64,000 nucleotides of DNA, taken from Moniliella sp. 'wahieum' (lineage: Eukaryota). Within the stretch, counting starts at the first letter, position 1, and each line of letters opens with the position of its first letter. A model generated the notes under the pieces. It did no database searches. It was not told the DNA's origin and worked only from the letters and a program-made list of their open reading frames with translations. The stretch lies in NCBI GenBank assembly GCA_003971905.1, contig RSEE01000062.1, positions 310,001-374,000 of the forward strand, in the 5' to 3' direction. Position numbers and translations under genes: made by a program. Shown piece by piece: positions 1 through 64,000 of the stretch.

Positions 1-1521
1 ACCGCGCTACCGCATTCAACGTTGCTCTGGTTCGTTTGCGCCTGCCCTCTCCCGACGAGCGCTACCTCAACGCCCGCTATGGTGAAGATTTCGAGGTCCT
101 GTGGATTCTTCGCGGCACCGACCCAATTTACCAAGCGATCGAAATCCCTGGTCCGCTCGATGACCCGATTTCCTGGTACCTCCTCTCGGCTGGCAAATAT
201 CAGCTGTACAAGGGTCCCAACCTCGACTCTTCCTCCCATTAGTCCAGTATCCCACATGGGTCTGGGAGCCGGCCCCACGACAGTGCGCTCTGCAAACCCA
301 ATCGCAGCCTGCCTATACATGGGCTCAAACTTCCGAGATGGTGACTGTCGCCTTTTCCCTCCCGCTCAGCTTGAAGTCGGAGGACATTTCCATCCATTTT
401 ACCGAACCCTCAGGCTTGTCGTTGTCGATCAGTACGTCAGCCGACGTGGGTCCACAAGTGGTACAATTTTCACCGGGGGGAAGCCCCGCGCTTCCTTGGG
501 AGAACGTACTGGCCACCGAACTCCAGCAAGGCCGATATATCAACCAAAAGCTCTGGGCTCCCATCGATGCGGCGAAATGTAAGTGGGAATGGAAATCGTT
601 TCATCGAAAGAAGGAGCCAGGCGAATTTGGTGTCTTGAAACTCTTTATCGCCAAGAAGAAGAAGGTACCGTTGGACACAGGTCTTTGCCGATCAGCCGAC
701 GCGACAAGGCAGGTTGTCTGATGATGTTCTTGAAACCCTCAGCCCGTCCGATTTAGTGCGCGCACTCGAGGGACTGGAGAAGTACACATCGGACCAGGTG
801 GACGAGGGACCCATGCTTGCACCCGGTATGATTCCGACTCAGACGACTTTACTTCACGACCCGCTCGAGGAGGAAGATGCGACGGTGGGGCGCTCTTTGC
901 AAGTTACGAAGGTGACCCACTTTGCCCCTGCTATCCCCCCCTCTCTCTGGCAGCCCTGAAGAAACGATGCTGGCTCTGACAATTCCTGGCCGTACTTCCT
1001 TTCCCTTGCAAGGTGGAGAGAACGCATATACCGTGCCCAGATGTTTGACTATCAGCCAAGGGCTGGATGGTGCAGTGTTTGCTATGGGTCCGGACAACCC
1101 AAAGCATGTGGGCCATCTTCCTGGCCTGGCCTACGTGCTAGCTAGCAAGACGGATGCCCAATTGTTCTACACTACCCTTACTTCCCGGCCGCCAGCGGGC
1201 GAGGCAGCCAGTGCTACCGAAGGCGAGGCCCGAGCGGTCGCCTTGGCCTTCGTGTCTCCTCCACCCTCACCATTAGGCGGTACACGGAAAGCGGGAACAT
1301 TGTTCATGTACACCGCTCCGCCCACCACGGATGGGCAGCCTGGTTGTGTGGGTGAAAGCCGGGTGATGTCGCTGGGCCATGAAGATGCAGGCCAATTACT
1401 GGATGTGGTTGAGTTTGCTCCCAACTCAAGGTGGCTCTCAGGCCAAGCCATGTCGCGCACTGTTTTGCATGTCGGAAGAGCAACTGACTATCGTCCAAGG
1501 GTTGCTCTGACTGCGGGTTAA
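1..1521 (+). CDS. NudC domain-containing protein 1 (NUDCD1)-like, 5'-truncated, frameshifted
   Basis: CS/p23-domain start PAYTWAQTSEMVTVAFSLP...KLWAPIDAAKCKWEW...LKLFIAKK (~308-660). C-terminal LDGAVF...HVGHLPGLAYVLASK resembles NUDCD1. Spread over ORFs 36-242, 338-721, 714-959 and 922-1521. Confidence 0.7.
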
Positions 1522-1877
1522 TGATTGACAAGGAACGCACACGCCTTGTATGCTATGTACCTTGGTTTGTGGCAATAACCAGATGTAAGCAGGAGGGCAA
1601 GCAATTGCGTTGTTGGCAGAGCCATTACATGTCAATTTTGGGAGTTAGGAGTCCAACCGTCGCAGAGCCCGGGGTTGAGGGACATAAGAGGTACAAGCTT
1701 GAGCATGCCAGCACAGCAGATGGCACACACTATACAAGTGCGGTCTGGAACGAGTCGGTGGGACCTGTAGAGGTGTACCCCCTGTTTCATGGTTGGACGG
1801 ACAGCCCCAGACGGGGAGAGGGTCCATCCAACATACCCACTATGGGGTTAGGGGAAACTAGAGTGCCAACATGACGC

Positions 1878-2147
1878 TTAGCGCAGACGGCTACAAAAAA
1901 AAAATGAGTTAGGTACATCGCATCTAACAAAGTTCGGACGGGGTACGCACCGAGCCTCACGCTCCGACTCGAGGAGAGCAAGGATGTCGTCAACCTTAAC
2001 AGGGCCCTTGACGTTGCGGATGATAGAGCGGGTCGAGTCGTCCATGAACTCAACACGCACTTGGATCACGCCACCACGCGAGCCAGTGCGGCCGAGAACC
2101 TTGGTGACCTTGGCCAGCTTGACGGGTTGCTTCGAGACAGCTTCCAT
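1878..2147 (-). CDS. RPS28: 40S ribosomal protein S28 (eS28), 2 exons (2147-1951, 1890-1878)
   Basis: [37 protein letters not shown]...LLESEREA. Intron 1950-1891 (GTGCGT...CTAAC...TAG) restores the C-terminal RRLR*. Confidence 0.97.
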
Positions 2148-2535
2148 CTTGAGAGGGCTTGGGAGGTGTGGGTGTATGGTGGCTTGCCGGCTCGGCAGGG
2201 CAAACACACCTCGCCGGAGGCCATGATGAAAGGGTTGTACCCTAACTAATTAATAGGGGTATGCCGCACTTTCAGTGTTACGATCCAGTCGCTGCGGCTT
2301 GGCGGAATTTCGTTCTCCTGTAGCCGTTCCCACCTTCGTGGCCTAGCTTCGCAAGGAGCTACGCAAGCGCGATACAACTACCTTTGACGGTCCTGCCAAG
2401 CAAGGTAAGTCATCTGACGAGCGCGCCGGCGAGCCTAGGTGGTGCGCAACATGCTGTTGTCCTGCCTCTGCCTCCTGTGCTGTGAGCGGCAAAAACTGAC
2501 TTGGTACTTTTTTCATGGCTTAGTAGCATCTCAAG

Positions 2536-3149
<614 letters not shown>

Positions 3150-4132
3150 TCGGCCCATTGCATCCTCTCGCTACGCTCTTCTTTTCTCACGTCCCTTTGG
3201 GGGCGTTTGAGAGTTGGCGTTTCCCTTTCCTCCATGCCATTGGGGCCGTAAGGCCCCGACTCCCGGCAAGGTACCACCTACTGTTGGTCCTTGCTGGCCC
3301 GACGGACTTTGGCCCGCGGGCCGCTCTAGGCTCGGGACATGGTTCGGCACCAGTCCCTACGCACAAAAGAAAATTGCATGTCTACCCCTGTGGGGGACAA
3401 CTCTAGTTCGTCTGTGGGGTTGCAGCATTTCAGGACCTGCCGCGTGTATGATATTTTAGTTGCATGGCAGTCTATGGTGAAGGGGGCGAATTTCTGCGGG
3501 AGGTGAGGAGGGGGCTCGCATACGTCCTGTTGGGCCCAGATGTAAAGCATGCGCGAATGTCGATACGAAGTTAGTGCGCGCATGACGGCGAGGGCACGTA
3601 TGCATTGACCCCAGCTTCGATCGAGAATCACATGTGCAGAAGGCAGCCCAGCGGGGTCGCGCGCCCCGGTGGCATAATGCCAAGTGGGAACGCGTCAAGT
3701 GTCAAGGGGAAATTGCGACGCAGGACGGTCAACGTCGCGACAACGTTCACCTCGGCAAGTACAGCAGTACCAGCTCTTACTTCTCTAGGTCATTGCAAGT
3801 GTTTATCGCAGTGCTGTGTGAGAACTTACCCGTTTAAGAAGCGTGAAGACACATTCAGATCTGCCTTGATTGCTACGAAAGCCAGACAAACCTCGGGCGA
3901 GCGGGGTGTGTTGTAGAGAATAGTAAGTGGTTGACAACTAAAAACGCACTTCTTTCTCTCATCTCCTCAGGCAGCCTGACATCCTCGTCCTTCTGGTGCA
4001 CGGAATCTCTCTCCCATGGACAAATGCACGCGCGTGGCATTTTTTGGTTGCGTACCATACAGGACGTGGGTCGATGTAGGAAGAAAGCTGTACGATGATC
4101 GACGATGATGCATATGAGGCAATGGAGTAGTT

Positions 4133-5126
4133 TTATTCGTTGAGCAGGTGGGCAATGTCACCGTAGTAGCCCTTGTCTTCGGCGCTCGCTTCGTCCCTTG
4201 TCAAGAGCTGCTCAATCTCTTCGCACTTGAGCCAGGCATACTTGGTCCCCGACTTGCGCACAGCCTCCTTGTCCGCATTACCAGCAATCACGTGGCCGGC
4301 CAAAAAGTAGACCTAGAGCAAAAGAGACACATTAGAATTCCCCATTTCGTCCAAGATGCAAACAACGTACCTTTTCCTCGGCGGTGCTAGTGTGGCCCAC
4401 AGGCAAGTGGTTCAAGAGCCACACGTCAATAGCTTCGCCCAAAGCCTTGGTCACAGCGCGAGGAGCGGCAGCATGAAGGGTATCAGTGGCCAGCGTCACA
4501 TCCACCATGGCATCCTCAGCAGCATCCTCGCTCTTGTCGGGAACCGACTCGGTCTTGGTGGTCAAGTCCACAGTGTCCGAGGGAAACCTCCATGAATTGC
4601 CTGTGGCTTCCGAGTTGACCAGCAGGTACAGCGTCCGGTCGCCCGCACGGTCCAACGACGTCTGGTCGTTTTTCTCGTCGGCCTCGGTACGGCGTGGCAT
4701 CAGAGCATACGAGTCCACCGATGCTCCATCTGTGCCCTCCTCGGATCCCTCGGGGCTGGTGTCCATCACCGACTCGACAGGGTTCGCCGCCGTAGGGCTG
4801 CCGGCCGAACCCGTCTGGGCAGCGGCGCCGTCGGCGGCCGCGGTAGCATCCAAGTCACCGCGGCTGAGAATAGTGGCAAAGTCCACTTTGGTCCGCTCGG
4901 CCTCGGCCTTGAGGTAGGCGAGCTCGGCGGAAGAACCCGGCTTGAAGTAAAACTCCTTGTTGAGTGGCACAGCAAGGTGACGATTGAGTTTCTGGTTGTA
5001 CGTGTACACGGCTTGCTCCAGCTCGGTGGGCTCACGGATCAGGGTGGGCGCACGCGACAGGACCAGTGCACTCCGCACCGCCGTGCTCGCCCTCGCGGAC
5101 GAGGAGAAGGCACGCACAAACCGCAT
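4133..5126 (-). CDS. Mitochondrial large-subunit ribosomal protein mL46 (yeast Mrpl17-like), 2 exons
   Basis: Presequence MRFVRAFSSSAR, then ALVLSRAP, FYFKPGS and PRRTEADEKNDQTSLDRAGDRTLYLLV...WRFP. Intron 4370-4313 (GTACGT...TAG). Exon 2 reads VYFLAGHVIAG...YAWLKCEEIEQLL...HLLNE*. Confidence 0.88.
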
Positions 5127-5876
5127 CGGATCGCTATGTCGGGGCGTTAAGAAGACGAGGCGAGGCAGTGATCTAGCTTCTGAAGGCTCCAGGCGGAACC
5201 CAAACTTCTGAGGCATCGCGGAATTTTTTTCCGCCCATCGGCCGCGCTAATAACACAGGGGGAAATTTCAACAACTGCAGGCCAGCCGCACCCGCCAGAA
5301 CCTCGAAAGCGCTGCCAAATGAACAGGGGCCCTAGGAGAAATCAGCATCCCCTATCCTCTCGCTGTAGTGTCAATGAGACGATGGTGGAGCGCAGCCTGC
5401 ATCTGGGAGCCACAGCCCATCTCCCTGGATCTATCGATTATGGTATGGGCGTGCTCCCTTCAGGGCCTGCTACTTGCACTATCCCATACGGGCTTAAGCC
5501 AAGGCCTGCTGGGACAGACGGTCTAAAAATCGAAAAGCAAGTTAACACCCCAACAGTGAATACTAAGACAACAAAACGCCGAGCACGGTGATAGTGCTGT
5601 GATTTCCTGCCTACGTTGGGTACTTGGAATGATCTCAGGGAGTAAATGCAAATCATAAGTCAAAAAGGTCGGCTCCCCATCAGCTTCAGCGAGCTCTAGA
5701 AAGGGATCGGATGAATATGGACATGGAGCTTGGAGGGGGTTCATGAGTACACAGCGGTAAAAAAAGTTGACGTCCCCGCAACGTTGGTGACGTGGGGACC
5801 AGGGAAAGAAAACTACGAGGGAGTTGTTGGGTGCCTGCAGAATCGACCAGCCCGATTTGAATGACCAAATGCCGTG

Positions 5877-7838
5877 CTAGTTGTAGGCGCCGTCGCGACC
5901 CCAGTCACCTAAGGCTTCCAAAAGAAAAACGGGGGCCACTGGTCGAACTACCCGCTTGGGCCGATGGGGGGCCACTGCCAACAGGCGTCCCAAGCAGATA
6001 AAACGTTGAACCAGTTGCGGTAGCAGGTGCCGTTGTGGCTCCAGTTGCATTGCCAAACACTCCAGACGTCGTAGTAACCGATTAGTCGCAGGACTACCCA
6101 GTGCGGCTGGGCCCTGCTGCTCCGGTTTGACCGCAAGATGAGACGGAGCCGCAGGGGCCGCCGGGGACCCCACCACGACCGGAGACCCAACAAGGCCGGC
6201 TTCCCAAATAGGCCAGGGGCCGTACAGTCAAGGGCGTGGGGGATACTTGCGGAAGTAGGGAACGATCCACCCACTACTGTAGATGGCCCGGGCGACGTGT
6301 AGCATTCACAGACTCGGGGTAGCCGTCCCACCAAAGCCCGAGAAATGATAGTTGCCCCGTGGATCCTGAGGGCTGGGCCAGGACAGGCTACCAAACTGGC
6401 GAACTGAAGGAAGACGACTTGCTGTCCGCGGGTTGCGAGGGCTGGTTGCAAGCAGGTTGACCGGACTGGCCGAGCCCGACGAGAGACGAGTTGCCGCCGC
6501 GGGTCCCGAGGGCTGGGTCGGGACAGGCCTACCGAACTGGCCGGACCCCAAGGAAGACGGCTTACTGTCCGCGGGTTGCGAGGGTTGTGCTGTGACAGGT
6601 TCCGAAGGCTGTGCTGTGGCAGGTTTGCCCGGATGGCTGAACCCGAAGTAAGACGGTTGAGTACCTACGGGTTCCACATAACCTACCCTGGTAGGCGCAC
6701 CAAACATGTTGAGGGTCGGCCCAGCAGCCCAACGCTAAAGGGGCTGGTTTGCTCGTCGCAGTTTCAGAGGCCTGTGCGGAGCAGGACTGCCGTTGCCAAA
6801 GCCGGGTCGGGGAGGAGGCTGGCTGCGCGCTCGAGAGTGGACCGGGGAGATTGTAGCTGCACCTCCGGGGGCAGGGGTGGACACGGATCCGATCGGTGGG
6901 GGCATCGTGGCGTCCGCGCCATGTGAGGTGAGGTGCACCTCGCCGTTTGGAGCAGCAATGCGTTGACATCCCTCTTGTCTTCAGCCGTATCGTCCTTCAC
7001 CACATCGCCTTGATTGTTCTCGGTGAGTTCACGCGGTTCTGGTTCACCGGCTCGATCGGCACAGGGGAAAGGGACGAATCGTTGGACTCTGGGCTTTCAT
7101 GGTCCCCCAACACCACAGGGGACATTGCGGCAGCTGCGCAGCACGGGGCCAACGCTGGGCCCTGCGTCTGAGCCAGGGGGGAGAAACGAGTGCGCGCTCT
7201 GGGGTCGCGCCAGACCGAATGGAGGGGTCGCTGCAACGACTGCAAGAGTGTGGAGGCGGAAGATGTGGGATTGACACAAGCAAAGATAGGATCATCCTCC
7301 TTCAAGTCACAAAGGCGGGCTAGATAAGCAGAATCCGCCACTCGTCCGACTCGGGCTCCGCCTTGGGCTTCAGCGTCGGTTCGGTCCGGGGTGACACGAC
7401 AAGCGTGACGGGCGGGAGGCCCTGCTGGAGGAAGAGTTGCCATTCCAGCTCATTCGATACCAGCTGGTGCATCTCCTGCGACGCATAGAACAACGTCAGG
7501 AATATTCGGGGCCAAACGACCAGGCCGCGCGGATCTTCGACTCGGCCTGGGCCCAGGTGGGCAGGGAATTGAGCGAGCCAAGCACCACTGGGCGTGCGAC
7601 GAGGGGGGAGGAGGAGTCGGTAAAGTGGCTCGGGTGAAGCCGGGAATGTGCATCGCATGAACTGCAGCGGGCATGCGAGTGTGGAGCACGAGCGTGGTGG
7701 CTGGTGCTCCAGCACATAGCTCACTCGAGGACCGGTGGGCGTGGACACGATCTGAGGCGGGCCCCACCGCGGCGCAACATCCACCACTTGGTTTCCGGAC
7801 AACGACAGCGTCGTTTCATACTTCAGGTGTGCCGCCAT
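5877..7838 (-). CDS. Hypothetical Pro/Ser-rich protein (frameshifted), possible PB1-like N-terminus
   Basis: Chain of overlapping minus-strand ORFs from MAAHLKYET (ATG 7838) to the stop at 5877. Segment LPTWAQAESKIRAAWSF...LTLFY...LVSNELEWQLFL resembles a PB1 fold. Internal duplication QPSQPADSK (~6417 and ~6563). Confidence 0.4.
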
Positions 7839-10800
7839 GGTCAACGAGATGGGGAAGAGGGCAACGGCCGTGGCGGTGGGTAGTGGTGGTGGTGGTTGGC
7901 AAACTGGCCTACTAAACACTTGTGGGAGGCGAGCAGGCCGCCTCGCACAGTACTCTCAGTGCTGATAACAAACAGCAGAGCGGACTCTGATTTGGCTACG
8001 CGGGGACTTGAAGCGTGAAGTTGGTCAAACAGTGACTCTAGTGGGTGACATGCATGATGCATGAGCATGATCTGAGTGAGAGGCGCACAGCGGCGACTGG
8101 CCGCTATGGGACGCTGAATTAGTGCAAGTCGGATGTTGGACGCTGGACCCAGCTGCGTAGGACATACCCAGCCAAGCATCTGTTCTTCCCCGCCCCCTCC
8201 CCGCCCAACCAACGCCACCGCCATTAATAGTCGCTGATCAACGATCGCATCGAGGGAAGCCGGAGGGCAGAGGGGAGACAGGCGCACCTAAGCCTGGCCA
8301 AGAGCACTGTCTATCTTTGTTGGAATCGCTGATTCTCGATTACGTGAGTACTATTCGTTCAATATTGAATTGCCAGCAAGGCTTGAAATGTCAATTCTCT
8401 CCTTGGATGCCCTTCCGTTCCGCTCTGCTCGCCTGCCCCGATCCATCATCGAAAGAAGTTGCACCACACAACAGAGCGCGCCCTCTGGAATGAGATGGAG
8501 ATCATGACAAGTGCCAGTCGCCAGGTTCTTTGACGTTCATCAGCGCATCAACGAGGATCGTGGGCTAGAGATCGAAGTAGGAAAACTGGAACGGCACGTG
8601 CATAGTAAGAAGCGGTCTTGGGTGCTTACAGCTTTCGGGATCACCAGAGCCTGCTCTTTTCACAGCGACCTCGAATGCGCAATCGCGCGCGAGGAACTTT
8701 GTGTTGGTTGCGATCGGAACATGCAAGCCCCTGGACGGCCCCATCAAGCAATTGTACGTGTTCTTTGTTACAAACCAGATGAAGTTCGCGTTCGCGCAAC
8801 AATGTTCTCACACCCGATAATGCCCGCACCTGGACAACTGTGTTGTTACTCTGCAGGATGAGCCCGGCTGTAACGTGTCGCATGTAACGTTGGTGTGGTG
8901 TATACACGAGCCGAGCGACGCTACCATTTTTCGCCGCCTTCTGCTCGGAAAGTGCGGCGATTCGGCAGTCGGACTGGTGAGATCTGAGACCTGGTGATGG
9001 TGGTCTAAACCAACAAAAACGCGTATGAAGGGACAACACGCTCCGCTTCACAAGGCGTGTCCTCACACATTGCTGTTGGCTTGCTCATCGCTTCATCGGG
9101 GAGAAGATGGCATCCTCATTGGGTGGGCTGGCCCACATCAAAACAAGGGACCTACTCACGGCGTTTGGATGGGCCGAAGCCCTCTTTGGCGCATTTGGGA
9201 GCAGAACTTGTTGTATACCAGCTAGGAGGCAGAAGAGAGTGCGTATCCGCTCATCCGGGCTCATCGATCATCAATCATCAGCCCGTCTTGTTTCGTGTAA
9301 AAACGTTGTTTCCAGTGTGCTCAAACATCTTCTTTTCGCAGCCTTGATGCGGAGAGGATCATGGCATCTCGTCATGCAGCGGTGGCCAACAGGATGAACG
9401 GGTCGGCTGAGGATATTAGATGCGCGTGCTTGGGATATATGGCGTTTCTGTCTGTAGGATCCAGGAGAGATGGGCCAAAGACACGGTGGGGTATACGATA
9501 ATCCGTCGCCGGGTCACCGGTTACAAGTCCTAGTCACCGTGGGTCGTACTAGCTTGGTCAAGCTTCAAGTTGAACGTTGGCGCGTTGACGACATTGAAGC
9601 TTCGCTAGCTTCAAGCTTCCAGCTTCAAAAATGCATCGATGGCAGTGGCAAATGTCGAGCCAACGCATGAAATACCTCAGTACTGGCAGCAAGCACGCCA
9701 GTAGCCACGAATGCTGAACGCAACTGCCGCACTGCCCTCCAGACGGACTAGTAGGATGTGAGATGTGTGACATGCGTCGTTCGATCGATGGCCAGTGCCA
9801 GTGATCTGGTGCCGGTGATCGCTTGTTCGGTGGAAGGGCCAGTAGCCGGTAGACGGTGCCCCTCTCCCCTGCGAGTAGCTCGTTTAGCAGCTGGAAGTTT
9901 AACGCTTGACGATGGGCAGTGTGCGCAGCAGCGATCGGGGGGTTTCTCAGGCGCTGCGCTACTCCGTGATTCAGCCCAGCGGCTCACCAGAGCACTCGCC
10001 CGCACCGCCCCAGTGCGGGCCAACTGGTAGTTCCACCTGATGCGCTGAGCGCAGCTGAGCCTCAGCGCTGGGCGATGCTGCATCCCTGCTGCAAATCGCG
10101 GAGATGGAGCGACGGCTGCACTGCCCTCACTCTGCCAAGAGCAAGCCGTGCCGGTGGCGGGCGCCCGCCGATCTGACACGCTGGCGGAGGCAGGGCGGCG
10201 GTGTGGGCGCGCTGCCCTTTGGAGCCCCACGAGGCCGGTGGCCAGAGGGGGCAGCGGGCACCGCCCCTGGCAGCGCTGTCTGCGGGGTTCCTCGCAGGCA
10301 GAGGGGCAGCCTTCCACACACGGCCACATGCTGCAAGCTGGGGCGGCGGGGCGGGTGCGCTGAGCCTCGGCGCTGAGGCTGAGGCGCGGACGGGCGCTGG
10401 GTGACTAGTGGGTACCTGCCTGGTGGCCCAAGCTGCGGCTGGCACTGGCCCCAAGCGGTGGTGGGTCGCAGCGGCGTCACCGGTCAGTGCGCTGAGGCTG
10501 GGCGTCACACGGGGCATGCCTGCGGGGGCGCTGCAGGGAGGAGAGAGAAGCATGGCCGATGATGCAGATGCATGATGCGCTCAATGCTTCCCATGAGCTG
10601 GATAGTCGACAGGCATGCATGCATGCACCCCCCGCTGCAGGGAGGCGCAGCCGCCGCACTCGGCCAGTGGGACTCAGCACGGGTACTCAGTACGCAGCAG
10701 CACGCAGCGGCTCAACGTTAGCCCCCCCAGCCTGCCTGCACTTTGCTCGCCCGCACGTTTGCCCGGCGGGGCGCAGGCAGCCGCCGCAGCCTTGCATTGC

Positions 10801-10866
10801 GTCTTGGCCGCCGTCGCCTCCACTGCCACCACCATCACAGCGCCCATCGCACCCCCGCCCCCGAAG

Positions 10867-13800
10867 ATGGCGTCCTCGGGCGCATACCCGCTCTCCATCC
10901 TGGGGCGCCTGCCCCCCCGCCCCGCCACCACCTCCCTCGGCGCCCATGTCGCAGCACACGTTACCGACAGCGCCGCATCACCCACCCTCCTCGACTGTCT
11001 CTGCACCAGCCCACGCCCCCTCTGGTCCCCCGACCTCCACCGCCCCCTCTCGACCACAACATGCTCCGTTCTCTCATCTCCGCCTTCCGTCTTCCCGTCT
11101 CCTCTCGCGCCCGTCCCCTGCAACGCAACGACCGCGTCATGGTTGCCCTGCCCACGGGCCCCGAAAATGCAGTGGCCCTCATGGCCATCTCCGCCTACTA
11201 TACCGCCGCTCCCGTCAATGCCGCCTGCACGTCCGAGGAGCTGCGGGAAGATGCTCGTCGTCTCCGCGCCCGCGCCATCGTCACCACCCGCGACGCCATT
11301 GAGCGCCTCGACCTTGGTCCTGCTATGCCCGCGATGGGCTCGAGATCATTTTTGTCGACATGCGCTCACCGGCCGGCCGGTCTCTTTGACCTGGCCGTGC
11401 TCGACGGCGACGACATCTGTGCCCACCTTCGACGCGCAATCAGCCTCGACCACGTCCCAATGAGCTCCAAGACACGGCCCTTGTCCTTCACACGTCAGGA
11501 ACGTCGGGCACCAAAAAGGTCGTCCCCTACACCTGCGCCACCTGATCGTTGGCACTTGCTGTGTTGTGGACTCGTGGCAGCTCAAACCCGAATCGGTCAT
11601 AGTATGTTCATCATCATGGTGACGTTCCTTTTGGTGTACATTGTCCGCTGACCTTCCTTTGCTCCAGTGAACATGATGCCCCTATTCCACTGGGTGGCAT
11701 TATCCGCAATCTGTGGGCCCCCCTCTTTTCGTGCGGCAGTGCCATCATGTGTGCCGGCTTTGATGCCACCACATGGTGGACGTTGGTACGCAACCTCGGC
11801 GCGACTTGGTACTATGCCGCCAACAATGCACCAAGCCATCCTTGCTTCCAAGCCGGATGAGATCAATGTCGCGCGTGACATTAAGATCAAGATGATTTGC
11901 AACGCTGCTGGTGGTCTTCTCCCTACGCTCGCGATGCAGATGCGTGACACGTTTCGTTGGCGCCATCCTTCCCTCGTATGGGATGACCGAGTGTATGCCC
12001 ATCGCTTCCCCGCCCGTTACCTACCCTGGAGCGTCCTGGGTGCTCCGGTATAGCCTGCGGTCCGGACTTGTCCATTCGGGACCCTCGCACATTGGAGAAC
12101 CAGTACCCGTTGGTGTTGATGGCGCGATTTGTGTCCGAGGTCTGCCAACGTTGACGGATACGAAGTGGCGCCCGGGAAGCTGGACACATCTTGCTTTACC
12201 CGTGCTGGTTGGTTCGACTCGGGCGATGTAGGCCACATGGACGCCGACGGTTTCCTTTACGTGACGTCGAGGTCAAAAGAAATCATCAACAAGGGTGGTG
12301 AGGTCATCTCCCCCTTTGAGATCGAGGAGGCCATCACGGCCAATGTACGCGAACGTGTCAAGGCAACTCTTGCTTTTTCGATCGATCATCAAGTTCTGCA
12401 AGAGACAATTGGTGTGGTGGTAGTGCCCCAGCCCAACCAACCAAGGATTGGGTTGATGGAGCTACAGAATACGCTGCGCAATGTACTGCACCCCTCGAAG
12501 TGGCCGTTCGCTATTGTCTACATGGACGAACTGCCCAAGAACCAGGCCGGAAAACCACTTCGCATCAAGCTCGGCCAACGCCTTGGTATCCAGCCTCTCG
12601 CTGACGACACTCCTCTGCTGGATCGCCACTTTGAAGCCAGGCGCCTGACAAAAATGCCCCGCTCAGCACTCCCATCCCGTGCCGCAAGGTGCGGATAGAC
12701 CTGAGCTCGATCGAGCGGGCCTGCGCTCGCATCCCTGGGGTACAAGAGGTGGCCGTGCAGATGCGGCCGGACGGAGCACCGGAAGCCTTCCTCCACATTG
12801 ACGAAGATGCCGAGTACGATGCTGCTGATATTGATGGCGCCTTGGCTGGGGTACTGGATGGATACATTGTCCCCAACCCATTGCACGTCTTCCGTCAACG
12901 CCTTGCCCGAACTCGCGATGGCCGTTTCGACTTTGCCACGATGAACGAAGAGGTGCGGGCGCAAAACGCAGGGACATGTCCTACTCTACGCAGGTCGTGA
13001 GGGACTGTGTTGCCAAGCTTCTCAACATGGATTCAGGTGCGATTACCGCCGACTCGGACTTCTTCCTTTTGGGCGGAAACTCGCTCCTCCTGGGTCGTCT
13101 GATCCATGCTATCAAGAAAGAGACGGGAGCGAGCTTGGATGGCGTCCGTATTTACCAATTCAACCATTGTCGGCATCGCTGGCCTGGTTGACGAACAACT
13201 GGGATCAGACGATGACGATGAATACATGGCAAGCGGGTATTCCGACGAGAAAAATGGCTTCATTCGCTCCCCCGCCCCGGGTTACGAGCAGGATGGGGAC
13301 ATTCCAGATTACCTGCATTCGCACGGGTACCAGCCCCGTAGTCAAACCCATCCCTGGGTGCTTTTTGTCCAGATCCTTCCTCTTATCTTTATGTACCCTC
13401 TTAAGGCTGCCTGGACATGGACGGTGATCTTGCAAGGCCTTGCCTTTTCCGCCTACTACATTTCGGACAACTTTTGGGAACGGGTGGGCGTCTTGCTTGC
13501 CTTCCTTGTTGCTGCGTCTCACTTCGCGGATCATCTGCCCCATTGCGGCTATCCTGTTCAAATGGGTTGTGATCGGTCGCTATCGTCCGGGCAAGTACCC
13601 CATGTGGTGCAATTACCACCTGCGTTGGTGGATCGTGAACCAGTCACTAGCCATGTCGGGCAAGGGTTATTCAATCTTACACCCTCGCTCCGCATTGCAT
13701 ACTACCGCCTCCTTGGTGCACGCATTGGAACCAACGTCAAGATTGACAAGTTTGCCAAGTTGGCGGAGTACGACTTGCTCACAATCCACGATGGCGCGCG

Positions 13801-15678
13801 AATCGATCGTAGTGTGGTCCGCGGATTTGCTGTGGAGCGGGATGGTTACTTCCGTCTTGAACCGGTGGTGATTGGACGGCACACCATTGTCAATACGTTT
13901 ACCCAAATTGCCCCGGGTGCCTACTTGCCCGATGGCACGGTCTGGGGTCCTCAGGCATCCTCGCACGAGGAGCCTTCGGCAGATGGGTTTGCCGCGTACA
14001 ATAAGGGTGAAGTGCCCCAGCCCAACATCTTCCTCATCGTGTTTCTGGGTCTTCCGATCAAATATGGGATCATGTTCTTATGCTACATCCCTTGGTTTGC
14101 TGCGCTCTTTATGCTGCTGTCGCAGCCGTTCTTGTTCAACCGGACCGATTCCGTCAAAGGTGTCGTTGCATGGTTTGCGTACCCACAACGTATTGGTTGG
14201 CACTTTGTCGCGCGCATCGTGCGGAACTGTATGCCTCCTCTCTCCAACATGATCCTTGGTATCCTTGTCAAGCGTCTCTTCCTCGGGCGAAACAAGGAAG
14301 GGTCTATGCGCAATGCGAGTCAATGGGCTCTGTTCCGCAGATGGATGTGCTCCGAACTTCTTTCCCAACCCCAGCTCCGGCGCGGATTCGCCATCATTGG
14401 CACCCACTATGAAATGACCTCGGTCATCTACCGTGCGATGGGGGCCCAAGTGGGCCGCAGGGTCTACTGGCCTGGCTCGGGCGTGTACTGCCCTGACCCA
14501 GAGTTGCTTCGTGTAGGGGACGATGTGGTGTTTGGCTCGCGCTCCGAGCTGTTTACGTCCGACTCGATTGGCTTCAACCGTATCTCCATCGCATCGGGGG
14601 CGATGATTGCAGACCGCGTGACGCTCTTGCCTGGCACAACAGTGGATCGTCAAGCGGTCATGGGCTCTGGTGCGCTGTCGCGCCGGAACGGGTACTATGA
14701 GCCGTTATCGGTCTGGATGGGGGCCAAGCACGGTGAGCCAGTCAGCTTTGGCAAATCCGCCCCGACCGAGAGCACAGTGACGCCGTTTGGTCGGGCGTTT
14801 TACCAACGCAAGGCGCCCTACTTTGTTTTCCTTACCCCCTCATCGTTTTGGTCAATGTGTTTATGGCCGCTGCCAGTTCAGTCTACTGGGCTGCACCCGC
14901 CCCGATTGCCGTCGTGATTCTCAACCGCGCGCGGCTGAACTATGAGCACAAGGCTCCCGGCCTGTTTGGCGACCACTGGTACCGTCCGGCATTGGTGTAT
15001 GTGTACATTGCGCTTGCATTCATTGTCATCATGACGACGCTAGCGTTGTTGGCCTTTGCTTGGGTCATCGTGACCAAATGGATCGTCATTGGTCGTCGGC
15101 GCGAGGGGCGGTACGACTGGGACATGTCGTCGTACTGCCAGCGCTGGCAACTGCACCTCTCGCTGCAACGGTTACTCGGGCGCGGATTTGGCGGGCGGAT
15201 CGTGGGCTGCATTTCGGGCAGTTGGTATGCCGTTCTCTACCTCCGTCTGCTCGGTGCGACAATCGGGAAAGATTGTGCGATCTGGGCGGGGGGGAAACCG
15301 AGTTTGCAACTGACCGAACCCGAGTTGGTTACGATGGGCAACAAGGTCAGCTTGGACGATGCTTCAGTGGTGGCCCACATCAACTCGCGCGGGAGGTTTA
15401 GCCTCAACCGTCTCACCATTGGGGACGGCTGTGCGTTGCGAACAGGCTCCCGGCTCCTATCGGGCGCGAGCATGGAACCGCACTCGATGCTCTACGAACA
15501 CACGCTCGTTGCGTCGGGCGAGATTGCCGAGGCGGGCTGCGTCTATGCTGGTTGGCCCGCCAGGCAAATGCGTTTCCGCCGTTCCAGCACCGGTCTTACC
15601 CCGGGCAAGACGACGCCGCAACAGCGCGAATCGGACTACAACCTAGCCCAACCCATGGGCAAAAGTTCTGGTTCCTAG
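10867..15678 (+). CDS. Membrane-bound NRPS-like enzyme: acyl/oxalate-CoA-ligase-type A domain, carrier (T) domain and Pls/PosA-type terminal domain (TM segments plus three hexapeptide/LbH blocks)
   Basis: A motifs: LVLHTSGTSGTKKVVPY (~11480), MPLFHxGGI, PSYGMTE, WFDSGDVG, RSKEIINKGGE, LPKNQAGKPLR. T motif DFFLLGGNSLL (Ser codon 13081). Three blocks YYRLLGARIG, IYRAMGAQVG and YLRLLGATIG, each preceded by hydrophobic helices. Intron 11602-11667 (GTATGT...GCTGAC...CAG). Confidence 0.88.
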
Positions 15679-17442
15679 CACCTCTCCTTCCGCTCTACCG
15701 CGGCTCATCTCCGCCGCATCGGGCAGCACACTCAAGTAACTAGTTGCTCTTGGTTTCCATTTCCTGTTCCTCTCGTCCTCTGTTCTTCTGTTCCTCTCTT
15801 CCTCTATCACCATGTTCTTCTGTTCTGTTCTTCTCTCCCCCCCCCCCTCCCCCTCCCGACCCTTCCTCATCTACCACCTCCATTCCCTACCCTGTCGAGC
15901 GAAGTGGCTGCATTCTCATCTACTCTGTCCTCCCACCTACGCGCCCTGATCGGTGTATGCACAGGGGACTTGGACCGGCGAGCTGGAGCCGTGCTGGTGA
16001 TCTTTTGGCGCTTGTTCCTTTTTCTTTCCACTGCCGCACGGTGAGCATGAGAGCGACACTGTAGATTCCATGGTAGACGCCGGTCGTGGCTCCCGTCCAC
16101 CGTATGTTACGTGGTCACCTGTCACCGGTCACCTCTTCTAGCCGTGGTGCCTGGGCCCAAGTCCCGGTAAGGAAAACGAATGGAAATATACATGTTCCAT
16201 CTCATATCTATGAGGCCTCACGCTCGTATCACTACTATCGGGCCCACTTTCTTCTGTCTACAGCCACATTTCTCGGTCATTAATCAATTGACACCTCATG
16301 CAGGCAGATGGGCCCCACCAGTTTCCTTGGTACTAGTACAACTATAGTAAGTACAGTAGTGCATCCAACTCACGCTTCGACACCCCCTCTGGCCTTACGC
16401 GGAGGTTGTGAATAAGGTTTGGAAAATACAGGTAACGAAACTGAAAGGCCGGGCATAGAACGACGGTTCATATGGCGTCTAACTCAACGTGGTGAACGTG
16501 GTGAACGGGTCAACGGGCGAACCCCCGCTTGGAGTCCGAGGGCATGATAGAAGGAAACGAAGGCATAGGCCCACAAGCAAAACCGCCTTTTACAGGTTCG
16601 ATAGGGAAAACTAAAGAATGGGGTCTATGCGGGGCGTTCAAAGAACAATCCAATGCTGAGCATATCTATAGGATTAGCTGTGAGGCGCTCTCTATAGTGT
16701 CGGGATGTTCAATGTGTCTTTCCGGGTCACTCCAGTCACTACTGCTGTTCCTCTTTTATACGATACATTGGGAGATATGGATTTTGGTCGGGCTGACTTT
16801 GAACCAACCACACCCAATCACGGGTTCACCGCTTTAGTTCGAGATAAACACTTGATGCGCGCCGAGCCGGTTGTCCCCGTCCGCATCGTCTCTCGGTCAT
16901 CTCGCGCTCTCCAGCGGCATTGGGGAAACGACCAAAGGGCACAGAGATGCAGTCGTAGTTCTTAAATTGGGGAGAAAACGGGTCACTACTTCCTCGCCCA
17001 ACACACCAGTTCATCTCTTACTCATCCATTGTGTGGTTTGGGGGCGAAACCAAAAGAAACAAGGTAAGCCCCCCGGATATTACTACCGCAGATATCGATA
17101 CTTAATAGGACCAGTGGCCGTCACGGCCCTTCTGGGGTGATACGCAAAAACGCATGTTAGAGTAGGATAACAAAAGCGGATGGATCGTGAGGAGCCAGAA
17201 ATAGAAAGAATGTGGGAGGGAGGGAGGAGGGTGCAGGAAGCATCCATTTGCTTCTTCAAGGTGTTATGGGTTATACTCTTGGATAAGCCAGACCTGGGGT
17301 AAGGCCTGAGAGGCGTGAACGAACAGAGGCGGCAGATGGGAAAGCAAAAGAAGAGAGCAGGTGCGGAGCACGTCTTGGGTTTCCGTCCACCCAAACACAT
17401 TGCCTACGATTGGGGGGTACAGTACATTTTTTTGTCCTGTGC

Positions 17443-18383
17443 TCAACACAGGATCGCTCCCGCGACCCAAATAGCCCCAGCCACAACAACCATCGAGCTT
17501 GGACCCGTGTGGCCAGCAGGAGACGAGGACGAAGACGTAACGGTAGTAGTACCCGACGCGACAGAGGAAGTGGTTTCCCCTGCCACAACGCTCGATGAGA
17601 AGGTAGCAGCCGAGCCGCTTTGCTGTAGTGCCGTCGACGTGGCGGCGCCGTGCCTGGACCCGGTAGAGGAGGAGGAAGTCGAGGAAAAGGAGTCTCCGAA
17701 GCCGAAGAGGCCGAGGAAGAGGGTGGGAGCAAGGAGGTGGACGAGGAGGTGTACGAGGACGACGAGGTCGATGAGACGACGATGATACCGCCACGGAAGA
17801 AGCGCTTTGCAAAGTGGTCGAGGACGCGGTTGAATTCGATGAGCTTGATCCAGCAGCGCTGCCCGCAGCACCGGTCGATACGATCTGTCCGGAACCCCAA
17901 GGCACGGCCGGGGTGACCGGTGTGGGCTGATTGTCGTGTTCTGGGGGGGTGGTCGCACCGCTGGTATCAGCAATGGCAAATCTAGTGGTCCACTGCGGAC
18001 TCTTGGTCCCATCGATGGAAGCCTGGTAAAAGTAGATGGCCGAGTTGGGCTTGACCTCAGGACAGGTCCACGAGTACTTGCCCGGCCCAGAGGAGGTGCC
18101 ATCCAATCCGGTAGCGACGTTGGTGAGCTTCTGCATCGCCAAGTTGGAACCAGTGTAGAGGTCAAGGGTAAAGACTGACTGCACTTTTTGGAACCTGACG
18201 TGTCGGGGTCCCAAGATACCTGTGGAATGGACGGGTCAGCATGGCCACCGCGTAGTGGACGACGGGGCACAACAACAAGCAAATAACGTACGGTGCAAGT
18301 GCTGCCTTCGTTGAACACATCACCAGGTCCGGGAGCGGTGAGCGTCATAGCGCCACGACGGTGGAAAGCAAAGCGTGGAGCAT
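17443..18383 (-). CDS. Secreted Ser/Thr-rich, probably GPI-anchored cell-wall protein (Kre9/Knh1-like N-terminal domain)
   Basis: Signal-like start MLHALLSTVV, then TAPGPGDVFNEGSTCT|VSWDPD, LDLYTGSNLAMQKLTNVA and YSWTCPEVKPNSAIYFYQ...WTTRFAI. S/T-rich stalk and hydrophobic tail MVVVAGAIWVAGAILC*. Intron 18291-18220. Confidence 0.85.
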
Positions 18384-19936
18384 GTTCGCCTTGGGCGGCG
18401 ATAGCCGGCAGAGCAAGTCCACTGATCGCGGCAACGTAGAGAAGAGCAGTAGTAAAGAGTGCATGTGTCCAGAAAAGGATTGTTGGTGGGTGAGCAGGGG
18501 AATAAGAGGGGGCTGAGAAAGGAGGGGAGGGGGCAGGAGGTGGTGGTGGAAACGGAAGTGGAGAGGTGTGTGGAGGGAGATGGTAGCAGGTATTTCCCGC
18601 TCGTCTCGCGGCGACGGATCGGAGGGGAGGCGGCTAGTCCCAGGTGATGGCCGTGGCCAGAAGGGTACGAGGTGAGCCACTGTGAGCCGATTGGGTCGGA
18701 GGGGCAGGGGGAAGTGTGGGGTGTTGGGGGCATGCGTGCAGCAGAAGGAAAGCCCGCTTATTAGCGCTTACGGAGTAGGGCGGTCGAGTGGTGGGCCGCC
18801 GCGTGTGCTGACAAGCGGCCAGGCCCCTGGGCGGTGTCCCAGCTGGCCAGTCCCGAGCACTGCCCCCGTTGTGGCCTTTCGCCGGGGAACGGCGATCAGG
18901 AACATCATGCATCATGCCACACTGGGCCTGGGCGAGGGCGGGTGTTGGTATAGGGGTTACTGGTTAGCTGCGTCGCGCGTCAAACGCTTCGCCCCGTCTC
19001 CTCCGTTTTAGCCAAGCCATGTGGGTGTTCCATATGGACATGGATGGCCGTGGGCCTTTGGACAGCACCGGTTACTGGCAGGTTGCCCGGCTGTCTGGAC
19101 AGTCTGAGCTTGTCTTTGGGCGCACTCAGGCGTACCCATGCAGGCGCGCGGCATGCATGGGTAAACCGGTAACCGACGGTAATGCATCTCATGCATTCTG
19201 TCAACCTGAAGCTTGGAGAGCTGTACTAAAACAGGGTCCCACCTGCCCATTCTGGCATTGCCAGTCTGCTCCGTGTGATTTGGACGATGGCTATAGCTGG
19301 CAATACATAGTAGTTAGCACCGGAGTTGAAGCAACATGTTATGAAGAGAGGAACAGAAATTGAAGTAGGAACTCTCCACACCCCCGTGAGAGCCATTTCG
19401 CCTGGCTAGACCGCCCAGCTTGCACATCAACATAGTATTCATCCGGATAGGCAACGCCGGGGGTACCAGCTGTTCAGTTGAATTACAAGGACCTGCATGA
19501 GGTTGGTATGGTTGGGTAGGTAGGAGAGGCACGCACTGACATCTCGCGACACATCATCCTTATCGTTCACAATGCGTTTGTGTAGATTGAATGGGATACA
19601 CTTCTTACGTAGCAGCCAAGAAACCCCATCCTCTTTTTGCGGCAGCCGCTGCACGTGGATGAGAATCAGGATGGATATGATTACAACGAGAGCAGAATAC
19701 ACACTGCCCGTAATGACCCAAGTAGAGTGCCACAGGCTTTTTTCTTTGCCTACAGGAATCACTTTGGGTGGTAGGCAAATGACCCTGCGGCCCATGCACT
19801 CGCAGGGGAGCGCACAGTCCGTTGAAGTGGTCGACACATGCGTGGTGGGAATGCAAAGAGATGGTTCCGATGCAGCGGGAGAGACCAGGATGCAAGAAGA
19901 TGGTCAGGGAGTACGTAGCAGAACACACAGGCGCAA

Positions 19937-20596
19937 TTAAGCCCCACGACCACCACGGAAGCCACCGCGACCACCACCCCGGCCACCAAATCCCCCCCAC
20001 GTCCACCGCGAGGCGCACCAAACCCACCCGACCGCCGCCGCGGCTAGCAAAGCCACCACGGCCACCACCACGGCCGGCCAAAGCCACCACGGCCCCGGGA
20101 GAGCCACGACCACCTCCAAACCCGCCACTTGGGCGCCGACTTCTTCTTGGGTGCCTTGGGTGCCTTGGGCTTCGGAAGGACCGCTCAATAGGCAGCAGTC
20201 GGTCTCCGCCAATGTAGACCTTGTCATCGGCCTTGAAGGAGGAGGCACCATACCAGCGTCCATCTTGACAGTGAAGAACACCTCGTTGATCGGACCTAGA
20301 TCTCGTCCACCTTGCCAATGGGACTTGTTTTGCAAGCTGTGGGGGCAGAAGGGTCAGATTCCAGATGACCTGGAAAAAGTGATTAGGATAAAAACGTAAT
20401 CGATCGGCGCATTGAAGTATGGGACATGCTTGGGTCCGTGGAGGCGAACGCATCTCACCTTCCCCGGCATGGACAAAGCTGCCATCTTTGACCGTCTCGG
20501 GCCGGCATTAAAGGGGCGAGCGCCACCGCGACCACCACGGAATCCACCGCGACCACCGCGATCACCAAAACCACCACGACCACCACGGAAGGACAT
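19937..20596 (-). CDS. GAR1: H/ACA snoRNP subunit Gar1
   Basis: RGG-rich ends (MSFRGGRGGF..., ...GGFRGGRGA*) flank VPYFNAPI, PIGKVDEI, GPINEVFFTVK and KVYIGGDRLLPIER. Intron at ~20400-20337 with a garbled donor. Confidence 0.93.
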
Positions 20597-20956
20597 GTTG
20601 CGCTGGAGGGAAAAGGGTCGATAGAAGGTGGGTTGGAAAAGGAGGGACGAGGGGAAAACGGCTTAGCCTTGCCAGTCTGAATTTTTTTATTTTCACCACA
20701 TTTGCCTACTGAAAGGCGGAATCCAAGCAAGTCTTCCGTCGGGGCTCTCATTCCGCTGCGCCACTAATAGCTGCGCCTTTTCAACATGTTAAGATTTCAA
20801 AAGCCATCAGCCTGTTCGCCCACGCATGGGCGATGCCGGAGATGATGACCGGGATGACCCGAACACCCGACGCCTCCCCGTCAGGCATGTGAGAAGTAAC
20901 AGCATACGGGACCATGCATTATACAGGTTGCTTCGAAGGGTAACAGTTCAATTCCA

Positions 20957-21854
20957 TTACAGAATCTGCCACTCTTCGCCCAGCTGGTGGTCGTGAACTT
21001 GGTATTGCCACACGGGGTTGCCCTCCTTGCGGAGCTTCCACAGGTTGTGGGCGGGTTGCAAGGCACCCCAAACACGACCGACAGGCTTGCCTGATTTGGT
21101 CATGATCGTCTCAGCGACCAAACGCTCATTCTCATCAGCCTTGGCGGGCTTTCCCTTGATGGGCAGGAGCTCGTGGTCTGTCAATGGAGGCGCGTGGTCT
21201 GCCCGCTTGGCCAAGGCCCAACTCGCCCACGGCTTGGCGGCACCAGGGCCTAGCCACGACGGGTCATACACCGTTGTGGTTAGCTGGCGAAGGAGGTAGT
21301 CGTTCGTGTCCATCTGGAGGATCGGCTCCTTCCCGGCCGCTGCCGCGGCTGGCGTCGGCTTGTACAGCCGCATCTCCGATACGTACGGCTTGGCGAACGT
21401 AGTAATCATTGCGGTCGAGGCGATGCTCCATGAGGGTCACAAACACCATGCTGCTTCGTCCAAACGCACTCACGCTCACGTCCGTCACACCAAAAATCAG
21501 AATGGGGCTCATGGTTGACGCCAGGGCGAGTGAAGAAAGAGAGAAGAACTTGAGCCTCTTGAGCACACCGGCCATAGCGCCATGGTACACCGCGACGGGA
21601 GGCCCGTACCCCTCCAGTACCTTTTCATATGCTGGATCGGGCTTTTCCGGCTTCTCAGTGGCTGTCTTGGCCTCTTCCTTAGACAGGACAAGAGACGAGG
21701 TGGTGAGCCTGCGCATTCGGCCGGGCACCAACGTAGGCACGGCCACGGAACGGGCAAGACCCGCGGCGATGCAAGGCGCTTGGCGCGCAAGGCCCACGCG
21801 TGCCACGCTGAGTGAGAGTGGGCGGGTAGCCGGAAGGGCGAGACGCGCGCTCAT
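20957..21854 (-). CDS. TMEM70-like mitochondrial inner-membrane protein (ATP synthase assembly factor family)
   Basis: Arg/Ala-rich presequence, then VYHGAMAGVLKRLKFFSLSSLAL...SPIL, a second hydrophobic helix and STAMITTFAKPYVSEMRL. One frameshift near 21425. Confidence 0.7.
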
Positions 21855-22693
21855 TGTGCTGGGCCACGTGTGGAGATGGTCGGCGAGAACGTGGAGAGAA
21901 CATGTCCTCGGGTGGATCTGCACGCATTTCCTAGCGGAATTGGATTAAGCGGAATTTGCACGCCAAAGGCTCTTGACTTCATCAGACTTTTGCCCTTTCC
22001 AATTTCACTACACTGCGCCAACCAGCCCACCCTTTGGGGTTAGATCCGCCCTGGCCCGACCCGATTTACTTCTTCATTTGAGGGAGGCACCTAGCCGTTG
22101 TAGGCACATGGTCATGCGGCTAGCAGCTCTCTTAGGAGAACGCTTTCAACCGCAAGACAGTCAGCGTGACTAGTAACCGGGGTGACCTCGTAATGGCCGT
22201 GGCAAGTCTTCTCGAGCAGGAAGGTAATGCGAGAGGGACACATGTTGAACGTTGACTGCGTCTCAGATCAGCCACGCTAGGCCCCGAGCACGCATGGAAA
22301 TCCTCGCGCACGGAGCAGGCCAGGGATGCTCCGAGTGACCAGGGGGATTATTAGTACTTTTGTACTATTAGTGCTAGTATCCGTATGCTCAATGCCTTAG
22401 TAAGCGAAGCGTGCGAAGCCCCTGGGTGGCCTCGTCGCGTCATATTCTTATTCACAGAGCGATGGATGTGTGGAGCAGAGCGCAGCCACAGCGCCAGTCT
22501 TTGCTCCACTCGAGCTGCACGGGCCCACCAGGATGCATGGCAGGCATCACAGCAGAGCATGCGTCGGCGGCCACTGCAAGGGGGCCGGGCGGGCCGGGCA
22601 GATCCGGACGTCGCCTCTTCTTGTGGGGGGCATTCTACTCTCACCTTCTACCCACCACCATCACTTCCACCACACTCTCCCCGCTTCCGCATC

Positions 22694-23651
22694 ATGGCGC
22701 CTCCCCCGCAAAAAGGCTTCTCTTCCAATGTCGCCGTTGGCGCGGCCATGAACATGTTTGAGGTTACCACTTTGGGCCAGCCGTTCGAGGTCATCAAGAC
22801 CCAGATGGCCTCGAACCGGTCCCAGTCAATGGCGCAAGCACTCAAAACGGTTTGGTCGCGTGGTGGCGTGTTTGGATTCTATCAGGGCCTCATACCTTGG
22901 GCCTGGATCGAGGCATCGACAAAAGGTGCGGTGCTCATTTGGACCTCGTCCGGCATTGATTCGGCCGCCCGATCGGCCGGCTTGGCCCCTGCTTGGGCCG
23001 GGCTCCTGGGCGGTATGGGCGGCGGAGTGGCGCAGGCGTATGCCACTATGGGATTCTGCACCACCATGAAGACAGCTGAGATTACGAGGCACAAGAAAGC
23101 GGCCGCAGGGGCACCTTCTGCCTCCACCTGGGCTCTCTTTGGTGACATTTATCGCCGTGAAGGTATCAGGGGCATCAACAAAGGGGTAAATGCGGTTGCT
23201 TTTCGTCAGATGACTAACTGGGGAAGCCGCATGGGCTTTGCGCGCCTCGCCGAGGCCCCCGTGCGTAGCATCAGCGGCAAGTCTGAGTCGGAGAAGTTGT
23301 CCGCGGCGGAGCGGATCGTCTGCTCATCCCTCGGTGGCGCCCTGGCGACGTGGAACCAACCCATCGAAGTCATTCGCGTCGAGATGCAGTCCATGGCGAA
23401 GGATGCCAACCGCCCGTTAAGATGACCATCGCCAGCACGGCCAAGTACATTTATAGCAACAATGGTCTCCTAGGTTTGTACAGGGGTGTAACCCCTCGTA
23501 TCTGCCTGGGCATTTGGCAAACCGTACGTGTGATTCTACTTTCGAGACGACAAACAAGATCTAATCTTTTCTTTTGTCTCAGATTTGCATGGTCACCTTA
23601 GCGGACTATGTCAAAGAATTCGTTGCAGGGACGGGCAAAAAAGCAGAGTGA
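22694..23651 (+). CDS. YHM2: Mitochondrial carrier, citrate/oxoglutarate carrier Yhm2-like
   Basis: [82 protein letters not shown]. Intron 23524-23582, then [12 protein letters not shown]...KAE*. Confidence 0.93.
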
Positions 23652-24510
23652 AGGATCGTAAGTTGCTACCCGTATCACCCCCCCCTTAAACAGAGCCTTC
23701 GGACGCGACTGGTCTCTTCCCCCCTCTCAGACCCGGACCCGATACGTCATTTCCGCATTGCTCTCCTGAGCCCAGTCCTGTTTCTCAACTTCGGGTTGAG
23801 TTTCTACCCTCCTTTTTTCTCTCGCATTGCGCTGAGCTCCTTTGGCATGGAGGGTAACATTCCTCAATGTGTGTAGCAGGGACATAGACGGGAGTAGAGT
23901 ATGATACAGGGGGAGTAAAAGGGCACTAACCGATTTGCTCTCATCATTTGGGGAGTCCAAAGGCAAGGGGGGCTATAATACAAGCGCACCATCACAGCAT
24001 TGGACTGGGCACAAAATGCGCGGAAATGAGTGATCGGTGCGTCTCCACTAACATCAATCGGCTGTGGATGCATGACGGTTCCAACGCGCTTTTTTGGCTG
24101 GACAGAAGCACTGGGTCGGCATGGTGGCGCTAACTTGACTAGGTTTACCCAATTGGCCAAAGAGGCCAAAGTAGCCAAAACCGCTGGGTGGGCTGAAAGC
24201 GCTGAAAGCACAAGGGTTGGCCAAGAACTGGAGGTGAAAGCAGGCTGGTATAGTCACTGCAGCTTCAATAAGGCGAGAGTATGGGGGCGACAATTACGCA
24301 CCCGGCACGTCACGTGCCCTCGGTTGCGTTGGCTTCGTGTTTGTGTTTCGCGATAATCACCGATCAGGTCGATGAGGTCGATGAGAATGGATGAGGTCGT
24401 GTTGGGGACGGGGTAAGTCAGACACAAATACAGATACCACCACCACCCATCTGTCTGTTTTCCCCTTTAACCCGCCCACTGCCCCCAACCTCCACGCTCT
24501 TGGAGTTGGC

Positions 24511-26938
24511 ATGGTGTTCAAGATCAAGATACAGCGTCCACATGCGACGCCTGAGAACGAGCTTCAGTCGGGTTCACCCCAGCTAGGTTCATCGCCGCTT
24601 TCGCCACCCCCGAGGTCTCTGTCGATTCCGTCAGTCAACCTGCCCATCTCAGCCAGGCTGCCGTGTCCCCCTCCACGCCCCCCCTGTGGGCGTAGAAGTG
24701 GTTGTAGCCCCTGCCTCCATACACATCGCTTCGTCCGCGGCCATGACCTAAGCACCATCGTCGAGCGGCCCGAACGCATCCGTGCGGCCCTGCTAGGCGT
24801 TTGTGCAGCTACTGCGCGTCTGACCCCCACACGGTCGAAGAAACGGGTGTGCCTCTGGCTACCACCAAGAAGAGCCGGATGAAAAGTGGTTGCACGACAC
24901 AGAAAATGAACAGGCAGGGAGCCGCCTCAGTGCCCCAGCTCGACGTATTCCTTTACTTCAAAGTACGCGCCAAGTTTCCCTCGACCCCGCGGATCCTGCC
25001 GTGGCACTCGTTCACGCAAATGAGAACGAGTTAATTTCTTACCTCGACACACCCTATTCCCGAGGCCCTGGTGCCCGTATTCTTCTTCCCTCCAAGGGAG
25101 AAGGAGAATACGCTTCTTACCTCCAGAAGCTTTGTCGTGCAGCGCCTGCCCACCGATCCCCATTGCTAGGTCGCCCGCCTGGGACCTAAGAGTGAAGCCC
25201 CTTCGCAGGGTGATACTACTGAGGGTTCCACCTCTTTTACCCGTTCCGATGTATCCACTACCCTTTTAACATCTGATTCTGATTCAGATTCGGACGAAGA
25301 ATTTATCCACCCGAGCGAAATCCCTGACTCGATGCACCAAGGCGATCTGTATTTGTGCGGTCCCAGTATCGATGACCCTGAAGGATTAAGTGACGCAATC
25401 CGTAAGGATGTGGGAGGATCCGGAGAAGCCATCCGCTCGTCTTTGGGGGCATGCATGTCCGGGGTGGATCGAGTCGTAGCCCACCGAGCCAACGCGCAAG
25501 TAACTTCGTCGTTGGTCTCAGTAGGTACGGCGGATCCTGTTCCACCACCGGCACCGCGTGCTCTCGTCCTCGTCCGGCCTCCCGGACACCACTGTGCAGG
25601 GAACGCACCTCAGGGTTTTGTTGGGTGAACAATGCCGTTGTGGCTGCCACTCACGCTTATCTCGAGCATGGAATTGATCGCGTGGCGATCCTTGATATTG
25701 ACCTTCACCATGGCAGTACGTCTTCTATCTCTTGTTGTTAGGAGCATCGCTCATCCCTCCACCAGATGGTACCCAGGCTCTGGCCTGGCGCATCAACTCC
25801 GACACGGTCCAGCAGGACTTGAAAAGGGAGTCTCTGATTCAACAGGCCGAGCAGGCCCGTAAGCAAGCCTCTCGTCACCGCAAGGGAACTGTTCCTCCCG
25901 CCCCTGCCCCACCGGCCGCAATCCCCCCGCGCGGGCTCAAAATCTCCTATGGCAGCGTACACGACATTGAGAGCTACCCATGCGAACAGGGGGATGCTGA
26001 GATGGTCATGGCGGCCAGCACGTGCCTTGAAGGTGCCCACGGACAGTGGATCTGGAACGGTATGTCACCTTTTGTTTGGTCAATGGGTGGGCGAGAAGAG
26101 GAGTAGGGGTAGAAGACTGACGTTTGAAGGAAACAGTGCATCTCGCGCCATATGGCTCTCCAGAGGAGTTTTACGAGCACTACCAAACACGCTACAGTCA
26201 GCTCTTTACCAAGGCCCGTCACTTCTTCCAAGCTGAGGGCGCAGATCCGAAACATTCATTGGTCCTCATCTCTTGCGGGTTTGATGCATGCGAGCACGAG
26301 TATCCGGGGATGCAGCGGCACGGAAAGTCAGTCCCGACAGGATTCTATCATCAATTTGCGTCGGACGCTGCCGCGCTCGCGGATGAGGTGGCCGAGGGCA
26401 AGTTGGTAAGCTTTATGGAGGGGGGGTATGCTGATCGGGCTATCACAAGTGGAGCGTTTGCCCATACAGCCGGCCTCGCTGCCCCTTCCCCCGCATCCCT
26501 CTTGAACCAGGAACTCCAATCATGGTGGGACGTGCATCACCTTACCAGTCTTGAGCGCACAATCAAGAAGGGTATGGTTGTTGTCGACCGGATGAAACAA
26601 TCATCACGGAACAAGAAACCCATCCCACGTCTAATTACCGAGCCTGCGGAGAAGGAGCAAATTTGGCTAGATTCGGTTCTGTCCACCTTCCGCTCTTGGA
26701 CCATCTCTCTGCCTGGGCAAGTCCCCGTTGCAGAGCCCGGCACAGTTGGTTCTTCCCACTCTCGCACTGTGATTGCACCTTCCACCCGGGTGCTGCGAGA
26801 TCGCTCCAAGGCCAAGACTACTGTGTCTCCTTCATCCTTGCCTGGGGATACAGAGGCCAAGTTGATGCGGACGAGGCGGCGCTGGCGCACCAACTAGGAA
26901 GCATGACTTTGCAGCAGCACCCTCTTCCTGAGGCTTGA
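24511..26938 (+). CDS. HOS3: Fungal class II histone deacetylase, Hos3-like
   Basis: HRFVR..LSTIVERPERI, QGDLYLC, RPPGHHC, GFCWVNN, ILDIDLHHG|NGTQ (intron 25716-25765), SVHDIESYPCE, GAHGQWIWN|VHL (intron 26060-26136), ISCGFDACEHE...MQRH, MEGGYADRAI. The 3' end is approximate. Confidence 0.92.
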
Positions 26939-27599
26939 GCCTGTGTCATGTGGCGGCAGGATCCTGGCATCGGAGCCGAATGGGCAATGCACTCGCAATA
27001 AGTTTGGCCATGCTGGGACCCTTGGCTGCTCCAGCATGTTAATGAATGCCCATTCTCTGTTTTTGTCTTGCCCGCTGGCGCCAGGAGCGCTGTGGGGAGC
27101 AGGCAGACTATGCGGGTTTGGATTGAGTGACTCCATCGATTGCCCATCTTGTGTATATTCGTCTTCGTGGGGCAACGATACCAGATTCCACAACCAGGGT
27201 GGCTGCACATACTATAGTCATCCATTGTCATCGGAGGCAAATAGCGCCAATACAGGGTGGCGAGGCTTGGAGATGCGCTGATGGCTGCCAGTGGAAGGGC
27301 ACTAGGGCAGTTCCGGCGATCCCAGTGGCTCGGATGCTCGCTGTGAGAGGCCCCGTGCCTAGGCCCCCCACCTCGTCGCCAGTGCGCCTGTTCCCCAAAA
27401 CGTGAGGACCCTGGTCCTGGCGCCACACACTGCCCCCGCGCGGGAGCACAACCACGGTGGAGAGGTCGGGAGCGCTACTCTCGCCTGGCGCAGCTCGCCA
27501 GTCTCCCGGCCCATCCGGGGACTAGCGCGAGAAAGTGTTTGTTGTCCATAAGCGGCAGAGCGACCTTCCCTTTTCAAGTCCAGGGGAGAACCCCGTAAG

Positions 27600-27607
27600 T
27601 ATATAAG
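27600..27607 (+). promoter_or_regulatory. Putative TATA box of the PL14 gene
   Basis: TATATAAG ~175 bp upstream of the ATG at 27776, followed by a pyrimidine-rich leader. Confidence 0.5.
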
Positions 27608-27775
27608 ACTCTATCGTTCGCCCCAAACACTTCTCCCCTTCTAGCTCTCTCGCCCCCACCTCTTCTCTCTCTCATCCCACCCCACCTGCCGCTGGTCGGT
27701 CTCCTTGGTCCCCTTCACTCTCCCCTGTTCCCCTCACTTCTCTCTTCCCACCCACACCTTCACGTCCCTTTCACT

Positions 27776-29531
27776 ATGCGCACGATTCTCACTGCATCTA
27801 CCGCCGCCCTGGCTGGCGCCGTGAATGTCCTCGCCGGAAAAAGCGGCACTGGATTCACTGCTACGTCTGTCTCGCTCTCCTCTGCCGTGGGCGGAGGCCC
27901 CGCCGGAGCCATTGGGAACGGTGTGAATGCCCAAGGCTGGTCTTGGGGCATCAACAGTTCCGGTGGGGGCGGGGGCAATTCGTCCAAGCGCGGCGATCAA
28001 CCTGCGGAAAGCTGGCTGGCCAGCCACATCAACCTGTACAACAACAAATCTCTCCAACCCGGACAATGTGATCCTAACCAACGACCCGGCTGGCTCGGGT
28101 CAAGTGCTGTCGGTCAAGTATGGGGCAAATCGTACGGCTTGCATACCACCCCCTCCGGCGGCACTTCGTTTTATTCTCAGCCCTTTTGGGTTCGGGAAAC
28201 TCTCGCTCGGTCTCCAACCCGTTCGTCTCTGCCACCCATTCCTCTTCGGATGGCAACTCCGCTTCGCGCCAGGAACTGGTACTAGCCTATTCAGTCTTCT
28301 TCCCAAACGATTTCGACTTCGTAAAGGGTGGAAAGCTCCCGGGTCTTTACTCTTCGGTCGCTAGCGGAAGCGGAGGCACCCTCAGTGCTGATACGTCTGG
28401 TTGTGAGGGGGGATCAGAAGGTGGTGTCGGAACTTCCTGCTGGTCTACTCGTATCATGTGGCGCACCAATGGCGAAGCTGAGATTTACGCCTACATTCCC
28501 ACCTCCCTCCAAGGTACCAACTACAAGCTCTGCCCAGCGGACTCAACCACATCGCAGGGATCCAAGCTAATCTGCGACTCCGATTATGGCACCTCCATTG
28601 GTCGTGGGGCCTTTACCTTCCAAAAGGGCAAGTGGAACGATTTGGCTTTGCATGTCAAGCTCAACTCCGATGGAAAGGCCGACGGCATGGTCCAACTGTT
28701 TTGGAATGGCGCCTCCACCCCAAACATCCATTTGAACAACATTGCCTTCCGTGGCTCCAGTGGTGGCTCCAGTGGTTCGAGCTCAGGATCCAGCTCGGGA
28801 AGTGGATCGTCTAACTCGCGCCGTTCCCTTCGGAGGTCCAACGGTCTGGGCCGTCGCGGCTCTTCGTCTGGCAACTGGGTTGACAAGATTATGTTCACCA
28901 CCTTCTTTGGTGGGTCGGGTTCGGAATGGGCCACCCCCAATGCGGTGCAGACCTACTACAAAAACGTCGCCTTGTTTGCTGGCTCGGGATCGAGTTCCAC
29001 TAGCTCAATGGCACTTCATCTGGATCGGCCTCTTCCATGCGCCTTCCTCTGCGTCCTCTCATGCTTCCCATGCTTCCTCGGCGGCCACCACAGCCAGTAC
29101 GGCGTTGCCAGTGCATCGGCTTCATCCGCCGCCCCCAAGCCTTCATCCCAGGATGGACAGGGTCCCTCTTCTGGTTCGGGTTTGGGCCCCAATTCAGGAT
29201 CGGGATGCTCGGACGACTCTTCTGGCTCGGACACGGGATCATCGGAAAGTGCTGGTTCTGACACCGGTTCTGACTCGGGATCTTGCTCAGCAGACTCTGG
29301 CTCAGAGTCCAGCTCGGGTTCAGGATCGGGCTCAGAATCGGACTCAGGATCGGAGTCGGGTTCGGGTTCGGGTTCGGGTTCGGGTCACAGCGCCGGCGCT
29401 CTACTCGTGCCGAACGTGATGCAGCGGTCCAAGCCCGCACCCAAGGCCACCTCGATTTCCCATTCGGAAAGCGTATGCACCACCACCGGTCTCGGAAGTC
29501 CATGCATGCTCGCAATGGGATGTGGATCTAA
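27776..29531 (+). CDS. Secreted polysaccharide lyase family 14 (alginate/glucuronan lyase-like) with Ser/Gly-rich tail
   Basis: Signal peptide MRTILTASTAALAGAVNVLA. PL14 motifs YSVFFPNDFDFVKGGKLPGLY, CWSTRIMWRTNGEAEIYAY, YGTSIGRGAFTF, GKADG and MFTTFFGG...WATP. The C-terminus is uncertain (29531 or 29607). Confidence 0.88.
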
Positions 29532-30211
29532 AAGCGGGCTCAATCCCCCCTCCCCCCTGTGCACCCGTTGGTCAAGGTCGTCTGTTGTTGCGTGCCCCCT
29601 TTTTTGATGACAGACCCACTGGTTGGGCTCATCTTTCTCTCCCCTTCCCTATATATGTCTTCTCTGTCTTTCCGTGGATTCATCAATTCATCCTCTCCGA
29701 CGGGTTCGGAGTAGCTGCCACACATTACGGAAATCTGCGGTAGTCGATCTTCGATGGCGTGCATATATATCTTCATTAATCATTGATGCATCACACACTC
29801 GAGCTTAGCTGTGAACGTGTATAACCTTCTATGAATGAGACTGGCTGGGTAATCTCCATGTGCGCAACGTACCACCTCTTTGTGAGCTCTGTGACAACAT
29901 GTCTTCGAACGTGTCAGTCGGCAAGGGCTCTCCATGTTTTGGTCATGATCCTACTCTTATTTCTTCTCCTTTCTTTCGTGGTCGAGAGCAATAGCCTACA
30001 ACAGAGAAAATTGAGCGTCGGTGAATAAGACATAGCATAGCAAAAGGCTCCAGGACATGATGGTAGAAAAATTATATTAAGCGCGCGCTGATGCGCTGAT
30101 GAGCAGTGACAAAAGTGAGAAAAAACTGAATAACCGTATTGTTGTAACCCGTAACCGACATAACCCCATCAACCAAAAACCCGATGGTTTGGGGATTTAG
30201 GAGAGTGGAAA

Positions 30212-33200
30212 TCATGGGGAATCCAGACGGCCCGCATTGATACCCTGCAGCGATGCCAAGGTGCGGAACATGCCATCCCGACGGGCAAGAAGTTGCGCAG
30301 GTGGGCCAAACTCCATCACCTTCCCTTCGTCGAGGACGAGCACCACGTCGTAGTCGACAATGTCCTCGATGCGGTGAGCAATGGTAAACACCGTTTTGCC
30401 ACTGTTGGCATGCGCGTGAAGCAAACGCTGGATTTGCATGTCACTCTCGCGGTCCAAACTCGACGTCACCTCGTCGAGTACGACAATCGGCTTGTCCCCC
30501 AGAAGAGCGCGCGTGACAGCCAGGATCTGGGACTGGCCCCGGCTAAAGCCAGCCTCCTCCATAGGCGTCGCCAACTTATTTTCCAGCTTGGACACCTTCT
30601 CCTCCAGTCCCGTCTCCTTCAGAGCCCACATGGCCTCGTCTCCGCTCGCCTCTTTCGCGTCATTGTCATGGTCGGGATTGAGATCGGCACCACCCAGCAA
30701 CAAGTTGTCCCGCACCGTCAGGCCGTCCACCAAGAAGGGCTCCTGCACCACCACCGTCATCATGTGCCGCAGCCCCTCGAGGGACATGGAACGAACATCA
30801 ACGCCGTCAATGGAGATGCTGCCCGCCGAAATCTCCTGCATCCGCAAAAGACCAGCCAGCAGCGTGCTCTTGCCCGACCCACTGCGGCCACAGATGCCCA
30901 GACGCACCCCGGCGGGTACCGTGAAGGTAACGTCATGCAACACCTCACGGCCGTCATCATACGCAAGACCAACGTGCGAAAAAGCGATTTCGGCGCCCGC
31001 GCGGTGCACGGAGCTCTCAACCACATCAGCCTTGGACGAGGCGCCATTGCTGGCAGGGTCCTCCTCCACGGGTTTGACCCCGGCCTGACGCGCAGCAGCG
31101 GCAGCGACGGTGAACTCGGATGCGGTTTGGGCAAACTCTTGGAGCCGTTCAAAAACGATGGCAACAATCTCCACCTCCATCAGACTGGCCACTGCAAAGC
31201 GATTTCTCCGGAAAGTGAAACAGTCTGGGTAAGGGCCACACCAAGCATGTTGACGCTGTGAGAGTGCCGCCGCCCAATGACGACGAGGACGAGGGTGACA
31301 TTCATGAGCATCGCTGCGATTTGAAGCCAGGTTTGGAGCCACTGTTGGGCGGAGAACAGGGAGTAGGTCGCCTTTTGTAGGTTGGTAGCGTACTTGGTGT
31401 TCATCCCTCGCAATGGTTCCACCGCCCCAAAAGCTCGAATCACCGCCAATCCCGAGGTGCAGTCGCCAAAGAGGGTGTAAAGAGGGGAGCGAGAAGCCAT
31501 CTCCAAACGCCGCATTTGCCGCGAATTCGGAAGATACATCCAACGAATCAAGGTCGCAATCGCCACTGCTGCAACAAAGGTGATGGCCGTATAGGGTGCT
31601 GTGACAATCATGAGGATGCAGCTTCCCAACAGGCTGATGGCAAGAAGAAGGAATGCAAACAGGGCCATAATCCACTCCATGTCAACCATAAAGAGATCAC
31701 CCGAGTGTCGAGCAACCACTTGCCCTGAAGAGCGGGCGTTAAAGAAAGACATGGGCGCAGCCAGAACGGCGCGGAGGATGCGCTCATGGATGGTCCAGCC
31801 GGCCGGGATCGTCGTATGGACAAAAGTAAACTGGATGCACATCGCCGACAAGATGAAAAGGCTTGCCCATAGTGCCAAGTAACCACCCATCATAGGTCCA
31901 TAGGTGCCAGGTGCAAGCGCGTCCCGCCGATCCGTCCAGTGCTGGATGTAGATTTGGTAGGCAAGGTTCGACATGGAAGCGAAAATGAGAAGGATCACCA
32001 TAACAGCTACTCGCCAAGGCCCAGCTGCCGTGACCCAGAACCAATAAGACGAGAAGCCGACCCGGTTCTCAAATACTTCATCCATCTTGTTTTGGTCTTC
32101 GTCGTCATCCACCACCTCTTGGTCCATTTCAATGTCCTCGAGAATATCAAGACGGTCCATATGGACCTTACCTTGCGCTTCCCCTCCAAGACCAATTTGC
32201 ATGTCGTCCTCGAGCAGCTGCCTGCGGCGCCCCTCTGCCACAGTCTGGACAATTCCGGGAGCGGCGCTAGCGGTCAAGGCGGCAGGAGTATCTGTGTCCG
32301 CTGCGTCTTGCTGGGCCAGGTCGTGAGCGAGAGCAGCAGAAGCTGCTTCTTTGGGGGTGCGTAGCAGGGCCTTCCCCCCGGCAGAATGTGAACGACACGG
32401 TCAGCATCTTTGAGACGGAAGACAGCGTTGGAGGCGAGGAGTACACGACGGCCCTGGAGCAGCCCGCTCGGGCCAAACAAATGTGTCCAAATGTGCGCCT
32501 CAGTCTTTGCATCGACGGCACTGAGCGGATCGTCAAGGATAAACATGGATGCCTGCCGGGCATACACCGCGCGGGCCAGGTTGATGCGTTGCTTCTGCCC
32601 TCCACTCAGACTCTTGGCCAAACGCTGGTCTCCAAGTTCAAATTGGCCAGGTCGGGTTTGAGGGCACATGCCTCGACAACTTGGTCATACCACACTGGAT
32701 CGTACCCGAGTGGGTTGTAGAATACGATGTTAGCACGGATGGTCATGGTCTCTTGCGTCCAGTAGTCTTGTGGCGCATACCCCACCAGCTCGGTCCCTGA
32801 GATTGGTCGAGGTAGATGCTCGGTATGGCCACTCAAGATGCGCGTCTCGCCCAAGAAGGCGTTGAGGAGCGTCGACTTGCCCGCTGAGAGGCGACCGACG
32901 ACCATCGTCAACCCTGGGGCGAGGGCGAGGGAAACATCAGACAGGACCGTCTCCTCCTTCCAACCAATGCTTGCGTTCACCAAGCGCGGCTCGTTAGGGG
33001 AATCCGACACATGGAGCGAGGCCAGAGGTGATAGGGAGGCCTTCACATCTGTTGGTGGCAAGGTCAGACTCGGAGCCATATTAGGGGTTTTGGGTAGCTC
33101 CTCCAAGGGGATGGCTTCCGATCCCGATTGGTCCCACAAGCTCGAGTCATTCCTTTCAGTCCCCAACTTGCCATCCTTGTCCAGACTCGAGGATTGGAGA

Positions 33201-35069
33201 TCATTGCCGTCATCAACCTTTTCATCCGACAAGAGGTACTCCTCCAGCCGCTTGATGCTAGCCAAGGCCTCCACTAGGGACCCGATCTGTTGCCCGATCT
33301 CAGCAAGTGGTTGGACCATAATGTTGATAGCGTTCAGGGCGGTGAACACGCGGGGCGCAGTAAACGAGTAGTGCACCGAGTCGGGATATTTGTGCGACAC
33401 AGCCGCCAGTGCGACAAATGTAAACACGGGGATAGAACCGCCGAGAATGTGAGTGGAGCAAACGACCTGTAATGGCAAGGTGTCAGTATCATCGTCTTGC
33501 CAGCGTTACCTACAAAATGAGAAAGGGGAAAAGGCAACGTACGGCAGTAAGTTGTGTGCTAAACTTGCGGAAGTTGTTCAATTCTGTCCTGCGCAACGCA
33601 AGGATCTTGCGAACAAAGAACGGCTCTAAGGCTGACATCTTGATCGCCTTGATCGAACCAAAGACAGATGTTGTTAGACGAACACGACGATCTGTCGCAC
33701 CAGACCAGGCGGCCTGCGAAGGTCCCATGGGAATCGCACATGCCGGTCCCAAGACCAGGATCAAGAAGGCCATAAAGAGCACCACCACAAACACGGTGTG
33801 CGCATCCCATGTAATGTAGATCGCCACGGCGATAGTTGCAATCGCCGACCAAATTTCATGAACCGGGTCAATGAGCTTCATGATTCTCTGCACATCTTGG
33901 GACATGATGTTCATTGCCTTGGCCGAGCCGAGTTCGGTGGCGGTGCTGAGCTCAATCCGGACTGCTTTGTCGTACAAGGACTCCAGTAGGGCCCCACTGA
34001 TCACCACTTGGTTCTGCTTGGTAGCAAACAATACTGCGACGAGGCCAGGGCCTGGACGGTATACACCAGCGCATAGGCGCCAGCGAGGGACCACCCTTTG
34101 CTAGCCGGCTGAGGCGGATAGTCTGGAATGCCAGCATAACTTCCAATGTAGACAATGGTATCCTGGATCAAATACGGCTGGGATAGCGTCACAGCGGTCG
34201 AAACAATCTTGGGGATGATTGGCGTGACCAAGTTGAGGAAAAGGCACGGAACAGCCCACCGAAAAGCCCGGTTTTAGGAATGCGACCCTGAGCCATACTG
34301 CTGTAGGGGTAAGCCGCGCGGAAGCGCTCCCCCAAGCGGCGTGTTCCGTACCGCGCACCCAGCGATGGGAGCTGCTCGATCGTTAACGTGCGGCGCATCC
34401 CACCAAAAATGAGGGGCATGAGCCAGAAAAAGCCAAGACGGTTGACAAACGACGCATCCTGCTCAACGCTGGCCAAGTTGGTGCTGAGAAGGAAAAAGAG
34501 AAAGGTGCGGATACCCAGCATGGCGGCAAAGACACCGAAATAGGCCGTGCTGCGGATGGCCACCGGATGGGCTGGAAGTTGGCAATAGGTCCGCAAGCGT
34601 GCACCATCAAACAGGATTGTCGAAAGGAGGAATAAGGGCAAACAAAGGAGCCACCGCTTGTACGCTTGCGTTCCGCCAGCACGGCCATAAACACGCCGAT
34701 TGAACCGATAAACTCAAGGGCCTGAGCTGCGAGGAGTAGACTGCGCCCCCCAAGCGCCAGCTGCTGGACCGAGTCTAACCCTGCACAGGCGCAGGCAAGA
34801 GCGGCTGTGGCCAGGACCGCAAGCGCACAGCCACTAACGGCCTGGGAGTAGCCAAGAACATCACAGGGGGCGAAACGAGTGGGCAGGCTGGCTTTGTGGG
34901 AGATGCGGGGCAGGCGGAAGGCGAGAAGGAGGACAATGAGAACGGCGTGCGGGAGGATGGTGAGGACAATGTTCTCAAAGGCAGGCGTAAAGTCAAAGCT
35001 GCGGCAGGTGGATGCCGGTCCCCAGCGGCTGGCATCGACGCAGACGCCGTCGATGTACACGTTCCTCAT
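30212..35069 (-). CDS. ABCC/MRP-type ABC transporter (N-terminal TM extension, TMD1-NBD1-TMD2-NBD2)
   Basis: N-terminal WGP..CRSFDFTPAFENIVL. NBD1 has GRLSAGKST, LSGGQKQRINLARA and ILDDPLSAVD. TMD2 has SRQMRRLEMASRSPLY. NBD2 has GRSGSGKST, FSRGQ and VLDEVTSSLD. Multiple frameshifts and a probable short intron near 33510-33545. Confidence 0.95.
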
Positions 35070-35111
35070 AGCCTGGACGTAGGTTAGGGAGCAGGCAGAC
35101 GGGAGAGGAGG

Positions 35112-35222
35112 CGATGGGGGTGGGGATGGGGATGGGGATGGAGATGGAGATGGAGATGGAGATGGGGATGGAGATGGAGATGGCGATGGCGATGGCGATG
35201 GCGATGGCGACGGCGGATGGCG
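35112..35222. repeat. (GATGGN)n hexanucleotide microsatellite upstream of the ABC transporter ATG
   Basis: Run of GATGGG, GATGGA and GATGGC units, roughly 15 copies. Confidence 0.9.
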
Positions 35223-36048
35223 GAGGCAATATACAGGGAGAGGATGACGCGGCTGCTGTGTGGGTGATGGCTGGAAGGAGCGGGTGCTAGGAGGCTGAAA
35301 AGATAACCACGTTGGTATGGTGAGTGTGCCGGCCGGCTCGCAGTGCGCACAGCTGTGCCTCGCAGTTTGGTTGGCATTAATTGATTAATCGGGATTGGGT
35401 GGCCCCGGTGCGTGCTACTGAGTAGCAAATAGTGCTACTGAGTAGCAACTAGGAAGTCGCAACTAGGAACTCTCAGATCTCACAAACAACTATCGACGAT
35501 TTCGATCATTCGATTGTCGGTTATCGAATACCGATTTTGCCTTATGGCCGTCTGACGAAACAGCTGGCCAGCCCGCACGCCGGGTGCACAGGGGGGAAGA
35601 CCACGTTGTGGGGACGCCTCGTCGGCAACGCTCGCGCGCAGCGCCGAAAGCATGTCACATGTGATGCGGAAAGTCACACAGACCGCGCTGCGCTACACGA
35701 GCTGTACGAGGCTGTACTACGCTGGGCACTGCTGTACTGCTTCGGAACATGCTTCATTGAACAACGCGTCGGAAGAGGCTAGTGATTCCAATGACTAGTG
35801 ACTAGTGACTAGTGACAGTACTAGTGGCTAGTGACTTGCTGTGGTCGACCAAAAAAACCGCGGCCTCCGACAGCAGGCCCCAGCCTGAGGCCTGAGGATG
35901 CTACCGGCGGTCAGCCCGCCATCGCCCTACTCTTGGCTGTGAGTGCTCAGGCTCCTCAAGGCCGCAGGCCCGGTGACCGGTTACTTACCCCGGACCGATC
36001 TGTCGATCAAACGATGGTGGCATCCTGTTCGTGAAAATTGAAAAAAAA

Positions 36049-36133
36049 CGCCCCACGTGGGACTCGAACCCACAACCGTGAGATGGACCTCCTAAGTAAG
36101 AGTCTCAAATTCTACCGATTGAAATAGCGAGGC
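36049..36133 (-). tRNA. tRNA-Lys(CTT) with 12-nt intron (36085-36096)
   Basis: Acceptor GCCTCGC/GTGGGGC, anticodon stem TGAGA/TCTCA around CT-CTT-A, T arm GTGGG-TTCGAGT-CCCAC, then T8 Pol III terminator. The D arm is atypical. Confidence 0.88.
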
Positions 36134-39100
36134 TGAATGACATCGCCAACCTTTGTAAATGTTTCAGTACACTGGACCTGCTTAATAGTTCTTTCTATAG
36201 GTCTCTCTCTCCTATACCAACTAACACTGAATAATGATCCTGATGGTTCCCCAGCGGTGTCATAATAACGAAGTTCAGTAATGCAGTGGTAGTTAAGACA
36301 TCTTTTCATGATGTACAATCCTATATTGAGACCGGCCGAGAGGAACGTTTTGTTAGTCGACCACATTCTTTCCTAGTTGTTTGCTTTTTTCATCACATGC
36401 AGCCCTCGTTCTTTTTACTTCTTCCCTCCCAACGATTACTACGTTCTCTGATCTTGTCTCTACTCTGGTCTTCCTCGCCTTGGCTCCCCTCTGTGACGAT
36501 ATATAAACGTTTGACTGCAGAGGGAAGTCGGAGATATATACTTACTTTAGGGCATTATGGTGTGAAAGTGCCTGAAGGCGTACGGGGACTGACGACATTT
36601 CCATTCTTGAAAAGAAGGCCGGCACCCCTCTCGTTTGTTAGTTATATGCCAAAAAACGGCGATTAATACATCAGCGTCAGCAGGGTCACATGTCAGGCCT
36701 CACAGGCATCATGTACGTGCTTATTACTGGAGCGAGATTGGATTCGAGGAGAATTGGAGAGATACTGAGGGTGTGCCTTTGATACTGCATCCATCTGAGA
36801 AGCGGGTAGCATTGCCAGATGCCTGCATGGCCAGGGACTCGAGCTCTGGGAAGACATGCCCAAGGTTGATGACGCACCCTTCACAATGGCTTAAACTGTA
36901 CTCACATACTGATAAGACGAGGCTTTTCGTAGCCTCTGCTCCACTCCATGCAGTTGGGGGGGAGCGAAACGAGGTGTTGGCGTGGAGTTCCTATGTATGG
37001 GGTTAATTTGGAACCCAGTGGTTGTTGGGGACCTCTCTTCCGAGGTAAGAAGGGCAACCATCGTGACATCCTCAAGACCATGTTGCCTTTTTCCTAGGGG
37101 GGTCGGGGGTTATCAGTTACCGGTTACTCACTTTCTTCTAACCGTACATAGGCTTCACTCCCGGAGCGTGCTGCAGCGCCATAGAGGTTAACGACTCCCT
37201 TATCACCATTGTTGAACCTGTATGCGCACACGACAGGAGAGACGGTTAAGAAGCAACGCCTCCCCTCTAGCACTGTGGGGAGGAGCGTTGACAGGTGCTG
37301 TTCAACAGCGTCAAAGAAAGCGGTAGTTGGCCCCAAAACTCACGGGTAGACATTGCTGTGCTTTCAGCGACGTTTGACTTTCCCTGATGCCGGCACAGCA
37401 CCTCACGCTCACTGACAAATGCAGGTCCGGATTTTGCGCCGTTCCTCATGGAGCAAGTGCAAGTGTTGACTACTCAGTGTTTTAATCGCCTCATAGCCCG
37501 CTCCCGCATCCAACGCGAGTGTGGGGTATTCCACAATAATTAAGAGGTCGTGCCGGATCCATTCCTCAAGCTTGTACCTTCCATCCGGGACATCTGGCGG
37601 TATATGTTCTTTCGATGCACCAGCTGTGGATGAGGAAGAAGAGGGAAGGCCCCAGGTGTGAAATGCAACACATGCGTATCCTGGTCACCAGAAATGCAGC
37701 CTGAGAAGCGTTTGGAGGATCAGGAATAAAGGTAGAGCACACAGCCCTACGGACTCGGGTACAATAACAGGAGCAAAGGTCAAGGTTGCGCACCGCCGCG
37801 GAAGGTATATAGTGCACAAAACGACGGCAGCGCCGGTGGAAAAGGCGATGATAAGGACCTGCATCGACTGTTTTGTGGAGCAAGCGATGATCTACACTGT
37901 GGTGACAAGAATGTCATCCAAGTACCACAAGGCTACACTCCACCAGCAACAAGAGCCCTATTTTCCCCTTGGTGTTGGTCATATCACGATATACGAGTAG
38001 TAGTTGTGCACTAGAAAGGGAACTTACTGATGAAGATTCTTCTCTCATTGGAGAATCTTCATTGTTATTACATGTCTATTACCATGCTCCTTCGCATCCA
38101 CTCGCGTTGTTATACATCCTGTTTGAAACGAGTGGTGGAAGATCGTTGAGCCTCAACTGTTTCTGTAGCGACGTGTTCTGAGCACTGATATTGTTTTTGG
38201 CCTAGGGAGTTGGACGGGCAGAAGATGAGGAGAAGGTGATGGATTAGAGCCAGAGTTGGGTCTGGGTACAGAGGCATCTGTATAGGAGGCCGGACTAGGT
38301 ACAGGGCCAGCGAGTCTCACACAGGAGAGAGTGCGCAGGGCGCAGGGACCGTGACACGCTGGGACACCCGCAGAGTGTAAGCCGATGGAAACGAGGTGAA
38401 CCTGGTCTACCGAATGGGAGCCGGAGGATCACAGTCAACAGATACTTAGCAGTAGAGATGAGCAAGAACGAGAGGTAACGAACACAGCTAATCGAAAATG
38501 GCGGTAACAAGGTTCCGGAAGATATGTGAGGACTACGTAAAAAATTCAAGGGGGCAAGGCCACAAGATTGTGCACCAGAATTTCGATTAGCCATGAAGAG
38601 TGAGCGAAGAGGTGGGAGTGGAGTGATAAGGAAGAACAGGGAATGTGCGGTATTGTCTCAACTAGATGTGCAACTCAAGGTGGTGAGGCGCCATTTGGGA
38701 GCAGGACGCAGGCCAAATCCAGGCCACAAACCTCTAACTAATAGGGCATATCCTAGTGCCATACTCACAGCAGCCACGGTGCAACATCACCCATGGACCT
38801 CCTTTTGGTTGAACTGTTGGCCGAGCCCCGAGCTGCACACGCCGCGGATGAATGTGCCAGTGGCTCAGCGTTTCGTCCCTGTCTTTTCCTTTCGATAGCT
38901 GTGCTGGTCTTGCCTCAACCTCTGCCTTGCGGCTTTGCTGCGAATGAGAAAAAATGGGGTATTGGGCTTGGCAATCGCATGGTACCTCAGCTGCTCAGGT
39001 CTCAGACTCAGATCTCGGCCTGAGAGTAGCTCAGCGACCGAGTGACTGATGAGGAAACGTTCGGATGAACACGTTTTGAACGTACGTACGTTGAACGGTT

Positions 39101-41057
39101 GAACACCGCCAGTCGCACAACCGCGTGTGGAGATACATATCACTGTGCCAATAGTAGCCCAGCGGTGTTGATCGATGATGTCGATGATGATGATGATGCG
39201 ATCAGGAACGAGATGATGCAATGATGGATGATGGCAATGGTCTCGATCCATGATGCATGATTATCGATTAATATTTAATAGACTAACTATCGGCTATCGG
39301 CTATCAATATCAGACTTGCTATAAGCTTGCTGCCCCTGTGCGTTCTACGTACGGCGCCTGTCACCGTTCAGACGTTTAGAGGGGGAAACCCGCCAAAGGG
39401 GAAAAGTGTATGTGCGTCACTCGCCACTCGCCGCTCCGTCACGCGTCACTGGGCTCCAGCGCTTATCCAGTGCGTCTCCCCACATATGCCCCAACGCAGC
39501 CCTTCCCCAACTTGAAGCTTGAAGCTTGTGAAGCCCGACACGGTGACTTTTCTGGATCTGACAGATCTAAGATCTAACATCTGACAGGTGACATGCCGCG
39601 ACACGTGACATTGAGACGAGATATATACTGTGAGACATGTGATCGATGATCGATGATCTCTCGTGCCGTGTGCCTGGTGTGCCTGGACTGTGGCGTGGCG
39701 TACGTTGCGTCCTCTTTTTACGCCTTTTACGCCTTGCTAGTAGGTCTTCGCGCTTTATAGGCCCTAAAGACTTCGTAGATCGAGTAGATCGTTTGTATAC
39801 GACAAGCTATTGGCTCATCCTCCCCCTTTCCCTTGCTCCGCCCTCTCGCTCATGCGGAGCGCGTCTCTTTAAGCTATCCAACCTCTTCAAAAGCTTCAAG
39901 GCGCTTCAAGCTTCAAGGCTCGTTAGTCAAGGTTCAACGTTCAAGATTCAAGCTTCTAGCTACAAGCATCGCGTCATGCACGTCATGCCCCCATTGACCA
40001 TCACGCTCAGCATCAAATATTATTAGTCGGTCGATAGACAGAGGCTATATAGTCACTAGTCACTGCTGTCAGGCCTGCCAGCGCTGAAGAGGCCAGAGCG
40101 CCTGAACGCCTACCTGAGGCCTCTTGGGCCCTGGTGAGCCCTGGTGAAGCCTCAGCCCCCACATGGGCGCAGTCACTAGTAGTCAGCTGCCGCTTTCCAA
40201 AGGCAAATGTCAATGAAGCGCGCCACGGCGTAAGTGCCTGCGCTGCCAAGCTTTGCGCGTTGCATTGCATCAGTACATGATGCATGAGATCTGAGATAGC
40301 ATCGAAATGCGGGGGGCGGACAAGGCGGACACATGCCTGCTCGAGCGGGAGAGAGGGCTTCTGGGGTCTGAAGCTCATACAGACCCCCAGTGCCTGGGTG
40401 CTTGAGCCCCTCCATAAAGCAGAGCGCCAGTGCCAGGGAGCGCCTATTGGCTCTTATATATTCGTCGTCACTAGTAACTGAGACGTTATCAGTGTGTCGA
40501 TAAGCTGTGCGCCTTCGCCCCGTCGACTGACCTCGACATGTGCTTGCCGAGTTCTACGCCTTTTCTCTGCCCACCCTCCTATTTGACAAATGCCGGATGG
40601 GGGAGGGGTTGGGGCATTAGGGTGTTTGGGTGCATTGAGGTCTGATGATGCCATGAGGCGAGAGGCCTGTGAGGGTTCTCTCTCTGGAGCTCTCTATGAG
40701 ACCCTGCACCCTTGAGCTTTGATTCTGTTGTGGCTCGCGCCTTGTCCTTTTTGTGCACACGAAAGAGCCTTTACTTGCTAGCACCATTCGTTGATGCCCC
40801 AGCTCGGTCCTCTTTCACATATTGTTAGTAACCACACGGATATAGTCACAGTACCGAAAATGGCTGTGGTGGTGTATGTATAAACCAACCGCCACAACAG
40901 GCTCTCCGTCCCGCCCCACCCTGCCCCTTTCGTTCATCGCTGGACAACCACTTCTATCACAACTTCACCACTGTCCCAACAGCCTTACAGCTCCAGCCCA
41001 GCACACTCTCCGACAAAGCGCCTTTGGCCCAGTCAGCCCCAGCTCACCGTCGTAACC

Positions 41058-43540
41058 ATGGTTGCCCGTACGCTCTGACCCCTTTCCTTCCTCGTCTACC
41101 TAGAGGTGTGCGAATTGTTACTACATCGCATCCCTATGAGCTAACCCCTTCTTGCTCATACTCTGATTCAGCATCCCAAACCGTGGGTTTCGATGAAAGC
41201 GTGGTTCCGGTCGGTTCCAAAGATGATAATATCCTCCGGGCGGAGGTTAATAGCACCAGTCCTATTGACGAAAAGAAGTTGGATGGGATCGACAGTAATG
41301 TGCTCGAAAAGCTTAGTGGAAGTGACGCCCGCCGCTTTGATCCTTCCTTCACCCATCCTCTACCCACTATCGACGAGCTGAAAACTCTTCGTCGCCTTCC
41401 TGCCCCAGTTCCCTGGCGTGCGTTTGGCGTGGCCATATGTGAATTGGCAGAACGCTTCTCGTACTATGGTGTCATCAACGCCTTCACCAACTTTATTCAA
41501 CAACCCCGTCCTCCCTACAGTCAGGTGGCCGCAAGGTGCCAATCGAGCCTCGAATGGGGTGACGGGTGCGCTCCACAAAGGTCAGCGGGCCGCATTTGGC
41601 ATTACAACCTTCAACTCCTTCTGGGTTTACTGCATGCCTCTGCTCGGTGCTTACCTGGCCGACTCATACTGGGGTCGTTTTAAAACGATTGCTATTGCAC
41701 TGGTCATCGCAACCATTGGCCACATATTCTCATTAGTACGTGCATTCCCCCTCCTTTTCATCACAGCGCTGAGACAATCCGGCGGGAACGTGACATTGAC
41801 TTTGACTCGCAGTCAGTGCCATCCCTTCCGTTATGGACAACGTCAACGGATCGTATGCCTGCCTCATCATTGCTATCATTATCTTTGGTGTGGGTACAGG
41901 TTGGTTCAAGTCTTCGGTACGTTTCTGGCCTCTCGTTCACCGATATAATATTTCATTGAAAGGTATGTACTGACTTTTGAGCATCTTCTGTTCTCAGGTG
42001 AGCCCTCTCATTGCCGAACAGGTAGCGGCAACCAAGATGTACACCACCACCCTCGAGAAGAGCAACGAGAGGGTGATTATTGACCCCAGTCTGACTCTGA
42101 CGCGCCTGTTCATGGTCTTGTACGTCCCTTTTTTCTCACGGAAGAGAATAGCATATATATATATGCGCACTTATTGATCTACCGTCTATGTTCAGCTATT
42201 TGTTCATCAACATTGGTGCCCTGGGCGGCCAAGTTGGTATGGCCTACTCTGAAAGTACGTCCCCCTTTTCTACCATTCTACCTTCTTTACTAAACGCTGT
42301 TATTGACGGTGCTTTTCTGCCCAATAGAATATGTAGGATTTTGGCTGGAGTACACCTTCCAACCATCTTGCTGCTGATCTGTGGGCCCGTGTTATACTTC
42401 TGGCGCAATTACTACATCAAGACACCCCCATCTGGATCGCTCATGCCGTCAGCTTTTCGCATTCTGTGGTTCTGCACGAAACCCTGCTTCAGCTGGAACC
42501 CAGTCAAGATGTTCAAGAAGATGAGGGCCGATGACTTTTGGGATTATGCGCTTCCCAGCCGCTTCTCCCGGAAACGCGTCCCAAGTGGATGACATTTGAA
42601 GATATATGGGTGATGGAGGTGCGCCGGACGTTCAAGGCATGCCAAGTGTTTTGTCTCTTGCCCATTTCCAGCTGGCGTACAATCAAATGACGTCCAACCT
42701 TCTCTCGCAGGCTGCTACCATGCGACTTAATGGTGCCCAACAGTATCATTCAGAACCTGGACCCCATTGGTATGCCTCCTTCTTGACTCTCCTTCTTGCT
42801 TGTTGTAATTATCGCAACGGATGACAGAGTATGCTAACCTTTTGAACCCACCCGCCCCCTCTAATAAATAGCCATTATCATCCTTGTCCCAATTCTGGAC
42901 TTTGTCGTCTACCCCATGCTGCGTCGACGCGGATGGAGGGTGTCTGCACTTCAGCGCATGGCGGTCGGGTACCAAGTTGCGGCTCTGGCCATGGTGTACG
43001 CAGCCGTGACCCAGCACTTCATTTACAAGAAACACCCTGTGGCTACTACGCCGCCACGTGCGACACAAAGGTGCCGATTACCGTGTGGCAACAATCGGGG
43101 GCGTACATTCTGATTGCCACATCGGAACTCTTTGTCAATGTGCCTTCGCTTGAGTATGCCTACTCCAAGGCCCCCAAAAAGATGAAGTCGTTTGTGATGG
43201 GCATCCAACTGTTCACCTCAGCTATCAGCTCGGCCATCGGAGAGGCATTTACCCCCATCAGTAATGACCCCAAGCTGGTGGAGAACTATATCATTGTTGC
43301 TGGCCTTTCGAGCGGAGCGGGGATTGTATTCATCTTTGTACGCACAGTGCACTCTCTCTTTTCGAAGAGAGGAGGGGGGGATGCGAGCAAAGCTAACCTG
43401 TGAATTACTTTCTGCTCTGCAGTTGTTCTACAATCTGGACCGCCAAGAGGAGCACCTCAACAATCTGGACCGCGAAGGGGAAACGGTTGGAGGAGGAAAT
43501 CCGTCACGAGCACAAGCGGGCACAGCACCACGAGACTTAG
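41058..43540 (+). CDS. PTR2: PTR2/POT-family proton-coupled di/tripeptide transporter (multi-exon)
   Basis: ICELAERFSYYG (ExxER motif), FTNFIQQP, PLLGAYLADSYWGRFKTI, SPLIAEQ, YLFINIGAL, SELFVNVPSLEYAYSKAPKKMKSFV. First intron 41068-41171 gives MVAPSQTVGF, and several further GTACGT/GTATGC introns follow. TATA-like TATAAA at ~40879. Confidence 0.93.
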
Positions 43541-44470
43541 ACGTACCTCATCTACTTCCGCGCTCGTATCTCTCTCTATACGCGGACTGTGGTTGCATCA
43601 ACGCTTCTTACCTTCCCCCCTTCGCCCACTCTCTGTTCCTTCTCTTTGTATCGTTCGCCACCCGCTTTGGTCGCCGTACCGATGACACTGTGGGCCTCAC
43701 ACATGTCGCTGTCATTTTATCATGTGTGGGCCATCACTCTTGTGGCTTTATTCCCGTTGATATGATTTGTATATGTACTACGAGGCCCCGTCAACACAGT
43801 GTGCTCGTGTGAGTGGGTCTGTGGCTGTCGGTCTCTTGTCCCTGCTCTGTTATCCCCGCCTCTCGCTTTTTGACAGTGTGGTTTCGCACGCCCGCATTTC
43901 TTGTTGAATATTGTTGATGGCACCTCACGTTAAACATGTTGACGATAACGCATGTCGATGTTGCATCCATTTTCTGGGTCTGATACAGGACAATAGTAAG
44001 AAGAAAGTGTTTTGTTACGTGAGTTTATGGTAATACTACAGCCAATCCGACGTGTCGTGGTATGTATTTCCCCCGTACTAGTCCAAACGGAAGTCCACTA
44101 TATTGCGTTTGACTTCAAATTGCTTTCTCGTCAAGCTCTGTGGTGGCGTGTTGGTGGAAAGAAGAGCGCAGTCTCTACAAAAGCATGGAACGATGGTATG
44201 CAAAAGGTCAATATAATATCGAAGGACACTGGATGTCTTACCCACACGTACCAAACACGTCGCTTTTCATCAAGCAACAACTATACATTGAAGGTATGCA
44301 TTTCCAGCCCAATGAAAAATGAGGTTTCCACATTCACTGTCCTCTCTGGTGGCACACAGCGGTGTGATCCCATTTGGAGTTGCAATAAAAGAAACCACAG
44401 GGAGTTTAGCTTTTGCAGCTGCTGGAAGGCCTCTGGAAGACCCATGCTTCAAATGAGCTTGCAAAAAAGA

Positions 44471-44564
44471 TGCTTCAAAGGGGAATCGAACCCCTGTCAC
44501 ATCGACGCCTCACAGGCGCGGGGCCATCTGGCAACGATGTAGTATACCACTAACCCATTGAAGC
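44471..44564 (-). tRNA. tRNA-Gly(GCC) with 23-nt intron (44506-44528)
   Basis: Acceptor GCTTCAA/TTGAAGC plus A73, D loop AGTGGTA, anticodon stem CATCG/CGATG around TT-GCC-A, T arm AGGGG-TTCGATT-CCCCT. Mature length 71 nt, with a T6 terminator just downstream. Confidence 0.93.
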
Positions 44565-44618
44565 TTTGAAAGGGTGTGTAGCCATAGTTTTTCCTCCAAG
44601 AGGAAGATACCTTAGCCC

Positions 44619-44969
44619 TGCTAGAGTGCGACTTGGGAGCACTCGCGATCCTATGGATCGGCTGCAAAGCAGCCTTCAGACAAGGCGTGAAGGCAAAGTG
44701 GTGAGCCACAAGTCTTCAAGCAACGTCTCATTGTGAGGAGCAACAGGTCAAGAAAGGAAGCAGAGGCGTACCTTCAGACAAGGCGTGAAGGCAAAGTGGT
44801 GAGCCACAAGTCTTCAAGCAACGTCTGAAGGGAAGGAGAAAGGAGAGAGAGAAGGGAGATGGAGCGAGCAGGGCGCGCGCGGCCTGAGCGGAACGCTTCC
44901 GCTCGGCTAGGCGAGCGTCACCGATCCATTGAGGGCCGTGCAGGAGAACCCTAGCAGTACCCTCTAGCA
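44619..44969 (-). repeat. 3' LTR (351 bp, with internal 56-bp duplication)
   Basis: 44673-44728 is repeated at 44771-44826 with a 42-bp spacer. Otherwise it matches the 5' LTR. Confidence 0.93.
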
Positions 44970-45151
44970 GCCCCCCTCGGTGAGCTCGCCAGACCACAGG
45001 TGGTGGTGGTCCTCGGCCAAGGGCCAAGGCATGGATGAAAGAAGAAAGGATGTCTCCAACGCCTCTGGTCAAAAGTGAAAGGAAAACATAATTGGCAAGC
45101 GATGTTGCCAAGTCAAGGAAGAAACAGTATATTCAACGCATGGAGGTAAGG

Positions 45152-45470
45152 AGGAAGCGTAGAAAGTCACAGAGGTCAATTCAACTTGGAAGTATAAACA
45201 ACATGTGCCAAGTCGAAACAGGATGTTCAGCGTATGAGGGGGAAGCGTAGAAAGTCATAGAGGTCAATTCAACTTGGAGGTAGAAACAACATGTTCCAAG
45301 TCGAAAGAGTATGCTGAACGTGTGCAGGTAAGGAAGTTTCGAAAGTCATAGAGGTCGATTCAACTTGGAGATATAGACAATATGCCAAGTCGAACCGAAG
45401 CCAAAGTCGAACAGTAAAAACGTAGAGTTGGAGGTCGAGTAGAGCCATAGAAGGCAATTCAACTGGAAAG
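45152..45470. repeat. ~90-bp AT-richer tandem repeat, 3+ copies
   Basis: GGAAGCGTAGAAAGTCAxAGAGGTCAATTCAACTTGGA...CCAAGTCGAA recurs at 45152 and 45241, and more diverged at 45332. Confidence 0.85.
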
Positions 45471-45639
45471 AAACCAACAAGTCAAAGTGGCACAGTCATG
45501 AAAAAGAGAAAAAGGACCAAATTCAGGACAGAAAAAGGATGACGACTGGTTCAACCGCCACGCGGACCAGCGTCAACGATGGTTCGAAAGTACCTTGTAG
45601 GTGATCAGTACACTTCGCAAGCAGCACCGCTGGCAAAGG

Positions 45640-46310
45640 AGCGACCAAAGTTTCCGGGCCCGGGTCAGGGATGAAAGTGCAACGGCTGCTCATGTAGCGT
45701 ACACTAGAGACAGTGCCTCCCGTCTTGAGACAGCCAAAGAAACTCCCACTTGGGCCAGAAAGGAAACCATAGCCGCCCATGCAGCCCACATAGTCAACAG
45801 CACCGCCAATCTTGGAACGGTCAAGGTACCCCGCGCCCGGGTCAGGTAGGAAACGGCCACAACCATTAGTGTAACCTAAACCGTCAACAGCGCCACTGCT
45901 CTTGAGACGGTCGAAGTATCCCCCGCCCGGGTCAAGTAGAAAATTGCCACAACCATTAGTGTAGCCGAAACTGTCAACAGTAGCACTGGTCTTGGGACGG
46001 TCAAAGTACCCCCCGCCCGTGTCAAAGAGGAAACTGCCACCGCTGTCAGTGTGGCCCAAACTGTCAACAGCAGCACTGGTCTTGGGACGGCCAAAGTACC
46101 CCCCGCCCAGGTCAGATAGGAAAGTGCCACCGCTGCCCGTGTAGCCCAAAACATAAACGGTGCCCCCGATCGTCGATCGGTCAAAGTACCACTGGTCCGA
46201 GTCAGGTAAGAAACTGCCACAGCCGCCCGTGTAGCCCAAATCGTAAACGGTGCCTGTGGTCTTGGAACGATCAAAATACCACCCGCCCGGGTCAGATAGG
46301 AAGCCGTCAG
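45640..46310. repeat. 90-bp tandem repeat, ~7.5 diverged copies (30-aa unit GxFLxDPGGGYFDRxKTxGxVDxLGYTxGx)
   Basis: Visible in ORF 45523-46386. Confidence 0.88.
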
Positions 46311-46399
46311 AACCCCCATCATGTTGGGTGCAATGGGAGAGCGGGACGTTAAAGCAGAGCACACAAGAGGACCAACGAGTCCGCACATTACCTCCCTAG

Positions 46400-49063
46400 C
46401 TAACCAAGTAAGAAGGCAGCTAGGGTGGCTTGCGTCGGTGTTGGGCCCCGGCCAAGAGACCTCAGGTCAGTATCAATATTCTCTCCCGACATGACAATGT
46501 GTGCCTGAGGGTCGGTGCCGTGCCCGTGCTTAATTTGGAACAGGCAGGCCTGCCAACACATGGTGAGTATCGCTGAAAAGGGTGGGTGGGAGGGAACAGT
46601 AAGGCAAGGTGGTCCGGGCGCGTAAATGCATGTGCGGAAGGACGAGGGCAGCCCCCCTTTTTCCCGCATCCCGTCGATGGCCGCAAGCTCTGACACAGCG
46701 GCAATCGCCTTCCCTGCGTATGGTGCTAGGCCGACCGTGCAAAGCTTGTCCGCAAGCTCGGCGACCGTTAATTCTCCATGTCCAGCCGCCAGGTCGACAC
46801 CGCCACACGCCATCGGCCCCCCTTGATCGGACGCTCGGCCAATAGCAGCGCGCGACATCGGTCCCCCTTGGTCAGGCACCAGGCCGACACGTCCACACGC
46901 CATCGACCCCCCTTTGTCAGGCGCCTGGCCAATAGCACCACACGCTATCGGTCCCCCTTTGTCAGGCGCTTGGCCAATGGCACCACACGCGGTCGGCCCC
47001 CCTTTGTCGGGCGCCTGGCCAATAGCACCACACGCTATCGGCCCCCCTTGGTCGGGTGCCTGATGGACGTCAATGGGAACCGGGCCACCAAGCGCCTGGT
47101 CGGACGCCATGCCATCCACCGGCCCCCCTTTGTCAGACGCTAGGCCAACCCACCGGCCCCCCTTGATAGGGTGCCAAGCCAACCACCGGCCCCCTTCATC
47201 GGGTACCGGGCCAGCCATCGTTTCCTCTTCATCGGGTGAAGAGGCACCAAGCGCCATCGGCCCCCCTTGGCCAGGCGCTGGACTTTAACAGGTACCAGGC
47301 CCGAGCGCCTGATCAGGTGCCATGCCATCCACCGTCCCACTGTATCACGCCAGGCCAGCCACCGGCCCCCTTGATCGGGTGCCAAGTCAGCCATTGTTTC
47401 CCCTTCATCGGTGCAAAGGACCGAGCGCAATCAGCCCCCCTTTACCAGGCGCCGGGACTGCAACGGGTACCGGGCCACCAAGCGCCTGACGGTGTCTGAT
47501 CCTGAGCCACGATAGCAACTGACATGGACCTGGGGGAATGCACCTCCCGTGACGCATAGTCACCACCCGCTGGGGGTAAGTCCGGGCCGACAGATGTCAT
47601 CGCAGCCACAGGATCCGGTTCGGCGATAGCAGCTGGCGTGGACCTGGGGGAATGCACCTCCCGTGACGCATAGTCACCACCCGCTGGGGGTAAGCCCGGG
47701 CCGACAGATGCCATCGCAGCCACAGGATCCGGCTTGGCGATAGCAGCTGGCGTGGACCTGGGGGAATGCACCTCCCGTGACACATAGTCACCACCCGCTG
47801 GGGGTAAGTCCGGGCCGACAGATGCCATCGCAGCCACAGGATCCGGTTCGGCGATAGCAGCTGGCGTGGACCTGGGCGAATGCACCCCCAGTGACGCATG
47901 GTCACCACCCGCTGGGGGTAAATCCGGACCAACAGGTGCCATCGCAACCACCGCTGGAACCTGAGCAGCAACAGCAACTGACCCCTCCTGGAGCGAATGC
48001 GCCCCCGATCGTATGGACTTGATCCGCCGGTCGTGAATCAGGGTCGACGGATTCCATCGGAGCCACAAGGTCATGAACCACGACAGCAGGTGACATGGAC
48101 TCGGAGGAATGTGCTTCCGACGGTATACAGGCACCATGTTCTGTGAGTAAGTCCGGGCCAACAGACGGCATTGCTGCAACAGGGTCGTACCCAACAGCAG
48201 TTAACTCAGCCCCGGACTTGGGACTAGCGGAATGCATCGTCAGTAAATCAGGACCAACGCGTGGCATCTTGCCCAGAGGCTCATGGGCGACAGCAACTGG
48301 CTCACACGCGGGCGAAGCAAGGTGTTCCGCTGGCTCGCTGGCACCACGAGCCGGGAAAGGCTCGTCAACGAGTGGTGCTGCAACCAGAGGTTTACCCTCT
48401 CCACCAGTGCAATCACGAGAGCAATCCACATCCTTGGGGCCAGGCACGACCACACCTTGGGGCTCTCTGATACAGTCCGCTGGGTCGAGGAGCATGTCAC
48501 GCATGGCACGACGCTTCAGATCGACATGGTGTTTGGAAGCCTGATTGCCCTCGTACAGTTTCCAAGCATTACGCACTGCCTTGAGATGGCGAAGATTGCC
48601 TTCTGCAAGTCCTCAAAGGTGGAGAAGCGATGAGACTTGGTATAAAAGACGTAGGCAACATAGAAGTCGGTCGGTGTGAGCAAGAAGTTTTCGCCACCAT
48701 GGCCTTTATTGTAGTCGGTAATGATATCAGCCACAATAGAGTCCTTGTCTGCCACTGCAGAACCAGGGAGCGGGGAGGCGATGCCACTCATCGGCATACC
48801 CAGTGGCGAATGGTAGGAATGACTTCCAGGATGAACTTGGCAGCGACGTCCTCGTCAACGTCCGAAAGAACGACGTTCAGTTGAGCCCAAGCATAAGTCG
48901 TGCCCTTGATGCGAAAAGCCGGCCACTTCGCTGTCGTGCCAGGAGCTATCCCGACTTGGGAGTTGGGGTCAAACTCGCCACGACGAACATACGCTTCCAC
49001 AATGTCGCGAGGCGAGGAAACCGGGTGCGCAGAATGCGCAGAGGCAGAAGATAAGGGCGACAT
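46400..49063 (-). CDS. Gag-position ORF of the LTR element, unrecognised N-terminus followed by repeat arrays (frameshifted)
   Basis: The ATG lies inside the PBS (GGTT-ATG). Consecutive ORFs 48788-49063, 48516-48797, 47902-48576, 47442-48194 and 46400-47257. No zinc knuckle, protease, integrase or RT motifs seen. Confidence 0.5.
46800..47065. repeat. 45-bp tandem repeat, ~6 copies (15-aa unit QAPDKGGPIACGAIG)
   Basis: Visible in ORF 46400-47257. Shorter related units continue to ~47450. Confidence 0.85.
47525..47945. repeat. 114-bp tandem repeat, ~4 copies (38-aa unit AAMASVGPDLPPAGGDYASREVHSPRSTPAAIAEPDPV)
   Basis: Near-identical units, with more diverged copies continuing to ~48290. Confidence 0.9.
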
Positions 49064-49067
49064 AACC

Positions 49068-49318
49068 TGCTAGAGTGCGACTTGGGAGCACTCGCGATCC
49101 TATGGATCGGCTGCAAAGCAGCTTCAGACAAGGCGTGAAGGCAAAGTGGTGAGCCACAAGTCTTCAAGCAACGTCTGAAGGGAAGGAGAAAGGAGAGAGA
49201 GAAGGGAGATGGAGCGAGCAGGGCGCGCGCGGCCTGCGAGCGGAACGCTTCCGCTCGGCTAGGCGAGCGTCACCCCATTGAGGGCCGTGCAGGAGAACCC
49301 TAGCAGTACCCTCTAGCA
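49068..49318 (-). repeat. 5' LTR (251 bp)
   Basis: Near-identical to 44619-44969 apart from a 98-bp extra segment in that copy. TG...CA ends with 8-bp inverted termini. Confidence 0.93.
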
Positions 49319-50070
49319 AGCCCAGCCTCTGAATTAGGTCGAAAACCATCTGTCTCCCGACCCGAAAATCAAATGTAGCTCGAGTGGATGTAATGAGACA
49401 TGTCGGAGCGATTCGATGAAGGTTGAACCTGCTAAAGACGATCTCTTCAACTGGTTCTTTCGAGTTTTCAAACGCTTTGGGTGTGCCTTGGGTGCTACTT
49501 CTTTCGATGTCAAAATTAAAGCACCCTCTCGTCCCTGTGGACTCTTTCGTTCCCGAGTACCCCCTCCAAGGTACATAGATGATCAAAATAGCGAAAAGAA
49601 GTAAACCCTGGTCGTATGACCGACGGAAGTAGTAGAATCGCGACAGGGAGAACCGTATATAACACGTATCATCATATAGTTGAAGGCAAAAAGGGGTATA
49701 GCCATGGCTGTAACTAGTAGACCGCAACATTGCCGACAAAAGAAAGTGCTCCCTCTCTGTACGACGAGTCAAAAGGCACCCTTGCGCCATTTAGTTGGAT
49801 ACCCACATTAACTGAAGTCACAGAGTTCGTCATTGAGTAACAACATTCTTTGGGTTAGAGCAGCACACACAGAATGGGCTGTGCGGCAAGCACTAACCAT
49901 CTGTCTCTATTGCCTTAGGCCTTAAGGCCCAAGTACCTTTCATCCTGGGCTTTTCTCACAGGCTCTATTTATGGGGAATATGGGGAGCCAGAGTAATTGC
50001 ATGTTCTAGTGCTGAGTGAGGCGAAAAATGTCATGCGATCGAGAGGGCATGAAAGCCTGCTAGAAGGAAG

Positions 50071-50118
50071 TGCTAGAGTGCGACTTGCCACTCTCGCAAG
50101 ATCCTATGCGGAATCGCC
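50071..50118. mobile_element. Diverged fragment of a related LTR end
   Basis: TGCTAGAGTGCGACTTG is identical to the LTR terminus, then ...CACTCTCGCAAGATCCTATGCGGAATCG versus CACTCGCGATCCTATGGATCG in the LTR. Confidence 0.65.
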
Positions 50119-51921
50119 TCCATTCTATGGCTCCTGTGGTATATTTGGGTCACTCTCAGCACCATACATCAGGCTATATCAGGAAAAAAGAAAAGACATT
50201 TTTCGTATACTAGCCTGTATCGCGAGGAGGTGAATGGGATCGACCACTCTAACCCGCCGAAACCCCAAAACCGTCGAACGAAACCAGATGGCAGAATACT
50301 CAGAAACACATTGAACCAGGCACACAAAGCCTTCTTCAAAAAAAGAACACTCAACACCGTACTGACCTTTCGAGGAAAAGCCGCAGGGTGAAAGGCACCA
50401 ACTAGTGCCATGCTTATATACAAGTATTTCACTACGACCCCTTTTTGATAGTGTACACGTCACCAATATCCATCGTGGCCTTGATGTCGCTGATGTCAGA
50501 AACCTTATTTATTCTGACATCCAGGATGTCAGCGCCATCTCGGCTCTCCCTTGCTATCCTCGTGTCAAGGACGCGAGTGAGGTCAAATCTGTTATCGGCG
50601 ATCACAAGGACAGCATGCCATCAGTCTTCAAGCTTCAATGTTCAAGCTTTCAGCAAAAGGCAATGGTCCCTGGATCTGCTTATGCAACTTGATGGTGGCC
50701 GGTCAGAGGGCAGGCACCCTCGCATCGTATCTTTGTGCGGGGCGATGGCCCCGTGTTCCGCCGCTGTTCCGCTCCTTGGGTGTGTTGGCCGCGTATTCGC
50801 TGCTTCGCCACAGTTGACCAGCGATGGGCCAGGCATTCATCAATCGCACCACTACTTTTCTTTGCATCTCGTCCAACTAAGCGATCTGTGGGCGACCGCT
50901 ATGCGCCTCATAGGAAACCACCGGGCCCACGGCCCGGTCTGCTGAGGCTTCGCCCCAGCTTGTTAGGCTGGGTCACCGTTGCCACGGTAGCCGCCGTTCC
51001 ATTGGTCCACCGGTCCACCGTTCCACGGAGAGACAAAATAATATCACCAACGAGGAGACCACCGGGCCTACGGCCCGGTCAGCTCTTCGCCCCAGCTCGG
51101 TGCTTGGCCGCCACCTTAGCCACCGTTCCCCCTAGAGATACGCGCTGGCTGGACTGGAACGTGGCCCGTCAGCTGATGTAAAAGTGCACAGGGGCGTTTC
51201 CCATTTCCTATTTTTTCACACCGCCTCACGTAGTACGAAGAGTACTAGAGTACTGGTGGAGCTAGTGACTAGCGGCTAGTGAAGCTTGAAGCTTGAAGCT
51301 TGAAGAGCTAGTGAAGCGAAGCTTGAAGAGATTATCGATTGGCATGAGATCTGAGAATCGCAGTAGGCGATCAGTCGATGGCGCCGCAGGCAGCAGGTTG
51401 TACTGGTGCTCTCATGCGGCCCCGTGCGGCGCCAGCACAGGGCTGTGTAGTGTAAGGTGCATCCAAAGCATCTAAATACGATGGGCGTGAGAAAATTGGT
51501 CTCGGTCGGCCTGAGCAAAAAGCAACTCATGTAACGCGTACGCCGCAGGCGCAGACAGCGTACCGGAAGGCGGTACATGAGAGCACGCACCGACGCCTTT
51601 AAAGCTCTGTCAATGATAGGGATGCAGTATAGAGAAAACTAGTAAAAGTAACTCAACACACACTCCTCTCAGTGTGGCATGTTCGGTGTAATCGTATTCT
51701 ATGTCCTTTAATTGACCCAAGTTGCAGCACGGTGTTGAGCAACCGGGTGCCTCCTTTGTTTTGGCCAACGCTCCAATCGCCAAGTGGTGCCCCAGTAGGG
51801 TAAAGGCGTAGTGCAAAAGCGCAGAAACCTTCCTGGTCATTCCTTCCAATACTCCTTCCTGGAAGGCACAGGAGTATTCTCTATTATGCCTCTGTATTTT
51901 CTTTTGACTCTTGTTACGAGG

Positions 51922-52267
51922 CGCTCCGGTGTCTCCCGACGCAGAGCCCCGCATGTCATAGGCATCTCTTACTAGCACGTCAGCCTCTACATAGGCTAGC
52001 AAGAGAGAGCTTATCTATCCATGCAGCTGGCATCCTTCGCAGCCCGCTCAATATGGGCGCATGGGTACGATGCTTTGTTCCCATTGCGCCCACAGTCTTG
52101 GCAGAACCCTTTGTCTGCTGCGGCCTACCGGACCGCGGACTTGACAGAACAGACTGCGCTTTTTGCCTTACTACTGTAGCTCTCTCTTGCTAGGCATGTA
52201 GAGACTGAACGTGTTTGGAAGAGATGCCTATGACATGTGTGGCTCCGCGTCGAGAGACACCGGAGCG
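51922..52267. repeat. Imperfect inverted repeat, 90-bp arms (51922-52011 and 52178-52267), 166-bp spacer
   Basis: Arms align by eye at roughly 85% identity, for example CATGTCATAGGCATCTCTT / AAGAGATGCCTATGACATG. Confidence 0.85.
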
Positions 52268-52595
52268 TCCCATACCATCTCTGTAGCTCATCCGCTCATG
52301 TGCAAAATGCAATACACCGTCAACTGCCTGCTCTCTGGTCTTTCACATCATTATTCAGCCCACCGGACACGGTTCCATGCGCTAGTATGTCCGTCGAAGC
52401 GGAGGGTGCACTACACAGAGCAAGTACTTGCGCTATCTATGACAGTTGCAGCACGGTTCCATGTGGCGTATACCAGGCCACGCGCCAAAAGTGGCGCCAC
52501 TGTAGGGAAAAGGCGCAGCCAAAGGGAACCTTCCTTATCTCCAACAGGAGTATATTCTCCTCTACTGTAGCTCTCATTGCAAATGTTTAGTAGCA

Positions 52596-54345
52596 CTAGT
52601 AGTAGTTCTTAAGGGCGAGGCCAGCTCTTATTCGTCCCACCGCCTGAACGCTTTCGGACCCCGCAAGTCTCGATATGGCTCCCATCAGACCCGATGTGGA
52701 TATTTGATGACAGCCAGTGGCCTGGCGAGGCAACCAGACTGCATCCAGGACGAGCAGGTCGACATCCGCGAAAACCTCGGCCATACGTTTGTTCACCTCC
52801 AAGCCTATTTCCAAGCCGCGGCCAGCCGCCTACTGTTGGAGAGCATGACGTGCCCGACACCCCATGTGGAGGGCCATGATCCGACTCCAAGATCAGGTTG
52901 CAGACGTCCGCGAAGCCGTAAGTGGGGTAAACGAAATGCAACATGAACTCCATGAAGCGCAAAACGGAAAGTTCTTCATGGGATCATGACGCGGACGGCC
53001 ACATGTCGGAGGCCACTGCGAGCCAGGATGAAGACGCAGAAAAGCGGACTCGAGATGCTGTTGGCCAAGTCCGCCCTATGTCTGTATGCCTCCATTTTTC
53101 ATCTTCAGATGATTAAGGCTGACCACAGCATCTTTTTCCGTTTAAAGGCATTTTGGTTTTGCAGCGCAAGTACATCAAACAGCTAGTCATGCATTCCATG
53201 AAGGCTCCTTGGGAAGCGTCTCATCTAGGTGCCTTTGTGCGGTATGTACTATCTATCTTGGATCGCTCGAGACCAGCTTTCTCTCTGACAAAGGAAGAAA
53301 GGAAGGTTGGGTAGAGCAGGAATGGGCCAAAAGTCACGTTGCCAGACCGAGGCCTCCTGGCACCGTTATCGATGCTGTAACTGATGATAAAGGGTGCCTA
53401 GGCAAAGAAGTACGGGCAAGAATAACGCTAGCCACAGCGGTCATCCGCTACGAGATCGTAACTAATGTGCGTATCTTCAATTGGTTCCTTTCCTCTTCAC
53501 GGTACGTTCTGAACGCTTCTATCCGAACCCACTTGCAGGTGGAGACGCACCACTGGGTAAGTAAGGCCCGCGGGCCCACGTTGGGTGTCGTCAGTGTGGC
53601 CTCATTTCACAAGAAGGTTGTCAAACACAACCTGGGAGAGTATGACCGCAACCTCAACGGCGTGGAGGGCAGGGTCCTTCCCATGCGCATTCCCATCCTC
53701 CTTCATCTCTGTCTCGATTTGCTGAATATACAACCAGGTGAAGCTGTCTACTAACAGACTTTGAAACCAGTGGGACATTTCACTGGATGCCATCCCTGAG
53801 ACTCCGATGCAACTGTACCCGCTGAGCCTCGTCGCAGCGCCTGTGATACTAACCCTTCGAACACATGTGGTGACCTGGTACGATATGCAATACCAATCTA
53901 TCCAAATACCAGATCTCCTTTTTGTGGTTTAATTATAGGATTAGCCATTATTATTGGATAGTCCCCCATTGGCAAGGAACGTGTACGCAACAGGAGCAGT
54001 CATAGTCCTCGATGTCGACAGTGTCATCGGGAGATATTGATGTCGGGGAACCCGGGGACATCTATGCCATCGTTGGAGACCTATTACCCCTATGGTATCA
54101 CTCACGTCAATGACACCCCCGACGTCTAAGGCACTCACGACGTCTAAGGCGCTCACGACGTCTAAGGCACCCACGACGTCTAAGGCATCTTTGGTAGTGC
54201 TGTCATCGCCGACATATTTGACGTGAACCCTATCATTGATAGGGCGTAACCCTTTGATGTTTTCCCCGTCCCTGATGTCTTTGATACATTGAGCGAGTCT
54301 CGCATCCATGTCGTCAATGACATCCATTTCGTATCTGACATCATG
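52596..54345 (-). CDS. Hypothetical protein or gene remnant (fragmented)
   Basis: Protein-like minus-strand ORFs 53941-54327, 53602-53793, 52609-52962 and 52596-52814. An 18-bp repeat encodes (ALDVVS)n at ~54120-54190. No family recognised. Confidence 0.3.
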
Positions 54346-54397
54346 GACATCACTACCGTCCCCGTCATCGAGAACAGCTGCGTTATTTACTTGATGT

Positions 54398-57300
54398 CTA
54401 TGACATCAAAGTAAAGGTCCTCAATCTATGACAGTCATGATCGTCATGATCGTCATGATAGTCATGGATGTCAGAAAGGGGTCGGTAGTGTTTAACGTCG
54501 CCCCTCCACCATGAACAGACTGGGGAATTCCTGTTAAGAACGTAGGTACGAGCCAGAAGAATGGAGCGGACCCAATCTCGGTGAGCTGCTGGGTCCACAG
54601 AGAAAACACGACGACGGAATGATGGATGTCGGATCCGGACCGAGGCGAAGCTTGCCTACGTACGGCAAACCCGTAGGCTTTGGGTAACTTGAGAGTGGTG
54701 GCTAAAGGTGCGTGGATCACCTCGACGTCCCACTCGCGCAGCCCACCAACTAGGACCTCGTCCTTGCCACTCATGTTCTTGGCATGGAACAAAGCATGAT
54801 CACGAAGTTCAAGCCAGCGCTTGGTCCACTTGTTCTTCTGATCGCGCATAAGAACCCAGCCTCCCAATGTGGGTGCCTCAACCGGTGCTGAGCGCATGGT
54901 GAGGTACGACGACAGCTCCGTCGGACGTAGGAAAAAGTAGTCTGACTTGGAGTTGTCACGGCAACAAAGAACATGGCCCACATTTTCGTTCTCACGGAGT
55001 GGACGTTCTGTGTCCATATGTCAGAAGCGTATTAGGTGTAAGAATTAAGAAGCGAGATGCAAGGTGTAACGTACCCAAGCCTAACTGTGCGCTCACATCA
55101 AACATACACCATCCACCAGATATGTTGTCATCCACTCCAGCATGAGCCCCTTTGGTCATAACAGCCACAGTAAGCTCCCGCGCATTCATCGTTTCCGGAT
55201 AAATGTAGAGGTTGACGTAGCATTGCTTGGTCACAATGTATACTCGCACTGATACGGGCGAGCGTGCGCTGCTTCGGGTTCCCGATGAATGACTCTGGCG
55301 CTTTTTTTCAGAGTTAACTGAAACCGGAGCGATCTGCCCAAAAGGCATTGCTTGGGATCCCATGGGAAACATCGGACCCACCATCCCAGAAGGGCGGGAA
55401 AGAGGGGCAACGGGAAGTGGGGGTGGAATCGGGGCATCGTAAGGTGCCAGACTCTGCCCTGATCCGGTGGACTTGTTAGTGAACGGGGTACCGATAAAGA
55501 AATCATAGGTTTCGACTCATTCGGTTCCCGCCGCATCGCCACTTTAGACAGGGACTTTCCCTGGTTTTGGGCACGCATCACAGGCACAAGACGCTGCATC
55601 AAGTCCACTGGATCGAACCCTTGGCCCCACCCTTGCACTGCATTTCCCCAACCTGCCATAGGCCGCGCCCCATCTGCGGCAGCCTGCACCTTGCGAGCGA
55701 CCTCCTCGGCCGTTGGATGCGGCTTTGGGTGTAAGGGTATTGAACACTGGAGATCAAAAAGCAGTTTCATGTGCAAATGCGCTTGAGGCGTCTGTGGCAC
55801 ATGAAATGTTTGGGAATGACCATGGGCGATGGACCACAGTATCCGTGTCTTATTGAGCAGCCATAATAGCACGAGTCGGGAGAGGCTGATCCTTGCCGCT
55901 TACATCAGGCAACGTTTTCGGGACAAAACCGGGCCAACCAGAATCATCACTAGAAGGAATGGGCAACGCAACTTTTGACCGAGGGGTGGATGAGTGGACG
56001 GCCAAGATAGCATTGGCACTGACACGAGAAGTTGTTTGGGAACCACTCGGCTGAGGTGGCTCCTCCATTTTCCCAAAAGCACGTTCGGGTTGCTTTGATT
56101 GAGAGACGATATCACCCAGCAATGCTGTTGTACGCCAGGCGTTTGGCCTTAACCCAACTGAAGGTTGGTCGCAAGCCTTCTGATTCGCACCCACGTTCAA
56201 ATCCAGTGGTAGGGAAGACATTTCCTCTCCATCACTTGCGTGTTTGAAGAAGAACACATGCCCCTCTCTGACTCCTTCACAAGTGAAACCCCAGTGGAAT
56301 AAGCAATCCCGGGAGATACGGCAGGTGGGATTGGTGAGGCGGAGGTGCCCTTATGAAGGGTGGCAGGTCTGTTTCCCACCGCTCCCTGTGCTCAATGCTC
56401 AACTCTCCTTTTCCTTCCTCAGGAACGGCCAAGAATGGATCGGGGTCGTACGGTAATTCAATCTCGGAAGGCGACTGGTTTTGTCTTGAATCATTGCAAC
56501 GGATGTGCAAGCTCCCGCGAGAAACTGAGTCAGGTGAAGAAAAGCATGATTCTTCGCTGGTTGACACGAGGGATGTTGTTTCTTCCATACGGCAGCCATC
56601 AAAGCACTCGTATTCATCTCCTCCAAGATTGAATCGAGGAGATGAGTGACCTCATCCGACCCCATCGACTGCTCTTTTTCACGAGGGCAAGGTAATTCGG
56701 TATAATCCGGTTGGACTTTCAACAGTTCTAGTGTCTTAGGAAGCGATGGCACATTCTCCTTTTCTTCGTCCTCTTCCTCATGCATCCACCGCTCTTTCGC
56801 CTCACCCGTCCATAATTCTTTCTGCCCGAGATGTGATGATAATAATGACGAAGTGGATGTGCTCGATTCTGCAGATGTACAGTCATCCTTGAATTGGTGA
56901 CCCTCATCTAGGTAGAAATGGCGCGTCGGCACCTTCGTCGCTTGCTTCAGACTCACCGTCGTACCCCGATCCTGCTTCAGGCGAGCCTTTCGGTATAAGT
57001 TCGCTTTCGACCCTCCTCATAGGTGACGCCCGTCGTGTGTGGGCGATCTTAGAGAGACGAAACGGTTGAATGAGCAAGAAAAAAGTTCATTCGAGGGAGA
57101 CTGTTTTCCATCGTCGTCGGTTCCGACGCCGATCCGTCAAGCAAGGCCGAGGTGCTCTGCGCCAGTAACTCGCGCGTGCGCTTCACACTCAGACGATCGG
57201 AATCCATTGCGACCAGGGTCCCCGCTTTTAGAACACTGGGCGGCCGTACAGCAGGGTCCACCGTCCCTTGTTTATTGCACTTTGATGGAGCTGCATCTGG

Positions 57301-59765
57301 CAATGCTTGTTGCGGCACTGTATCTTCCTCTCGCTGGCTCCTGACCGGGTGCGATGCGTTCCCTCTGGATTGTACGGCCTTTTTGTAAGACAAAGCAGGT
57401 TGCGAATGAAGAGCCGCCTCATAGTCTGGCATAGCAGGATCTTCACCCATCATTAGCCGTCCCACAAAATCGAAGCCTTTCGAAGATGAAGAGGAGGGAT
57501 TCTCCCCACCAGCAGCGCAATCCAAGAAAGCGCCAGGAGAATCGCACATGCCCCTCCTGTCAGTGCCGGGTTCGTTTTGAGCGCAGGGGCGCCAGAACGG
57601 TGATTGCGGGACTGCTTCATCGCCTTCCTCCTCCTTCGCCACATTCTCCTCTGTTCCGTCCAGATCGACCCCATCATCTACGAGTATGGGGAGGGGGGAG
57701 ACAGAAGGTTGTTGGGGTACCAATGCCTCATTCGCTTTTGGAAGTATAACCACAGCTGTGGTGTCAGCGCCCATGGGGATGGTTGTTGAGCTTTTGCTGA
57801 TAGACAAGGACGCTTTTTCATCCTTCCCCCCCTCGTCTTTGTACGGAACCTCGCTTGCTGCTGGGTGCGCGTTGAGGCCACTAAAGATAACTTCTTCGTT
57901 GTTCTCTTTAAACTGAAGAGAAGGGGAAGCGTCCAAACAGTCTGGAAGAAGATCGAGTTCATGCACCCTAAGAGATACTCCGTTCTCATCCTCCCTCTAT
58001 GATGACTCGCCCATCAACACCCCTGGTTGATCTGGCTCCATCCGGGCAAGAATATCCCACGTCGCCTCCAAAAATGTCACGATTGCGGCAACACCTTCGT
58101 CTGAGAGGCTATTAGTATCAGTAGGGGGATGAAAAAGTGGGGAGTTCCTGTCGTCCAGTTCAGGCTGGCCCAGGTAGGTTTCCCCCAAGTTGGGTTCATC
58201 AATGTAAGGGTGAATGGGCAGACTGGATCCCAAGCTTTCCGGGGCGAGGTGGCTAAAACCACCGTGAGAATCAGATGTACTGTTTGCAACGGAAAACCGA
58301 GGTTGCAATGTGAAGAGGGGAGAGGCATTACGCTCTTTCCAAGGAGGAGCAAGGTCGTATTCAGAATCTTCCCTTGTCTGTTCTTCTTCTGCGTCCCCAT
58401 GCACTGGAATTCTTGAGGATATACGATGGAAACCCCCGTTTCTCCAAGATCTTCATCGTCTGAATCGGTTGGGGGCTCGGACTGAAACTGAGGTTCGGGA
58501 TATGCTGGGTATCGGATCCCCCTCTGCTCTCATTAAAGACAGAGCGCGACAATAAGGTCACCGATGATGCAGAAGACGTGTAAGGGCATTGCGCTTCTTT
58601 TTGGAAAAATCGACGACTTTCCAGAGATGGAGAAGCCTCCAGCGCTTCTTCACGGGCTTCTCCGCCACAGACAATGGGTATTTTGGTAGAGATTGGAGTG
58701 AAGAGGGTTCGCGTGTCGAGCCCTGAATGCGTTGTATTATCAAAAGCAACGGGCAATGGGGCAGCATGTGGAGATGAGATGACTTGGCCTGTTGCAATAT
58801 GATGACGCAGGTGTTCCCTCCTTCTCAGAAAAAGAATACGGCGAAGAAGCCGTCACTCTTCCATTGTGGACAATGGCGGACTCTGAAAAAGTCGTGAATG
58901 GAGGGGAGAGGAAATCTTCCTCCCACATCGCTTCCAACGGGATTAGCTCCTGTGGAGAGGCGGATGCCTCATGGACCCGCAGACCACATGGGATTGAGCG
59001 GCGCTTCTGTGAAAAAATGGGCATTACTGAACGTGACCCGTCCCGTATTTGAGATGGAGGGATCTTCCGCTCAGTACGTGAAGGGGACTAACGTGATTGC
59101 TGAACGGGGCTGCTGCTCCAATACTGTTGAGTGTTTGCATCAGGGGAGTGGTGTGAGGGAATAATGAAGAATGCCCGGACGAGTCCCGCTCCCGCACAGC
59201 AACTCCAGGAGGATATTTTGGTCACAATGACGGCGAGCAGCATGCCGTCAAGAGGCAGAATGCACTCGGCCTCTGATGGCAGGGCGGGGCCACCCTTAGA
59301 CCGAGATGGAAGTGGACCGCCGGATACGTTGGGAGAGACGCCGTAGTAAGCTGGGGGTGCTTTTGTTTTGTGGTTATTAGGCGAGTCGAAGTGCGGGTAT
59401 GAAGAGCGCGGATGGGGAAGAGGCAGTTTTTTGGAATTACTCTGGGCTGGAATCAGGCGGGACGAATTTCGGGGCTTCGGTGGTATGGGCGGTGCGGGTG
59501 CGGGTATGGTGGTTTTTTGCTATGAAAACGGTCCGAGGGTTAGCTTGCAGTAAAAGTGGTGCGGAAAAGGGGGTTATATGCTAGAGTTGTAGGTGCACAC
59601 ATACGTACCGTGGTGGAGGAAGGAGGGGGTTTGGTATCAAGGGCGTATGTGTCTAAGGACCGAGGGGCTGGTATTGAAATGGGGGCTTGCTTGAGGGTGA
59701 AGCTGTTGGGATGAGCGTGGAATTGGGTGGTGTTGGTTGAGCATGAAATGATTGAAATGGGGCAT
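54398..59765 (-). CDS. Large mostly disordered protein with C-terminal Ras-association-like and PH domains
   Basis: VRVYIVTKQCYV...GWCMFDVSAQLGL|ERPLRENE (intron 55074-55008). PH domain GGWVLMRDQKNKWTKRWLELRDHALF...YGFAVR...DWVRSILLARTY. The long Ser/Pro/Glu-rich N-terminus spans several frameshifted ORFs, with a probable intron at ~59608-59520. Both ends are approximate. Confidence 0.75.
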
Positions 59766-61058
59766 GGGGGGAAGGGGTGGCGGAGCGTAGGGGTAGGTAT
59801 GCTGGGCGATTTTAGCGCAATGGGCGGGGGCGGGGACACGATAACCGCGCGGAGGCACAAGTGTACCCGACCCTACGGAAGGGGCGGGGCGGGTTCGGAG
59901 GTGTGCATGAAGGAATGAAGGTGAGGGTGGCAGCATGCAGCGATGGCGGTGATTGGATGGCGCTCCAATATTAATAAGGGCAACACGCTGACAGGGCTGT
60001 GTTGAAGGTGAGGACGAGGGAGAGAGTGGTGTAGTGGTGGTGGTGGTAGTGTGGTTGCGGTGAGGTGGTGGTAATGGAGAGGATGGAGGGACTGGGGAGT
60101 TATGTCTGAAGCATTCAGCTTATGAAGAAGTGACCTCTTGGTGATGATGGTGTGAACTACTAATATTTTGCGGTTAAGCATCCCCATCTATAATACCTTA
60201 GCTTTAACCTCTCGGCGATGATCGATGATCGGACTGATCGCTGATGGGCGCTGAGGCGCTGAGCTGAGCCTGCTGTGAGCCTAAGCGCTGAGGCTCAGCG
60301 GCTCAGCCGAGCGGCCTCGCTAATAACCGGCTTTTAATAACCTTCGGGCCGTCCTTATGACCTTGACAAACCCGCCTGTGAACTTGACATCAGCCACCAC
60401 CTCTGGTAACAAACCCGTGAGCTGTGAGCTCACAGCCAAGCTAAGGACCTCGCCAGTCCACCTCACCGGCCACCCAAGTACTCCCACCAGCCATGGAAAT
60501 CTAGTCATCATCGATAAAACTACATCTAGATAGAGCCCTAAGGCCTACTAAAGCCTAACAGGGCTATAGGACCATCTATTATACACAACCTCCATCTTGG
60601 TCGTGATATACTCAGTAGCAGCGGCACAAATGATGATGTCCGACACGTATGGCTCCATTTTGGCTCCCGAGCAGGTGGCCAGGGACGCTGTGGAAATCCG
60701 GTAAGGGGGAGGGTGCGGAACACGCACCCTTCCAGTGATCGGCGCCTACCATGCCTGAGCGCCTGAGCGCGGCACATGCGACCCCCTGAATCGTTTTGGC
60801 GGCCGGGTGTGGTTGTGGGAATTGTGCGGGATCCGTAATACGTTGCATGCTGAACGTTAATTTAGTGAATTTCACACCAACAGACCCATGTTGTATGTAC
60901 GTACGGCACGAGCCATGCTCCTGGGCTGGCCATTCATTGCCATCTCACGTTGTGCCCTTTCACACCTTGCCACCACCCCCCCAAGGAAGTGCACCCGACC
61001 GCACCCATGTACCGTGCACGACGCCGCTTCTCGAGGAGCGGAGCGCCCAGCTTTGACC

Positions 61059-62587
61059 ATGTACGTCGCCTGTGTGTTTCGTTCTTCTGGCCACAGTCAA
61101 ACTGACTGGGTGAATGCTGCACCCCCTGTTCTTGGTCCACAGGTAACCTTCCGCCGTGGGAGCAGCAGCGATGGCAAGATGCCTGAAATGCGGCAGGCTG
61201 AACTCAATAAAATGTTGGCCAAATACACTGCTCTCTTCACCGTCTCGCCCGAACAACTGCAGGAGATTACTCACAACTTTGTTCAAGTCTTGCAGAACGG
61301 CTCGACAAGCACGAACAGACTGTGCGTATGTTTGCGACGTACGTCTTTGGGTTTCCCTCCGGTCACGAAACGGGAAAGTACCTGGCTCTTGATCTAGGTG
61401 GAACCAATCTGCGGGTGTGCCTCATTGAGCTTCACGGCGACCGTACCTTCCACCTGACCCAATCCAAGTTCAAATCACCGAAGAGCAAAAGCACTGCGAA
61501 GGTTCAGAGCTATTTGACTTTTGTGCCCAATGTCTAGGCACGTTTGTTGACGAGTCCGTCCCGCGCAAGCCGGATGGATCGCTTGACATTGAGGAGCACA
61601 TCCCCCTTGGCTTCACGTTCTCCTACCCTATGGAGCAAAGCCGGATCGACCATGGCGAGCTGGTTCGCTGGACCAAGGGATTCGGCAATCCCAATACGGA
61701 AAACCATGATGTGGCAGCCATGTTCTCTGCCTCGCTCGCCAAGTACAACATTCCCATCCGTCTTACCTCGCTCAATGACACAACGGGTACACTCATGGCC
61801 TCGCACTATGTTGATCCAAAGGTGAAGATCGCTTGCATCTTTGGTATGGATGCAATGCAGCGTATATGGAGCATGTGCGGGACATTCCCAAGTTCACCAA
61901 GGACCATCCTGAGGTGAATGTAACGGATGATTGGCGATCAACTGCGAGTACGGTGCCTTTGACTCGTACGAACCCAAGTTCTTGCCCGCACCAAGTACGA
62001 CGTTGGAGATTGACCTGACGTCCAACAAACCAACGCAACAAGTGTACGAGAAGATGATTTCGGGTTTGTACCTCGGCGAAATTTTCCGCCTCTGCATGGT
62101 GGAGATGGTGGATGATGGTAAGCTGTTTGTAGGCCAGAATACATACAAGATCGAATCGTCCTTTGAGTTTTAACACTCCTTTCCTTTCCCTCATGGAGGC
62201 CGACCCACCCCCGAGTTGCTCACCATCACCGGCCTTTTCATTCACTTTTTCGGCCTTGAAACCACCCTGGCTGAACGCCAGTTCTTCCGCAGCCTGGCCA
62301 CCCTTATCTCGACCAGGTCGGCGCGCCTGTCGTCATGTGGCATTGCCGCTTTGGTAACCAAGATGGGGTATGAGGAAGAAGGATGTGGCGTGGGCGCGGA
62401 CGGCAGCTTGTTCACCAAGTACCCGATTTCCCCAACCGCATTTCTCAAGGCCTCATCGACATTTTTGGGGAAGAAAAAGGCTCCAAAATCACTTTATGCC
62501 AGGCGGAGGATGGCTCCGGAGTGGGCTCGGCTATCATTGCGGCCATGACCAAAAGCCGCAAGGACCAAGGCGTGTATCCCGATCTAG
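61059..62587 (+). CDS. Hexokinase
   Basis: LALDLGGTNLRV, PLGFTFSYP, RWTKGF, NDTTGTLMAS, GCNAAY, AINCEYGAFD, YEKMISGLYLGEIFR, GADGSL, AEDGSGVGSAIIAAM. Probable intron right after the ATG (to 61142). Ends are approximate. Confidence 0.96.
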
Positions 62588-63033
62588 TCCGCGTCACCTT
62601 TTTAGTTTCCAAAAATACCATTCTCGTCTCTACATTCCCTTTGTCTCACCTTTCTTTCCATTCACGCGCCTCGAGTGCCCAGCGCGATGCAGTTGGCCAC
62701 AACAGATCTGTTCGGTCTTTAACTACAAACATTGGACGATTCACCACTATACCGCGACACATCATATTGCCACAAACTGAATGAAGGTAAAGTGAACGTT
62801 TCTGTCGCAAAAAAGTCACACTAGAGCAAGGAAAGGAGCACAAAAAGGTAGCCATCACTCTCTCTAGTACTGAACGACACATAGAGGCTAAAACAAAAGG
62901 AGAGAGAGGTGTATATGCGAAGACACGGAGGGATCGTTCACGAAAAGCGACCGAGATGACAAACGGTGGGACGCGCAAAAAAGGCCTTGGTCAGCGAGTT
63001 TGAAATTTGACGCCGCAGTTCAGAGAGGACAAA

Positions 63034-63741
63034 TCAGTCGAAAGGAGTGCCCACCGACAGGGCCGGTAGGTTGTCAGGGGGGTTTGGCGGGCATGGGCTC
63101 GACGCGTACGACGCCAGTGTTGTTGTGCTTAGGGTTAACCCACGCGTATGGAGTGTCGCCATCGTAGTGCAATTCGATGTGTTGCGCAAGGGGAAGTAGT
63201 CCACGCCCCGCTTTCCCCTCTTGGAAGCGGAACCAAATGGGCAACTGGGACGAGTCGTCACTGTAAGAGCACTCGACAGGCGAGAAGCTGTCATCGTCGT
63301 TGTGTTGAAGGCAGTGGCCGGTACCACTGTGCTTGATGTGTCTGGGGAAAAGGAAAAAAGTCAGTCAAAAGCCATGCTCCCTCGCTGATTCTATGCATGC
63401 CCCAAACGTACCCCCAGTTTTCAAGAGGAGCGCCCATGCTGCCTCCTGCGTTGCGGCTGAAGTCGTCACTAAAGCCCATGTAATGCGAGCCGGGGCACTT
63501 TTCAAAGATGAACGAAACGCTGGAGGTGAGGGCGGCGTTGGCAGAGCTTGCCGCGATGGATGTGGACATGCACCTGGGGGTCGGTCGTGCTGTACTCGTC
63601 GCCAGTGGGGAAGAGGAGCAGGGGCGCGGTTTTCTGGGTGGTGCAGGTAAAGGTGTTTGCTGCAGGCGCGGCAAGCACCATGCTGGTGGCGGAGGCAGCG
63701 GCAAGCAGCACGAGAGCGGTGGCAGAGGCAGTGGATTTCAT
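63034..63741 (-). CDS. Small secreted Cys-containing protein of unknown function
   Basis: Signal peptide MKSTASATALVLLAAASATSMVLA-AP. Intron 63411-63342 joins ENWG|HIKHSGTGHCLQH...VECSYSDDSSQLPIWF. TATATAA lies ~90 bp upstream. The 3' end is approximate. Confidence 0.72.
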
Positions 63742-64000
63742 AGGTGCAGAGGTGGGGAGGGGTGGGAGAGAGAGTTATTGTGGGTGAGATGAGAGAGAAG
63801 AGCAGGGAATGAAGGTACTTGGATTGGCTTATATATCTCTCGCGCGGCAGGGGTAGTCAGGTGAGATCACCGGTCCACAGCCTCGAGGCTCCTTCCGGCG
63901 CGTCGGCGGTTGTTGGTGTGGCAGCCACCTACGCTGTTGTGTCTCCGGCGGTGATGCATGCATGATGCACTGTAGTATTCAGTTACTGCGCTAGTCAATA

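Follow-up and report, generated by a model that had tools for sequence, protein, structure and literature searches.

A polymalate synthetase-family gene in Moniliella sp. 'wahieum' and its proposed role in polymerising malate at the membrane

In the window analysed here, a stretch of 64,000 nucleotides from Moniliella sp. 'wahieum' (contig RSEE01000062.1), one gene on the forward strand (10867..15678) encodes an NRPS-like enzyme which, judged by homologue alignment and a read-through of the locus, is a member of the family of the Aureobasidium polymalate synthetase (PMAS), where PMAS was identified through primers and not by direct comparison with QHD40385.1 itself. Within its widespread and already known family it is unexceptional; the one member that has been studied makes polymalate from malic acid. 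We put at roughly 60% the probability that the enzyme activates L-malate, loads it onto its thiolation (T) domain and polymerises it at the membrane, polymalate being the product that we infer.

Domain organization

The protein has an adenylation (A) domain of the acyl-CoA-ligase type, followed by an additional Asub-like domain, a T domain (GGNSL) and a terminal domain resembling that of Pls, which is built of three units, each made up of a helix pair and a beta-helix. When Pfam and TIGR02353 profiles were scanned against ten frame pieces of the gene, AMP-binding fragments were matched in two pieces (E 5e-5 and 1e-3, below the cut-off), AMP-binding_C in two, Hexapep in two, PP-binding (PF00550) in one (E 2.5e-11, above the cut-off) and TIGR02353, the profile of the Pls/PosA terminal domain, in three (E 2e-18, 2e-10 and 1e-17); condensation, thioesterase and reductase families were absent from the Pfam matches of these ten pieces. 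Together with tblastn, these scans uphold the proposal, made in the initial annotation, of A and T domains joined to a membrane terminal domain without C, TE or R domains.

The A domain (10867..12570, forward strand), delimited by Pfam, solved relatives and the family alignment, carries the P-loop HTSGTSG at 11489, the A4 motif MPLFHxGGIIRNL at 11676 (MPLFH, then a break, then GG), CNAAGG at 11898, SYGMTECMP at 11974, DSGD at 12216 and the catalytic lysine within AGKPLR at 12546, all on the forward strand. Between the A and T domains lies a second Asub-like (AMP-binding_C) domain (12710..12922, forward strand; E 1.6e-4, below the cut-off), which is conserved in the family (62% to the homologue P0007, 31% to PMAS). 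The T, or carrier, domain (12991..13161, forward strand) was recognised by the PF00550 match and DFFLLGGNSLL, with GGNSL at 13072, and its pantetheine serine (codon 13081-13083) is Ser in all 234 of 234 non-redundant family rows. HTSGTSG, MPLFH, GGNSL, YRLLGARIG, YRAMGAQVG and LRLLGATIG were all re-located where they had first been placed.

Kinship with the Aureobasidium polymalate synthetase

The PMAS of Aureobasidium reportedly goes back to Wang et al. in 2020. For A. melanogenum and A. pullulans, the enzyme is given as QHD40385.1 and MN551082 in the accessible parts of four papers (PMC11905612, PMC11286673, PMC9210645, PMC9909216). The reference PMAS used here is the gene of locus L002, which was found via four PMAs knock-out primers listed in supplementary Table S2 of one of them (PMC9909216, accessible part). 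These primers lie inside the L002 gene in the expected order and strands with 1, 0, 0 and 1 mismatches, as against 4-10 mismatches for shuffled primers on L002 and 2, 5, 4 and 3 for the same primers on the other Aureobasidium locus, L001. They fit the pullulans-type locus L002 better than L001, despite being described as designed on A. melanogenum (PMC9909216, accessible part), and the protein encoded at L002 has 99.8% identity to P0371 of A. pullulans. The Aureobasidium homologues, of 1688-1690 aa, are close to expectation from a PMAS gene reported as 5049 bp (PMC9210645, accessible part). QHD40385 is not among the members listed (15 of 126 and 15 of 52) of the two Aureobasidium homologue clusters, and neither it nor g3625 was found in the supplement of PMC11905612.

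The window read-through is 42.3% identical to PMAS over 1453 columns (A 47%, T 34%, terminal 42%), which, with the primers, extends the likeness to the Aureobasidium enzyme, noted at first from a similar layout alone, to membership of the same family. In the separate A and terminal trees that had been proposed as a check, the window protein groups with PMAS and not with Pls or oxalate-type enzymes: both trees place window and PMAS together in a family clade of 19 rows (SH-aLRT 100), outside which fall 11 ligases with the oxalate signature and 2 Pls. In the A tree the ascomycete and basidiomycete clades pair as sisters with a support of 86, a grouping on which the other trees give no resolution; strict orthology with the Aureobasidium gene is, on these alignments and trees, at most moderately supported.

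The terminal domain and the acyl acceptor

The three units of the terminal domain were delimited on the forward strand by profile matches, the family alignment and an orthologue model, with fold matches in addition for unit 2. Unit 1 (13340..13990) has hydrophobic helices at 13355-13412 and 13484-13575 and a left-handed beta-helix starting near YRLLGARIG at 13703; unit 2 (14000..14790) has a hydrophobic helix at 14021-14123, a second long helix, a conserved THYE at 14402 and a beta-helix from YRAMGAQVG at 14429; and unit 3 (14800..15582) has hydrophobic helices at 14819-14920 and 14977-15094, SYCQRW at 15130, a beta-helix from LRLLGATIG at 15241 and a conserved AHINSRG at 15373. The model of an intact Tilletia-type orthologue (pLDDT 92.7) consists of three units with two long helices and a beta-helix each; a Kyte-Doolittle scan gave five hydrophobic segments in the window and three in the PMAS terminal domain, compared with three pairs of long helices in that model and the six transmembrane segments attributed to the PMAS family. 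A single-sequence fold of window 13103-14914 (pLDDT 35), which included out-of-frame stretches, was set aside.

The best PDB fold matches of the terminal model are hexapeptide O-acyltransferases (Z about 14), and single units match at Z 12-15, each match covering only about 100-160 residues. A solved Pls-like terminal domain was found neither by sequence (best E 0.007, to hexapeptide proteins) nor among the fold matches listed, and the ESM Atlas matches are unnamed Hexapep clusters only. If the terminal domain is an acyltransferase, the conserved His1165 and His1499 (P0007 numbering) would be candidate catalytic residues.

Since the closest folds are those of sugar and small-molecule O-acetyltransferases, and profiles of the polysaccharide acetyltransferases WcaF/HpsU match the beta-helices weakly, it has to be considered that malate is activated as by PMAS, but that malyl or oligomalyl groups are mainly moved onto a cell-surface acceptor, such as wall glucan, an exopolysaccharide, a polyol or a lipid, with free polymalate an overflow trait of Aureobasidium. 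We think this unlikely, although the polymalate of fungi is said to be embedded in the membrane and probably bonded covalently to polysaccharides (PMC9210645, accessible part), deletion of PMAs altered pullulan Mw and titre (PMC9909216, accessible part), and the retention of the family in Malassezia and Erysiphe suggests a routine role. Against it, free homopolymers are what the homologous terminal domain of Pls/PosA produces (PMC10522769), a scan of neighbouring frames turned up no recognisable glycosyltransferase, and window and PMAS agree at 44 of the 47 polar positions conserved in the terminal domain. As far as sequence goes, 42% identity to PMAS leaves the acceptor unfixed.

The adenylation pocket and the choice of acid

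The nearest solved relatives of the A domain are oxalyl-CoA synthetases (6qjz at E 4e-49, 5ie0 and 8aff), followed by malonyl-CoA synthetases, and the pocket was located by aligning sequences with AtAAE3, not from a ligand-bound structure. Both points would leave room for a polyester synthetase acting on another small hydroxy acid (citramalate, 2-hydroxyglutarate, tartrate or glycolate) or for a user of oxalate, which we nevertheless hold to be quite improbable. Ser289 and His319 of AtAAE3, described as oxalate-specific (PMC8905533), read Ala and Pro in both the window and PMAS, and His216 reads Gly in the window; the oxalate signature is found instead in bacterial ligases (His in MPLFHIHG in 15 of 16), and oxalate is without a hydroxyl to polymerise through. 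Because the oxalate determinants are replaced, specificity of the oxalate/Pcs60 type is unlikely, so that the initial description of the A4 motif as Pcs60-like stands for a carboxylic-acid-ligase-type A domain but not for its substrate.

The pocket equals that of PMAS: 20 of 21 pocket and catalytic positions are identical between the two, with the 21st at a frame break, and 19 of the 21 scored positions are occupied by a single residue in 203 or more of the 234 non-redundant rows. The Asp that binds an amino group had been noted as missing from A4, and this proved to be a trait of the family, with V, I or A there in 230 of 234 rows. Both oxalate and diamino acids were rejected as substrates on pocket residues.

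Gene model and integrity

The gene runs from an ATG at 10867 to a TAG that ends at 15678, both read directly in the window, and is colinear with intact Ustilaginomycotina proteins of 1585-1597 aa; its read-through product is about 1580 aa, with 18 frame breaks in the present assembly and one intron. Alignment to P0007 spans 1559 codons, 1067 of them identical. That one gene occupies this region, as first proposed, was borne out by tblastn with three intact full-length homologues, whose colinear coverage extends from 10876-10885 to 15582-15615, and a 604-aa frame alone as query matched 502 longer proteins at E<=1e-3 (best E 1e-275). Homologue coverage of the locus is far beyond chance. The 66-nt GT-AG intron (11602..11667, forward strand) was read directly, corresponds to a 63-nt insertion plus a 5-nt step in the P0007 alignment, and contains a branch-like site, GCTGAC, at 11647-11652. 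The initial annotation had been silent on this intron, on the 18 breaks and on the second Asub-like domain.

The breaks, together with a Ser at 12267 in place of the near-invariant Gly of motif A8 (39 aa from any break), could be taken to mean that this strain's copy is a pseudogene, or that a CoA ligase and a membrane acyltransferase are encoded by two separate genes, either of which we regard as very improbable. The alignment to P0007 contains no stops, 155 of 158 highly conserved family columns are kept, the frame-restoring base is present in a short-read contig (run X1) at the one break covered, where the reads span 6 of 30 bins and bear on 1 of the 18 breaks, and three neighbouring genes likewise change frame without room for an intron, all of which argues that the gene is intact in the organism. 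Furthermore, in relatives the gene is one uninterrupted reading frame of 1563-1701 codons (contigs L001, L002, L006-L008 and L011-L014). The X1 contig differs from the window gene by four substitutions, all synonymous, and no homopolymer enrichment was seen at the breaks (10 of 18, versus a 48% background). The frame breaks are most likely assembly errors.

Relation to Pls and PosA

TIGR02353 matches in three of the ten pieces and the three-unit orthologue model confirm the Pls-like terminal architecture seen at the outset, and the model agrees with the description of the Pls terminal domain as three helix pairs and three left-handed beta-helices that pack into a single domain (PMC10522769). 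All TIGR02353 scores fall below the curated cut-off of 423.1 bits, at 169-206 bits in eight of eight intact homologues and 40-66 bits in the window fragments. By that cut-off, and on profile scores, the window protein is a distant homologue of Pls/PosA and not a member; of the Pls/PosA type first assigned, the terminal fold and the layout survive while the class does not. With two annotated Pls proteins the window gene product shares 22-33% identity, confined to short stretches of the terminal domain. A true Pls/PosA-type poly(diamino acid) synthetase, which the TIGR02353 homology and the same three-unit fold would favour, is scarcely credible given these scores, the replacement by V/I in the window family of the A4 Asp found in both annotated Pls (FDFS and FDFA), and Pls A domains that gave no BLAST match to the window among the top matches and fall far outside its clade in the A tree. 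No link between PMAS and Pls/PosA was found in the literature searched.

Proposed mechanism

Judging from the motifs, a PPTase would first place phosphopantetheine on the T-domain serine. The A domain, whose adenylation chemistry is shown by its motifs, would then convert L-malate and ATP to malyl-AMP through the beta-carboxyl; malate is the probable substrate in view of the pocket identity with PMAS, and the family-invariant Arg of GGIxRN may hold its other carboxylate. The malyl group would next be taken up by the T arm and not by CoA. The membrane-anchored terminal domain, modelled as a single-chain pseudo-trimer of left-handed beta-helices, would move the acyl group from the thioester to a 2-hydroxyl, either that of malate or one on the growing chain, in the way that Pls acts on amines. 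As a TE is lacking, the terminal domain would be the part that sets chain length, and the poly(beta-L-malate) would then stay at the membrane or be shed.

Promoter and genomic neighbourhood

Six matches to GNGGCKCA, a Crz1 site named for the PMAS promoter, lie in the upstream kilobase (9979..10775) where 1.37 are expected (4 of 1000 shuffles; one of three patterns tested), while the other two patterns tested gave no enrichment (CAGCCAC, 0). The pattern was absent from the upstream kilobases of five relatives, and the matches give only a hint of possible Ca2+/Crz1 control of the window gene.

Recognised neighbours are MRP-L46, a Kre9/KNH-like protein, a mitochondrial carrier, an HDAC, a PL14 lyase, an ABC transporter and PTR2; a biosynthetic cluster was rejected, the neighbours being of housekeeping and transport families. 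No synteny was detected, as none of the 543 window frames outside the gene had a tblastn match in loci L001-L038. A fibrillarin-like identity for the frames near 19000-20500 gained no support from Pfam, which gave no match there.

Distribution and significance

Homologues are found across fungi (Dikarya, chytrids and Mucoromycota) and in some algae, protists and bacteria, including cryptophytes, diatoms, diplonemids and scattered bacteria. The bacterial homologues are intronless and adjoin their own PPTase, and may be easier to purify than PMAS, for which the accessible part of one review reports no purification (PMC9210645). No Physarum or other amoebozoan protein was among the named homologue matches, many matches being without names. 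In the literature searched, no characterised basidiomycete member was found, and neither polymalate nor malylation in basidiomycetes was announced in titles or abstract openings. Polymalate, a biodegradable polymer for drug carriers, with a physiological role in fungi that is given as unknown (PMC9210645, accessible part), has been reported in the literature mainly from Aureobasidium, Physarum and Penicillium cyclopium; since the family is pan-fungal, many members may do something else.

Tentatively, and with the odds somewhat against it, PMAS may be no speciality of Aureobasidium but belong to an ancient family of membrane acyltransferases of the Pls type that load malate and have a near-invariant pocket. 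If so, Malassezia, mushrooms and smuts would make unnoticed polymalate or a malylated, Ca2+-binding surface polymer, the PMAS C-like domain would really be a beta-helix acyltransferase pseudo-trimer with testable catalytic candidates, and there would be a sequence handle for the Physarum enzyme.

Comparison with known systems

The oxalyl-CoA synthetases AtAAE3 (5IE0), LsOCS (6QJZ) and the yeast oxalate-CoA ligase (8AFF), the last of which we take to be Pcs60, share PLFH, the P-loop and the catalytic Lys with the window A domain. They are stand-alone CoA ligases of about 520-540 aa, whereas the window A domain is fused to T and terminal domains and has a new invariant Arg and Asn. Maltose and galactoside O-acetyltransferases, CysE and xenobiotic acetyltransferases have the left-handed beta-helix fold in common with the terminal domain; these trimeric O-acyltransferases are soluble homotrimers using acyl-CoA, as opposed to the window protein, which on the model would be a single chain anchored in the membrane, folded as a pseudo-trimer and presumably supplied by its own T domain.

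PMAS shares with the window protein the A-T-membrane layout without a TE, while the window protein belongs to the basidiomycete clade, has one intron and is about 100 aa shorter at its N-terminus (PMAS alignments start near residue 100-120). The accessible parts of reviews give PMAS N-terminal membrane helices and a C-like domain (PMC11905612, PMC11286673, PMC9210645); in the window protein the helices belong instead to the Pls-type beta-helix domain at the C-terminus, and the frame pieces matched no condensation family. The epsilon-poly-L-lysine synthetase Pls and the delta-poly-L-ornithine synthetase PosA have A, T and terminal domains and no C, TE or R, as in the window gene, and their single-monomer polymerisation serves as the mechanistic model for the window enzyme, which differs in its ANL class of A domain, its extra Asub-like domain and its predicted ester, rather than isopeptide, bonds. 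The comparison connects the making of polymalate in fungi with the polymerase fold of Pls/PosA and predicts polymalate or malylation in basidiomycetes.

Relationship to the Aureobasidium polymalate synthetase

The gene at 10867-15678 (+) opens with an ATG at 10867 and closes with a TAG whose last base is 15678; its coding is spread over many frames, and it is confirmed as the initial annotation described it. When ten of its frame pieces were scanned against Pfam and NCBIfam, the matches were, in order, AMP-binding fragments, AMP-binding_C twice, PP-binding (E 2.5e-11) and then TIGR02353, the Pls/PosA terminal domain proposed there as a check and matched by three pieces (E 2e-18, 2e-10 and 1e-17), so that the A domain, T domain and Pls/PosA-type terminal architecture are borne out; these scans listed neither a condensation nor a thioesterase or reductase family, in keeping with that annotation. 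The second AMP-binding_C (Asub-like) domain, at 12710-12922 between A and T, is kept in the Aureobasidium polymalate synthetase (PMAS). The longest frame matched 502 longer proteins; among the 120 listed the best named were from Violaceomyces, Thecaphora, Tilletia, Parajaminaea and Ceraceosorus (1564-1597 aa, 60-63% identity), followed by Malassezia and many Agaricomycetes, and three intact homologues cover the locus colinearly. In many Agaricomycetes homologues (P0059, P0062, P0065 and others), RING-finger Pfam matches (PF00097, PF13639, PF13920) lie in-chain. The organism of the window is smut-like, since the gene is placed inside a 12-row Ustilaginomycotina-type clade (SH-aLRT 100).

Distant matches include Pezizomycotina, chytrids and Mucoromycota, and a Hortaea member as query led to Aureobasidium proteins of 1688-1690 aa, from A. 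pullulans, A. melanogenum and A. subglaciale. According to reviews (PMC11905612, PMC11286673, PMC9210645), PMAS is encoded by an NRPS-like gene of 5049 bp; besides A, T and 'C-like' domains it has six transmembrane regions, but it lacks a thioesterase. Because its accession was not among the Aureobasidium cluster members listed, the link was tested with four PMAs knock-out primers (PMC9909216 supplement) against 38 fetched loci, with ten shuffles per primer. All four fall inside the gene of locus L002, in the right order and orientation, with 1, 0, 0 and 1 mismatches, as against 2, 5, 4 and 3 at the corresponding places of locus L001 and 4-10 for shuffled primers. With A. pullulans P0371 the product of L002 shares 99.8% identity, so the gene deleted as PMAs is, judging by these matches, the Aureobasidium member of the window gene's family. 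The primers fit this pullulans-type locus better despite their template being named in PMC9909216 as A. melanogenum, a discrepancy that leaves the target gene unchanged. Together with 42.3% identity over 1453 columns between PMAS and the window (read through with X at breaks), the primer matches uphold the similarity to the PMAS layout that the initial annotation had pointed out.

Since this kind of enzyme is already known and genetically characterised in Aureobasidium, the Moniliella gene is only an additional member, and its first reading is supported but overrated. In a literature search reaching a minority of subscription journals, no publication linking PMAS to Pls was found, and no basidiomycete polymalate synthetase was announced in titles or abstract openings.

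Proposed mechanism and substrate

Polymalate synthesis by the product of this gene is the favoured reading, with a probability of roughly 60%. The protein has the expected domain order, intact catalytic motifs, a carrier serine and homology to PMAS, and an orthologue provides the terminal-domain fold. The A domain would adenylate malate, the malyl group would be loaded onto T, the ester bond would be made by the beta-helix pseudo-trimer, and the product would be released or kept at the membrane.

For the terminal domain, a model was built of the intact orthologue at L006, of Tilletia type (767 aa, 92-row alignment); it has pLDDT 92.7 and pTM 0.91 and consists of three repeats, each with a pair of long helices, some short ones and a beta-helix, in agreement with the PosA model described in PMC10522769. 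Going by this model, the membrane helices of PMAS sit in the C-terminal Pls-type domain, whereas reviews put helices at the N-terminus and name a C-like domain. In fold the model matches hexapeptide O-acyltransferases, maltose acetyltransferase and serine acetyltransferase for example, with a best Foldseek E of 3e-4 and Z values reaching 14.6 across ~100-150 residues. At 44 of the 47 polar positions with at least 85% conservation across rows, window and PMAS have the same residue, His1165 and His1499 (numbering of the intact homologue P0007) among them; histidine commonly serves as the base in hexapeptide acyltransferases, and the two histidines are therefore candidates, not assignments. Such a fold would also suit malyl transfer to a surface acceptor, which, set against the residues shared with PMAS, we consider unlikely.

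Among solved structures, the A domain is closest to three oxalyl-CoA synthetases and next to malonyl-CoA synthetases, and the Asp used by Pls for the alpha-amino group is missing from the family. According to PMC8905533, the oxalate pocket of the oxalyl-CoA synthetase AtAAE3 comprises Val215-His216, Cys288-Ser289, Ala313-Met314, His319 and Lys500, Ser289 and His319 being specific to oxalate enzymes. When mapped by sequence alignment, the family instead carries Gly at His216, Ala at Ser289 and Pro at His319; the acyl/oxalate-ligase type first proposed thus holds for the kinship of the domain but not for its oxalate residues. Shortly behind PLFH, an Arg stands in 231 and an Asn in 213 of the 234 rows left from 369 full-length proteins by a redundancy filter, a set biased towards three queries, while 15 of 16 bacterial ligases retain the oxalate-type MPLFHIHG. 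As the pocket is near-invariant, the window equalling PMAS at 20 of 21 scored positions (the other lies on a break), the most economical reading is a single substrate kept throughout the family, and L-malate is the sole one reported. Activation of another hydroxy acid, against which the agreement with PMAS speaks, seems improbable.

Family range

An intronless peat-contig member as query retrieved homologues named Novosphingobium, Kitasatospora, Acidimicrobiales, Myxococcota, Guillardia and Cylindrotheca, and other searches added a diplonemid and a Planctomycetota MAG; MPLFHVGGIVRNL and CNAAG occur in 8 of 14 loci examined. Six peat metagenome loci (L016, L018, L019, L020, L022, L028) are intronless and bacterial-type, with a PMAS-type pocket, GC of 67-69% and a 4'-phosphopantetheinyl transferase gene at most ~600 bases downstream (in L018, 4651-9300 and 9189-10070), and are candidate bacterial polymalate synthetases. 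The frames flanking the L018 region are presumably transposase- and integrase-like. The Planctomycetota locus (L039) holds a full-length member at 4744-9519 whose pocket deviates slightly (MPLFHAGGIYRNV, ANAAGS). In a Solibacteraceae MAG (L061), an oxalate-signature ligase at 6944-9640 (MPLFHIHG, TEAAHQ) has its oxalate-type A domain joined to a carrier-domain motif in one bacterial 898-codon frame.

Integrity and surroundings of the gene

Aligned in a frameshift-aware way to a profile built from 23 close homologues, the gene yields 1559 placed codons (1067 match P0007), no stop and 18 breaks. One missing base best explains eleven of the breaks and two missing bases six (in frame, one extra); one coincides with a 66-nt GT-AG intron at 11602-11667. 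Of the 158 columns with at least 95% conservation in the family, the gene retains 155, one of its three changes being Gly to Ser in motif A8; the family median is 1 mismatch, and 62 of 234 rows have at least 3. Three short contigs of sequencing run X1 cover ~600 bases; the one spanning a break has the frame-restoring base, and all four substitutions are synonymous third positions. Neighbouring mitochondrial carrier, ABC transporter and PTR2 genes also change frame (near 23419, 32650 and 43055) with, judging by the profile coordinates, too little room for an intron. Against assembly error are the lack of homopolymer enrichment at the breaks (10/18 versus 48% background) and of read support at 17 of 18. 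Assembly error is nevertheless by far the likelier reading, and a pseudogene or split gene is very improbable.

The mitochondrial carrier gene (22355-23598, +), 7 kb downstream, encodes what we take to resemble the Yhm2 citrate/oxoglutarate carrier; malate supply by it is no more than conceivable. Further on lie a gene for a polysaccharide lyase 14 whose tail is rich in Ser and Gly (28078-29607, +), a frameshifted full ABC transporter with TMD0 (30212-35384, -), a frameshifted PTR2 transporter (41800-43280, +) and repetitive low-complexity frames with imperfect tandem units (45500-48600, -).

Six copies of GNGGCKCA, which is given as the Crz1 site of the PMAS promoter, lie in the upstream kilobase, versus 1.37 expected; 4 of 1000 shuffles reach this count, and no tile of the window ranks higher. 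Because CAGCCAC and a third pattern show no enrichment there and GNGGCKCA is missing upstream of five relatives, this is only a hint of possible Crz1-type control. GC-rich upstream sequence at 10040-10517 repeats GCTGAGCCTC/GCGCTGAGGCTG in direct and inverted orientation, overlapping two Crz1-like matches.

Comparison with known synthetases

Two plasmid-encoded annotated Pls/PosA proteins resemble the window in terminal-domain patches only (22-33%, top four rows each), and eight intact homologues score 169-206 bits against the TIGR02353 cut-off of 423. A polyamino acid product, to which the terminal profile might point and the missing Asp runs counter, is extremely improbable. With PMAS, identity is 47% in the A domain, 31% in the extra domain, 34% in T and 42% in the terminal domain. 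Separate quick trees of A (32 rows) and terminal domains (21 rows), as the initial annotation had suggested, are midpoint-rooted with long Pls branches, and an asco- plus basidiomycete grouping has support of only 86 in the A tree and is left open by the others, so these sequence trees show family membership, not strict orthology. In both, the window and PMAS belong to one clade of 19 rows (support 100), from which Pls and the bacterial ligases are separate.
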